Of a DNA stretch of 64,000 nucleotides, positions 1 to 64,000 are shown piece after piece. Position 1 is the first letter of the stretch; each line of letters starts with the position of its first letter. The stretch is taken from positions 12,650,263 through 12,714,262 of the forward strand of contig CM119264.1 in the NCBI GenBank assembly GCA_051294375.1, read 5' to 3'. The notes below the pieces were generated by a model that was not told where the DNA came from, searched no databases, and saw only the letters and a program-made list of their open reading frames with translations. This DNA comes from Paraspadella gotoi (lineage: Eukaryota; Animalia; Chaetognatha). The translations under genes were made by a program, and so were the position numbers.

Positions 1-920
1 ATACTTTTATTACATGGTGTTTCATGTATTTTTCCTTCTTTCAAAATTCTCAGAATAATTTTTAAATCCGATTTCGTGAAAACTCTTAAAATTAATAAAG
101 GAGTAAAAATCACAAAAACGAACGAATATTTAACTGCATAAACGGCCATGAAGTAGATACAGAGAGAAACACCCACAGTCCCTTGAACAGTTCCACTGAT
201 TTGGTATAACATCGTCGAAATCGTCGATCGCTCGACGAAGTGATTGGTTTGCACTTCTGCGGCCGCCTTAGCAATGCTTACCATCGAGATGGCCGGCGAA
301 AAGAATCGCCAATAATTATCTATCATCCATTTGCAACTGAAAGATTTAAATTTGGATCCGTCGGCGTAGAAGAACCTCATGGAACAATCGCAAGTCAAGT
401 TGGAGATATAGATGGTCTTCTCTCTGATGACGAGAACTCTGCTCATGGGCGGATAGCAAAGCTCCCTCGAATTGACCGTCATAGACAATACGAAAACGGC
501 GGACTGCAGCAACATTTGCGGATAAGACTCGAAGAGCACCTGCAGCATATTCAGTCCGAGCAGTACGTTTTTCTTTTGGGGCAGAATCGGTGCGTCGGGG
601 TCAAGTCCATCGAGATAGAGATCCGCTGACAGCGGAACCGTAGCGCATCCGAGCCCGATCGCAACGACGGTGACGAACACCATGAAGGGCGAAGACCACA
701 ACCTGGGATAATCGCCGGGTCTTTGCCTGAAAATCGGGGCCAAGTATGTCGCCGAGACAAAGGAATGAAGAATGACCACGAACAACATCGCCCACCCAAA
801 GTAGGGCAGTCCGTACAGTGGCGAAGTCAGGTAATCGTGAACGGTTTTGAAATCCGTTCCCAGATCCAAGACAGAAAGAAAACATGCAAGAAAAAGCGGC
901 GCAAGTCGAAGTAGGGCCAT
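1..920 (-). CDS. XK-related (XKR) multi-pass membrane protein, intronless here, 3' end runs off the window
   Basis: Manual translation from ATG 920 is open to base 1, so it is absent from the ORF track: MALLRLAPLFLACFLSVLDLGTDFKTVHDY...NMLQVLFESYPQMLLQSAVF...SPAISMVSIAKA. DxxTD..Y and ESxPQxxLQ are XK-family motifs. Confidence 0.75.
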   Translation of the reverse strand, partial: MALLRLAPLFLACFLSVLDLGTDFKTVHDYLTSPLYGLPYFGWAMLFVVILHSFVSATYLAPIFRQRPGDYPRLWSSPFMVFVTVVAIGLGCATVPLSADLYLDGLDPDAPILPQKKNVLLGLNMLQVLFESYPQMLLQSAVFVLSMTVNSRELCYPPMSRVLVIREKTIYISNLTCDCSMRFFYADGSKFKSFSCKWMIDNYWRFFSPAISMVSIAKAAAEVQTNHFVERSTISTMLYQISGTVQGTVGVSLCIYFMAVYAVKYSFVFVIFTPLLILRVFTKSDLKIILRILKEGKIHETPCNKS

Positions 921-3023
921 CTTGCCGAGTGAAAAGTCGGCAAAGTTTCGGAATTACATTAAAATTTACATTCGCGAAAAGTTAATTGGAAAAGTGGAAG
1001 ATGCAGGTCGAGCAATCTACTAATAGCAAAAAAAAAAAAGTTACCGAAATATTTTCCAAAAAATCTATAAGTTAAATTATCTGATGAAATATCGAAATGA
1101 AAGAGTTTTTTATGATCGAAAGGAGTCACCCCCAGAACTGAGGGATTACTAGCCTTAACTTTGTTAAGCTCGAAAGATTAAACAACGTCAGATATGAATA
1201 ATTTGTCAGTTCCTATGTTCACACTACAAAGTTTTTAAGAGAAAAATATATAAATTAAAGATATCTAAAGTAAGTAAAAGTTTGACATTTTTTTTTGAAT
1301 TAATACTCAAGTTTCTTCAAGCATCAGCAAATGAGAATTATTTTAAGATGCGGAACGCCCTCAACCGAAGTCGCGTTCCATCGAATTTCTTCGAAATAAA
1401 AAATAATTTTCTAATTAGAAGGTTATTGAAAAAATTATAATGAATTTTAATATTTCGCATCGTGTTTGCTTTATCCGACAACCAATCAATCAATCCTTCT
1501 AAGAACGCTAAAAATTACGGACTAACTCAATATAAATAGATTTATTATAATCAGATTATTTTAAGCAATTAACTTGTTTCTCCTTCTTTCTCAATCTGGA
1601 TGATTATCGATTCCGATTGGACAACGAACCCAATTTTATTGGACGACCCAGGGTTCCCCGGCTGCGTGGCGGTATATGTTTCGTTATTAACTATTTCCGA
1701 AAGATCAAACCGATAAAAGAATAAACAAAATCAGTTTTACTTGGGCTTCGATTTTGGTCAATTTTGTTCAGTTTTAGACCGAAGCCAAAATAAGAAGAGC
1801 AAATGCAACGGATATGAAATCGGTTCAACAAATAAAAAAATTATCCATTCATTCAATAAATAAGCTATCTTGCCTAGAGTTTCCTTAACCGTTAATTTTT
1901 CAAAAACGTCAGTTCACCGTTAAAAATCGACTTTTTTAACCGTTAACGGTTAAAATCGGTTAATTTAGTGACTTAGCTTATTTGATAATATAAATGCAAA
2001 AAAAGAAGGAAAACAATTAAACTTAGTATTCGAATCTTATTTCAGGAAGACACTGAATTAATTATAATAAAAAAATTAATGATAGCAATTATGAGCTTCT
2101 ATCTTTTTTAAAATTTAATAGCTATCTTTAAAAAGAGACAACATTAAAGGTTTTGAGTTAAGAGATTGTTATGATTCTTTCTTTTCGTTGTGTTTAGAAT
2201 TAAGGAAAAAACAGTTTTTAATAGGCAACAACGATTTTTATTATTGTAGATCGGACAAGTTTCGACTCTGTATTAAGAAGAAGACTCTTAATACAGAGAC
2301 GAAACTTGTAAGTTCTACAATAATAAAAATCGTTGTTGCCTATTAAAAACTGAGGTAAAGTAAGTAGTGCAAAATATATTTTTTTCAAATGTGGTGCTTG
2401 TTCATCTGTTGCGTAAAAAAACCTCATTTTTTAAAAACTTTTATAGAGCTTTATGCTGATTTGTTTTTACTCATCTCAGCCGACAAATTTAAGGATACGG
2501 TCTGTTTTAAAGATATTATTTTCATTGAAAATCAGCGTGCAACCAGCAATCTTGACAGTTTCCAAAGTAAATTTTTAATAGTCATTCATGGCAGGCCAAT
2601 ACAAAGCGTTCCGGCGTCTTCTATCCCTTGGACATCTTAAGTACGGTCAAAGAATAAGAGGGAAAAAGACAGAAAATAACTGAGGCGAAACATAATATAA
2701 AATAAATAAATAATAAATATTTAAAAAAAACGTGAGTCTGATTTGAGCGCTTCACTTTGTTTTAAAAAAAACATTTTTACCAAAATATCTAAATTGGAAA
2801 AAATAAAATTTAACCGAATTTAACCATTAAAACAAAAAAATAAATGGTTTAGTTCAAAAAATTTTCGCCGTTATTAACTTTCGTGTTAATTGACGTCCAA
2901 TTAGCTTTTTTCTAAGATTCGACAGTTTTTCTTTATGTGAAAGCTGCGAATTGCTGCTCTGACTCTAAAATATAGTCTTAGAGACAAAATATTAGGCAAA
3001 AAAAAAACAAACAAACAAACAAA

Positions 3024-5416
3024 ATGGCGAATCAGATAGAAATGGAGCCGCAATCAATCGAAACTAAACCACAACAACAACAAACAAATAAAAGCGACCG
3101 TAGGCCTGACATCGACGTGATTCGAATTTCGCTCACCTGGGGAATTCTTTTATTTCACGTCACTCTGGTTTACACCCCGATTAGCGATTACATTCACGAT
3201 CCTTTCACCGACTACCCAGGAAGGCAGGCAAGCGACATATCCAATTATCCATGTCAAATGACGAAATGTTTATCTCTCCCGTATTTTATTTTCTCTCCCC
3301 CCCCCCTGCCACGAAGGCCGTCATGGTCTTCTTCCTTTACATGGACGACTGGACCATGCCGATGTTCTTTTTCATTTCCGGGATCAGCGTCTTCTTCGCC
3401 ATGAAGCGGCGTGACGAGCGACAATTTCGCTTGGAGCGCTTCCATCGTCTTCTGATTCCGGCGCTAGTCATCATGGCCGTCACGCAGTTTCCCGTGACTC
3501 TGATTTACTTCGCCAAGTTGTCTGACCCGTGCGCAGCTTATCAAGAGGGTCTCAATCCCAACAAAACCGACTGCTTGCAATGGCACGTTCCGGGGATCAA
3601 TCAGTCATTCGGAGACTACATGCGGCACTACTGGGGCGAGCCGCCCGTTGAGCCCAATCCGCATCAAGGGTGGTTTCTTGTTTACCTTTTCGTTTATTCT
3701 CAGGTGATCAATGATTTATCCTTATTTACGTTCATTGTTTCCGAATTTATATTCCACGCAACATTACGAACCCTATGTGCAAACACCGATTGTTTGTTTG
3801 TTTTTTTTTTTCTCCCCGATTTTTTTTAATTTTTTTTTTTTTGGGCCCAGATACTGGCTAGCCTTTTCTTCTTGTGGCATCCTTCATCAGCAAACGTTGA
3901 CCGCACCTGCGGCCTCTGCTGCAGCGGCTCTCACCGCCGCTTTCTCTGCTGCTTCGGGCGCTGCACACCAACGCCGGAAGCTTTCGCCGACGCCGTCTGG
4001 TGGTTCCTGGGCAGCGGAGCGAAACTAGCTTTTGTACCTGGAGCTGTTCTCTCCATTGTGGAGGTAAATGACCCGATAAAACTAATTTAGTTATAACATG
4101 TAGTCCGGCATTGAAATATGTTAACCCTGCCGTGTAACCTTCAGTGTGGCTCATTGAGTAATATCATCAGCTCATGACCACCGGAAGCGTGAGGACGCCT
4201 TGTGGGCCTGGAAAACCCTCAAACCTGGTTCCAAGCCCAGGACCCGTTCCATGGCAGCGAGAGGGTTAAAGAAGTTATATCCACAAACAGTGGATCTGTA
4301 TTTTCTGTATTTTCTGTATCTGTATTTTCGACTATAAGGATTTGGCTTTTTTATGATTATTAATACTTTTTATAGTGTTAGACAAAATTTTTTTAAACTC
4401 TTGTAATTAATCTTACTGTATATATATATGCGATTTTATTCAAATACAACGAGGTTGATTCAGTACAATCATCATCAACAATATAATATATATATATATA
4501 TACAGTATAATAAGTAAATGTATACAAAAAATATTGCCGATATCTCATTCAACGCGATGACGTCCTCAGATTTCACTCCGCAAGTTTTTTCCCACCGGAG
4601 GATTCACTTTCATCAAAGTTGCCTACGATGTCTGCAACGACTTGCACTTTGCCTTCGTCTATATGGTGGTTTCGCCATTGCCTGCGTCGACGATCGCCTC
4701 AGCCCAATTCTCAAAAGATTCTCTTGGCTTTATTTCGTTGCCGGAAACATTCTGTGTCTGACCAACGCCGGAGTCTCGACCTTTTTGATCCATGCGAAGA
4801 CGAGGGGATCGAAATAGGGTTGCCACCGATTTTATGGGAGACGCTCATCAAAGATTCTCAGAGGATTTGGGGAATGGCTTCTCATTTTAGGAATTGTGGG
4901 AGTTTGTCGAAGGTAATTGTTGTAGTATTTACGAGTATAAATCACGTACTACTTAGTATTTGTAAATTGTCATTATGATAAAACTGCCAAACATTTAAAA
5001 TATATAGCCTTCTGACCCGTACTTTAATATCGGTTTCCCTTTCCAGCACATCACGACCTACCGCAACATCTTGTCGACGCTCACTAAAGTGGCGATGCCT
5101 TTCTACGTCATACACCAGCAAATTGTCATCGCCATCGGCATCGGAATCCTCCGAAGTGCCAGTCCTCAAGGAATTCCTTTTCTGCTTCTCTTTTCCACCC
5201 TGGCATCTGGAGCCGTTCGCCTTCGCCATCACTAAATCCGGGGCGTTGGGCTACTTTTTCGGGCTCAAGCCACCGAAGGGGGCGTGGCTGCGGGGAAAAG
5301 TGGCACGGTCTCATTCCGGGAATCGTCTTGTCCGTTGTGTTGGTGGTGGAAGTGCACCGTCGCCTCGCTTTCTAAAAATAAATTTGCGTTCGATTTTACT
5401 GAAAAGGGCTTTTTAA
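3024..5416 (+). CDS. Acyltransferase-3 family (OpgC/MdoC-like) membrane protein, 5 exons; the last two exons carry 1-bp frameshifts
   Basis: Exons ~3024-3227, 3317-3703, 3851-4063, 4570-4912, 5047-~5416. Motifs RPDIDVIR..LLFH, WTMPMFFFISG, ERFHRLLIP, HQGWFLVYLFVYS, LRGFGEWLLILG, AMPFYVIHQ, YFFG. Confidence 0.8.
4121..4269 (+). mobile_element. SINE-like element family 1, deleted copy (A-box-like head plus partial twister), bounded by TTAACCCT...AGGGTTAA
   Basis: Shares AAGCGTGAGGAC...GGGCCTGGAAAACC..CAA.CCTGGTTCCAAGCCC...CCCGTTCCAT with 8276-8372. Lacks the UAA segment. The ends resemble piggyBac TTAA/CCCT termini. Confidence 0.6.
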
Positions 5417-6214
5417 CAACCACGCCGATTTGACGCCAAGTTTTGGTCAAGTGGTCAAGTTTAAGTTTTCCTTTTCAGATTGCAGAATTTCACGTGAAAC
5501 TTACAAAAGCAATTGAGCCTGAGCCGCACTAACGCACTGTTCATTTGTTTAAAATTTGCTCACAAGGTATTTTATCAACACGTTTCTCCATCTATTCGGT
5601 ACCTTGAGTAGACCGAAACATAGTGTGCTTCCGATTCGAGATTCTGATTATATTGCCAAGGCACCCAATATTTCAAAAATATCCATATGTTTTGACTATA
5701 ATCTTGTATAAACTTGTAGAAAACTTCCTGTTCTATCATTTGTAAATAGGAAGCACATTTCAGGCATTTCAGCGACGTCTTTCTAATCTTTATCTAGTCT
5801 GGCCTGATTTCCCCAAAGTTTGTTTGAACTTGCCATCGCCGATGAAATTAAATGCTAATGTATACAGCGTTAAAATAATCTATCATGACCATTGACCATA
5901 GATTATGGTATTCAAATATTTTTTGTCAAAAATGCTTTTTTTTCTGCCTAATTAAAAATATTGTATTACTATATAGAGCAAAACAATTTTTTGGGAAATC
6001 TTACAATTTTTCGATGGATTCTGATAAAGCATAAAAAGTTAAACAAGAAATATAATTACAGCTTTTAAAAATTCTAACGTTTTCTAAGTGAAAATATAAA
6101 AAAAACTGATAAAATTATCGAAAGATGATGGTGATGATCATTTTTTACGGTTTTTCTTAATTTTGACATACAAAAATTTGTGGCCTTTCCTATCTATGAA
6201 TAAATATTAAAAAA

Positions 6215-6350
6215 ATTAATTACTAGGGTATAGAGCCATATTAGAAATTTTTTGTCTGTTGAAAGTATTTTTAAAAATGTCTAAATATTCGTTTGAGCAT
6301 GTACTCGTTCTAAATATTTTACTCACCCCATTGAGTTGGGCTACCCCTAT
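6215..6350. repeat. Dispersed repeat, related copy at ~35865-35998
   Basis: Shared TAGG.TA.AGAGCCATA...TTTGAGC.TGTACTC..TCTAAAT...ACTCACCCCATTGAGT...TACCCCT. Confidence 0.6.
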
Positions 6351-6681
6351 TTGAACCAACTCTCTTTCTATCGGTTGACTTTTGTTTGCAATTGAAACCC
6401 TCGTTTTGGTTATTAATTTGCATCTTAGGGGTGTGTGTTTTAAAATACGCCTAATATACAGATTTAATAATATATAATCTGACTGTAGTATTTTAGTTTA
6501 CTCTTGTATTTATATATTTAGTTTTTATTAAAAAAAATAAATCTTTGTACCGCTGTATGGTGTAGAAAAAAATATGTTTGAAAAATAGGTCTTAAAATTC
6601 TTTCTCACAGTACAGTTCGGGCGATCCTTATTTCCTCAGGTTCGGAAGAAGTGTGAGGAAAAAATATTTTTGGCGTTCGGC

Positions 6682-6843
6682 ATACTTACCTGGCTCAGAG
6701 GATACCTTGATCAGCAAGGAGGTTCCTCCAGGGCGAGGCCCTTCCATTGCACTTCGGTTGGGCTGACCCTTGCGATTTCCCCAAATGTGGGAAACTCGGG
6801 AGCATAATTTGTGATAGTGGGGTCTGCGTACGCGCTAACCCCT
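6682..6843 (+). ncRNA. U1: U1 spliceosomal snRNA
   Basis: Starts ATACTTACCTGG. SL1 loop GATCAGCAAG, SL2 loop CATTGCAC, SL3 TTTCCCCAAATGTGGGAAA, Sm site AATTTGTG, terminal SL4. About 162 nt. Confidence 0.97.
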
Positions 6844-7343
6844 TATTATGTTCGGGCGTTTTACTATATTAATATTCGTAGGGAACTTTCTACAGATAAG
6901 ACAAAATAAGCAGATTCACGCGATTAATATGTGCTCCTTTCTCTTGAGTAAATCAATTTCCGGTGATCGATATTCTCGCCACGTCTCGACAAAACACTTA
7001 ATAACGTCCGTCTAAATCATCTTTCGGCATCGTGGCCGTTTTTGGATCAAAAGGTTTCTGGTTCGAGGCCAGTTCTAGAATTTACACAGTTTCTTGATAA
7101 AAAATTAGAAATAGCTTTAGGTTTAACTTAAAATTAATGAATGTGAGTTAGCTTAATGTTCAATCACCTTGCAATAATGATCATCAGCATTGCAAAAACA
7201 ACAACAATAAAGTCGCGAGCTTTTCTCTGACGCAAGCAAATACGTTTATCCTTGCCTATATAAGGAAATAACTTTGATACGAGAGGCGCGGTTAGTCTTT
7301 ATATACAAGCTTTACGTCTGTTGCGCTTTATGCTCCGTCGATA

Positions 7344-10300
7344 ATGCAGCTGAAGATGCGAACAAAAAACGAGGGTGATGCAAATCGCCACAAAAGTGAG
7401 GAAGATTCAGGGGCTGATCCCTCAATGGATTCCACTCTTAAGGAAAGAAGGACTTGGACTAATAAGGTGAACTTACCTTGGTGAAGCGGACTGATCTTTT
7501 ATTTTGCAGAAGACAAACAACTTATCCATTGTCAGGTAATTTACCTTTGTAACCCATAGGCAGAATTCGTCTTGGCTCTTGTCAGCATGGCGGTGGGACT
7601 CGGAAACGTCTGGCGATTTCCTTACCTTTGCTTGGAAAATGGCGGCGGCGCGTTCGTCGTGCCTTACCTCATTCTCAACGTGGTTGAGGGTTAGGGGTGG
7701 GGAAGAGAGTGGGCTAATAGTCGTGACAACGAGCGCCTAAATTTTTTCCCTTTAATTACCTTCGTACGTTTTGTAGGACTCCCTATTTTCTATCTTGAGC
7801 TCTGCGTGGGTCAAACTTTGCGCAAAGGAGCCATCGGCAGCTGGTCCTACTTTTCCAAATTTTTAGGTAACTGATCATCATTTGTTTATTTATTTTGGCG
7901 TTAGTCTAAAGCCGCGAGCCGCCCATATCTTATACGGTCTATAATTATAAACCAAGAGTAAAAGTGTATATTAAGCGGAGGCAATTGTGAATTGATTTAT
8001 TAATCTTTTTTCCCCACAGGGGGAGTGGGAGCCACATCTGCGACCATCTCCTTCATCGTGGCCTCCTACTATCAGGCGGTGATGGTGTGGTGCCTAAACT
8101 ATTTCGTTTCCTCCTTCCAAACTCCTCTTCCCTGGTCGGAATGCCCCGTGGATCAAATGGACAATGAAACTGTCAACGAATGCGGCGTGAGCTCGTATAA
8201 AAAAGTTTTAGTCGGGCATTGCATAAGTTCATACGGTCCACTAGGTACCGGGTTCAATCCCAACCCGATACTCCTGCGGTAAGCGTGAGGACGGCCGTTA
8301 AACCGCCTTGGGGGCCTGGAAAACCTTCAAGCCTGGTTCCAAGCCCTAGCCCGTTCCATTGCTGTTGAGGGGCACAGAAGATATGATAGTTTGTCTCAGC
8401 CCACTTCGCCCTTATCCACAAAGTCATGTAAAATTCCAGTGCACATACTGAGAATCTCAAATGTAGTGATATGTGTAATACACATGGTGCAATACAATTA
8501 ATGTATTGTAAAGTGACTTAATTACTACATGCTGATTTTAATTGCATACAGTTTAAATTTGTTTTAGCTTTTTTAGCTTATATTTAAGAGTTTAACCATT
8601 ACTCATTCCTCCATTATATCACCCCTTTCAGTTGACTTCCCCCTCTGCTATTTCTTCCACCGAACCACTTCATCGTCTTCCTCTATCTCCGACTTGGGCG
8701 CCGAATTTAACTTCCGGTCGTGGGCGTGGCTCGGCGTCGCCTGGATGTTCGTTTTTATCGTTTCGTCGCGGGGTGGGATCTACCGGGAAAAGGTTTGTTG
8801 TGTAGCTTGTTATAAGGCGAAAGGGATTCAACGATCGAGAAAGAGCAACCGTTCGTCCACACCGTAATATTTTATTTCTTTGATTTATTTCTAGCGGCTT
8901 ACGTGACGGGCATTTTTCCTTATGTGATTCTTTTCTGCTTCTTCGCTCGCGCGGTTTCGCTGCCCGGTGAGAAAGTGAATGAATGCTTGGTCGACTCTAA
9001 TGCTTGATTCTATTTCGAAAAATCTTGAACGCCATGTTTTTTTTTTCTCTCATTATTTTAGGTTTCTCTTACGGACTTCGAGCGATGCTGACGCCGAAAT
9101 GGAAAGAGTTGATGAATCAGGAGGAAAGTTTGATTTTATCCGTAGACCAAAAAAAATTATTTACGCTTCAGTACTTATAAAAAATCCGTGTTCGCGTCCT
9201 TCGTTCAGTCTGTCCGGAAACGTGTCCATCTGTCCACCTGCTCAAACGACGTCAATCCCTTCATCTAACTCTCATTCCATCCGTCCATCCTCTCCGCAGG
9301 TTTGGCTCGCGGCGGCGACGCAGATCTTCTTCTCTCTCGGCCTCGGATTCGGCGGGATCGTCGCTTACGCTTCTTATCTCCCGTCGACGAGCGACTGCGC
9401 GAGAGACGCCGTCGTCGTCGTCGCCATCAACGCCTTCACTTCCGTTTTCGCAGGTCCGAGAATTTATATAGTTTTCTTCTTTGTTGTATTCGAGATATTC
9501 ATATTCGGAATAAACTTTTTGTTTATAATTTGTAAATTTTTATAAAATTTTATTCGTATGCAACTGGGTTGATTCACTACGTTTTTAATTGTCTTTATTG
9601 AGCACGAGCGGCTTTATAAGTTGCATTGGCGCTTTAAGAGTTATTCTTACCCCTGATCTTTCGTCAAGTGTTATTTTTCTCCAATTTCCATCTTCCTCAC
9701 ATGAGTTTCCGATCTCATAATCTATAGTTCAACTTTTACTACTCCGCAGGCTTCGTGGTTTTTTCCGTTCTGGGCTTCAAAGGTTTCGAGTCTTTCAAAA
9801 AATGTCTGCTTCGTCAAATTCAAGACAACGATACGAGCGTGGCAACAACGACGACAATGACGACGACGACGAACGACGATTTTTTAATCGAAAATTTTTT
9901 GACGTCGGAATCGTCGTCGTCGTTGTCGGCGCTGATGGACGCCAACGTCACGCTATGCGATTTAGAGAAAGAGATCACGACGGTGAGAGCGAGAGTGATA
10001 AATTGAAAGAGTCGATTAGCAAAGAAAAAAAAAATGTGAAGGGAGGATGTACCAATAGTACCATTGTTTCTAACGATGTTACCGTCCTCCCAACAGTCAG
10101 CCTCCGGACCGGGCCTCGCCTTTGTCGCCTTCGCCGACGCCATTTCCGGCTTCGGCGACGTCGGCGGCGTCTTTTTCGCCGGCGCCTTCTTCCTCCTCCT
10201 CCTCCTCCTCGGCGTCGGATGCCTGATGGCGGGAGTGACCGGCGTCGTCGCCTCCTTGCAGGTTCTTTGCTCGTCTTGAAGATTTTGTGTCAATTAATTT

Positions 10301-11663
10301 ATTTTTATTTTGGTGAAATTATCGATGAAAATTGATTATTTGATTTATTTACTTATTTATTAAATATTTTTAAATTTATTTTTCTATTGGTAGTAAAGTA
10401 ATTAGCGCAAAACCAAATATGTATTCGTTATTTCTTACATCGTCGTTGTAATCTCCCTGCCCTCTTACTTCACCCCCCCCCCAGGACATCCCTTTCCCAA
10501 CTCAGCGGCCTCCTTCGTTTGAAATTCTATCCGCCATCGTCTGTATCTTGGGATTCGGCGTTGGGCATTGCTTCATCGGCGCCAACGGTTCTTACCTGCT
10601 GCAGCTCTTCGACAAATTGGTTGGTGAGTTGGTCTTCATCGATTCACAAAGTAGAAAGTTCACTTTGCGTATAACGGAACCTGTCCAGTGTTCACTGTTC
10701 AGTGTTCACGATTTTTCTAAAGATCGATAATTACTTTTCTGAACGATTCTAATAATGATTTTTGGTCTGTTGTGTGTTGCAGGACCGATTCCGCTGATGG
10801 TGGTGGTGTTGCTGGAACTGATCGTCGTCGCTCGAGTCTATGGATTCGAGAGATTTGCCGCAAAAGTCCATCGGGCCGCCAGGTTCGTTAACAATTTACT
10901 GTATGAGTGTATTAGTGTATGTGCTTGGTATCTTTTTTCTTATTCTATTTTTATTTCTGATTTAAACACAATTTTAATTGTTTTTGTTTTTTTCAGCGGA
11001 GTCCACGGTCCAGGACGCCTCTCGCGGTTTTGCTGGAAGTACGCATGTCCTTTTGTTATCGTTGTCATCCTTGCATCTTCGATCGTCAAAATATTTCAAG
11101 TATGAATTATGTGTTTATTAGACAATTAAACCTAATTCTTTCGAAATCAAGGGCAAAAAAAACGAAGGTTTAAACTTTAAAGCGTCTCGATATATAGTTA
11201 TATGTATAATATATAATATATATAAAGTTACTTAGTAGATTAAGTTACACAAATTTTTAACATTATTTGGCCAGGAACGACCAACTTATTCGGTTTGGAA
11301 CGTCACGACACAAAAGGCAAGAAAGCAATAGATCATAAGTCCTGTCAATCAATTATTACTTTTTTCATCGTTCCTTCTTAAAAAAATATGATTGTGTCGT
11401 CATAGGGAACGTAATACTACATATATAGGAGCATCGTTATTCGATTAAACCAGAAAGGCGCAATGTCAATCACGGAATAAGTCGATGTATTTCACAAACA
11501 GGCGTCTTCTGAGACGAAACGCCTTCCTCTGTGGGCGACCGTGTTGGCGGGATGCCTGGTTGGAGCCTCTCTGCTATGGATTCCATTTATTGCAGCAATT
11601 CATTTGCTGAAGAGAAAAACGACGACGACGACTAAGACGGAGATTACTGGGGACAAAAAATAG
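7344..11663 (+). CDS. SLC6 Na+/Cl--dependent amino-acid transporter (SLC6A15-20/B0AT-like), multi-exon
   Basis: ERRTWTNK|[32 protein letters not shown]; [19 protein letters not shown]; CDLEKEITT|[16 protein letters not shown]; stop TAG 11661-11663. TM1 has Gly rather than the Asp of monoamine carriers. Small indels around 8640-8790. Confidence 0.9.
8210..8372 (+). mobile_element. tRNA-derived SINE-like element family 1 in an SLC6 intron
   Basis: B-box GGTTCAATCCC (8251-8261) followed by a body shared with the 4121-4269 copy. Confidence 0.65.
8276..8354 (+). ncRNA. Twister ribozyme-like fold, type-P5 permutation (family 1)
   Basis: GCGGU-AAGCGU-GAGGA-CGGCCGU-UAA-ACC-GC-[P3 CUUGGGGG/CCUUCAAG]-CCUGG-UUCCAAGC-CCUAG-CCCGU. 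T1 GGA/UCC is complementary. P4 is mismatched in this copy. Confidence 0.6.
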
Positions 11664-12182
11664 AGCCGTTCAATATGCAAATCACGAATCCAACTACTTT
11701 TAAAAAAATTATTTATTGCTGTGGTATATTGCTTCCAAACCGTTTTTATTTACCAGTGATTTATTGTTGCAAGTAATACAAACTGTGTAGTAAAACAAAG
11801 TGTGCAGTGGCTTAAGTAATATAAGCTGTTTTTTTTCGGAAAAATACCTAGTAAAGCTTTCAAATTGCAGCATATCCATGAAAAGATATTCAATAGCTTT
11901 ATTGTTTTATAGTCTTCGTACAAAATTTTTGACAATGAACAAAATGGGAGGAGAGGTAAATCTAAATGGACCTTTCTCATTAATGGATCCAATCAACTTC
12001 GCGAAAAGGTTGGATGGAATTTCGTTCGATGATCAACGTCATCGAAGTCTGTGTCATCATAGTCGTCGTAGATGATTTTAAATTAAAATTTTAAATTAAA
12101 AAAGGAAATGAAAAAATATTCAAGTAAAATTAAATAAATAAATATACAAAAATAAATATATAAATATGAATAAATAAACATA

Positions 12183-12188
12183 GAAAAA

Positions 12189-12236
<48 letters not shown>

Positions 12237-12252
12237 AGGAAAGAAAGAAAAA

Positions 12253-12304
<52 letters not shown>

Positions 12305-12380
12305 ATGAAAAAAAGAAAGAAAGAAAGAAATAAATAAAAAGCGAATAAACTAGACTGATAAATACAATATCTTATGCTGA

Positions 12381-12444
<64 letters not shown>

Positions 12445-12540
12445 CAGAAAGAAAGAATGAACGAATGAAAAAAAGAAAGAAAGAAAGAAAGAAATAAAAA
12501 GCGAAGAAACTAGACTGATAAATACAATATCTTATGCTGA
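12183..12540. repeat. (GAAA)n microsatellite with a duplicated ~50-bp spacer
   Basis: AAATAAAAAGCGAA.AAACTAGACTGATAAATACAATATCTTATGCTGA occurs twice between GAAA runs. Confidence 0.9.
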
Positions 12541-12710
12541 CGTCACCCTTAGCTTAAAATTTGATAACAGACAAAGGACAAAAAGTAAGTTATTACTACT
12601 ATACACATTAAATGATAACTGCAGTTCCATAGATGATTGATTGTTGCTCAAAAAAAAAATTTCAAACATCCAGATTTTGGGATCTGATTACCCCCTTCCT
12701 TTCTGATTAT

Positions 12711-13300
<590 letters not shown>

Positions 13301-14482
13301 TGAGACTGTTGCTTCAAAAGCTTTGTACGTGAGACGCGAACTATTTTATTCAATTGTCGCATTATGTCTTTTTTTATTTTTCTTCGATCGTTAAAAACCT
13401 TTTCTTGTCGTCGCTTTTTTTTTTTAGCAAAACAATTCATTTCTTAACAAAGTCGCTCTGATTAGAAAAAAAAAAAAGGATTTCTTAACTATATCAATCA
13501 TTATCATTATTTTTCCCCCCAAATCAAAATCTGTTATAACTGATTTTCCGGAATACAAAAGTACCGATATCTTTTCGTCCTATATTCTGTCCTACCTAGA
13601 TATGTTATCCTTGACATTCTTAAGAGTCTTCAGAATTAACTGAACATTTCAAACACAGAAACTTACTTTTCCTCTCTTTTCTTTAAAAAAAAATGAACTG
13701 GAATGTTTCCGCTCTTCTGGGGGTCGATACGAATTTGTAATCCTCATCACCAACGAAGACTACGACGATGACAATGACGACGACCACAAAGACGATGACC
13801 GTCGTTGAATTTTGTCAACGTAGGCGGTAGCGATGACGGGGACGACGACTCTTAACGACATCGCCGCATTTAAGTGGTTTGGTAAAAATGACGGGAAAAG
13901 ACTACCATTACAATCTTTAATACTATTGTTACAACTTATCTTTCTACGACATAATTTTACTCCGATTTGACGACGTGCTCGAGGGCGAGTCTATTCATTG
14001 ACTTAACGAAGAGAACGAACTACCGGACGTCGACGATAACAACAACAACAACAGCAAATAATAATAATCCGAACCCCCGCTATGGATTCGACGCAGGAAG
14101 AGGAAGAGAGGAAGACGAGCGTGAAGAAAAAGGTTAAAACGACGAAGAAGAAAATCATGACGATTGATGATAACAGAAACGCTTAGTATAACCATAAACC
14201 GAAAAGGACACCAACGTCGACAAATATTACGCCAAGTTATTATAAAGATCTCTTTTATTGATACTTTGCTAACTAGGTCCGGTCCAGAAAACAAAAATTT
14301 AATTTATAAATTTCTAGCTAATTTTTTTCCCATTTATAAATTCAATCTTAATAGACCTCGGAATAAATCTAAAGTTAAAACGAAGTGATATGAATATCGA
14401 CGGGTTCTTTAGTTTTCTCTTGTCCCAACTCTCGAACCCTCAAAGCCAAAATCAATAAAATTAATATGAGGCTGTGGAAGCG

Positions 14483-14559
<77 letters not shown>

Positions 14560-15470
14560 CTATCCATCTCTCATCGCCTTTTTCTCTCATGGCGCATCTC
14601 GCATCGTCGAAGCCAAAGTCAATAGATTCTAAAAAGAATTATTATTAATTCATAAGCCGTCATGGCCTGGCACTTCATCTCTCTCTCTCTCTCTCTCTTT
14701 CTCATGGACAGAAACCGGGAATCCTGTTTGCCTACGCGCGGAAAGTTTGCCGCCGCCGCCGACGCTTACGCCGTCGCAGACCCTCACGCTGCGGCCGCAA
14801 AACCCAGTAATATCACCCCCGCGGATTACGGGCCGTCCGCTGCCGCTGTCGCATCGACTGCTGCCGCTTTTATCCCCTTTCTCCGCCGCAGCTGCCTTTA
14901 AATTTTTTTCCCGAGAAGTTCTTTCGTTCCTCGACGGTGACTCAGATCTTACACACGATTTAAAAAAAAAAAGAATAAAAGAATAAAGCAAAAATAAAAA
15001 AAATTAAAAAAAACAAACGTCGGGGAAAATAAATCAAATCATTCACAAGTTCCTGTGTTTTTTAGCTTATCCTGGTTTCACACTTTTGCAGCAAAACGAT
15101 TTTTCACACGCCTCAAATTGAAAACAAAAATAAAAAAACGATAACAATCAAACAAGTGTGCAGTGGTTCACTAATCACTAAACCGCCAAGTGAGAAGAAT
15201 GCTAAGAAAAGAGTTTCAACGAATCTAACAATGAAAAAACAAGAAAATCGCCTCGTTTATGTTTACAAACAATATGATAAACAACGCCGCCTGATGATAA
15301 ACAAGCCTGAAAAAACAAATCTGTAAAGCTTCGCTTTTTTTTTTACAGAGTATAAACCATGAATGTCGAATAGAAAGAGAACTGCAAAGAGAATGAACTA
15401 AAAATATTGAATGACCGTTAATAAAAATATATTTAAAAAAAAATTAGTTTAACATTAAAGAAACGGAAGG

Positions 15471-25372
<9,902 letters not shown>

Positions 25373-28300
25373 CATCTACTCTCGTTTCGCGTCGATGAAA
25401 AGATAGCAGCGAAAGTTTTTTTGTGTTTTAACATACATTCATACATACATACGTAAGTATGAATAATATCTCCAGAAACTGTCATCGAAAACTTCAAAAC
25501 TTAAATATTGAACTGACTCCGACGTCAATATAAAATAATTAAAAGTACAACTAGAAACCCAAAAATTGATGAAAACTGCGTATTTTTCAAGATCTTTTTT
25601 TTCGTTTTTTCTCATCTCTTTTAAACCTCGAAACTTAACCGTGCCTTCTTTCGTAATTTCTTGTATTTTTGTCCTTCTCAAACCTATTATGTATTTCAAT
25701 CTCTGTAATGTACGTTGTATTTCAATATCTAATACGTGCCTCCAACAAAAAGTGCCTTAAATAACGAATAAAAATAACCCTTCGCAATCGGGTGGTAATA
25801 AACTTGTTTTATTTTTCTAAATACGAAAAGCATTACTGCACTTTTTCGAGATTTGTAGAAAAAATCGAGTCATAATGTGTTGCTCTTAACTTAATATTTC
25901 ATAATATGTCTTTTTATCAGAAAATGGGAATAGAAAACTTTTTTCAAACACTGTGCCAATTAGATAACATTTAAAAAAAAATAACTATTGATTATTTTCT
26001 ATTTTATGAAAAACTTATTTTAAACCGAAAAAAATTCGACTTCTTTGTACACGGAAATCTACAAAGTGTACCGACTTTTCATTTTTATTGTTCTTTGATA
26101 TTTAAATTGAAATAAAATGTGGTTTATGACCAGATTATGAAATTTTTTTAGTCTTGTTAAGATATCTAGGCTCAGAAAATCGATTGAACTGATTACAGAT
26201 TAGTGATTACGAAATTCTTTTTAACGGGCCCCAACGTAGTGAATTAAAAGAAATAAAATATTTTAAAAAACTTGTAACTCAAAAGGCAAAGCTTACGTAA
26301 ATATGAGATTATTCTTTTTTCAAATAAGAGCCGGCCAGATGATCACGTTACGACATGCTCAAATGTAGTATTAAGAGAAACAGCCAAGTGTAATACGAAA
26401 TAATACTTATGACCGAATGTTTACGTTGTCAATGACTAGTTTACACAAGAATGAAACGTACGCACGTTGCACATTGCACAAGCGTTTTATGTTAGCTTAG
26501 CGGGACAAACAAACGGACCCACCGCAATTAGTAATGAGCTAAGGGAAGGAAGAAGATACAAAAAGGAATAAGTTATTTAATTCAGAACAGATATTGACTA
26601 AGAGAAGAGGCTCCATTACTAAATACCGATTTTGGAAATAATGAATCTTTTAACTCGTCAGCTTGTCCCAAAACCCGGCCTGAGATTACTCACCCGTCAA
26701 AACTTCATGAACTACCCCAAAATTCTTCTCCCTTCTTCGTTCTCGTCCTTCTTCATCGTCATCGTCTTTGAAATTCATCTGTTGGTCGTCGTTGTCGTTG
26801 TAGTCGTCGTAAAACAATCCCAAAAACAATAAAAAGACTTATGCGTCAGTTTTCGACAACAATTCATCTCTCTTTATTGTGAATGAGAAATTTACATTAA
26901 ACAATTTTATCGAAAGAGTAATAATAGATACATCGTTTTAGGTTTTTTTTTTGTTTTGTTTTTTTTTAACTAGGTGTTTCTATTCATTTTGAAAAAGATA
27001 TTATTCGCAAGGTTATATCATTCAGATACTAATCAAGCCAGATAATATATAGTATTAGTTAGACCATGATCCTAAGCTTCTGTGTACCTCTTGTTATTTC
27101 AGCAGCATTTAATTTATATATTATAAATTATTAAATGTAAACTATAAAGAATATGATTTAGCCCCATATTTATATATACTATACATGTTTAAGCAAGTTT
27201 AATTCTAATTCTATATACTTTATATCCCTACGCCAAAGACTTTCGTTAATCGAAACAATGACATCATCATTATCATCATCATCGTCGTCGTCGTTCACAT
27301 GAAAGATCAAACTTTTCAATGAATCAATCCGTTGTTTTACAACCTGTCTTTCTCCTCATTCATCGTCGTCGTCGTAAAGAGTAATCATTTATTTTGCGAA
27401 AAAAGGTGCAAAATTCATTTTTAAACAAAAATTAGATTTCACGAAAAACTGACAGAGAAGAACAATGTGAGGATTTCATTCAAGTCATGTGCTTGTACAA
27501 TTGTAATATGTCAATGAGGCATTGTCTCGCATCTTTAAATCTCTTGGGTGGGGCGAAGACATTTGATTCATTTTACAGATTAATTTTACTTTATATTATT
27601 GATAACTAAGGACGGATACCAATTTATATTTCAGTTCATCACCGAGTTGAAGGTGATGGGGATCCCAAACATTTGGAGGAAAATTGGCCAAATGATAAAA
27701 CTGACCCTTTTTAAAATGTTTTAAGAGGAATGAGTTATTATACGACCATTCTCTTCCGAGCAATACCGGCTTTTTTCCTCTTACTTTTTATCGCCTTTTT
27801 ACAAAAAACCTCCACCCGCGGTAACTGCACATACATCTTATACCACCTTGCCTTGGTCTACCCCCGGCATTACTTTCTTTTTGCCCCGTTATATTTATTC
27901 GTCATGCTTTTCTTATTTTTTTTTCTATTTTGTGAGGTTAATAATTAGCGTTAACTTTCTCGTTATTTTTAGTCATCTAGTTCCTATCTCCCATATTTTA
28001 ACTGTTATTAATTTATAAATTCTTTGTCAAAAAATTAGTTGGTATGTTAACTTGTGTTTTACTCTGCTACACTCCCTCCCTCTTTTCTCTCTATCATCAC
28101 ACTCGCGGTTTTCATCCCCTTTTTTTTATCCTCCTCCTCTTCATCGTCAACCTCCTCCTCCCTCCGGCCCGCACTTGACGAGATCTTCTTGTCACAGTCA
28201 CGTTTCGATCACCACCGTCGACGTCCGCTTCGATTCTAAAGGTGTGATTTTTTTTTTCCTCGTTCAAAAAATTTCAAAAGAAAATATATATATATTCATT

Positions 28301-28632
28301 GGGTTACCGTTAAGGAAAAGAGCAAATGTGTTTTAAATTTGCAATTATTCATTATTTTGACTAACGATACATCATTCAGAAACCCCATTAAAGCTGCCTA
28401 GTGTTTGTCGTTTTATACCGGTAAAGAAAATGAAATAATAAATATGAAAAAAAATAAGTTCTAGATATTTTAGTCGTAAAATGGCTTGTGCCATGCTGCA
28501 TCTGACAATCCCTTACTTTTTTTTTGTAAAAAAAAAATGTATTTCTTACCGTAATTTTCAGTTTCCACCGCCAGGCGCCGGAATTCAACCGCGTCTCATT
28601 TCCCATCCGTTCGACGTAGCCGGCCGTTCACC

Positions 28633-30169
28633 ATGTCGTCCAAAGCGAAAGAAACCGCCTCAAACACCATGGAGGCTATACGCAAGAAGATGCTGAGCTT
28701 GAAAAATGCCAAAGAGGCCTCGGCCGACATGGAAAAGGCTTTGCAAAATCGCGTCAAAGAATTAAACAACATATTAAAATCCAGAGACGACGAGATCTTG
28801 CAACTGGGAAAAAAAATGATGCAGGTTTTCCAGTTGAAGAAGGCTTTTCTGAGATATCCCTTCGCTTCCGCAATTCCCCTCTAGGCAATAACAATCAAGG
28901 ATCTTCATTCTCAAACTCTACCCGTAGGTGGAAAACAAACTCGACGACGCGGTGGAAGGCAACGCCCGCGCTGTTTTGGCGTTGGAAGAAGCAGAGAAAC
29001 AGCAGTTGATCAATGAGGAGGAGGTGTCGGCTTTACAGAGGCGATGCTCCCTCCTCGATACCGATCTCGTTACCAACGAGAATAGGCTAACCGGTGAGTA
29101 ACTTAATTTAATTAAAGCTCTAGATACTTTCGTATAATACGTAATTTTCACCAATGGAAAATCCTTTTCAGTCTCAGTTTATGAAATAATACAAAACGTT
29201 TATATATTCTTATTATTTCTAGTTACCTCAACGCGACAATTTTGTCTCCAATAAATTTTTCGTCCTTTCCGCTCATAATGATTATCTCCCCCCTTCCCCC
29301 AACTAGTTGAGACAACCAAATTGGCCGAAGCAGCTGCCGCAGCAGAAGCGGTGGAAATTCAGCGGAAAACGCTGGAGGCCAAGTCGTTCGTCAACGACGA
29401 AAGAATAGACAATCTGGACGAGAGAATTCAAACAGCACAAGGAATCGCCCTAGTGTCCACCAGGAACGCCGAGGAGGCCTCCAGGTGAAGATAAAAAATA
29501 AATTATAAAATGTCGATATTTGAACGCGACCGGGAAGATTTTGCAAGTTATTTTCCGGAGTCATTTCTAGACGATAAATCAAAAACTTATAAACGAATGT
29601 CGTTGAATGCATTAAGAGGATACGACAAGTTATTAATTTTCCTCTCTAGAAAACTATCCATGACTCAAGTAGAGTTGGATCGGACAAACGACAAAGCCAA
29701 AGAATGCGAAGCAAGGATTCAAGAGCTGGAGGAACAACTTAACGTCGTCGGTCAAAATATGAAAACTTTGGAGTTGTCAGAAACAAACGCTTTAAAGCGG
29801 CACGAGGAATACGAAGAAAAGATCAGGTGAATTAGGAATCTTCTGAAATTTCAATATCTAAATTTAAGAACGTCAAAAAGTCAATTTTAGCTCATCATAA
29901 TCTAGTAGTCGGAACTGAGCATAATCAATAAAAACAGATCAAATAAGACTTATTTCACTAGATCAAAAGCCATATCATTTAAATTTTACAGAGACCTCAC
30001 CCTCAATCTCAAGTTCACTGAAATTCAAGCAGCAGCAGCTGAACGCGAAGCATCCAAACTTCAGAAAGAACTAGACGCCCTTGTTACGGAGTTGAACGAC
30101 TGGAAGGAGAAATATCAAGAGATTTGTACAGAATTGGAACAGACCTTCAATGAAATGGCCGGATACTAA
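28633..30169 (+). CDS. Tropomyosin (divergent), 5 coding exons, 296 aa
   Basis: Exons 28633-28824, 28928-29093, 29307-29484, 29650-29826, 29992-30169. MEAIRKKM, EVSALQRR, ELEEQLNVVGQNMKTLE, ELEQTFNEMAGY*. Exactly 284 aa from the second Met. Confidence 0.92.
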
Positions 30170-32858
30170 AGGACAGAGCAACGAGTGGTGGGATGAGAGG
30201 ATGAGACGAGCATTGAACATTGAGACACAATTGAACATAGTGGGGAGGTAAAGGTGGCGTTCGAGAAGAGGAGGGAGCGAGGTGACCTGATTTTGAAAAC
30301 TGACTCGCGCTCTAAATCGACATCGAATACATTTCTGATGCTGTTCTGATAATATTGGTAATTAGATTTTATATCTGATTCTACAATACAATTTTAACAA
30401 AGCTTTAAGTTTAACGTCAACCGTTTATGTAGCTACGATTTTCATTTCCAAAATTTTTAAAAAGAGCCACTCGAGTAAAACGATGCGAGGTGATAGCTAT
30501 TGCTGACGATATAATGTTTTTCTACTCGAAAAATTGTAGCAAGCTATCTAGGCAAACCGGATTAAAAGAAAAAACACTGAAAATATGAACAATGATGTAA
30601 TAATGATTGATGAATTAGAACCATGGGCGTAATAAAAATTTCAGGAAAATGAGTTTTCTGGCAATTTTGTTGCGAAAACATAAAATTATTTCGATCATAG
30701 GTGTTCTACATTAAGCCAAATGATTCCGATTCCGGCCGGATGGAAACGGAAACTCCGTACACATAAAAAACAGTAACAATTCAACTAATAATTTATCACA
30801 TTTCCCCATTTATCTAACTCCCAGACGGAATTTTATTATCTCAATTTCTAATCAAATCGACATAATCACCTCCAATATACCAAAGTTTACCAAATCTACA
30901 TACGTAAATAGTTAATCAACTATTCAGAATTAATTCTGTCGGAATAAACCTATTTAACCAAAATCGTCGATTAAAATAATATTTTTTTTTTTGTGGGTAT
31001 TGTGGACCGGCTGGGTGAGGAGGTAAATTGAACAAAATCAATTGACCTATATAAATAAATTGATGGAGCCGTCGTGAGTCTGGAAGAAAACGGAGAACTA
31101 AAAAATGAAAATGGAAGAAAAACCAAAGGAAGTAAAACCAATGAGGGCGACAACCTTAACTAATCATAAATATAAAAGAGATGGTAACTAATATAATACC
31201 AAACAAAACACCGATGAAAAGCGAATTATCATTATAAATAAAAAAATATATATATTTGGTTTAAACTTAAATGAAATCAATCCCTGTCTGTGCATTCCTT
31301 AACATGACTGTTAAAATATTAAAAAGCCGTGAAGCCTGATATGCCTGACCCGATTAATGATAACTGCAAGAACTGGCTAACTGACCCCCAGAAAACCTTT
31401 CGCGTGACTCCAGAAATTAGTGTCGTCTCTTCCTCAGCTCCCTTCAACAATAAAACTGTTTCAGACTTGTTAATGCCCCCTTTTTGGACAAATGAAAAAT
31501 CGCTCAACAACCGAGGGGCTTCCCGCAATTAATTTTTTACTTTTAGGCAATCTTAGACAAATGGCGCATAGAAGTCAATCAATGCACCACTTTTCGGCAG
31601 TTTAAATTTTAGTCTCAGCGACATTAAAATGCTTTATTATAAGATAACGAATTAAACGAAATGGATTGTAGTATAAATGACGTCCCAGAAGTACAATGGA
31701 ATGCTTAAACTATCTAAAATTAAATTTACCTCAATAAATCCTTAATGAGACACCCAAGTCAAAAATGAGTGAGCGAGTTCGTTCAATATGACAAACTGGT
31801 AAATCCTAAAAGCTAGGCAGAAAAAGAGAAAGAATCTGTGAAAGTGGAGTTTGCGAGTACAGAAAAGAGAATTTACGGAAGACGGTTAAATAAAAAAAAG
31901 GGAGCGCTGCTTTGTATTTTCTATAACGTATGGGTGATCCTAACACCAGCTAAAAAAATCATTGAGGAGGGCAATTATAAAACTTTTACAAGTCGCCATG
32001 TTTATATACGTATGCGTAGAATTTTGCAAAAGTATTAAATTTGAATATAAAAAAAAGATATCCTTATTATCGGTTTAATTTTATATAAAATATTTGGGAT
32101 ATTTAAGTAATATTAAGCCGCATTAATCTTTAGATTGTGTCCTGGTGCCTTTGGCTCGAAATTTTCAATACCCAGTTATATTATTAAAAATCATTAAGAT
32201 ATTATCCTTAAAATACATTAAATTGTTATGATAAAAAATGGCGCAATTCTAAAAAAGCCGTTTTTTTATGATTAAAGAATTTTTGTAAATTTTTCATATG
32301 AATTTATACTATTTCTAAATATTTCTAAAAAACCTTGATTTAAACCCAGGATTGTAAAAAAAAAAAATCTTACGCATGTAACATCTCATTGATATTTGCT
32401 GTTTTCCTATAGAAAAATGTTGTCAGCTTATGGTGAATTTCTTTTTTTTCGTTGTTAATTTAAATATTTATATATTGTTAAATTGTAAACTATACAATGT
32501 TGGTGTTAATCTGTAATGCTAATTGTTTTCAACGAATAAAACATATATATTAAGCTGTTACACGCGTAAGACTTAGATGCGACAATATACATTTGCAAAT
32601 AAAAAATATGGTGACAAGACAAAATAAGTCATTACCTTCTCCTTTTCACTAGTGAATTTCTTGCTGCACAATGCGCATGCGATGCCTCTAAGTCTAACTG
32701 AAACAACGAAAACAACAACGCAAAAATAAAACGATTGGTAAACAGATATCACGCATTTAGGTTTTCATTTTTTTTTGTTCATTTTTTCCGTTGAGCTAAT
32801 TTCCGCGAGTATTTAGTTCTTGATTTTCGGTTGTTTTTGGTTTTAATTTTTTTAAATT

Positions 32859-35800
32859 TTAATCAAACTCTTTGTGTTTTGCTGCCCAAGACCGTGGCCA
32901 AGGAAGCGGCCATCCGTATTGTCTCGGCACGTGACCCTTAACGTTACATTCGAAATAGTCGAAAAGACGAAACCACAAGACCCGGTTGATTTGGAAAGCC
33001 GGGTCGCCGCGGTTGGGAAGGGAGCGCTTGACGGAGAGGGAAGGGTTGGATGCGACGAGGGTGTGGTAGATCCAGAACAAACTGCGGAGGGGCGAAGAAT
33101 ATATTTTAACGCCACAAATACAAAAAAGTTTATCATCACCTCCATATTTTCTGCATACATAAACCAGTCTCGTTCTGTCAATCCGTTTGTTCTTCGTCAA
33201 ACTTTTAACTTTTCGTCTGAGGGCTATTAGTTTTCCAAATATGCATTTTGATTTGCAATCAATGTCTTTTTACGTTTTTTAGAATAATTTAAAAAAAAAA
33301 AGATTCAAAATACACTAAAGCTATAAAGGATCTTTTCTGAACTGATGAAGTCACTTACCGAGTGCATACGTAGTAAGCGAGCACGCAATCGAGAGTGTAA
33401 TGGTCGTGACCCAAAAGAATAAGCACGACGCCGACGAAACTTGTTACGGCGCAAGCCCAATGTAGGGGCCATAACCGTCGGGGCGAGTACTCTTGTATAA
33501 AGAGGTATGTCGTTACTAGCACACACGTATGTCCTGAAGGGAATAGGGATTAAAGCTGGAAAAAAAATGGCGGAATAAAGCATATATATATGTAAATAGC
33601 CAAATTTTACTGAAAAAGAATAATTAACGCGGAACACCCCCCCTTCTTATAAATTTTCATTTGGCAGATACCGGAAAAGACCCAGTCTCCACACGTATGA
33701 AGCTCGCCGGCAGTGGACATTCCGGCCGACATCATTATGCGCAAAGATCTCTGGATGATCTCGGGTAGTGTTCCTAAAAAAAGTAAAAAATAAAAAATTA
33801 GAGAAATGCTGGCGACTTCCACTATTCCTGCCTTTACCCTTTGTTTTAGGGGCGCATTCATAGGAATCGTAAGCTCGAGGCAGATTAGTGATGATCATCG
33901 TGACGCAACGATATAGATAGAGAAGACCCATGACAAAGAACTAAAACAGAAAATTAAGGACGAAAATGCATCAAATTTCAAGAAAACATTTGAAAATTCA
34001 TGAACAGTATAACATAATTTTTAAAAAAAGAAAAAACTGCTCTCATTATTTCAATTTTTTTCTACAAGAGCCTTTGCTCACCTGCCGACGGAGTAAGATC
34101 CATTTATGCCGGTGCAGCAAAACGGTGGTGTACCAAATGACTGTCAACGCCATGGCACAATATTCCGAGGCGGGAAACGCCCACTCTTGGACCTTGAAAT
34201 TCTCCAGGACCAAGTCAGGGAGGGGATGATTGGTTTTGTAGTCGGGGTATCGATCGTGAGCTAAAAGGGGTGAGCATTTAAAGGGTTGAATTTCTCTGAG
34301 TTAGGATTGAATTTAAATTTAAACCTAACCTAACGTTATGAAGAAACAGGTGATGGTGAGGCAGGCGGCGAACCAGATAAAGGCGATGAGAGTTTTTTTC
34401 TTTTCCGAAGGAAAGTTTTCTCGATCCTTTCGTCGAGCGAGGCGGCCGAATTCCGACCCACCTCCCTCGCCGCTGATGTAAATTTGAGTATGTTCGTTAC
34501 AGTTGTCGCCTGGGAAAGCGATTACAGCCATATTGAAAAAAAAAATTGGAGAATGTATCCGAGTTATCGACGTTGAGGTTCTTTCAGTTCCCTCATAGCA
34601 AAAAGAACTCAGAAAATACAGTCAATATTGGGAACATTGCTGAAATTTAATCCTCTTTAACTGGGTCTTAACAACTTAGGCAAATGAGAAAAATGAAAAT
34701 AGGATAAAATGAATGAATTTTTAAAAGGTCTGCGTTAGGTTTTTTATTATATCGGGTTTTTTTTGTGATCTAGATTTTAAGAAAACAGTTTAATTGGTCT
34801 GGTAAACGAGAAAGGTGTAGTTAACTGACCTGTATCATCATCTTCATCGTCGTCAATGTCTGGATTAACGGAAATCGATAGGTGCCCGTTTCTGCGCTCC
34901 GGCGATTCGTTCAACTGCTTTATCTGTGTCGTATAGCGTTCTGGAAGAGAACAAATAAGGGTTAAAGACCTATTTAAAAATTTTTGATATTTTGCAAACA
35001 TCTGCTTGGCGTTGGGAATTATTCACACATTTATCAGAAGAACAAGACAAAGTTTAATGAATAGCCCCATTCACCTTTGTCTTCTTCTGACTCTTCTACT
35101 CTCTGATATGTGTCGCCGTTAAGAGTTTTAGTATTCTGGCCGGGCATAGACATGGCGATAGCTCCGTAAACGGTCGAAAGTCCGGGAGGTGTTATTGGCA
35201 AACTGAAAAGAAAAAAAAAGGCTTTTTATCCACTAATTCGGAGTATAGTTCAGAATGGCAGAAAGACCATAAAAGAAGCAAGTCTCTGTGGCGCAACACC
35301 TTGAACTTGCCGGTTCTTCCGATAAGGTTTTAGTGTCGAAATTAATAGGGTTCATATGAAAATTTTCACCTAATGGGCGGAGTACTAGGATTACTGCTGA
35401 GAGGCGGCGAGTATAGCGGGTAGCAATAAGGCGCGGAGATCGCGGACTTGGTCGGAGAAGCTATTCGGGCTGGGATATAAATTTTACTGATAAACAATGA
35501 GGCTCACTCATTGAGTCGTCAGTGCCAGTGGTTCCCTTTTGACTTCATTCGAACCTTCATGTTTTGAAAGATCGGGCGATTCAGCGGTAGATGAGGCTCC
35601 GACAACGATGACTTCGGCGTCGACGGGCAAGGAGACGGTGTCACTAAGAGGTTCGTTTACGTTTTTGCTTTAAGGGGAACCAATGATAAAAATGATATCA
35701 TAAGCTTATGAGTATATCCAAGGAATTTGAATGGTGATTGTCATTAATTTTTTTTTATGCAGGAAAGTGATAAAAAAATTATAAGCTATCTGAATCTGGT

Positions 35801-36821
35801 CTTAAAATGTAAAATTTATAAAAAAATTCTTAGCCTTTTATATTTATAAATAATATTAAAAAATAATTATTAGGATACAGAGCCATATAAAATTTTTTTT
35901 ATCCATTGAAAGATATATTAAAAATGTAGAAATTTTTGTTTGAGCTTGTACTCACTCTAAATTTTTGACTCACCCCATTGAGTGCGGTTACCCCTAATTA
36001 TAGAAAAAAGAATCATATGGTCAAAACCAGCTTAAGTTAAAGGGTCAAACGTTATGCATTTTGCTTTTTACCCCCATGGTCACTTGGTCCCCTTAAATAA
36101 AGAGAAAAATAGAGAAAATAAAATGTTTTCATGATTTATGTTTACAATCTCTGCTGACCTGGAATCGTTATCTTGATCGTAGGTTGAACCGATCCCCTTC
36201 TTTTCGTCGCTGTCGAAAAGATGTCCCGGTCGGGCTCCGCCTTTCCGTTTTATTTTTGGAGTGCTGTGCCTAAAGTCTACAGCTTGATTGAGTAGGTTAC
36301 TTTCGTTGTTTTGGCGGCCAGCCGAGCCCCTCCTTGGACAGGGGGTTCCGCTGCTCCTATCTTCGCTATCCGAGACTCGCCCCGAACGGGCTGCCCCGAG
36401 CTTCGTCCAGTTTTCGACGTCGCCGGCCGATTTTTCCGATTTCGCTGGAAGATTCGTTTCATTCAAGACTGAAGGATGATTCGCATCGAGTCGTTGTCCC
36501 TCGGACATAACCGTCCGGAATGGGAGGGGGAGATCGAGCTAAAAGTATCGATGGTCGAATGTTTAGAGCGGAGACTCGTCGAGAAGAGGTTTCACGGTGC
36601 AACTAAGAATGGCAATTGCCACGCGGATTTACTGGACAGTAGCAATACAAACATGATTAAACAAGATTAGCGGCAAAAAATTAATTTTATCAAATAGTGA
36701 CAAAGCAGTTACTCTCTCACCGTACAAGCTCACCGTCTGTTTTAAACAAAAGAAACTTTAAAAAGATAAAAAAATATATATATTATAAATAACTAAACTA
36801 AAAAAAGGATACCGCCGACAT
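32859..36821 (-). CDS. Sphingomyelin synthase family protein, multi-exon; 5' exons uncertain
   Basis: AHDRYPD..PLPD, YLYRCVTMIITNLP, CGDWVFSG|HT, GHDHYTLD, R|LFWIYH, YFECNV, WPLPWP. Stop at 32859. The low-complexity N-terminal exons at 34.8-36.8 kb are tentative. Confidence 0.88.
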
Positions 36822-38337
36822 TTAAGGCTAAATTCGTGTTCTAGATTGGAGATTTGCGAAGTACGTAACTCCAGGAAAAGAGAAAGCTATAGCATTTACT
36901 AGTATATAATAGTATGTATTAAATTTCCTATATCGATTTTTAAATTATAATTATGTATGGAAATAAAATTTGTTTATCTTCTGAAAATTTAAAATGGCAG
37001 TACTGCCAACAACTACAATGGTCAACCTATTTGTTGAATTAAAATAACTAATGACTAAATTTCTCTAGATTTATTCAAAATTGTAATTTAGTTAAACTAA
37101 AAATCGTTGCCTAGAAAAATATTTTTTCAAAAAATTTTTCTCTGAATTTCGAGTTAAAAAGAGAAGATTATTATTATTAAACTGGAAAAAAGTAGAGCAG
37201 GTTATCAAAAGAGAAATTAAGAGTTAAAAGGGTCATCGGCTAATAAAGCAAATTAAATAAGCACTTAATAACGTAATTCTGAACTCAATGACCCCTAAAA
37301 GAACTGTAAAGATCAAATTGAAGATGTTGGAGAATATATCAGAATATTATAACATTCGCAAGAAATGTAATAACGTCAATAATTTTTTTTAACACACGTA
37401 CACTTAGAACTGGGTGCGCCTAAGTCGAATCCATGTAATTAAACGCAAATCAATTTGTACCGAATCATACAACTAAAAGTCGTTAGTTTATTCGCTAATA
37501 TTATGAGTTATAAACCAAAAAAAAAAAATCATTTTTATTGCAAACAAAATGTTTTCTATTTTCCTGTTTTCAATTTCTACAAAAAAGTCGTGCAAAATAA
37601 ACGCAATCTCCTGAGCAGTGAGATTGGAGGGTGGATCCGGGATATTCCATTCCTTTGCTCCTTTGTTTCAAGTCCGTGATAATAAATTTAAAAAAAGAGT
37701 AATATACTACGTATGTAATGAAGGCGAATTAAGCGACATTATAAATAATTGGGGGGGTATGTCACTTTCAACTGCATCAATTTAATTAATTTAAATTAAA
37801 CATCAGTATTAATACGGCTAAAATGGCTTACCAAACTGATTTTTAAACATTAAATAACTAGCTAGTGAGGCGACATTTGTATAAAAATAACGGCTATTTG
37901 TTTTGATAAAATAAGTTTCATTCTTTTTTATTAGTTTGTTGAACTGATGAATATCGGATTAAATTCAATTTTGTCAGTTGTATCTGTCCGAAGTATAATT
38001 TATGTTTAGTATTGTATTTTATTCAAAAATCAAGTTGGAGATGTTTCATCTGCTAAAATCTGACAATTAAATCTTTTAAACTGATAAATAACTTGAGGAA
38101 ATAGATATGTGTTGAAATGAGCGGGCAGTTTATCCTACCTTTAGCTCAGACAACGGTTTGACTAACAGAAGAAGAGATATCTTCAATACCTCTCGTCTAG
38201 AGCTGACCGGCGCTATCCGTCTTCTAGGAATCTATATCATAATCATATAACTTGGAAGAGACAATTATAACTCATATTAGATCGTTGGTCAGTGGAAATA
38301 AAGTTTTAAAAAGAAAACGCGATTTATTAATGGTAAA

Positions 38338-40619
38338 TCAAAAATGTGAGGCGACTCTTTCCATCTCCACAATATCGTCCACTACAGCATCGACGGTTGC
38401 GCCGATCTTGCGGCATAGTTCCTGCCGCTCCGTGGAACTCATGAACAAAAATGTAGACAATAGTTCGCCGTCGAGAATGTTCCTAAGGAACAAAGTAATT
38501 TTAAATAATTTACAAATAGATTAGAATAAAATTAATAATTCAGATGAAAGATTGTTTTTTCTCATTCTTTAAATCCATTCATTCTTTTTCTTTTCTGTTT
38601 CTTATATATTTATATTTATATATTCATATATTTATATTTATATATTTATATTTTCATGCCATTCTTTCACTTACCGGTTAGGATTTTGTAAGGCCCTAGC
38701 TCCTTGGGCCACTGTGCGAAAAGCCTTAGGATTCAAACCCGCCAAGTGAGGCGAATGTTGATTGAGAATATTTTGCAGCATTAGCAGACGTCGGTAAACT
38801 TTCTCGCCGACGGGAAGGAGATGGCCTAATCCGCCGTCAAGTGTCGCGAACATTGTCACGTGCCGTCGATCGAACTGGGTCGAAATCTTGCGTTCGGTAC
38901 TCAAGGCGTCGGTAGTGCGGCATCTGGTAGACCAAGGGGGACGGGGAAGAAAGGAAAGGAGCGAGAAGTGAATTGGTGATAAATGGGAGTAATTAAGTAA
39001 ATAGTGATATTAAAAAAATGCAGCAATTAAAAGGAGGGTAAAAGTAAAAGAAGAGACGCTTAGAAGAAAAGGAGAAAATTTAAGATTGACAAAATTTTTA
39101 AAAAATTTGAAAGCCCACCTGATTCGCCACAATGTCGTGACATGACTGCCAAGATTGAAATCTGCCCTGCGTACCAGGCGTTGTCCACCAGCACTCTCCT
39201 TAGCCTCCGGCTGGTACATAAAGACCACGAGATTTTGGAGAGAGTCGCTAACGAGAAAGGCGAGGCTCGCGTTGTCGACGAGAAACTCCGCGGAGTAGAC
39301 TTCGAGGGGCTTTACGTCTCGAGCCACGAGGGACAGATTCTTGTGTTCAGAGGAGTATCTTTAAAAAGAACGGGATGTTTGCGGGAATAGAACAGACATT
39401 GTTATCTGGTTAATGAAATGACTATCAGGAATTAACCTACCGAATTAAAGCAACGCTTTTGGTGACATCTCCATAAAGGATGAAGTTCTTGACCGTCACC
39501 AGAGTGTGAATATAGATCTGAGTGTCAATGAAGGCGATACCGATAAGATCGTCAGATTTAAGTTCCCAAAGGATGATGCGTTGACCGATGTTTGTCACTA
39601 GGTAACCGTTCAGCTGAGAATTGTCAAATCAAAATGTCAAAATGGATGCCCAACACTAAATATTTTTTGTACTTATTTACTACCAATAAGTAAATAAGTG
39701 TATTTTTCACTTAGCAACCTGCGCCAACGCCGTGACCGGTCCTTTTTGTTCTTTGTCGTAAACGGTCTTTACTTTGGTTCTCGTTAAAGGTTGCCCAGGC
39801 TCCGGGACAACCTCGATGAGATCGAGAATAAGGATACGCCCCCGGGAGGTACATTCCTCACCGTAGCAGTTGGTGGTACCGACGACGATAAAGCCCTTAA
39901 GGCCTGAGACAGTACCAGTGTCCTAAGAGAATATACGAGACGTTTAGATTTTGACTTCCTCTTAAATAAATATATAAATATATGCATATGAAAAAAAGAG
40001 AAAGAAATGATTAAAAATAACAAAAATACAGGAAGGTCCAGCTCTTATGGAATAATAAATAATAAAAAAAGACTATATTTAGAAACTAGTTTAAATTTTC
40101 TTTTGATTGATATCAAAAACGTCTGGAAAATCCAACAGCAACTACTGTAAATGATGCTTTTTGTATAACATGTCGAAATTCCTTACAAAATTGAAGAAAA
40201 TTTTGGCGATAATCAAGATAAAGGATGGTGACTTTTGATTTTTGGCCGCGCAGTTTTTCTGATTGATTGATAAAAATGTAGGATACAGAAGCAGAATATC
40301 CCACGCATCCCCTCGAGAACTGTCGACCTTCTGACAGTAATAATATGGACAGAAATGACAGCATTCCCTACAGGCGCAGTCTCAAAAGCAAATGCCACCT
40401 TCTCTGAACACTTAGAGGTCAAGGTTACTGAATGTGAATCTTTTTAATTGATTGTGTTATCATTACAACTTTTTACAAGTGTACCAATTATCATTTGATT
40501 TCTTTTTTATTTACCCGTCTAAACAATTTTTTTTAGTCCCAAAAGAGCTGGACCTCCCTGTAGTAGAAAAGTATGGGATTTGACAACACCAAATTTAGTT
40601 AATTATAATAATAATAATT

Positions 40620-40650
<31 letters not shown>

Positions 40651-43600
40651 TAATAATAACATACTTTGAGGGAAACGTGTCGCATGCAAGTGGCGTTTTC
40701 CCAGTTGTCCAGCTCAAGTTTGGCATTGGGAATGGGGTCCCAGTTAAGCGGAGAGAAAAAGGAAATTGAGAACTTGTCAACTGTGGGCCAAACGTATCGG
40801 ACGTCTTTTTGTTGAGGTTCAAACTCCCTGTCCTCGCCAGTTTGGCGGACATACTCGGTTACGGGTTCCTTAAATATGCATGAACGAATTAGGAAATTTA
40901 ATAAAAACATTCTTTGATCATTTATTAACTCACTTCTGTGCTGAGGCCGACGGCATAAATCTTCGCAACAGGATGGTAAACGATAAAGTGTGGAGTGCAC
41001 CGCAGAGGAATCTTACGGATCGGCCAAGGATTGTCGTAGGAGAGGTGGGTCGGAAGGATGCAAACCCGAAGGTCCCCCTCACGGTTGAAGTAAAGAAAGC
41101 CAGTAGGACAGTTAACGTTGTCAAAAGGAGCAAAGCATGTTACGCCGCCGTCTTTGGAGGGTAAAAGGGATGCAAGAGGCGGGTGGGAGAGGAAAAAAAA
41201 ATAATGAAACGAAAAGAGCAAGAACATCTAATAAAAATTATTACCGTTTTTTTTTAAAGGCTAAAGGTAATACCTACTCACCTACATTCATAGGGTGCAG
41301 CCGAGGAATGCCTCTGATCGTAATGAAAAACCAGAATGGGAAAGTGCCGGCGATGAAAACCCCTTCATAGCCAGACACGTTAGAGAAAGGTCTTAGCATC
41401 CGCGTCCACGTCCTCGTCTCCGGATCTACTGGACGAAGCCCTCGACTCTTTTTCCGGTCGCGCAAATTGGAATCGAGGAGAACCTTGCGAAATCTGGGTT
41501 AAAAAAAAATAATAGTAACATAGAAGGAAGAAACAAGTATGGCAGAGAAAAAAAACCCTGTAAGTATATAAGTATAACAATATATGTATTATATATAATA
41601 TATATAATATATATAATATATATATAATATATGTTCAAGATAATTGCTTATTAGGGTGTAGTGACGAAAAGATTGAGCGAGGGAACAATGTTTTTTTGCT
41701 GCTTTTGTATATGTAATAAAAAATAAGTCCTTTTTCAAAAGAAATTTGCATAACAGTATCATTAAATGAATTTTTTTTATAGTAAATCTTATCTTATAAA
41801 ATCATAAAATTTTAAAATCATATTTTTTTTAATTTTAAGAACATTTTCGGATTCACCGGAAAAAAATGGAAAACTTTTGTAAAATATGTTACATGATATT
41901 TTTAGGTTAAAGCTGCGAAAAATGACCAAAAAGTTTCATCATATAATAGTGGAGAATTTGACCTTTTTTTTCATTTTTAACGCTGAAGACATTGAAATTT
42001 TCAATAACATATTTTATATTTTTGATCTAACTTTTTATGAAGAATCAGAATTTCTAATAAAAATTATTAAAAAATTATTTTGAAAACTTATGATTTTATA
42101 AGGATATTACTATAAATATATTATAATTAATGATACTGTTCCCAAACAATATAAGCAAAATATTTTTTGTACTCCTTAATCATATCTAAATCTAAATATC
42201 CTTGTTTGTTAACTCAAATAAAATTTATGTTCCCCAGTGCTCCACTCTATTGCTTATGGTCTAGCGTATACACTGCGGCACAAAAAGTAGCCTCTTGTTA
42301 GCTTTAAATACCCCCACTATTTTTTTTTAATTTGAAAAAATTATTTATGAAAAGTATTGCTTTTTTAAAAAGCTACCGATTGATGCAAAATAAATTAATT
42401 GGTTCAGGTAACAGATTACTGCAATACTTTGAAGTCAGAGTCTGAAAATAGAATTAAGAAAAAATAATTTTTGAAAATTAAGTTGATACTTCTTTTTTTA
42501 ACTGATGATAAAAGATTGCTTTTCTATCAAATTTCCTTACTTTTCCTGACTTTTGATGACTAAAAAATATTTTGTACTAATCAATTTCAACGTCCTATAA
42601 CTTTTGAACGTTTTGCTCAATTTTATTGAGACTTTGACCAATTGCTTCATCTTTCAATATGCTTTGTTTTATATTTTTATATCTTTATAAAATTGAACCA
42701 TCCAATATGGTTTTTTCCATTTGAAAAAATGGCTACTTTTTTTGCGCCGCAGTGTACAGTCATGCCACTTAATTTCAGACTTTAAAAATCACCATATATA
42801 CTTGGGTTTTTAAAAAAAATTTTAAAGTTAATTAAAGTTTATTGAAATATAATAAGTTTGGTATAAATTATATTAAAATCGGGCATTCCGTTTAGGATAA
42901 GTTATTTTTAAAAAGAAAAACGGCTCCTTACAAATATGTTTTCAGATAGAGGGATGAGTCTATTTCACTGGATTCCCCCATTACTCTTCCCCATTCTCGC
43001 TCGAGACACCTTTTCTTCTTCCTCTTCCGCCTCTTTTCCTCCCTTTCCCTTCCTCCTCATCGAGCGACGACAGAAGGAGCAAAGAGAGAGATTTTAGTTC
43101 TGTCTTGGGTTCTACTTCAGCTCGCGAGCTCCCTCTCAGAGAATATACTTTTTTTGCCTATTTTTTGGACTTTTCCTTTGACTTTACTCATAGAGAGATA
43201 GAGATGATGGACCTACCCATCAGTTAGGTTTTATATCATAAGAAATACCAAACCTATACCTTTAAAACCAATTATCATTAAACTCAATAGAGTTTACGGT
43301 ACGTAGCTGAGCTTATGTTCATCCTTAAACCTATTAAGTTTTTTTATAAATACTTCGGAATCATCATCTAATTTGTTCATTCATGAATTACTTCCATCAA
43401 TAATAAGTGATCCATTTAAAAGCTAAGTCCTTTAAATAAATTCAGTTCGAGCAAATTAAAAATGGCATATTAAAAATTGAATCACTGTAAATGAGTCTAA
43501 ACCTATGGCTTGAACATTTTTCATTCTAATAACAACCTAAAAGTTTTTGAAAATAAAAGACACATTCAAATATATTGTTTTTATTACATGAAATCAACAA

Positions 43601-46600
43601 CCAGATTTGATATTTCATTCTGTAATGTATTTGCCTACATAATCCCACAAATTTTACTAGAGCTGCGACTTCCTTTAACAGAATTAAGCTGATCAGCGCT
43701 TTTAGCTACATTTACTTGACCATCAGAATCTGAGAGTCCACCACGATCGAGTTGAATTGAATTCAAGATCGTCGCAGTCAATTTCCATTTAAATGTGAGG
43801 TCCTTGGTAACTCCGGGGCATAAGTCGGTTTCCCGTTTGTGTAATTCATCCCTCATGGAAATATCTAACTCTGTCAAAACCGTTTTGTTAGTGCCCGAGA
43901 TCAAAGCAGAACTATTGGTGATTTCAGTAACATTGGGTTGGCTGGCATGTTCGCCACACAGCCACAACATCTTTCCTGAAGGTAACAAACAACGTTTTAG
44001 AGAATAAAAATCTTTTTTCACTAGACTCATAACAAAAGATCGAAAATGTAAATAAGAACTCTTGAAGTAGTCGGATTTATCATCATGTGAATTAACTTCT
44101 GAATTAGACACTTTCAGCGTTTTCATGATTGAATACATATATAAAATAACTTTCTTGGCATTTTCACCTCCTAAGCAATCAATATCAACACATGCCGTTT
44201 CAAGGATGCTATAAATTTTGGCTAAATAACCTGCAGAATGCGTCAAAACTCGTTCTTTTTCTTCAAAGGACATGTTATCAACATTAATAGCTGTAACCAC
44301 ATGCCAACCATGTTCATTTTCACATAAAAATTTTACTTGCCATGTGTTTTCAATAAGTACCTTTACACTGAGCGTAATGTCAGAAATCTTTAAGTCAAGC
44401 AAGATGAGAAAAGGGAGAATTATGTCATCTGCAGAATATTTCACGATTTGTCGCAAAAAACGCCGTTGTACAAGCTCTTTAACTTCGAACAATGACTGAA
44501 TCTGATTATCACCAGTATCACCCAGGGAAAAACTTTGATTTTCCTCGGGATTTCGAATGTTACATAATTTTTCAGCCTCCATTAATAGATTTTTCAAGGA
44601 AAGTTCTGAACCTTGACGCATGTCTATCAAAGGAGCCCTTGCCTTGTTTAAAAGCAACATTCCTGCCTCCGTCTGCAACCAAGAATCAGAGGTTCCAACT
44701 AGCACTGCAATTATAGGTTTACCCAAATTAATAATGGAAAATCTGAGTTCCATCATACAATTACTGCTTTCTGCATATTCCTTTGAAACGCAAACCAGAA
44801 CCATTTGGGCATTCTTCATACCTATTGCAATATCTTCAAAGAGACCTTGTCTTCCTGCCTGCTCAATGTCAATCCAACATGAAAGCCCAGATTTTTCTAA
44901 AAATTTTTTTAATTCCCTTGGATCACTATTTTCATTAGCAAGCGCTGTTTCAATCAAAGGTGTACCCTTTTTAACTGCGTCATGACTATTGTACCAGCAG
45001 TAAGAAACAAATACCTTCAATTTAGAATTTTTCACAATTTGCGTAAGCCCCTCTAATTTGAGATTAAGCTGTTGTTTTAGCTCCAAAACTTTATCATCAA
45101 AAACATTAGGATTGGAAAAATTTACATAAATTTCTTGCCCGATGACAAGACCAAAGTCAGATTTTTTCCAGTTCATATTAGTATCAATGAGTACAACCAT
45201 CAATGGTTTTTTTAAAAATCTTCCAGCATATGAAAATAATTTTTGACAAAAATCATCTTTTTCATAATTGGTAGAAACCATCATCATAAACAACTTAGTA
45301 TGTTTGATAGATAATAAAACTTCTTCGTAATCAAGCTGACTTGTTATTTCTGAATACCAAACTTTGTAGCCCCATCCATTTAACAGTTTCTGCAATTTTG
45401 GAGGACAAAGATCATACTTTTCAGTTAAATCAAAATTGCTAAAAGATAAAAATATATCTGATTCAAGTTTACTTGTTAATTCCTTCATCTCATATACGGT
45501 TTGCTCAAACTGCAAATCAAAGTCAGAAGCACTTGAAGTTGGAAGAACAGCTTTTAACTCAAGCATAGAAATAGTATGAAAATGCTTCTGACACTGTAAA
45601 AATGGTGCCCTAAAATCTATCGCTTTTTGAACGAGTTTTTGGGAAAACATGGCAGGATCGTATGTAAATGTTTTCATACAATCAGGACAAGGCATTGAAA
45701 AATCATACACAACTCCAAGAAAAGATTCAGCAACCAAATTTTCAATTACTTCATGGAAAAGTAATATTAGGTTTTCTGGCCGAGGTCCCCGCACTTTTGC
45801 TTCTAACTGATTTTGTTTTTGTTCAATTAATGCTACCAACCGATTCTTTCTCAACAATGTTCCTCTTTTCCAAATTTTAGAATCATCAGCGAATTCACTT
45901 AGACGAACTTGTATCCGATTAAATAATCCTGGTGGTAAATATTCAAAATGATAAATAATTTTAGAACGTTTGTAATTGGGTTCAGAAACGTCAGGCCAGT
46001 CCAAGTCAACAGGGCAGGATTCCGGCAATAAACAAGGAACTATGCTCATTGATTCTTTAATAACCTCGTAGGTTAAATCAAACTCCTCAGTTAACTTTAA
46101 AAGCCAATTATGCATTGCTGGGTCATAATTTTTCCATATTATTGGTAAGTCTCTGTGATATAATCGACCTTGCTTAATGGGACTGTCTTTGACAGATACA
46201 ACACATGCCATGACATCTACAATCCATTGTGGATCTACAACAAGAATATTTTTCAATAACTCTGTATCAAAATACTGGACAGAACCTAATTCATGTAAAA
46301 ACGAAATCGCCTCTTTTATATCTTTTTCTTCAAAAATACCAACCTTGGCAGCTTCAATCATTACATTTTCCCAAGTAATTGTTTTAGTTATGGTCCTCTT
46401 TGATACAATGATCTTCTCTAAATCTAGGTAAACACTCGGGACTAACTCCCCCATGTATTTTTGGTGTAATGTAACTTTAATTAACTCATCTCTGAGTTGA
46501 GATATTCCCTGTCCAGTTATAGAACTAATGAAATAAAATCCGATGATCTGAGGAAATTTTTTTTTAAGTTTGTCGATAGGAATTTCAATGTTGGAAACTT

Positions 46601-49600
46601 TGTCACAATGACTACCAACAATAAAAATTGGAGTTTTTGGCGCATGACACGAAATTGAGCTTAACCAAAACTCCAATCCCGCGTGTTCATAACCTAATCT
46701 AGTTGTCCACAGCAAAAAATATACAGCTCGAGAGGTCAGAAAGAACTGATGAGTATTATAATAAACAGTCTGACCAGCAAAATCCCATGCACTGAAGCGT
46801 AATTCTCTGCCTTCTTCAGACATAACTTTCCATTCCACAATATTAATTCCATCTGTGATTTGTTCCTGGTCAGTTCCCATCGTTCGGTTGGTACTACTCA
46901 TTAGAGCACGCAAGAGACTAGTTTTTCCTAAACGAAAAAATTGTTTTTAAAGATCTATGAAAGTAGTATTCACTATTTATTTTATCGCCAAATTATGTCA
47001 AATAAATAATTATTATTATCTCGAACATGTTTTAGGCGCATTCAATTTCTTAATTTTTTAAAATGTTTATTCGCATGCGCTTATTGCAAAAAGTGGTTAA
47101 AATTCACTAAAAACATGTCTGAAGTTTGGTTTTATGAAAAAAGTATAAAATCTTTCAATTCCCATTAGAATTTGTTACAATATACTGAAGAGGTGGTAAA
47201 AATTGTTATGAGTTAGTGACAGAAACGTTCAACATAAGCAGTCCCTGAGCTTCGGATCAGGCTGTAACACCATGTTACAGGCGGATTAAGCGCCCCGTCA
47301 CTCTTAACTGCTAGGCAATTATCTGGCTAGAACCCCGGACCTTTGGGTTGGGAGGCGAATGACTTGCCTCCTGCATCAAAAGCCACTGATGAACGGTTGG
47401 TGGATTTTTTAGTATATTTTTTAGTATATTTTCACCAAACTTACCGCTTCCACCCAAACCAACTAGCATGAGTTTTGTCCTCTGACATTCCACATGACCA
47501 CCATTGAGTCGTCGCAAATAAGCTTTGATAGCCTCGAATCCTCGTTTAATGATTTCGATTGGTGGAGTTTTCAACGACGGGCAATGGGATACATTGAAAG
47601 TGTTTAGTAATGATAATCCTCCAAGTTCATATGTAATTGTGTCCAAAAAAGGATTGTGATGTAAGGACAGTTTTTCTAAACTTTCAAGGTTACGGATTTC
47701 GTTGGGAATTAAAGAAATAGATTGATATGAAAAATCCAATATTTTAAGCTTTTTCAAACAAAATATTTCGGGTGGAACCGAAGTGAATCGGGGAGTAGCG
47801 AAAAACAGTTCCGAGTTCAACAAAGCACCCTCTCGAGAAGAAATAATTCCATTCTTGTTAATATCACACAAATTAAAGAATGAATGGACGTTGGTGAGAT
47901 TAGCTAATGCGCAGTTACATTTAAGAAAATTTTCGTACTTTTCTTTTGTAAATGTGACATCGAATTCGCACCACTGTATTCCAGAAATATTTAGTTGTTC
48001 AAGTTTGAATAACTTTTTAAAAGACTCGGGTAAAATATTTAGCGGATTTGAAGACAAATCTAAACTTGTAAGATTAGATAAATTACCAATATGTTCAGGA
48101 AGAATATTGATGCAGCAATTAATTAGACTGATTTGTTTTAACGACTTACAATTGATGACACTTTCTGGAAGTACTCGTAAAGGAATATGTCTACATATAA
48201 GGCAATGCAAGACGGATGATAGACCAATATCAGCGGGAAGAAATTCAATTGCAGCTTCGGTTCCTCTATATTGGATTATCTGAAAAGATTCCAATTCAGA
48301 ATTACCTATTTTCGGTATAAATTTCAATTCAGAAAAAGGATTTAAAGCAAACTGATGAAGATTTGGAAATAACTCAAAAAAATCGTCAGGTAAATTCTGA
48401 CTTAAAGTACCAGTCAAAGTAATATCCACAATAGCTTCCGCATGCACTAAAAGGTCAGAAATTACTAATGATTCTGGAAAAATCGAGGCTGATGCCAGCA
48501 TGTGTGAATAGCAAGGTGTCGGACCAGAATCCTCTCTTTTAGAATAATAATAATTTTCATAGGCTTCTTTTTTTGCTAACAAAGAAAAGTGATGTGCATA
48601 AACATTAAGTATATTATAATTAACAAGCATTGTCTGTTTCTGTGTCAATTTATGAAATGAACTGCAAATAACTGGTTTGGACCTAAGCATTAGGGTCAAA
48701 ATTATTACCATTGAAACAAGATCTGGCGGCACATCATCAAATTTAATTTGTTTATTTATGTGTAACATTGTATGATTTTCCGATTCTTGATCATTTCTAA
48801 TATAAAAATATGTATATATACAGACAGGAAAGTAACTGTTTACATTAAATAGGTCATTTAATAAAACCGAGGAAGATTGAGGGAGCGGGAACATAATTTT
48901 ACAATCTTTATCTTTTAATCTATCAAGGAACCCAAACCATATATCTTTAGGTTTAACAGAAAAAACTGATTTTTTCCACATCCAATGGGAAAGTGGTAAT
49001 AATCGACATCCAACTTTTTCAAAGCATTCCAAAGGTAATTTAATCAGATTTGATGTAGTATTTTCAATTAAATCTGGGAATAACTTAACAGGAACTTGGG
49101 CTTTTTCGAAATATTTTGATTTTGATACAGATTCTTTAAATTGAAAAGGAATTTGAGGAAACTGAAATAAATGCCTCATATTCTTTTTACTACTATTAAG
49201 AAAAATGATGGAATATTGGGTATCTTTTAAGAAACCTTGCTTTGTTAAAGTACCATTCACACTTACATTTAACATACAAGGATAACTTATGGTTTCATAT
49301 TTTTCTTCGGTCAGCAATAATTTTCTAGAAGGATCTTTATCTTTAACGCACTCAAAGGAGTGAGAATAAACTTCTTCTTTTGATAAATCACTTAATTTAT
49401 TTAAGTCGAAATCAAAACCTGCTTTTAAAGTGTAAATTAACCAAATTTTTTCGGGAACATTTTGAAAATTAGAATCTATTTTTACCACTAAATTGCATAA
49501 GGGTTTGATAACCCCAAGAGGGGGTGAGACTGTTACCAGGGTTTTATCGGGAACTCGAAATTTGAAAAACATGTTTTGAGCAGATTTATTCAATAACTTT

Positions 49601-52600
49601 ATCTCACCCCACATATTATTTTTTTTACCTGATAGTAAAAGAACTTTTTCCGTTTGTGGTGTTACAAGTACAGGACCTGGTAATACTGCTGGTACTGGTT
49701 TGAAATACCTCAACGTTTCAGGACCATTCCAAGAAGGTAATGCAGATATGGAAACAACAATAGAAGGCCCAGGAGCAGCATAAGGAAAATACGCACATTT
49801 ACAATCTACTGACAGCGTTTCAATAAGTTTCCCATTCACAAAAAAATTAAGTTCCTCATTATAAAAATCTAAAGTACATTGAATCACGTCCTCCAGAGTT
49901 AAACTGATATCGTAATTGAATAAATCGATCAAAAATTGTTCTGATAACAATGAATTATCAATAGGCAATCCTGGTTTCAGCTTTTTAACAACCCCAATTA
50001 AAAGTTTGCCTTCAGAGTCTGTCACACTTTTTATGACTAATTTATAAGTATTACATTTACTAGATAATGGCCATCTTCCTTCAATGCAAGTATCAGATAT
50101 TAATAAATCATCAAGAAATTCTTGTTCGAATTGCCATCCTTTTAATTTTAACTTGCCGTTTTCTATGCCACCTGGGTGAAGGGCAAAAGAAATATCAACC
50201 CTTCCATTGTTCTCCTTAAAAGTATATTCATTGTTAAACTTGGTCAAAATTGACGGTTCACTTGCAACGTCAATAAAAGTTTGTAAAGACAATGAGGGAA
50301 TTTCTTCTACATCTGGAAAAATCATGTAGGAACTCGAGAAATCATTACTGACTAAAAATATTTTAATCATAGAATCACTAAAATTGTCCACATGGAGCGT
50401 TACGTTTCTAGTCGTTGAAAGACTGAATGGAATATCATAATACTGAGCAAAAAAATTATCAGTATTACTTAAATTATAAAAACTGCAAGGAAATCCACCA
50501 AAAAAATGTGATTTTAAATTCCAAAGCGTATATGCACAACTTTTGCAAATACCGCAATCGCGACAGGTGTACGCTGCTCGATTGCATTTGCATCTTTGAC
50601 TTTGGTGACTTAAAACTCGCGAGTATTGGCAATTCTGATCAAATGCACAATGTCCACCAAAAGTACAATTTGTAATAGATTTACTCAGTACCCAACGATG
50701 GTTTTTAACGATTCCATGTAAACCATCTGGAAGTACTATAAATTTTGATGAAAATGAAGAATCTAAATCCATAAGAAGTCCATCAATAATTTCTTTGCAT
50801 AATGAAAAAGCAGTCCAAAAATTCTGTTCTTGAGGCGTCAGCTCTGAAACATGCCCCGGACTATTAGAAGGATTGCTTTCATAAATTTTTGTATGAGCAA
50901 TTAAAAATACCTCGTCATTTTCAACTTTAAGTGCAACCTCTATTGAGCCACAATGAAAAATTCCAGCATTTTTGTCAAGATTTATGAAATTCATGATCTG
51001 GGAAAAAATAGTAACTATTAAAGAAAAAAAATTCAATGGCAACCTTCCATTTGAACTATATTTAATTTCTTTAAAAAACTTTTTATCATAATCAATAAAA
51101 GCAAAATTTTGTTCTTTTTCTCTCTTCCCTAAAAAATTTAACACTCTGTACCTTGGTTGCGCTAAATCAGTTCGCGGACATTCGACCTTTGACAAAATGC
51201 CACACAGAATCAGGACTTCATGAAAGTGATGATAATCTAGATTATTTTCGATGAAATCATGAAAAAGCATTGAACAAGCCTCTTTCTGATGAAAATATTC
51301 AACAAGATCGCAAAAGTCTGCAATTTTTCTCACGTAATGATGCGATGAACCCGATCTTAGTACGTAAATCAAATTGTGGGACTGTAAAATATTCAGAATA
51401 GCCAGGATAGAATTATTAGGATATTCAGCATTCAATAATTTACCAAAATCATCATCGGAAAAGATATTTCCGAGATGAGGTAAAATGTCAAGAGAAAATT
51501 TTAACACAGGCTTCCAAAATACTAATTTTTTTAAAGAACCTAATTTTACACAGAGGAAATCTAAAATGTACTTGGCATCTTCAACCGTCTTTAACGTCAT
51601 AGGCTTTGTGTGAATTAAATCTGAGATTAGCTGATAAACACGAAGGTCAAAGTCTGTTTGGCGGCACTTCATTGTTAATTCTTTTGAGTCTTCTTTAAAA
51701 TTGATAATGGTCAAAAAATATTCCTTAAGAGAATCGAAAATGCTCGAATTTTCTTCTGGACTATCAGAACCTGTCTCAACGAGCATCAAGCTCAAAGGAA
51801 TGTCTCGAGCCGTTGATGAAACATCACCTCCTAAAGTTGAGAGGATGACGGAATTCATGGAAGAATTCAAGGAAATGGCGGGATGCAATCCTCCGCCAAG
51901 ATAAAGAAATGAACCTTCCCAAATTCTCAAGCCGTTCAAATTGAGGAACAATTCTATTTCCGAGCCACAGAGCAACTTCTAGACATCGTTTTAATAATAT
52001 TTTATTTTTTATCCATAAATAGCTCAGAGTAAAGTTAAACTTATACTAAAACACAAAATTTAATTTTTGGTTCCCCATGGAACCGGGGTTCTTTATGGTT
52101 CTTCCCCACCAACAGAAGAGCATCTGCTCAGCAAAACGCGACATCTCCAGCCAAAAAAACGAAAAGAGGATCTCATCCTCTTCCCCCTCCCCTCCACTAC
52201 CACAGTGCGCAGCCACGAGACAATCACTCGTAACCAGCAAACCAGGAGGGGGAATCCCACTTGACCGGATGTCGTAGAAGGGGGGGGATGAGAAGTCGCA
52301 AAAACCAGTCCATGGACGAAACCGAGTCTGGAAAACTTGTCGGCCGGACGAGGCAATGGCCAAAAGAGCTGTCGGGCGATCAGTTGGCGTCCTTTAGCAT
52401 TCCTGAAGCCCTAGGGTGTGCCAANNNNNNNNNNTTGGCACACCCTACTGAAGCCCCACCCTTAAGCTTGGGAGGCGGGAAAGACTTGCGAGGCCTGTAG
52501 GGATGGCAAACAGGATTACACGGACTGCCACGCCCATGCTAGCAGAACAGGCGCAATTGTGTCGTGCCCTGGAATGGAAAAGCAAAGAATGCATCGCTTG

Positions 52601-55600
52601 AGTGATGTCTGGAACGGTCTCCAAAATTAAACGCTGTGGAAGGCGGAGAACTGGACAGAACTGTCTTGAGATCCAAAGGGGCAGCGTTGACTACCATGCG
52701 CTGAGACTCGGAGAGAGCCGTGCCAAAAATTGGCGCCAAACCTGACGAGACATCTTGGCAAGATCGAGGTAGCCTGCGTCGACTGCACCAGGCCCCTCTG
52801 AGCGAAGAGCCTCGACCATGAGGCGGAGAGCATCAGCGACAGACAGCATGAGCGGATGCTCCGGCGTCTCTCAGGATGCGCTTCAAAGCCATGAAAGGGC
52901 GCGTCATCTTGGAGTCCTTCCGAACGGCGTCTAAGCAGCAAAACTCTTGAGCGGGAGGACAAAACTCCACCAGAGAGAAAGCTTCCGACCAACGCTTGGT
53001 GCGCGCATTGGCGGAAAACACATCCCACAATGGCAGGACATTGTCCGGGTCGACTGCGCAAGTCTCTCCACTGGCTCAGCAGTCAGCACCCACTCCAAAG
53101 GCATGACACAAAGTTGTCAAACCCCTGACCCGACTCTTCTAAGGAGGAACCCTCCTCAGAGGCGTCATCTACTTGCGCTGATCGAGCTTGACAAGGAAGG
53201 CCCGACCCAGACACCCCCTCGGAGCATGAAGGCCAATCCGCCGCCAGAGGCCGCCAGTTGCTGGCGCTGTTGCTGGCGTCAAAACAAAAACCGACAAAGA
53301 AAGGTACAGAATGGCAAACAGAGGCGTCAAAAAAACAAGGAAAAAAGAGAAATCATTGAAAATAATAAGTCTAAAAAAAACCAAAAACAAAAACTCCACC
53401 CAAAATGAGAACAATCGAGCTTGAGCTTGAGCTCGAGCTCGAGTGGGTGGCTTTTAGTGGGGAAGAACCATGAAAAATCCCGGTTCTATGCGGAACCAAA
53501 AGTTCTATCATGTAGTTCTTCCCCACCAACAAGAGCCTATAATGAGACAGGCAAAGGCCCGACAAAACAAAAAGCCGAGTTAGGTGGGGCACAGGAGGAA
53601 AACCCCTCTGTAGACCAAATGAACGGCAAAAAAAGGCCTCAGCAGGGAGACTGAGCGCGGACAGAAGAAGTGATTCTGTCTCGTGGCTGCGCGCTGAGAT
53701 AGTGGAGGGAAGGGGGAAGAGGAGGAGATCTTTTCATTTTTTTGTCAGGAGATGTCGCGTTTTGCTGAGCAGATGCTTTTCTGTTGGTGGGGAAGAACTA
53801 CATGATAGAATTTTATATCTCGTAAATCATATTAGCGGTTAAAATGAGAGCCTATGAGAAAAGAGGAAAAAAGACGCAAGCAACAAGACAGATACATATT
53901 ACATATTTATACATAAGATAAAATAAGTTAAGATAAGTTTTCATCCGAAGCTTTCATTCTCAAGTTTACAGTAATTTCAATATAAAATAATCAGTAAGTT
54001 AACCAGAATGTTATTAAAACGATAACCACTGGTGATTTTCCTTTAGAATAAAATCCGAGTTCGATTTCATCTCCCGCGTTAAACAAATCAATTTTATTCT
54101 TAAAGTCCTTTAAACTCTTCGCGTTTTTTGCGCCGCCCATGACGTCAAAACCAAAAGATGCATCAGTCGTTCCGGGAATTAACTCGAGAGGATGAGATCT
54201 GGGAACAAAGCCGACGACTATGGCGTTCTCGACTTCCCTCTCCACAGAAATAATCTTAATTTTAAAGCTTTTTTCCGAATGATCATTAAGCGAAGACGAT
54301 GAAACAAAGACTCCAGGTTTTTTATCGGGATTTTTACATTGTTTTAAATAATATTCCTGCGAAATCATCGAAGTTTCTATGTATCTGTACATTGGTTCAG
54401 GGGCCCTAGAGTCGTCGGAGACCGCGGGGTCGTAGTAATTTAATATTCTTACTCGTTCACCCTGACTATTTAAGCTTATCATTGGCAGTAGGCCCAACTT
54501 TTGACTTCCGTCCGAGGGGCTCTTGAAATATTCGCCACGAATTCGCATTCGATGAATTTCCACGCTATTTAGCGTAAAAAAAACGTCTAAACCAGTCATG
54601 CTGACGTAATCTGGAGAAAGGTGGTTGACGTAACAACCTATAATGTCTCCTTGGCGAATTCGGGGCGGATTCACAACTGGGCTTTTTGCTTTGTTACAGG
54701 GAAAGGAAAACCCACTTATGTGAATTCTACCTTCTGATCCGTGATAACCGATGCACCCATGTTCCGTACCCACTGCCTTGTTTTCTGAGCATTCGAAGAA
54801 GCCCAAACCTACACAAATATTCCCTTTTTCTCCTAAATCCATTACTTCGACCTGGAAGCCACTAGCTTCTGAAGTTAAAATTCCGTTGGCTTTGAAGACG
54901 ACGGGTTCAACTGTTGTTCCCATATCACCGAATTCTCCATCTGGTAAAAGATACGAGTGCAAGGGAGAAAAGTATCCATGACTCAAAAATCTCCAATTCA
55001 GGAGAGGGTTCTCAATTACTTTGTCTCTTTCGTTCATTAGGCAAAAAATGTCCGTCAGAAATGTATATAGAAATAAGAGAAGTGGATTTAACTTCTCCAT
55101 CTTCGCAGTCAACTTTTCTATTTCGCTAAATGGGAGACGAGCTTTTTCAATCGTGGCCCTCGGAATACTAAAAATGTCGCAATATTTTAGTTTCGACAAA
55201 AACTCGTCAGCAATGTCATTGAACCTCGTCAATGCGGAGATTCCCAAGAGCTCCAGGCAAGCTCCGACCAGGCATCGGGACTCTACGCTCCATTTCGACG
55301 ATATCATCTTCGTCAAATTTAAGATCGGATTCTGAAAAAGCGGTGAAGTAAACATTTTGGCCGCGCTGTGTATAGTGTTAAACATCTTGAGACAAGCATT
55401 ATAAAATCCCTTTTCGCCTCTCGGTGCTGGAAAGTCCAAGAGCGTGGCTGCGTTAATTATGCTAGTAACATCCCTATCCGATTTCATGAATTGAAGGTAA
55501 GGAAACAATCCCGAATGATGATAGAAAAAAGCATGCTCCTCCACAACTTGGTCGCTTCGCTTCCAGACCAAAGTGAGGTTTTGACCCGGAAGTACGGACC

Positions 55601-58600
55601 CATCGAGATTGATCCGGTGGCCACTGGACACGATTCCCACGCTAATGAGGTCTCCTGCGCTGCAAGGAACGCCCGAGGCCTTGTTCGCGTCCGATTCTTT
55701 TAACGACGACGACCCAGAAGAGACTCCAATTTTTATTGACTTGCTCATTACTTTCTTGATCCGGACGCGAAAACTTGAATCAGAATTAGAAAGTGATTGC
55801 AGAAAATTGCAAAGCGGCAATTTGGCACGTTGTGAAGAACGATTCTGAGGCAAGAGCAATAAGTGACCATCTAAGGTCAAAACCAAGTTCCCACAGAGGG
55901 CCGAGTAAAATTGTTTTGACACATGTGCCAACGTCGATGAGGCTTCTCGGCCCTCTTTTTGGAGAATCTTCAGCCTGTCGACATACAATCTGGCGCATTT
56001 TTCAACATGCTGTGCAGCGCCACTTGCTCCGTCTGCAGTAAGATCCACGGCAATGATAACGTGATCAGGCGGCGAGGAGACGACGTCATGTAGTACGGAA
56101 TCTAGGGAGGCTTCCACGACATCTAGAGTAAAAGGCTGTAAGGCATCGTCGCCATTGCATTCTAACGTTGTTGATTCTGTGTCGTGTCGCTCCGATGTCA
56201 AGTCTTTGGACTGTAATGCCTTTGCGACGGAGTGACGGACGTTCGAAGAGGGAATAACTAAAACGTATCCACGACGGGAAATAAAAAATCCTTCAGTGTT
56301 TTCTTGTTTCTCAACATCCTCGCATTTCTTCTCATACCCCAGCAAAAAGTTTCCGCGTATCTGCTTTTCCCGGCTGACTGAAAAAGGTCGATAGGTCAAT
56401 CCAGTCAACGGCATACGCAACTCGCAAGTTGGCGGACAAACTAGAGACAAAGCGTCCCAGGCGTCGTTGGTCAGACGGAGACATCCGCAAAAGTCGATCG
56501 TCGAAAGTTTTGACGAGTCGCTTAGTTTTTCGCACAAGGCATAGACGCCTATGTCGGTGAGAAAACCAAGGCCGCGAAGAAGAAGGCGACGAAGATGCCT
56601 TTAGAGAAAGAAAAAGCAATAGAGATAGAAAACGAGAATTTGCAATTAACACTGACGAACTAACGCTAATATTTTCTTAAAGTTTATATCAAACAACCCA
56701 AAATATATCTTTAAAATAAAACAAAAGTAAAACCGACCTTAAATCTAATGCGTGTCTCGAAAGAGTCCTGATCGCCGCATCCACGACACGCGGACACCGC
56801 GAGCGAATTTCGACGACGATCTCCTCGCGAACGACGCATCTCGATGCTAAATTGTCCAGGAAGTCGCCGAAGGCGATGAGGGGAAAGGCGAAGGGATGGG
56901 CAGAGTCTGCGACGACCTTGTCGAGAGGAAAGGTCTCCGTTTCCAAAGAACCAGGAGAGGAAGTGCTTTGTAGCAAAAATCGAATGTTCCAGTCCTCGGG
57001 TGGAAGGTCGACACCGAAGGTAGCGTCTTCGCCTTCGTCTTCGACGTCTCTCTGCTTCCAAAAATCGCGTTTATTGATGTCCTCTAAATTTTCAGCTAAG
57101 GGAGGCGGCGACGGCCGCTCCGGTCCAGAAGGGAGTTTGAGAGAAAGCTTTGAAGTATTCATTTTATAAAGCACATTTTTTTAGCTGGTAGATTCCGAAT
57201 AACAAAGCCCATCATCCAGTTGCATACTGTAAAGCACGTTGAATCAATTCAACCCGCAGTTATTTAGTTTATCGTAGATTACTTTAATTAATTTGGCCAC
57301 TAGTTTGGTTAGCCTTTTGATCCCGCATTAATTAACACAAAGAGCGAAATAAATTTTCAGTGGGAATTACGGATTTTGAACTCTGTCGCCAAGGGAACGG
57401 AAGAAATCTTTGCGTGTCGAATTCCAAATACGTGTTGTGTAAAATAGGTTAAGGCAAAGCGAAAACCGATGTCGAAAAAAAACCCGCTATCCAAAAATCA
57501 TAATAAACGGTCTTGTCTCATCATGCCTCATCCTAGCTAGAGCAATTATATTGACTCAATGACAATTTAATGAATTATTCCTGAACCCTATTAATTACCT
57601 GATCTTTAGCCTTCCCCCGGAAGCCATGGAGTGTTGATGGAATGGGAAGCATTCGTAAACAACCAATTCGTCCTCCACTCGCGCCAGGAGATAGGGTTTC
57701 CGACCGCCGGCGCCCAATCCCGTCAAAGCTAACTCGGAGATTAGGGGAGTCTCCTTTTGAAGCATTTGTTGCTGGTATGCCGCCTTTTGGTTGGTGTGAT
57801 CCGGCACTTGAATTGAGATGGAAATTTTGAAAACGGTTGAATGTTATGTTGGAAATGTTGTAAAAAACTGAGTAGTATTGATTGCTACGCTTTTAACTTG
57901 AGGTAAGTAGATTTCTTTATTTGTGAATTACGCAAACCACCAGTTAGACATCTGATACCTAATTCATTCACTCACCAGGGGCAGAACCGTGTTGGTCGGC
58001 TAACACTCTCGGACGCAAGGAAAAGTTTTTTACGGCATAACAAAGTTTAAAATCGGGCATTGAATAGAATTCCAGTGCCCCATTTTCGCGACCTATCGCT
58101 GCCCACGCCGAGCGCCGGGCCGGTCGAGAATGCGTCGCCGGTTCCGGCGATAGGGGATTTCGAAAGTTGGAATCGAGGGGAGGACGCGAGCCGGAGGTAG
58201 AGGGTTTGGAGGAGGAAGAGGAGGATGTCCCATACAGAAGAGCCTCTTCGTCTTCATCGCCGTCGATATCGCTGTAATGAGTCGAGTTGAGTAGAGGGTC
58301 AAAGATAAGGAGAAAGGTAGATCTTGTGATATTGTCCAACTGTCCTTCCCTCCCTCGCTCCCAACTTACTCGGCCTTTGCCTCGCTTTTGTCGAGCGACA
58401 GCGCGGCTGCCAAATCCGCCCCAACGGCGGAGAGAGTGGAATGTTCGGGGAAAGGGTCGACGGTTGGCGACTCAGTGGTGAAGAGGCCCGAGGAGTCGAC
58501 GAAGGCACAAAGGGCGACCACCTTGGACGGCGGATGCTGCATCAACGGCGCGCGACGTACGGTGAGGTGAGGACCAGAGTCGTCTTCGTCAGAGTCCTCG

Positions 58601-60864
58601 TCGTCGGCGGCGGCGGGGGATTCGTCTAAAGGGGTAGTTAACATCAAGTTAAAGTTAACGGGCAATGGTCTCAAATAATATGAAAAATACGTCACCATGA
58701 AAGGTTAGGGCGACTACGACTCCCTCTTCCGTCATGACGAGAAGATATGGATCGGCAATGGAAGCAGCGACAATTGGCGATCCCACGTCAAAAGGAATAT
58801 GTTGGATCTGTTGGACACCTTCCAATAAACGTACGGACATTGGAGATACCTGAAAAATATTACAAACTTAAGGAACAAAATAAAACTTTTTTATTTCAGC
58901 GTAAAAAAAATTCAAGTGATTCAGACTTAATTATTAACAGAACAAACAATTTTCCTCAAATTTTCTCGATTTAACTTTTATGAATATTTATTTCCACCTG
59001 CACAATGAACTTGTCGCATCCAATATTGCCGGCGAAAACTGTGGGACCTTGTGTAGCGAACCCCGACTGATCCAATTCCATGATCTCTTGACCAGTCTGT
59101 AAAACCATAGTTCCATCCTCTCGACCAAGAATGAGAAAGGAGTGAGAGTCCTCCTCTCCTTCGCCGCTCTTGGCCTTGAGCGTCCACATGTCAACGCATC
59201 CTGGAAGCTCGAAGGTGGTCACGACCTACACAACATTTTTTTTACATACCTCCATAAAACCGCCATACCATAACAAATGTTTTAAGTATAAATGAAACGG
59301 TAAAAATTATGAAGACTTGAATAGTTTCCTGACACTTACCTGAGGCCTGACAGCACGCTGCAGGATGGTCAGTGCGCCGTTTTTGCCATGTCCCGAAGTG
59401 AGAACGAGCTCGAGATCAGGAGAATCGCTAGATTCAAACTCTTCGGAGAGAAAGGGTGGCTCTCCAATTGTCGAGTTTCCGCAGGGACCGATGTTCAAAA
59501 TTGAGTCCGACACTTCGAAGTTGTAGGTGGTGATGGTTTTTTCCTTCGGGATATAATAGAAGTAAAACTAAAAACCTAACTCACACTCCCTAAGTTCATG
59601 CTGTTCAATTTTCATGCAATAACCTTGCATTCGAATAAAAAGTATAGCCAACCTTTTCCTCGATGTTTGGGTAAAAGTCGAGGTCGTCTTCGTCGACCTT
59701 TTCTTTGCGATCACCGTCAACTGGATCGTCGCCCGCCACCCACTCCCCCATCAAATCTAGCCGTTTCCGTTTTCCTGGCGGCTCCTCTGTGTTGTTTCTT
59801 CGACTGGGTACGTAGCGAGAAATGATAGGGGGAATTCTTTTATTATTATATATTATGTATTATTATTTTTAATAATAAGTCAATCATTTTAATATCCGAT
59901 ATAAGAAAACTTTTTATCCATCCCTTCCAGATGATATGAGAGAACCGGTTTGACATAATCTGTCAATCTGTCAATTCGACTGCAATTACCGGCGCTGCAC
60001 TAGATTACACGAGTTGATAGGCAAGTAACTTAATCACTTTACCTCTGCCCCTGGATGCTAGTTCCCAGGCCTAACGAGACGTCAGCGGAGGCCGTCGAGC
60101 TTTGATCTCCCTTTTCGACGTACTTCAGGAGCAAAGAATTACCAAGCCGCGATCCCAAAAACAAAAACCCGTTTCCGCAAACCTGATTGAAATTGTAAAA
60201 ATTTTCGCATTGACCTTGATCAATATGATGGTCATCATTCCCATATAATCTTTTTTTATTTATTTTTTCCATCATCTGAATTTACAGACAGATTGTGAGC
60301 TTCTTCATCTTCAATCGTTCAAGTTCATCACTCCAGTCACCATTCATCGCGTTGATTTTATGTACAATAAAAAAATTTCGATGAGGTAATTTAATTAAGG
60401 CAGTTTTTTTACCGTCATGCAAGTGGTGAGGACAGAAGCGGCGGCTCGATCGAAGTGAAATCCCTTGACAGCCCGCATTCCGTCGAGAAGCAAAGTGATC
60501 ACGTAAACTTCGCCCGTCTTGAGAGACACTGCAAGACGGTCGAAGGCCAAAAACGCGGCGTTGGCGCAATCTAGGGAGATCTTGACGTTCTGACCTAAAT
60601 ATGAAAAAATCTCTTAATTTTAACTTTTAAACGCAATGTGGAATTTAAACCCGCGTTCATTAGCTAACCCTGATTTTGTAAGGGAAAGTTAGTGTTTCCC
60701 TTGGTCAATGAATTGAGCGAGACTCCAAAAGGTGGGACACTTTGATTAAGGTACAGGAGCGAGTTAACAGCGAGAATAAGGACGCCGCCGATGGGTTTTG
60801 GTACAGGGAGGACACCGTGGCAATCGAATGGGAGGGAGGAGATCGACCAGATGATCGGGTGAAC
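38338..60864 (-). CDS. CPSF1: Cleavage and polyadenylation specificity factor subunit 1 (CPSF160), partial; N-terminal ~280 aa lie beyond the window
   Basis: [62 protein letters not shown]-like, [25 protein letters not shown]-terminal NILDGELL...VASHF*. About 20 GT-AG-bounded exons. AATAAA follows the stop. Confidence 0.96.
40029..40560. mobile_element. Tc1/mariner-type MITE in a CPSF1 intron
   Basis: TA|CAGGAAGGTCCAGCTCTTATGG ... CCAAAAGAGCTGGACCTCCCTG|TA terminal inverted repeats. Confidence 0.8.
42271..42754. mobile_element. Tc1/mariner-type MITE
   Basis: TA|CACTGCGGCACAAAAAGTAGCC ... GGCTACTTTTTTTGCGCCGCAGTG|TA. Confidence 0.8.
43580..43585 (-). promoter_or_regulatory. Candidate poly(A) signal of the nested Roco gene
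   Basis: Minus strand CATGTAATAAA (UGUA plus AATAAA) ~50 nt after the stop, followed by a GU/U-rich tract TGTGTCTTTTATTTT. Confidence 0.55.
43635..57162 (-). CDS. Giant Roco-family protein (~3,607 aa): LRR - degenerate Roc/SPRY repeats/COR - SPRY - MSP - LRR with EF-hand - Roc-COR - TIR - TIR - C-terminal domain - CaaX; nested in a CPSF1 intron
   Basis: Exons 57162-56738, 56598-~54027, 51978-47445, 46927-43635 total 10,824 nt with compatible phases. P-loop GLGGSG|KTS is split by intron 3. [68 protein letters not shown]-terminus CGIM*. Confidence 0.88.
47237..47312 (-). ncRNA. Twister ribozyme-like fold, type-P5 permutation (family 2), best-preserved copy
   Basis: Minus strand: [P5 AGCAGUU]-AAGAGU-GACGG-GGCGCU-UAA-UCC-GC-[P3 CUGUAACA UGG UGUUACAG]-[P4 CCUGA UCCGAAGC UCAGG]-[P5' GACUGCU]. 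T1 CGG/CCG, T2 GC/GC. Predicted cleavage 47288|47287. Confidence 0.72.
47237..47400 (-). mobile_element. tRNA-derived SINE-like element family 2 in Roco intron 3
   Basis: Minus-strand head CAGTGGC...GCCTCCCAACCCAAAGGTCCGGGGTTCTAGCC (tRNA-like, B-box-like). Homologous to 62046-62168. Confidence 0.65.
52064..53814 (-). mobile_element. Internally deleted DIRS1-like (tyrosine-recombinase class) retrotransposon
   Basis: Imperfect ITRs at ~52098-52228 and ~53669-53798. ICR at 53457-53531 is complementary to both termini. TTTT at both junctions and no TSD. Decayed gag-like ORF and possible RT-ORF start on the minus strand. Confidence 0.82.
52412..52447. mobile_element. TIR DNA-transposon ends flanking an assembly gap, inserted in the DIRS element
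   Basis: TAGGGTGTGCCAA-(N)10-TTGGCACACCCTA with a 9-bp direct repeat CTGAAGCCC at 52403-52411 and 52448-52456. Confidence 0.75.
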
Positions 60865-61688
60865 CTTGAAAAAGGAAAAATGTGTGAAGGAATTACCAGC
60901 TCGCTTCAAGAGAAAATTGAAAAGGGGGTTGTCGGAGTAACTAACTGATTGAGGGAGACAATGATACGCCTTTTTGCAAGGTCATCATACGGCGAACAGA
61001 TGCCTCAAAACCTTAAAGATTCGTTTATCACCAAAATACTTCGGTCGTTAAAATAATTCAAAACTGCGATGAGTGCGACGTGAGCAATAAAATTATTTAA
61101 AAAGTTAAACTTAAAGTTGACAGAAAAAAAACTGTTTTATTTCTTTTTCTAATTCGCTCTAAGCGGATTCTTTGCTAACTCCAGGTAGATTTTTCCAAGT
61201 TTTTATATGAAATTAGCGTTCCAAAAATACTTAGTGAACGAGTTTAATTCGGTATAAAAACGTATACCGAAATAAACTCGTTACGAAACTAAATAAAAAA
61301 CTTTTCACTAAATCTACAAGCGTAACGAAAAAAAAAGATAATATCGCAATGTCTACCAAAAAATACTTTAACATGATTCTATTGATATCGTAATAAAAAT
61401 AAAAGGCAAGGTAAAAGTCGTCAGGAGCCAGAATTTTCGTTTTTCAGGTTTTGATTTCGTTTTCGCTTACCGAACCTTATCGTCTGTCTTTTTAATCTTT
61501 TTAATGGTCTCCTTTTTATTCTTTTATGGTCGTTTTTAATCGATTGAAAACTTTTTTAAAAAAACGTCAAGAATAACTAATCTTTTCATACGAATGAACC
61601 CAGTTTTTGAAAAAAAAAAACAAAAAAAAAACGCCGAAATAATTTTGACTTTTTTCAGACCATTTTTTTCGGCCACAATCGCGTCATC

Positions 61689-61947
61689 ATGATTCGGGGA
61701 GCACATCCTGTTCTCCAAGCCTTCCTTGGCACCCTCATGACTTGGGGCCTCACTGCATTGGGCGCGGCTTTCGTCTTCTGCACCAGAAAGCGAAACCGAA
61801 AGTTGCTCGATGTCTGCCTCGGATTTGCGGCAGGTGTAATGACAGCGGCGTCGTTTTGGTCGTTGTTGGCGCCAGGTATAGAGATGGCCGAAAATTCTGG
61901 TATTTATGGAGAGGAAGGAGAATATGCCTTTGGACCCACGGGAATAG
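61689..61947 (+). CDS. SLC39A11: Zinc transporter ZIP11 (GufA subfamily), first coding exon; rest beyond the window
   Basis: MIRGAHPVLQAFLGTLMTWGLTALGAAFVF...KLLDVCLGFAAGVMTAASFWSLLAPGIEMAE. Donor G|GTTCGT at 61948. Confidence 0.92.
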
Positions 61948-62045
61948 GTTCGTTTCAAAGAATTTATGATTGCTATGACGATGGTGAATTTGAAATAGGG
62001 TGAAGACTGAAGAGACAGTTTAATAGTTATGAGTACTCAATATTA

Positions 62046-62168
62046 GCCGTCCCTAAGCTTCGGATCAGGCTGTACTCTGATGTTACAGGCGGGTTAAGCG
62101 ACCCGTTACTCTTAACTGAAACCTGGAACTTTGGGTTGGGAGGCATGCTTCCTGCTCCAATGGCCGCT
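62046..62168 (-). mobile_element. SINE family 2, second copy, with a twister-like fold (62046-62118); predicted catalytic G replaced by A
   Basis: Minus strand: CAGUUAAGAGU-AACGG-GUCGCU-UAA-CCC-GC-CUGUAAC..GUACAG-CCUGA UCCGAAGC UUAGG. Confidence 0.65.
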
Positions 62169-62934
62169 TTCTCAAAAAAAGTTATGAGAAATACCATGAT
62201 GGAAAAAAAAGTGTCGCGGTTACTTTCCAGTTATTTTTCGACATTTTAATGTAAGAATCAAAAATAACATTTAAATATAAAAAACTTTGGCTTTTTGTGA
62301 TTCATATAAGCTGTATCTCATTTATGTATGACAAAAAATACAGGAGTTCTTTGTAAAAAAAAATGCGTTGTCCAAAAAACTGGTTTCTTTATTTTTATCT
62401 TTTTTATATCTACACTTTTTATTTAAACTCAATTACTCATTTCCGGTTCTTTTTTATTACTTTTTGAGTTTAACCAATACTATTAAAAATCCCTGCCTTT
62501 TCTTATTCTCATATCAAATAGTTATTGCATTATCTCCATTAGGATAGATTTAGGAATGAATCTTAATTCATATGTTAAAAAAAGAACAATATTAAAAATA
62601 CATTGATGCTATAAATTTTGCAGAATATTATTTTTAAATTATAAAGTATCAATAAATGTTATAAGGTTCTGGGTAACCTTTCTATAAACAAAGTTATCAT
62701 TTTTATTTACTTTTGGATATATTATCAGAATCAAGTATCAAACAACTCCAAAAATAAAAAAAATAAAGATTTTACTAAATGAAAGAATGAATTATTATAT
62801 TACGCAGCAACAAATCAAGCCTGGTTTACTTAAAAGAGGATTAATATTTTTTCACTGTTTGCTAAGGACCATTTTTTACCCCAAATTTGATAAAAAATAT
62901 CATATCAGAAATATAATTTTAACAATAATATATG

Positions 62935-64000
62935 TGTTTTATTCGTTTACAACAATTAGTTGAAACAGTACATTCAAAAGGGCATACAGCATTACAGATA
63001 AACGCATAAATTGTACAGTTTACAATTCAACAAAATATAAATATTTAAATTAACAGAACGAAGAAAAAAGAAAAAAAAAATCAACAATAAGCTGACAAGA
63101 TTTTTAGAATATTGTTTCTAGAGGAAAAAAGCTTGGATTCAAAGTTTTTTGATCTACAAGCAAAAATTTTATAGATATCATTATATCCAAATGAGGACCT
63201 TAATGATCGTACACTCTCCCATCTATTCCAACCAAAAATTTTTCTAATGCCATCATTTATTGCTACATTTACTTTGGTCATATCTTTTGCAAGATACTCT
63301 TTCACTTCACTTCCGTACGTAAGTATTGTGACACAATTGGTGTAGTACAAACGCATTAAAACTTCTTCTGAGGGTTTATATAAGGAATTAAGGAGACAAT
63401 TGCTAGAGCGGTAGAAAGAGGATAACTCAGATAATGGGTCAAAGACAAATGCTTTTTCATTACTAAGATTAAAACCGAGATATTTCCATCGGTCTACGAA
63501 TTCAATGATATTTCCTTTAATTAGTAAAGAATCTTTGTTGATACAATACTTTTGTTTGCCAAAATACATTGTTTTTGTTTTCTTAAAATTAAAACTAAAA
63601 GCATTGCTACTACTATAGTTAGCACATATATCAATCATTTTTTTCATACCAGAAATTGTTGGAGATAACAAAGCTATATCGTCAGCGTAAAAAATGCTAG
63701 CAGCAAATAAATGATCTATATGGCAACCAAAACCAGATTTTCGTAATTGAATTATCAAGTCATCAATATAAACTGCCCACAGATAGGGACTTAAAATACC
63801 ACCCTGACGAACCCCAGAAACAATAGAGAAATAATCTGAAAAGATGTCAGACCATCTACACCTACTGCGGAGATTAAGGTACCAGTAAGTAATAAGTCGT
63901 AAAAAACATAAGGGAAATTTTCTCTTTATGAGTTTTAGAAATAAACCATAATGGTTAACCTTGTCAAATCCTTTTGAGCAATCCATGAATGTAGCAAACA
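62935..64000 (-). mobile_element. Non-LTR retrotransposon (RTEX/CR1-group-like) 3' part: RT ORF 63081->63986 plus 3' UTR
   Basis: DCSKGFDKVNH, SGVRQGGILSP, YADDIALL, FNFKKTK, KYLG in an uninterrupted frame. AATAAA near 62940. Confidence 0.9.

What the first reader, a model, noticed from the sequence alone, without database searches (positions are those of the whole stretch)
41494..57598. 13.5-kb gene nested on the same strand in a CPSF1 intron, placing a poly(A) signal inside the polyadenylation-factor gene
Seen: CPSF1 ...LKI(AG|gtaatt 57598 ... 41494 cccag|A)FRKV joins in phase across 16,105 bp, while its other introns here are under 1 kb. The Roco gene lies inside on the same strand and ends with UGUA-AATAAA-GU/U elements. 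Known: same-strand nesting is less common than antisense nesting, and 3'-processing factors such as CstF-77 and PCF11 autoregulate by intronic polyadenylation. Inference: CPSF1 transcripts must skip four coding exons, a PAS and a possible ribozyme. This could give feedback control or CPSF1-Roco chimeras; the phase-2 CPSF1 donor matches the phase-2 Roco exon-2 acceptor at 56598.
Basis: partly seen in the sequence, partly recalled or inferred. Interest (0 to 1): 0.72.

Follow-up and report, generated by a model that had tools for sequence, protein, structure and literature searches.

The report
Large Roco gene nested inside CPSF1
An intact gene for a 3,606-residue Roco-type protein sits on the same strand inside a 16-kb intron of the essential polyadenylation gene CPSF1, and it is likely an unusually large but ordinary nested gene that the host splices out, with no sign so far that it regulates CPSF1.

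Summary
The nesting is real. CPSF1 joins in phase across 57598-41494 and aligns end to end with known CPSF1. Inside, on the same strand, four exons give an open 3,606-aa SPRY-LRR-Roc-COR-TIR protein of a conserved invertebrate subfamily; 9 of 12 listed variants are synonymous. A DNA contig from another study spans the 5' boundary. A spliced RNA contig leaves CPSF1 exactly at 57599 without entering Roco; another covers Roco exon 4 and, by inference, skips Roco intron 3. The far joint (41493) and the 3' boundary were not observed.

Corrections: the intron holds a 10-N gap, so 16,105 bp is nominal. The next CPSF1 intron upstream is at least 3.1 kb and holds an antisense ZIP exon.

Feedback is unsupported. 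The donor is strong (8 of 9 U1 matches), unlike CstF-77's; the PAS lies 14 kb away; no chimeric joint is listed. The 'ribozyme' is probably a twister-like motif in a repeat of roughly 10^4 copies.

Best reading: two separate transcription units, a known arrangement, unusual in size and in its essential host. The scan's notes held nothing on this.

The parts
57599..60864 (-). CPSF1 upstream exons visible in the window (10 exons, about residues 251-900); the last is 57806-57599
   Evidence: six CT..AC joints in RNA contig X9
41494..57598 (-). CPSF1 host intron, phase 2, 16,105 bp nominal; donor 8 of 9 U1 matches; acceptor CAG with pyrimidine fraction 0.79
   Evidence: X9 record 30 leaves at 57599
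38338..41493 (-). CPSF1 downstream exons (8 exons, about residues 900-1451, stop at 38340-38338)
57163..57598 (-). 436-bp spacer between the host donor and the nested ATG; inferred promoter/5' UTR of the nested gene
   Evidence: promoter function inferred, not shown
56738..57162 (-). Roco exon 1 (ATG at 57162); residues from about 80 on align with homolog N-termini
54030..56598 (-). Roco exon 2 (SPRY region); 3' end may be 54027
51979..54029 (-). Roco intron 2; weak splice sites; 17-bp inverted repeat 6 nt inside each end; holds a repeat element (about 52053-53814) with long inverted ends and internal complementary segments
   Evidence: high summed depth
52425..52434 (.). 10-N assembly gap inside the repeat element, flanked by a perfect 13-bp inverted repeat
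47445..51978 (-). Roco exon 3 (4.5 kb; MSP-like region, LRRs, first half of the Roc P-loop)
47225..47400 (-). High-copy repeat in Roco intron 3; its part 47311-47238 folds as a twister-like motif (predicted cut between 47288 and 47287)
   Evidence: not called by Rfam
43635..46927 (-). Roco exon 4 (Roc, COR-A, COR-B, two TIR_2 stretches; stop at 43637-43635)
   Evidence: X9 record 25
43580..43588 (-). TGTA/AATAAA poly(A) signal 50 nt after the Roco stop
61689..61940 (+). First coding exon of a ZIP-family zinc transporter gene, antisense, inside the next CPSF1 intron upstream
   Evidence: Pfam Zip E 8.9e-6, below the curated cut-off; Atlas ZIP/ZupT clusters at 0.94; CPSF1 1-250 absent from the window

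Best explanation
An intact four-exon Roco gene lies on the same strand inside CPSF1 intron 57598-41494, and it likely works as a separate transcription unit, with an inferred promoter in the 436-bp spacer and its own poly(A) signal, while CPSF1 transcripts likely remove the whole stretch as one intron. The host probably manages this because its own sites are strong (donor 8 of 9 U1 matches, CAG acceptor with a good pyrimidine tract). The nested exons are very long (2.6, 4.5 and 3.3 kb) and two of the three nested acceptors are weak, so they would be poorly defined in a host transcript. The gene probably arrived by insertion into a previously short intron, possibly as a reverse-transcribed copy that later gained introns; that origin is inferred and untested. 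Shown: layout, open frames, domain content, 5' boundary in an independent sample, spliced CPSF1 RNA leaving at 57599. Inferred: the landing at 41493, splicing of Roco intron 3, the separate promoter, use of the PAS, the origin.
For: Host: in-phase join, collinear with CPSF1 homologs, including the 78%-identical P0121, which reads across the junction. Nested gene: open 3,606 aa; Pfam SPRY, LRR, Roc, COR-A, COR-B, TIR_2; 164 homologs at E<=0.001, of which 120 listed. Five HSPs (P0004, P0007, P0021, P0044, P0088) cross the exon 2/3 junction that holds the gap. In a Roc-COR tree it falls in a 32-leaf clade holding 26 of the 27 SPRY-labelled hits (support 0.94). Of 12 listed coding variants 9 are synonymous, against 22.7% of possible changes (P 1.8e-4; 17 table rows hidden, no transition correction). 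DNA: X5 record 16 (another study) runs unbroken from 55957 to 58854 with 1 difference. RNA: X9 record 30 is spliced and leaves at 57599. Record 25 ends its laid piece at 46926, the exon 4 edge, with 647 letters left; bin sums fit their continuing in exon 3 (predicted 10.36 and 12.30, observed 10.3 and 12.3). Splice-site scores. Intron poverty: 3 introns in 10.8 kb against about 50 expected at the host's density. A second gene sits in the next intron. Parallel nesting is reported in flies, mammals and a ctenophore.
Against: The joint 57599->41493 and the 3' boundary were outside the laid stretch, so neither was seen in RNA or in independent DNA. X9 is one run, labelled RNA only by guess, and contigs drop rare isoforms; 14 joints were hidden. 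No promoter or start site was shown. The Roco exon-2 acceptor is as pyrimidine-rich (0.84, AAG) as the true host acceptor (0.79), and the Roco intron-3 donor is good (7 of 9), so the nested sites are not uniformly weak. Record 30 is 16,573 nt, far longer than a CPSF1 mRNA, and unexplained. In Drosophila, multi-exon same-strand nested genes are depleted in essential hosts (PMC3814207), so some cost or interplay is plausible. No relative's genome was available for synteny.
Confidence: 0.75

Rival explanations
1. Feedback sensor: some CPSF1 transcripts are cleaved at the Roco PAS (unspliced, or after a 57599->56598 splice), more often when 3'-processing activity is high, which caps CPSF1 levels as in CstF-77 and PCF11.
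For: A canonical PAS lies on the sense strand inside the host intron. The chimeric join would be open for 4,136 aa. The 56598 acceptor has a strong pyrimidine tract. Precedent in other 3'-end factors (PMC3708835 and PMC6428223, abstracts), and nested genes can cause cryptic polyadenylation of hosts (PMC3192792, abstract).
Against: The host donor is strong (8 of 9), the opposite of CstF-77's weak site. The PAS is 14 kb past the donor and is explained as the end of Roco. No chimeric joint is among the 15 listed. The phase match is about a one-in-three event and would drop conserved exon 1. A second CPSF1 intron also appears to host a gene. Conservation and responsiveness are untested.
Confidence: 0.1
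2. Shared transcription: Roco has no promoter of its own and is cut out of the CPSF1 primary transcript (leader trans-splicing at an acceptor in the spacer, operon-like), so each Roco mRNA costs one CPSF1 transcript.
For: Only 436 bp separate the host donor and the Roco ATG, with two acceptor-like sites at 57382 and 57184. X9 record 30 is much longer than one mRNA, as if neighbouring transcripts run together. Trans-splicing and parallel nesting co-occur in a ctenophore (PMC8527503, passages).
Against: No leader or trans-splicing evidence was seen. Joining the host donor to the two spacer sites gives a stop within 1-5 codons. 436 bp is enough for a promoter in a compact genome (own knowledge). 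Merged contigs also arise from overlapping UTRs, and a contig across two genes shows no single transcript.
Confidence: 0.11
3. Assembly artefact: the nesting comes from a misjoin at the N gap or at repeats near the 3' boundary.
For: A 10-N gap inside a repeat with a perfect inverted repeat around it. No independent record spans the 3' boundary, and no listed piece spans the whole stretch.
Against: Both genes continue in order and in frame across the gap, and homolog HSPs cross it. Each side of the gap separately joins CPSF1 exons to Roco exons with no gap. X5 spans the 5' boundary.
Confidence: 0.04

Closest known systems
Same-strand (parallel) nested intronic genes of Drosophila, mammals and Hormiphora (PMC3814207, PMC11694760, PMC8527503)
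   Same: A whole protein-coding gene inside one long intron of an unrelated host, same strand, intron-poor, with repeats nearby.
   Different: Much larger and more complex than usual: 10.8-kb CDS and 4 exons, against a median CDS of 817.5 bp and 72.5% single-exon for same-strand nested genes in Drosophila. The host is a core gene with otherwise short introns.
Autoregulatory intronic polyadenylation of CstF-77 intron 3 and PCF11 (PMC3708835, PMC6428223; abstracts read)
   Same: A 3'-processing factor gene with a very large intron that holds a sense-strand poly(A) signal.
   Different: Strong rather than weak donor; the signal closes a separate gene 14 kb downstream; no truncated host isoform seen; conservation and feedback untested.
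SPRY-LRR-Roc-COR-TIR proteins of molluscs, nemerteans and annelids (e.g. P0011 Owenia, P0004 Babylonia, P0014 Crassostrea)
   Same: Length 3,600-3,900 aa, same domain order, about 37-46% identity over the exon-4 region, same clade in the Roc-COR tree.
   Different: N-terminal two thirds only 20-30% identical; the homologs' gene structures and neighbours could not be seen.
Twister ribozymes of Schistosoma mansoni retroelements (PMC8501958, section 17 and passages)
   Same: Core strings in the published order (UAA, GC, a CUGUA-led P3, an L4 ending AAGC); both pseudoknots can pair; sits in a mobile repeat.
   Different: Circularly permuted, P1 minimal, one mismatch in P2; below Rfam detection; activity untested.

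Membership tests
Same-strand nested intronic gene | Whole gene lies within one intron of a host, with no exon overlap | tested here: met
   57162-43580 lies within 57598-41494
Same-strand nested intronic gene | Host exons on both sides belong to one gene, in frame | tested here: met
   collinear with P0123 and P0121
Same-strand nested intronic gene | Host mRNA joins the two flanking exons | tested here: inconclusive
   X9 record 30 leaves at 57599 and has no listed piece on Roco; the landing site lay outside the laid stretch
Same-strand nested intronic gene | Nested gene is intact and makes its own processed RNA | tested here: met
   open frame; 9 of 12 variants synonymous; a separate RNA contig breaks at the exon 4 edge, with intron 3 skipping inferred
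Same-strand nested intronic gene | Own promoter / start site | not testable with these tools
   contigs cannot show starts
CstF-77/PCF11-type autoregulatory intronic polyadenylation | Large intron with a sense-strand poly(A) signal in a 3'-processing factor gene | tested here: met
CstF-77/PCF11-type autoregulatory intronic polyadenylation | Weak 5' splice site on that intron (CstF-77) | tested here: not met
   8 of 9 U1 matches, among the three best of 17 donors (a simple count, not a trained score)
CstF-77/PCF11-type autoregulatory intronic polyadenylation | Truncated host isoforms ending at the intronic site | tested here: inconclusive
   no such joint among 15 listed, 14 hidden, one run of contigs
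CstF-77/PCF11-type autoregulatory intronic polyadenylation | Intron size and site conserved across species | not testable with these tools
   no genome held; two metagenome scans found no relative
CstF-77/PCF11-type autoregulatory intronic polyadenylation | Site use responds to the level of the factor | not testable with these tools
   needs a perturbation experiment
Roco proteins | Tandem Roc and COR domains | tested here: met
   Roc E 1.1e-17, COR-A 2.1e-28, COR-B 4.8e-23, all above curated cut-offs; the P-loop is restored across intron 3
Twister ribozyme | Match to an Rfam twister model | tested here: not met
   no hit at E<=10 on either copy
Twister ribozyme | Core strings plus P2, P3, P4 and two pseudoknots can form | tested here: inconclusive
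   45 of 51 cells pair over two copies, both pseudoknots fully; P2 has one mismatch, P1 minimal, no two-sided covariation; structure drawn by hand on these copies
Twister ribozyme | Self-cleavage at U-A | not testable with these tools
   needs an in vitro assay

The most novel reading that the evidence does not exclude
The Roco gene has been co-opted as the terminator module of a CPSF1 feedback loop: CPSF1-initiated RNA is spliced or trans-spliced into Roco and cleaved at the Roco PAS in proportion to CPSF activity. A nested immune-type gene and the polyadenylation machinery would then trade expression one for one, with a twister-like motif in the same intron as a second cut point.
Probability: 0.1. 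Interest if true: 0.72.

Novelty: new member of a known kind. Interest (0 to 1): 0.34.

Why it matters
As it stands, this is an extreme example of a known arrangement: a 13.5-kb, four-exon gene inside an essential gene on the same strand, the class that selection disfavours in Drosophila. It offers a natural test of how a short-intron spliceosome skips whole genes and their poly(A) sites, and a warning for annotation, since gene finders would probably split CPSF1 or fuse it to Roco. If CPSF1 transcripts did end at the nested site in a CPSF-dependent way, it would extend 3'-processing autoregulation to CPSF1 by a new route, through a captured gene. I saw no such report in the listings (25 of 25 and 20 of 275 papers listed; titles and abstract starts only).

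Tried and rejected
No whole genome is held for this window, so no copy number, no 5' part of CPSF1 and no genome-wide nesting rate. Metagenome scans with P0121 (24 pattern matches, 0 confirmed) and with the exon after the intron (444 matches, 0 confirmed) gave no relative's locus. No holder is on record as RNA; X9 is RNA by guess, though its six CT..AC joints show splicing.

Not used as evidence, by the tool's own standard: X9 record 25 begins at 43549, 31 nt past the AATAAA, and X9 has no cover from 43200 to 43548 (one study, contigs only; compatible with use of the PAS); contig depths (177 for CPSF1, 3-14 for Roco), which cannot rank genes; low cover of Roco exons 3-4 in X5 and X6, and of 54280-59800 in X2.

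Rfam found no ribozyme in the window (only U1 at 6682-6844 passes its threshold), in 47100-47500, 41700-43700 or 61980-62200. The hammerhead core pattern gave 12 matches against 8.2 expected: rejected. ARAGORN found no tRNA, so a tRNA-derived head for the repeat is only a resemblance from memory. Minimum-energy folds of five candidate stretches were unremarkable (z 0.09 to -1.69).

The organism was not identified: P0121 is 51-56% identical to nearly all listed full-length CPSF1 proteins, and a literature search by taxon gave nothing useful. A search on Roco-TIR-SPRY proteins listed no paper on this subfamily (20 of 30 listed). Whether the extra length of X9 record 30 equals the neighbouring genes' exons remains open. 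Supplements of the papers were not opened.
Full report
Observation. The window encodes CPSF1 on the minus strand. An exon ends at 57599 before a GT donor, and the next CPSF1 exon starts at 41493 after a CAG acceptor; the join is phase 2 and reads KIR-FRKV. Eighteen exons from 60864 to 38338 give 1,219 aa without an internal stop, aligned as one HSP to bird CPSF1 P0123 residues 251-1451 (50%) and to the unnamed P0121 (78% over 591 columns), which reads across the junction. One downstream exon matches human CPSF160 chains at E 6e-32. The intron is 16,105 bp as assembled; the other 16 complete introns are 65-742 bp.

The window's only N run (52425-52434) lies inside this intron, so the length is nominal. 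And CPSF1 residues 1-250 are absent from the window, so the intron upstream of 60864 is at least 3,136 bp. It holds a ZIP-family exon on the opposite strand (Pfam E 8.9e-6, below cut-off; Atlas ZIP/ZupT clusters at 0.94) and a reverse-transcriptase-like frame near 64000-63080 (label from own knowledge). CPSF1 therefore probably hosts, or interleaves with, a second gene.

The nested gene. Four exons (57162-56738, 56598-54030/54027, 51978/51975-47445, 46927-43635) give an open frame of about 3,606 aa. Pfam finds SPRY, LRRs, Roc, COR-A, COR-B and two TIR_2 stretches. A search with exon 4 found 164 proteins at E<=0.001; the 120 listed are mostly from molluscs, annelids, nemerteans, rotifers and amphioxus. 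The model is collinear with the 3,600-3,900-aa members. Their N-termini align from Roco residue about 80-140, in exon 1, so the gene needs no host exons. Five HSPs cross the exon 2/3 junction that holds the gap. In a FastTree of the Roc-COR region (118 of the 120 hits passed a coverage filter; midpoint root) it is sister to Owenia P0011 (0.947) inside a 32-leaf clade holding 26 of the 27 SPRY-labelled hits (0.94). That suggests a spiralian host organism, which I did not identify. Of the 12 coding variants listed, 9 are synonymous against 22.7% of possible changes (P 1.8e-4); 17 rows were hidden and transitions were not corrected for, so this indicates purifying selection without measuring it.

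Reads. Nine of 11 listed runs hold the 5' region. Four were laid on 43200-59800; all are contigs. DNA run X5, from another study, has one 2,898-bp record from 55957 to 58854 that carries CPSF1 exons, the spacer and Roco exon 1 into exon 2, which confirms the 5' boundary. X9 (RNA by guess) has a record spliced at six CPSF1 introns whose last listed piece ends exactly at 57599, with no listed piece on a Roco exon. The acceptor at 41493 lay outside the stretch, so the landing was not seen. A separate X9 record covers 43549-46926, stops at the exon 4 edge and has 647 more letters. Bin sums fit their continuing in exon 3 to about 48090 (predicted 10.36 and 12.30, observed 10.3 and 12.3), so intron 3 is inferred to be spliced. 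No 57599->56598 joint is among the 15 joints shown; 14 are hidden and contigs drop rare forms. The 3' boundary has no independent support, and X2 may be the source sample.

How it likely works. Against the window's own U1, the host donor matches 8 of 9 positions, among the three best of 17; the Roco donors match 6, 4 and 7. The host acceptor has a pyrimidine fraction of 0.79; the Roco acceptors have 0.84 (AAG), 0.47 and 0.58. With nested exons of 2.6, 4.5 and 3.3 kb against 140-296 bp in the host, the simplest reading is that host transcripts pair their own strong sites and drop everything between. A strong donor could also protect against early cleavage (U1 telescripting, own knowledge). Roco would be made from its own promoter in the 436-bp spacer and end at its own signal; neither was shown. 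The nested gene has 3 introns in 10.8 kb, against about 50 at the host's density, and GC3 falls from 0.57 in exon 1 to 0.27-0.30 in exons 3-4, against 0.58 in CPSF1. Intron 2 has a 17-bp inverted repeat just inside its ends. These fit insertion of a reverse-transcribed copy with later intron gain, but the homologs' gene structures were not available, and another gene in the window has a 1.57-kb frame, so the origin is open.

The feedback idea. CstF-77's sensor intron has a weak 5' splice site, a medium-strength site, conservation across vertebrates and a response to factor levels (PMC3708835, abstract); PCF11 has a conserved intronic site (PMC6428223, abstract). Here the first feature fails and the others are untested. 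The motif is not rare: 92 AATAAA on this strand of the window, 21 with TGTA within 60 nt upstream, and 12 in this intron, most of which Roco's own transcript must pass. The chimeric join is open (4,136 aa), but a phase match is about a one-in-three event and the join would skip conserved exon 1. Nested genes can induce cryptic polyadenylation of hosts (PMC3192792, abstract), so some leak is plausible; I give a regulated loop 0.1.

The ribozyme. Rfam finds none. The best candidate is a repeat in Roco intron 3 (47225-47400; second copy 62037-62144), whose summed depth in X2 reaches 1.08 million against 105-115 on unique flanks, roughly 10^4 copies, though summed depth is a rough guide only. Its part 47311-47238 carries the core strings of the twister table in PMC8501958 (section 17) in a permuted order. 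With a hand-drawn structure, 45 of 51 cells pair over the two copies, including both pseudoknots, but P2 has a mismatch, P1 is minimal and there is no two-sided covariation. It is a fair candidate but a genome-wide passenger, not a feature of this locus.

Comparison with what is known. In Drosophila 71.27% of nested genes are antisense; same-strand ones are 72.5% single-exon with a median CDS of 817.5 bp, and hosts of multi-exon same-strand genes are less often essential (PMC3814207, passages). Mammals show only a slight orientation bias (PMC11694760, passages and section 5). Hormiphora has 2,357 nested genes, many parallel to the host (PMC8527503, passages). So this is a new member of a known kind, at the large end and in an essential host. 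The listings showed no report of a gene nested in CPSF1; only titles and abstract starts were seen. The scan's earlier notes held nothing on this genome and one unrelated case.

Verdict. Observation confirmed with two qualifications; interpretation partly supported. Best explanation: two separate transcription units, 0.75. Rivals: shared transcription 0.11, feedback 0.10, misassembly 0.04. Interest 0.34.

Noticed in passing
window 47238-47311 (-), second copy within 62037-62144 (-): Twister-like, circularly permuted motif in a repeat of roughly 10^4 copies; both pseudoknots can pair; missed by Rfam. If the family is active it would be a large set of intronic self-cleaving RNAs.
   Followed up: partly
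window 61689-61940 (+): First coding exon of a ZIP-family zinc transporter, antisense, in a CPSF1 intron of at least 3.1 kb; suggests a second gene inside CPSF1.
   Followed up: partly
run X9 record 30, laid at 57599-59800: The spliced CPSF1 contig is 16,573 nt, with about 5.8 kb before the first visible exon and 8.8 kb after 57599, far more than one CPSF1 mRNA: merged neighbouring transcripts or polycistronic RNA.
   Followed up: no
window 52053-53814: Repeat element with long inverted ends and internal complementary segments (DIRS-like layout; label recalled), holding the only assembly gap.
   Followed up: partly
window 51985-52001 and 54007-54023: 17-bp inverted repeat 6 nt inside both ends of Roco intron 2, which has weak splice sites; may be a transposon-derived intron.
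   Followed up: partly
window about 44740-44770 (-): The second TIR stretch of the Roco protein has a glutamate in a CMMEL motif where NADase-type TIRs have their catalytic residue (recalled); the first TIR stretch appears to lack it.
   Followed up: no
window 6682-6844 (+): Canonical U1 snRNA gene (Rfam 154.7 bits).
   Followed up: yes
window about 63080-64000 (-): Reverse-transcriptase-like reading frame of a LINE-type element, running off the window end.
   Followed up: no
window about 42270-42760 and 41752-42140: Two inverted-repeat elements between the Roco end and the host acceptor (the first seen by eye, the second by BLAST); probably small DNA transposons.
   Followed up: no
window about 3000-36540: Other genes judged by eye from translations (labels recalled, not tested): acyltransferase-like, SLC6-like, KLF-like, tropomyosin-like (+) and sphingomyelin-synthase-like (-), densely packed with short introns.
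   Followed up: no

Follow-up and report, generated by a model that had tools for sequence, protein, structure and literature searches.

Exon structure of the Roco-TIR gene

The window analysed here is a 64,000-nucleotide stretch of the Paraspadella gotoi genome (assembly GCA_051294375.1, contig CM119264.1, forward-strand positions 12,650,263 to 12,714,262; coordinates below are those of the window). It contains coding sequence for a giant Roco-TIR protein, which likely represents one four-exon gene of 3,607 codons on the minus strand, nested in an intron of CPSF1. The spliced open reading frame of about 3,607 amino acids (aa) proposed in the initial annotation was reproduced exactly, since translation of the four joined exons yielded 3,607 aa and a single terminal stop. 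RNA contigs were found on all four exons, and the exon structure apart from junction 2 is established.

Exon 1 (56738..57162; aa 1-142) starts with the ATG at 57162 and encodes a low-similarity segment followed by the beginning of a Cys-containing LRR region; an RNA contig with a variant at 56874 covers it. Intron 1 (56599..56737; 139 nt, GT-AG, phase 2) has a strong acceptor, and the canonical junction lies inside a match at aa 126-348 to a profile built from relatives only (E 2e-17). Exon 2 (54027..56598; aa 142-999) encodes, in order, Cys-type LRRs, the first half of a Roc-like domain lacking a P-loop, a weak SPRY-like segment, a helical region, a SPRY (54878-54432) and the initial two thirds of another SPRY, with RNA contigs at 54073-55105 and 55352-56002. 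The 5' part of exon 3 (47445..51978; aa 1000-2511) holds the end of that SPRY, the second half of the pseudo-Roc with a degenerate COR (approximately 51800-50700) and a Cys/His cluster (50700-50509); a weak SPRY, an MSP/ASH-like Ig domain (49626-49462) and a stretch with no domain assignment occupy its middle, and LRRs (48396-47506) and the start of the true Roc its 3' part. Intron 3 (46928..47444; 517 nt, GT-AG, phase 1) lies within the GxxxxGK[T/S] P-loop and carries a dispersed repeat. Exon 4 (43635..46927; aa 2511-3607) encodes the remaining Roc (to 46464), COR-A (46439-46026), COR-B (45962-45555), a first TIR without the catalytic glutamate (TIR1, 45470-45045), a second TIR with it (TIR2, 45023-44565), a folded Cys/His tail domain (44513-43824), a disordered linker and a CaaX motif (43649-43638).

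Of the three junctions for which the initial annotation had looked to RNA, only junction 3 was confirmed, by a 4,025-nt contig (run X1) that bridges it. Junction 1 is absent among the three RNA-contig joints listed, and no RNA contig bridges junction 2; both are read from homology.

Intron 2 (51979..54026, approximately 2,048 nt) has weak splice sites: the candidate donors are atypical, one of them lying 3 nt upstream, and the acceptor is pyrimidine-poor (8 of 17). Because 17 in-frame donor/acceptor pairs are possible at this junction, the exact length of the protein is not fixed; the plausible pairs give 3,605-3,609 aa. The main evidence that exons 2 and 3 encode one protein is the SPRY that straddles the junction (51835..54311 on the minus strand; aa 905-1047), which is matched continuously by two profiles built from relatives only (E 4e-9 and 4.5e-14). 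Furthermore, orthologues hold exon-2-type and exon-3-type modules in a single chain and in the same order.

We also considered that, in this assembly, a mobile element that entered the SPRY exon and is not cleanly spliced has broken or split the gene at junction 2. This allele would then yield an N-terminal product cut short and/or a C-terminal LRR-Roc-COR-TIR-TIR transcript of its own. Besides the atypical splice sites, a 17-nt inverted repeat lies immediately inside both ends of the intron (51985-52001 and 54007-54023) with 16 of 17 positions matching, a score reached by 0 of 1,500 shuffles. The intron also contains 130-nt inverted repeats (52098-52228 and 53669-53798), a high multi-copy RNA depth and a 10-N assembly gap (52425-52434), and GC3 is 0.46 in exon 2 vs 0.27 in exon 3. 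However, GC3 declines gradually and without a step, the two halves are free of stops over 857 and 1,511 codons, and an in-frame GT-AG pair gives a SPRY loop of normal length. Eight of the 11 exonic variants are synonymous against an expected 27% (P 0.002), including 7 of the 8 in exon 2; three are non-synonymous, and all come from single low-depth contigs. The halves of CPSF1 that flank the gap independently back the scaffold order. Moreover, excision of an element at the central TTAA fails to restore the frame, and the site is therefore not accounted for by a simple recent insertion. Taken together, we regard a broken gene as quite unlikely and retain the single four-exon gene.

Nesting within CPSF1

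The whole Roco-TIR gene lies inside one CPSF1 intron on the same strand. This intron (41494..57598 on the minus strand; 16,105 nt, GT-AG, phase 2) falls between the codons matching residues 891 and 892 of human CPSF1. The exons on either side of it match residues 829-891 (E 1.5e-7) and 923-968 (E 3.2e-7) of CPSF1, and their join, as read from homology, is in frame and stop-free; the remainder of CPSF1 follows in order from approximately 61000 to 38341. A probable poly(A) site of the Roco-TIR gene (43549..43585, minus strand), comprising an AATAAA at 43585-43580 and position 43549, where the spliced RNA contig has its 3' end, falls within the CPSF1 intron.

Only 436 nt separate the CPSF1 donor (57598) from the Roco-TIR ATG on the same strand, which could suggest that the Roco-TIR gene lacks its own promoter and that its expression comes mainly from CPSF1 transcripts with an alternative 3' end, among them an in-frame CPSF1-Roco fusion (donor 57598 to exon 2 acceptor 56599). 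This donor and this acceptor are both in phase 2, and joining them gives 300 codons without a stop, but phases agree by chance in one case out of three. Exon 1, which such a fusion bypasses, is homologous to the N-termini of relatives and is covered by an RNA contig. The fusion would, we presume, also interrupt CPSF1 midway through the propeller region. We consider this mode of expression very improbable.

Same-strand nested genes are described in excerpts of PMC3814207 and PMC11694760, and the Drosophila data in the former suggest selection against such nesting. Feedback through intronic poly(A) sites is known for CstF-77 (excerpt of PMC3708835) and PCF11 (excerpt of PMC6428223). As far as those excerpts describe them, CPSF1 resembles both in being a 3'-end-processing gene with a large intron in which a poly(A) site that could be used lies in sense orientation, but differs in that this site is part of a nested protein gene that is itself complete and spliced. 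Here, an essential poly(A)-factor gene harbours, in sense orientation, a spliced gene of 13.6 kb with its own poly(A) signal, and CPSF1 feedback through an intronic poly(A) site becomes directly testable at this locus.

Domains of the predicted protein

The intact Roc-COR, the preceding LRRs and the two TIRs named in the initial annotation were all recovered. Pfam matches Roc (E 1e-17), COR-A (E 2e-28) and COR-B (E 5e-23), as well as LRRs, one SPRY and two stretches of TIR_2. The P-loop at aa 2506 is intact after removal of intron 3, a splice that RNA confirms. The structure model of exon 4 (pLDDT 82.6) aligns to a Roco structure with a Z of 26.0 and to TIRs with Z of 16.3 and 15.9. Compared with relatives, the identity is 58-66% for Roc (six relatives), 41-49% for TIR2 and 24-30% for TIR1.

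The two TIRs are not equivalent, and only TIR2 retains the catalytic glutamate. In a 51-row alignment, the putative catalytic codon of TIR2 (44748..44750, minus strand; aa 3237), placed in helix alphaC by the alignment and the secondary structure of the model, is glutamate in 46 of 46 ungapped rows, and the residues at the pocket positions are also invariant. The same position of TIR1 is Leu in P. gotoi and glutamate in 3 of 49 rows, one of them from Thecamonas. The alignment of TIR2 to the SARM1 TIR (Z 15.2, rmsd 2.2, 125 residues) indicates a shared fold, and it is tied with the alignments to non-enzymatic adaptor TIRs (Z 15.9 and 15.7). Glu-bearing non-TLR animal TIRs produce cADPR in E. 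coli, and a figure legend on the active proteins lists Roc and COR among their domains (10.64898/2026.04.20.719644).

The predicted protein ends in the CaaX motif noted initially: a Cys four residues before the C-terminus follows the disordered linker, an arrangement common to 19 of the 30 relatives having the tail. CaaX-like endings occur in 21 of the first 58 relatives vs 4 of the next 93. Since this ending is conserved across phyla, membrane anchoring of the predicted protein gains support. The highest 19-residue hydropathy, on a simple scale, is 1.86, similar to that of a window in the soluble COR (1.82). For the C-terminal tail, which the initial annotation called TORNADO1-like, a profile was compared with 113 proteins that had not gone into building it; 25 more distant Roco proteins among these are matched, so the tail is a general Roco tail domain.

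An EF-hand loop consensus (47830..47865, minus strand; aa 2371-2382) is inserted within the LRRs. The pattern occurs upstream of the P-loop in 13 of the 24 proteins tested, P. gotoi included, and the abalone orthologue has a sub-threshold Pfam EF-hand match. This loop, the glutamate difference between the TIRs and the nesting in CPSF1 had escaped the initial annotation.

The N-terminal half carries a second, degenerate COR (hhalign 98%, E 2e-13, 287 columns). The Roc-COR profile finds it in 12 of 19 relatives at a domain E < 0.001 and gives zero passing domains in the N-terminal half of the P. gotoi protein itself, which is matched through the profile of its relatives (E 4e-25); the call is accordingly a transitive one. 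Matches to the profiles of relatives uphold both the COR-like region and the Cys cluster of the initial annotation. For the Roc-like segment, the P-loop consensus is indeed absent at the corresponding position, and the first half aligns in register but weakly (hhalign 6%, P 0.006). Two of the proposed SPRY repeats hold, but the segments at aa 409-519 and 1691-1726 score 2.1 and 5.3 bits against a best of 5.4 in 200 shuffles. The Cys-type LRRs have no match in Pfam. For the MSP/VAP-like assignment, the Pfam score for Motile_Sperm is weak (20.6 bits; cut-off 25.9), and the highest score of the Ig-like domain is to Cep192_D6 (28.1 bits, below the cut-off of 35). Because the MSP-like segment is poorly conserved among orthologues, FFAT binding is unsupported. 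A profile of five orthologues hardly picks up the middle region (approximately aa 1500-2190), and its structure model is unusable (pLDDT < 50).

Family membership and possible function

The protein probably belongs to an already named invertebrate family, ecTIR-DC 14, within a SPRY-bearing subfamily. The initial annotation had taken the architecture to be uncharacterised; the layout is, however, in print as ecTIR-DC 14 II, which was named by Gerdol et al. 2017 and is described in the figure and accompanying text of Kamm et al. 2019 (PMC6321704) as LRR/EF-hand/LRR/Roc/COR/TIR/TIR proteins of approximately 3,000 aa. The P. gotoi protein has this order and size class, and the placozoan members (TrispH2_004509 and TrispH2_001486), as described there, have no transmembrane segment. 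The drawing of one of them includes an LRR and a P-loop-NTPase domain at the N-terminus, the latter in the place of the Roc-like segment. The placozoan proteins carry MBT (with SH3/chromo), whereas the P. gotoi protein has SPRY and an MSP-like domain in that place; by this published description, the figure does not include a second COR, a TIR1/TIR2 difference or a CaaX tail. MBT precedes the LRRs in both drawn placozoan members and is also found in an amphioxus protein and in a paralogous clade, and Pfam gave no MBT match in the P. gotoi protein or its SPRY-type orthologues; because of this absence, we did not file the protein under subtype II.

The architecture recurs in other invertebrates: a brachiopod, a flatworm, a nemertean and several molluscs have orthologues. 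Those of the SPRY type (Haliotis rufescens LOC124124359, Ylistrum XP_060065175, Tubulanus XP_074647641, Sinanodonta KAL3880394/5, Lingula XP_023932352, Macrostomum PAA58707 and Physella XP_059158979) form one clade with the P. gotoi protein in a quick Roc-COR tree (11 rows, SH-aLRT 98). The full-length ones share the module order, the Cys cluster, SPRY, the EF-hand loop, the dead TIR1 and the Glu-bearing TIR2, and most have the CaaX ending. They differ in the number of SPRYs inserted in the pseudo-Roc, and the middle region of the P. gotoi protein is very diverged from theirs. Two Aplysia ROCO-TIR proteins, LOC101848126 (MBT) and LOC101845043 (EF-hand), are likewise LRR-Roc-COR-TIR proteins of one clade; in the portion of PMC9334734 that treats them, they are filed as putative TLRs by domain content and proposed as a possible GTPase-linked TLR signalling route. 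A literature search found no functional study of ecTIR-DC 14 II or the Aplysia proteins, and no activity, localisation or infection data for the present family.

The LRR-Roc-COR core has the same fold as MFHAS1/MASL1, LRRK1/2 and prokaryotic Roco proteins (Foldseek E ~1e-19; Z 20-26), from which the P. gotoi protein differs in its TIR-pair output, its extra degenerate Roc-COR and its CaaX ending. With SARM1 and other catalytic animal TIR proteins it shares, in TIR2, the alphaC glutamate by which catalytic TIRs are defined (10.64898/2026.04.20.719644); unlike SARM1, it has no SAM or ARM, and oligomerisation would have to come from Roc-COR.

The reading we favour, with modest confidence, is that of a kinase-less Roco of the ecTIR-DC 14 kind, encoded by the CPSF1-nested four-exon gene, predicted to be CaaX-anchored and to cleave NAD+ through a GTP-gated TIR2. 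Prenylation of the CaaX tail would anchor the protein to a membrane. Roco proteins are described as dimerising GTPases in part of PMC4104024, and a COR-mediated, nucleotide-dependent dimerisation would bring the TIR2 domains together, such that GTP binding by Roc-COR would switch on NAD+ cleavage, with cADPR production or NAD+ depletion as the output. TIR1 may be a spacer or a brake that has no catalytic role of its own, while the N-terminal LRR/pseudo-Roc-COR/SPRY half may supply a variable input or autoinhibition and the EF-hand loop a Ca2+ input. Our most likely guess for the biological context is innate-immune or stress signalling.

A somewhat unlikely alternative is that the intact gene encodes a scaffold with no immune or no enzymatic role. 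The protein would then be a conserved GTPase hub anchored to a membrane, with TIRs acting as protein-binding adaptors, in settings such as cilia, sperm, neurons or membrane traffic. Copy number in the family is low and not expanded (two or three paralogues per named genome), and conservation is strong from placozoans to amphioxus, unlike in expanded immune receptors; a TIR-TIR Roco exists in the apusomonad Thecamonas. Domains of the Cep192_D6 type, the best-scoring match of the Ig-like domain, occur in proteins of centrosomes and cilia. Adaptor TIRs give equally good alignments with TIR2, and the glutamate is no guarantee of activity, as the glutamate-bearing TIRs of TLR2, IL-1R9 and IL-1R10 are inactive. 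However, a glutamate and pocket invariant in TIR2 beside a TIR1 that has lost its glutamate is what selection on catalysis would be expected to produce, and LRR-Roc-COR proteins have repeatedly been tied to defence (portions of PMC11378527 and PMC4104024).

Two bolder proposals, which we regard as unlikely, go further. In the first, the family would be an ancient, self-contained switch whose live Roc-COR and live TIR are held in check by a dead Roc-COR copy and a dead TIR, and would thus be a prenylated, GTP- and calcium-gated invertebrate cADPR synthase. In the second, the poly(A) site of the gene would in this lineage also act as an intronic stop for CPSF1, itself the scaffold of the complex that recognises such sites; a signalling gene would then exert negative feedback on 3'-end processing, possibly with an in-frame CPSF1-Roco fusion.

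Catalytic TIR domains were recently shown to be widespread in animals. The family described here, which is conserved in many invertebrate phyla, provides a full-length candidate that combines its own GTPase switch with a naturally occurring pair of one dead and one live TIR, and the P. gotoi protein is a further member of the named ecTIR-DC 14 family at an unusual address. It has no kinase domain; relatives are nevertheless automatically labelled 'serine/threonine kinase'.

Gene model and splice junctions

The Roco gene is real, and the first reading of it was good; the layout of its family is already known. New here are the pairing of predicted dead with predicted live members among both its GTPase units and its TIR domains, a conserved CaaX ending, and a location within CPSF1. 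Four open frames lie on the minus strand between positions 57180 and 43638 of the window, and joining the exons 57162-56738, 56598-54027, 51978-47445 and 46927-43635 (minus strand) reproduced the 3,607-aa spliced reading frame of the initial annotation. Introns 1 (56599-56737, 139 nt) and 3 (46928-47444, 517 nt) are both ordinary GT-AG introns. The public sequencing run X1 contains 86% of the sampled words, and its RNA nature is a guess for which a spliced contig is the one support. This contig of 4,025 nt covers 43549-46926 and 47444-48090 and skips intron 3 exactly. Support from a spliced contig was obtained for the third of the three proposed junctions; the first and second are absent among the three joints listed (7 contigs listed, with 454 further pieces). 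Exons 2 and 3 also carry X1 contigs, and exon 1 has a variant call among the contigs listed. X1 and the window differ at 11 exonic sites, all called from single contigs of depth 2.5-5.8; 8 of the 11 are synonymous, against 27% expected (P 0.002), and within exon 2 the count is 7 of 8.

A profile made from seven relatives matches aa 126-348 (E 2e-17), a stretch that includes junction 1. At junction 2 the donors are atypical, 8 of 17 acceptor positions are pyrimidines, and 17 donor/acceptor pairs keep the frame. Intron 2 (51979-54026, 2 kb) contains 130-nt inverted repeats and the one assembly gap of the whole window, 10 N at 52425-52434. A further inverted repeat, matched at 16 of 17 positions, lies just within both intron ends (51985-52001 and 54007-54023), and none of 1,500 shuffles reached 16/17. 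Since the 17-nt arms stand 3-6 nt inward of the splice sites, intron 2 may be derived from a transposon, or its paired ends may aid the splicing of weak sites. Inspection by eye found no target-site duplication flanking the element. If half of each arm were brought together, the result would be a 16-nt palindrome with TTAA at its centre. That the gene is broken at junction 2 is improbable. An SPRY match runs unbroken over aa 905-1047, across the 999/1000 join (E 4e-9 and 4.5e-14 with relatives-only profiles), and the orthologues hold both halves within one chain; because of these two observations, we regard the exons of both halves as very probably one gene.

The 10.8 kb of coding sequence has just three introns, whereas the host gene has many short exons, and GC3 drops along the Roco gene from 0.56 to 0.23. 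The few introns and the GC3 fall would be compatible with an old retrocopy that has regained introns.

Position within CPSF1

The CPSF1 exon upstream of the Roco gene matches human CPSF1 829-891 and the downstream exon 923-968. The two join in frame over a GT-AG intron of 16,105 nt (57598-41494), and the other CPSF1 exons lie in order on either side. Given this exon arrangement, the Roco gene is read as nested within CPSF1 on the same strand. Misassembly was rejected as the source of the nesting, as two genes independently span the 10-N gap. The CPSF1 donor and the acceptor of Roco exon 2 share a phase, so a CPSF1-Roco fusion transcript is possible on paper; that the Roco gene is expressed as a 3' variant of CPSF1 is a reading to which we give very little credence. 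The CPSF1 intron has 12 sense-strand AATAAA hexamers, and the one at 43585-43580 stands before the end of the spliced X1 contig, which stops 31 nt past it.

In Drosophila, 71% of nested genes are reported to be on the strand opposite to the host, same-strand nested genes are mostly single-exon, and the hosts of intron-bearing same-strand nested genes are less often essential (PMC3814207). The strand bias in mammals is slight, and premature host polyadenylation can result from nested genes (PMC11694760). Self-regulation via an intronic poly(A) site is described for CstF-77 (PMC3708835). Of the literature matches listed, none describes a gene lying within CPSF1.

The CPSF1 intron also holds, downstream of the Roco gene, a MITE-like element of about 490 nt (42269-42756) with terminal inverted repeats of ~30 nt and TA at its start and end (pairs I10 and I12), and a short GC-rich, purine-skewed island (42950-43227) that is set in AT-rich intron and contains small open frames on either strand. 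A dispersed repeat occurs at 47227-47356, in intron 3, and at 62037-62144, the two places being 85% identical. Its summed X1 contig depth is near 49,000, Rfam and ARAGORN searches gave no Rfam or tRNA match, and it is possibly a SINE or another abundant small-RNA-like element. Elsewhere, a reverse-transcriptase ORF fragment lies at 63084-63998 on the minus strand (Pfam RVT_1, E 2e-20), and long open frames without a Pfam match lie at 22773-24341 (+), 15819-16847 (+) and 3-953 (-), encoding 523, 343 and 317 aa. Exons at about 32860-36540 (minus strand), downstream of CPSF1, are taken by us to resemble a sphingomyelin synthase gene.

Family and domain layout

Searching with exon 4 yielded about 50 close relatives; among the 30 identified are gastropods, bivalves, a brachiopod, a nemertean, an annelid, a flatworm, a nematode, amphioxus, Thecamonas and a cryptophyte. 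In a quick tree built on 41 Roc-COR rows (P0158 left out), the query grouped with proteins of Tubulanus, Lingula, Macrostomum and molluscs in a clade of 11 rows (SH-aLRT 98). Most full-length members of this clade have SPRY (Pfam or profile), and MBT was found in the amphioxus protein and one paralogous clade. The comparison with other invertebrates suggested at the outset thus yielded SPRY-bearing relatives in molluscs, Tubulanus, Lingula and Macrostomum.

The initial annotation did not recognise the architecture as characterised. Kamm et al. 2019 (PMC6321704) give the name ecTIR-DC 14 II, traced there to Gerdol et al. 2017, to a pair of placozoan proteins (3,019 and 2,928 aa) and draw them with MBT, EF-hand, LRR, Roc, COR, TIR and TIR; one member has an N-terminal LRR and a P-loop NTPase. 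ROCO-TIR proteins that carry MBT or EF-hand are likewise reported from Aplysia (PMC9334734). Because these proteins are published, the layout is already in print, and a new architecture was rejected. The placozoan proteins carry MBT, whereas the query lacks it and has SPRY. By domain layout, the Roco gene probably encodes an ecTIR-DC 14 protein of an SPRY-bearing subfamily. Literature searches, with subscription journals mostly outside their coverage, found no paper on Roco with TIR and NADase or on Roco with pseudo-GTPase and COR, and the accessible parts of PMC8195603 and PMC5549309 held nothing on the query's Roco-TIR family.

Pfam returned SPRY, LRRs, Roc, COR-A, COR-B and two TIR_2 stretches in the query, so that the calls of these domains stood. 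Kinase and MBT were both absent from the Pfam result, and a kinase identity was dropped. The MSP call is weak, as the MSP and Cep192_D6 matches were below the Pfam threshold. The reading as a VAP-like FFAT receptor was dropped.

Paired GTPase and TIR units

The claim of an intact Roc-COR was borne out by Pfam and by the exon 4 model (51 sequences, pLDDT 82.6), which matched Roco structures (Foldseek E about 1e-19; Z 26.0, rmsd 3.2, 291 residues). The P-loop of this true Roc is completed through intron 3 splicing. The N-terminal half holds a degenerate second Roc-COR, the Roc part of which is putative. With the true Roc-COR profile, 16 of the 19 relatives were matched in their N-terminal halves, 12 of them at a domain E below 0.001, but in the query's own N-terminal half no domain passed. 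A profile of the N-terminal region from nine relatives hit query aa 1233-1489 with E 4e-25, where 200 shuffles reached at most 1.3 bits; the query's true Roc-COR was picked up as well (E 1e-6). Compared with the Roc-COR profile, this nine-relative profile gave 98% over 287 columns. The COR-like part of the proposed N-terminal unit is thereby upheld; for the Roc-like domain's first half, in which no P-loop was found, the alignment kept the register yet was weak (6%, P 0.006). Two Roc units are also present in proteins P0062, P0076 and P0110, those of P0062 and P0076 being two full Roc-COR with both P-loops intact, showing from sequence that tandem Roc-COR arose outside the query's family too.

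SPRYs sit between the halves of the pseudo-Roc, in a number that varies among relatives. Two of the SPRY-like repeats are firm; those at aa 409-519 and 1691-1726 did not beat shuffles, the latter being collinear with a clear SPRY of the orthologues. The Cys cluster likely binds zinc, given that nine Cys and one His are retained in most aligned relatives. Of 24 proteins, 13 have an EF-hand loop consensus within the LRRs. Except in the LRRs, the confidence of the model of aa 1311-2510 was too low for use, and its fold search returned LRR proteins alone. Complex prediction of pseudo-Roc-COR with true Roc-COR gave no usable answer (score 0.00, alignments unused, partner fold uncertain). Alignments A2 (past ~residue 500), A3 (past ~480), A4, A5 and A6 were misaligned and left out of folding. 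Neither exon 3 (aa 250-900) nor exon 2 drew a match in word-based searches, and the protein atlas gave no usable match to exon 2 or the tail.

The proposed pair of TIRs was recovered as two Pfam TIR_2 stretches and two separate folds in the exon 4 model (residues 493-629, Z 16.3; residues 641-797, Z 15.9). For TIR2, 46 of 46 ungapped rows have the alphaC glutamate; for TIR1, 3 of 49 rows have it, Thecamonas among the three. Compared with six relatives, Roc is 58-66% identical, COR 47-54%, TIR2 41-49% and TIR1 24-30%. Since the deep-branching relatives P0029, P0037 (Thecamonas) and P0041 have the glutamate in both TIRs, these residues suggest that TIR1 catalysis was lost in the animal lineage.

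Hurieva et al. (10.64898/2026.04.20.719644) report that non-TLR animal TIRs produce cADPR in a Glu-dependent manner, with Roc and COR among the domains in a figure legend for active proteins; some Glu-bearing TIRs were inactive. Dimerisation of Roco proteins is described in PMC4104024. We favour, with modest confidence, a membrane-bound prenylated protein in which Roc-COR, through its bound nucleotide and its dimerisation, would drive NAD+ cleavage by TIR2. Prenylation would bind the protein to the membrane; input sensed by the variable N-terminal half, perhaps with calcium, would alter the Roc-COR state; TIR2 domains would then meet and NAD+ would be cleaved, TIR1 serving as spacer or brake. 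A non-enzymatic or non-immune scaffold, for which the inactive Glu-bearing TIRs speak and against which the invariant TIR2 glutamate speaks, is a less probable reading that still carries some weight.

The tail forms a folded domain, modelled with confidence, in which two Cys and two His are conserved across 33-38 of 41 sequences; 25 more distant Roco proteins also have this domain. The CaaX ending noted initially proved conserved: Cys is the fourth residue from the end in 19 of 30 tail-bearing relatives, and in 21 of the 58 first proteins (one a fragment) versus 4 of the next 93. Relative P0156 (Sinanodonta KAL3880395) is annotated as a BTB-BACK-Kelch fusion, which is probably annotation read-through; its isoform P0006 terminates in CaaX.

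What the first reader, a model, noticed from the sequence alone, without database searches (positions are those of the whole stretch)
47237..47400. tRNA-SINE carrying a circularly permuted (type-P5) twister ribozyme, sense-oriented inside two pre-mRNAs
Seen: behind a tRNA-like head, the minus strand has all twister elements in P5 order. These are a 7-bp P5 (AGCAGUU/GACUGCU), GA-CGG, UAA, GC, a perfect 8-bp P3, a perfect 5-bp P4 with a U-CCG-AAGC loop, and T1 (CGG/CCG) and T2 pairings. Known: canonical twisters have UCCCAAGC/GAGGG; the eukaryotic examples I know are mostly type P1, linked to RTE retroelements. Inference: this is a Pol III SINE fused to a self-cleaving ribozyme, perhaps for transcript end-processing or retrozyme-like mobility. 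Here it could co-transcriptionally cut both Roco intron 3 and the CPSF1 host intron. P2 is irregular (3 nt opposite 4 nt), so activity is unproven.
Basis: partly seen in the sequence, partly recalled or inferred. Interest (0 to 1): 0.88.

Follow-up and report, generated by a model that had tools for sequence, protein, structure and literature searches.

The report
Jumping repeats carrying permuted twister ribozymes
This is a worn copy of a very abundant tRNA-headed jumping repeat in an animal genome whose middle has every core part of a rearranged self-cutting 'twister' RNA, a layout shared with compensating changes by a second repeat family in the same window; cutting is untested and is likely slow or conditional, because the copies seen keep the cut site intact.

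Summary
All type-P5 twister parts lie at 47237-47312 (minus strand); 0 full matches arose in 22.5 Mb of simulated sequence. Rfam misses it. The element is a dispersed, very abundant repeat (7,418 contigs of one run). Family-majority letters restore a tRNA acceptor stem and a P2 pair that this copy has lost. New here: a second tRNA-headed family in the window (8211-8355, 4180-4248) has the same architecture. Eight of 28 pairs change on both sides, including 2 of 3 in pseudoknot T1; the catalytic core is unchanged in both families (only three sequences). P1 is reduced to a self-complementary 6-mer in both. Against efficient cutting: copies keep head and cut site together, and a rival hairpin dominates the predicted fold. 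Best reading: a SINE group with a real but damped twister; this copy is a decayed passenger in nested Roco/CPSF1 introns. Ten literature searches found no tRNA-SINE with a P5 twister; the scan noted a P5-type twister in an animal repeat on other DNA before (e1-9983527).

The parts
47387..47438 (-). 5' extension upstream of the tRNA head: a short hairpin (left arm displaced by an A/T-rich insertion in this copy) plus the 5' strand (47398-47390) of a 9-bp clamp helix
   Evidence: Loose ends pile at 47408 in all six runs that hold the family (87, 8, 15, 65, 15, 55 contigs); clamp is 9 of 9 pairs with majority letters, 8 of 9 here
47314..47386 (-). tRNA-like head (Gly-CCC-like) with A-box-like 47379-47368 and B-box-like 47334-47325; decayed in this copy
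   Evidence: With majority letters: 7-bp acceptor, 5-bp T stem, ARAGORN Gly(CCC) call at relaxed threshold 88 (9 of 1000 shuffles give a call at 85); no call for the window copy
47306..47312 (-). P5, 5' strand
   Evidence: 7 of 7 pairs with 47243-47237
47295..47303 (-). P2 3' strand (47303-47300), catalytic G and conserved A (47299-47298), T1 strand CGG (47297-47295)
   Evidence: 47300 is G in 97-99.7% of family depth, U here
47289..47294 (-). Vestigial P1: 6-nt self-complementary segment
   Evidence: G-U, G-C, C-G self-pairs
47281..47288 (-). Predicted cut site U|A (47288|47287), second A, 3-nt P2 5' strand, T2 GC
   Evidence: 47285 is C in 96-100% of family depth, U here
47262..47280 (-). 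P3 hairpin, 8 bp
   Evidence: 8 of 8 pairs; 4 of 8 change on both sides in family 2
47244..47261 (-). P4 (5 bp) and L4 loop with the T1 and T2 partner strands
47237..47243 (-). P5, 3' strand
47186..47236 (-). 3' tail with the clamp's 3' strand (47231-47223), ending in a CTCTTCA motif shared with the second copy
   Evidence: (loose ends)
62008..62167 (-). Second copy of family 1 (85% identical over 82 nt): catalytic G changed to A at 62107, P3 and P5 partly broken, deletions in the head, no 5' extension
8211..8355 (+). Family 2, copy a: tRNA-like head (6-bp acceptor-like arms, canonical B box) then a P5 twister with compensatory changes; sense inside the intron after an SLC6/SNF exon (8022-8186)
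4180..4248 (+). Family 2, copy b: perfect P4/L4, but a deletion removes the cut-site segment; short simple-repeat run downstream (4291-4329)
46928..47444 (-). Host Roco intron (517 nt, GT-AG, phase 1, splits the Roc P-loop), itself inside a CPSF1 intron (about 41496-57597)

Best explanation
The stretch is a decayed copy of an abundant tRNA-headed retroposon (SINE) whose body has the complete core of a type-P5 twister, likely kept by selection as a slow or conditional ribozyme rather than a fast one. Shown: the parts, the abundance, the dispersed monomeric copies with fixed ends, and compensatory changes between two families. Inferred cycle: RNA polymerase III would transcribe head, twister and tail; in a single RNA a rival hairpin (T1 strand pairing with the P2/T2 strand) and the vestigial P1 would keep most molecules uncut, so full-length RNA is copied back by a LINE-type reverse transcriptase, which is why copies carry head and cut site together. 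A minority would cut at U47288|A47287, most plausibly when two units meet and their self-complementary 6-mers form a shared P1 (as hammerheads of Penelope-like elements do). The halves would stay paired through P5, P2, T1 and a 9-bp clamp, with 2',3'-cyclic phosphate and 5'-OH ends that a tRNA ligase could rejoin or circularise. This copy would be a passenger: broken acceptor stem, an internal T4 run, and a lost P2 pair; it likely cuts the Roco and CPSF1 pre-mRNAs little if at all. Odds: real twister-derived SINE body 0.9; family RNA cuts measurably in vitro 0.6; dimer dependence 0.25.
For: Descriptor far beyond chance. 7,418 and 5,447 contigs laid in two DNA-type runs, with summed depth about 10^4 times that of the unique flanks (ratio; a rough indication only, the tool warns this is no copy number). 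Majority letters repair P2, the acceptor stem and the clamp. No change at G47299, A47298, A47287 or A47286 appears among the 40 of 46 variant rows shown or the 25 rows; listed variation inside the twister falls on two CpG sites, the P3 loop, one junction base and the outer P5 pair. Family 2 keeps GA, UAA, GC and U...AAGC in register, with 8 of 28 pairs changed on both sides (0 of 500 shuffles reach it; slid controls 0-3). A model built from family 1 alone ranks family 2 copy a as best non-self match in the window and also touches all six Rfam P5 twisters of G001. Natural type-P1 twisters tolerate imperfect P1 and P2 but not broken pseudoknots (PMC11662667 sections 32 and 38). Damping: the rival hairpin has pairing probability 0.99 and -28.5 against -21.3 kcal/mol for the twister-like nested fold; 6 of 8 listed contigs of run X5 (RNA by guess) bridge the cut site by 31 or more letters on each side.
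Against: No cleavage data. No Rfam twister match at any threshold for either family. Covariation rests on three sequences of two families, in an alignment fitted to my own structure, so it is in effect one comparison; between the two family-1 copies 0 pairs change on both sides. The family-1 model's hit on family 2 is weak (E 0.027-0.029) and a non-twister stretch at 60622-60690 scores close to it (E 0.077). The folding program ignores pseudoknots and magnesium, so the rival hairpin may lose in reality. The swapped dimer (-54.3) beats two native monomers (-42.6) but is not the best dimer fold (-69.2); the 6-mer is not self-complementary in the 62-kb copy. No target-site duplication was found at either family-1 copy, no partner LINE was identified, no tandem array was seen, and the 5' end lies about 30 nt upstream of the tRNA-like start, which is unexplained for a polymerase III transcript. 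The bridging contigs have unknown strand and may be DNA.
Confidence: 0.55

Rival explanations
1. The twister is a non-catalytic relic: a ribozyme-bearing piece of a LINE (RTE-type) 5' region was captured behind a tRNA head, permuted by duplication, and is kept only as a folded SINE body.
For: tRNA head plus RTE 5' piece plus tail is a common SINE plan, and an active ribozyme there should truncate the SINE (PMC5786205). Twisters sit at RTE 5' ends (PMC8501958; PMC7761336). Copies keep the cut site; the rival hairpin dominates the predicted fold.
Against: Both pseudoknots, the catalytic G and the cut-site AA are unchanged across two families whose stems have changed on both sides. The RTE twisters described in the passages read are type P1, with the cut at the 5' end; a route to a P5 order is not shown.
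Confidence: 0.25
2. The twister is a fast monomeric ribozyme, and sense copies such as this one cut host introns during transcription, with splicing rescuing the transcript; new copies arise from rare tandem source loci or religated circles.
For: Core, T1 and T2 are intact in this copy. P1 is dispensable and P2 flaws are tolerated in tested type-P1 twisters (PMC5408937 passage; PMC11662667). The Schistosoma SINE with a hammerhead works from multimers (PMC6765202).
Against: No pile of ends at the cut site among listed loose ends, and heterogeneous rather than tandem flanks. Contigs of runs guessed to be RNA bridge the site. Predicted misfold of this copy.
Confidence: 0.12
3. Family 1 moves as a non-autonomous DNA element (Helentron/HINE-like) that carries an old tRNA-twister SINE as cargo.
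For: A 9-bp subterminal inverted pair, a hairpin at one end, no target-site duplication, A/T-rich flanks. The HINE features are recalled, not from a call.
Against: The 62-kb copy lacks both the 5' extension and its complement; family 2 has the same head and twister with unrelated flanks; tail-length variants end in the same motif.
Confidence: 0.08

Closest known systems
Type-P5 twister ribozyme (Rfam RF02684; class of Roth et al. 2014, not read, described through PMC5408937 and PMC6765202 passages)
   Same: Order of strands, GA, UAA, T2 GC, U-nnn-AAGC loop on a 5-bp P4, both pseudoknots, 3-nt P2 strand as in 6 of 6 matches in G001.
   Different: P1 is a 6-nt segment instead of a long hairpin; an 8-bp P3 and a closing P5 are present, which the Rfam model lacks; P2 has two pairs plus a bulge or mismatch; T1 is CCG/CGG or UCC/GGA; no Rfam score.
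Hammerhead-bearing SINE-like repeats of Schistosoma (Sm-alpha; PMC6765202 section 11)
   Same: Polymerase III-type SINE that carries a self-cleaving ribozyme.
   Different: Hammerhead rather than twister; works from tandem repeats, whereas the copies sampled here are dispersed monomers with heterogeneous flanks.
Twister variants at the 5' end of Perere-3/RTE retrotransposons (PMC8501958 abstract and passages; PMC7761336 passage)
   Same: Animal retroelement, twister with weak or missing P1.
   Different: Type P1; copies begin at the cut site and have no tRNA head; here the cut site is internal and the catalytic G strand lies upstream of it.
tRNA-headed SINEs with RTE-derived bodies (Bov-tA, HaSE, CoeSINE4 and others; PMC5786205 parts 1-4 of 5 read)
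   Same: Head, conserved body and short tail; one body shared by different families.
   Different: No ribozyme is reported in their bodies and the paper argues one would truncate them; its supplement holds none of four family motifs searched and only an unrelated match to the fifth.
Animal non-LTR retrozymes and Penelope-type dimeric hammerheads (PMC7229834 passages; PMC6765202; PMC7761336)
   Same: Small non-coding retroelements with a ribozyme; an unstable palindromic stem that favours cutting as dimers; ligation by RtcB.
   Different: Hammerheads, tandem arrays, no internal promoter reported; here a twister, a tRNA-type head and mostly single copies.

Membership tests
Twister ribozyme, type P5 | Conserved core nucleotides (GA, U^AA, GC, U...AAGC) in P5 order | tested here: met
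Twister ribozyme, type P5 | Pseudoknots T1 (3 bp) and T2 (2 bp) | tested here: met
   All Watson-Crick in 3 of 3 sequences; 2 of 3 T1 pairs change on both sides
Twister ribozyme, type P5 | Stems P2 and P4 | tested here: inconclusive
   P4 5 of 5; P2 has two G-C pairs plus a bulge with majority letters, one fewer in this copy
Twister ribozyme, type P5 | Stem P1 | tested here: not met
   6-nt segment, at most a G-U pair with a 4-nt loop as monomer; P1 is reported dispensable for cleavage
Twister ribozyme, type P5 | Score above the Rfam RF02684 gathering threshold | tested here: not met
   No match even at E 10; so not filed as an RF02684 member, only as a twister-type variant
Twister ribozyme, type P5 | Site-specific self-cleavage | not testable with these tools
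   Needs an in vitro assay
tRNA-derived SINE | tRNA-related head with A and B boxes | tested here: met
   Met for the family majority at a relaxed ARAGORN threshold and by B box and acceptor arms in family 2; decayed in this copy
tRNA-derived SINE | Short, non-coding, dispersed, many copies | tested here: met
   About 250 nt; thousands of contigs with differing flanks
tRNA-derived SINE | Target-site duplication | tested here: inconclusive
   None found at 2 of 2 family-1 copies, both decayed
tRNA-derived SINE | 3' tail shared with a partner LINE | not testable with these tools
   No genome held; no repeat library
tRNA-derived SINE | Polymerase III transcription | not testable with these tools
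   Only contigs, no raw reads, were available
Non-LTR retrozyme | Head-to-tail tandem copies | tested here: not met
   Flank consensus at both ends is heterogeneous and unlike the other end; rare tandem loci are not excluded
Non-LTR retrozyme | Circular RNA product | not testable with these tools
   Needs RNase R or northern data

The most novel reading that the evidence does not exclude
A SINE superfamily whose conserved body domain is a working, P1-less type-P5 twister that cuts only as a domain-swapped 'double twister', two RNAs pairing through their palindromic 6-mers. This would give a polymerase III retroposon a concentration-dependent switch between full-length copying and cutting, religation or circle formation, with thousands of such switches lying in host introns.
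Probability: 0.2. Interest if true: 0.9.

Novelty: new variant of a known kind. Interest (0 to 1): 0.72.

Why it matters
The origin and job of conserved SINE bodies is an open question, and a published argument says a live ribozyme behind a SINE head should be self-defeating (PMC5786205). Two families that keep a full twister core there give a direct bench test of that argument with 76-83 nt RNAs. If active, it places a permutation known to me mainly from microbes (recalled) in thousands of animal loci that the standard model misses, many in introns, and it may be the first twister that works as a dimer. If inactive, it still shows a SINE body traceable to a ribozyme.

Tried and rejected
Rfam scans: whole window gave only U1 snRNA; narrow scans at E 10 gave no twister or tRNA for either family. 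No whole genome is held, so no copy-by-copy alignment, no R-scape, no census of ends. No family copy was found outside the organism: viral contigs (2, 0 and 0 matches, the 2 without P4), metagenome contigs (31 of 31 matches have a P4 run under 4 pairs and none resembles the element), phage records, 151 prokaryote genomes with model R2 (2 weak non-twister matches). Runs of organisms B and C laid 0 contigs (no proof of absence). Search for natural P5 twisters with a very short P1: 0 of 33 matches in prokaryote genomes (two are type-P1 twisters) and 1 real twister, with a long P1, among 225 viral matches. No RNA holder is on record; in runs X5 and X7 the Roco exon end is covered while unique intron flanks are not, which fits RNA but is not proof. 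X5 and X6 list identical records and are probably one data set. LTR/TRIM reading (TG...CA ends): dropped, flank consensus shows no primer-binding site or purine tract. Tandem retrozyme as the main form: dropped, see membership test. MAFFT alignments of both families were out of register and were replaced by the model-based one. In one search my structure string mis-set T2, so helices 4 and 7 of that output are void; one search has it right. The bacterial promoter scan is not relevant. The match at 60622-60690 overlaps a CPSF1 exon end and lacks the L4 loop: rejected. Supplements: none of the family motifs in those of PMC5786205 and PMC8501958; that of PMC11662667 could not be read and could hold tested twisters with a similar P2 or T1. 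Earlier-findings look-ups by sequence and place returned nothing.

Full report
Observation. The minus strand at 47237-47312 holds, in type-P5 order, a 7-bp P5, the GA pair, a CGG that pairs with the CCG of the P4 loop (T1), a 6-nt segment, UAA, a 3-nt P2 strand, GC (T2), an 8-bp P3 and a 5-bp P4. A relaxed descriptor finds only this site in the window. It finds 0.047 core matches per simulated window, and 6 core matches, none with P3 or P5, in 22.5 Mb. The same conserved letters occur 31 times in the metagenome collection, never with a P4 of four pairs. Rfam does not score the site. Its P5 model has a long P1 and no P3 or P5, which likely explains the miss.

Setting. The host is an animal; one CPSF1 exon is 62% identical to a scorpion protein, which points loosely to an arthropod. 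The element lies in a 517-nt GT-AG intron of a Roco gene (LRR, Roc, COR, TIR), and that gene lies in a 16-kb interval between same-strand CPSF1 exons. The element is therefore sense to both pre-mRNAs.

The family. No genome is held, so I laid contigs of eight public runs on the element. Six runs of the same organism gave 158 to 7,418 contigs; two runs of other organisms gave none. Summed depth is about four orders of magnitude above the unique flanks in the two deepest runs; this suggests thousands of copies but is not a count. X2 may be the source sample, and X5 and X6 look like one data set. Ends are fixed: a small hairpin about 30 nt upstream of the tRNA-like start, and a CTCTTCA motif at the 3' end, with heterogeneous flanks. 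The copies sampled are thus dispersed monomers. None of the listed loose-end piles is at the cut site, but the tables show only six per run.

This copy against the majority. The window differs from the majority at 14 positions that I used. With majority letters the head gains a 7-bp acceptor and a 5-bp T stem, and ARAGORN calls tRNA-Gly(CCC) at relaxed threshold 88 (9 of 1000 shuffles give a call at 85); the first P2 pair becomes C-G instead of U.U; and a 9-bp helix clamps the 5' extension to the tail. This copy also has a T4 run in the head. The second copy (62008-62167) has lost the catalytic G, and its differences from this one break pairs and never compensate. Both are decayed passengers.

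A second family. A repeat at 8211-8355 and 4180-4248 (plus strand) has its own tRNA-like head and the same twister layout. Aligned by a model built from family 1 alone, it keeps GA, UAA, GC and U...AAGC in register, while 8 of 28 pairs change on both sides: 2 of 3 in T1, 4 of 8 in P3, 1 in P4, 1 in P5. The first P2 pair is A-U there against C-G in the family-1 majority. The 3-against-4 P2 pattern is shared, and a 3-nt P2 strand also occurs in 6 of 6 Rfam P5 twisters of record G001. Limits: three sequences, in effect one comparison, an alignment fitted to my structure, and a first hit (E 0.027-0.029) little better than a false one (E 0.077). The fourth copy was then found at E 6e-7 by the three-sequence model.

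How it likely works. A ribozyme behind a SINE head poses a problem: a cut parts the promoter from the tail (PMC5786205, parts 1-4 of 5 read). Three things suggest damping. Copies keep head and cut site together. A rival hairpin between the T1 strand and the P2/T2 strand dominates the predicted two-dimensional fold (probability 0.99; -28.5 against -21.3 kcal/mol; pseudoknots not modelled). Six of eight listed contigs of run X5, RNA by guess and of unknown strand, bridge the cut site. Yet both pseudoknots and the catalytic letters are kept, and tested type-P1 twisters tolerate flawed P1 and P2 but not broken pseudoknots (PMC11662667, abstract and sections 32 and 38 read). In both families the P1 segment is a self-complementary 6-mer, with different letters. 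Two RNAs could swap halves and share a 6-bp P1, as hammerheads of Penelope-like elements and amphibian retrozymes do with their short stem (PMC6765202 section 11 part 2; PMC7761336 passages). The swapped dimer beats two native monomers in energy but is not the best dimer fold, so this step is a hypothesis (about 0.25). After a cut the halves would remain paired, with ends of the kind that RtcB joins in retrozymes (PMC7229834 passages).

Rivals. Unexplained under the best reading: no target-site duplication at two copies, and a 5' end further upstream than polymerase III initiation would usually give (general knowledge).

Known systems and novelty. Twisters, SINEs with hammerheads (Schistosoma), type-P1 twisters at RTE 5' ends (PMC8501958 abstract and passages) and RTE-derived SINE bodies are all described. 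Ten searches of the held library listed no paper on a tRNA-SINE with a P5 twister; PMC10085705 (passages) and PMC5408937 (passages) do not mention one in what I read. The library lacks most subscription papers, including the 2014 discovery paper and its lists, and Repbase and Dfam were not available, so absence from print is not established. The scan itself noted a P5-type twister in an animal repeat on other DNA (e1-9983527, unchecked). I file this as a new variant of a known kind: it works like a twister in a SINE, but it fails the Rfam score and the P1 feature, and catalysis is untested. Interest 0.72.

Noticed in passing
   Followed up: partly
window 43635-57180 (-) inside 41496-57597: A very large, intron-poor Roco gene (SPRY, MSP-like, LRR, Roc, COR, TIR domains) nested sense inside a CPSF1 intron.
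   Followed up: partly
window 52050-53814: Inverted repeats of about 130 nt (52098-52228 and 53669-53798, 89%) bound a G+C-richer insert in another Roco intron; looks like a non-autonomous DNA transposon, no Pfam match in three frames tested.
   Followed up: partly
window 47171-47189 and 47420-47438: This copy is flanked by an imperfect 19-nt inverted repeat (79%), as if inserted at the centre of an A/T-rich palindrome.
   Followed up: no
window 62177-62188 and 62022-62033: A 12-nt piece like the tail lies just upstream of the head of the second family-1 copy, inside a small hairpin; may be a remnant of a head-to-tail junction or chance.
   Followed up: no
window 6682-6844 (+): U1 snRNA gene, 154.7 bits.
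   Followed up: no
window 3185-3829 (+): Acyltransferase-3 / HGSNAT-like exons.
   Followed up: no
window 2212-2352; 41752-42140; 6168-6352 with 35818-35999; 32413-32520 with 62988-63105: Two palindromic MITE-like elements and two further two-copy repeats.
   Followed up: no
G001:C1:4174-6218 (loci L259, L260): Six type-P5 twisters spaced 280-600 nt apart in one virus record, each just upstream of a purine-rich tract and start codon.
   Followed up: partly
L277 121-161 and L293 121-175: Type-P1 twisters in an archaeal and a planctomycete genome bin, met as by-catch.
   Followed up: no
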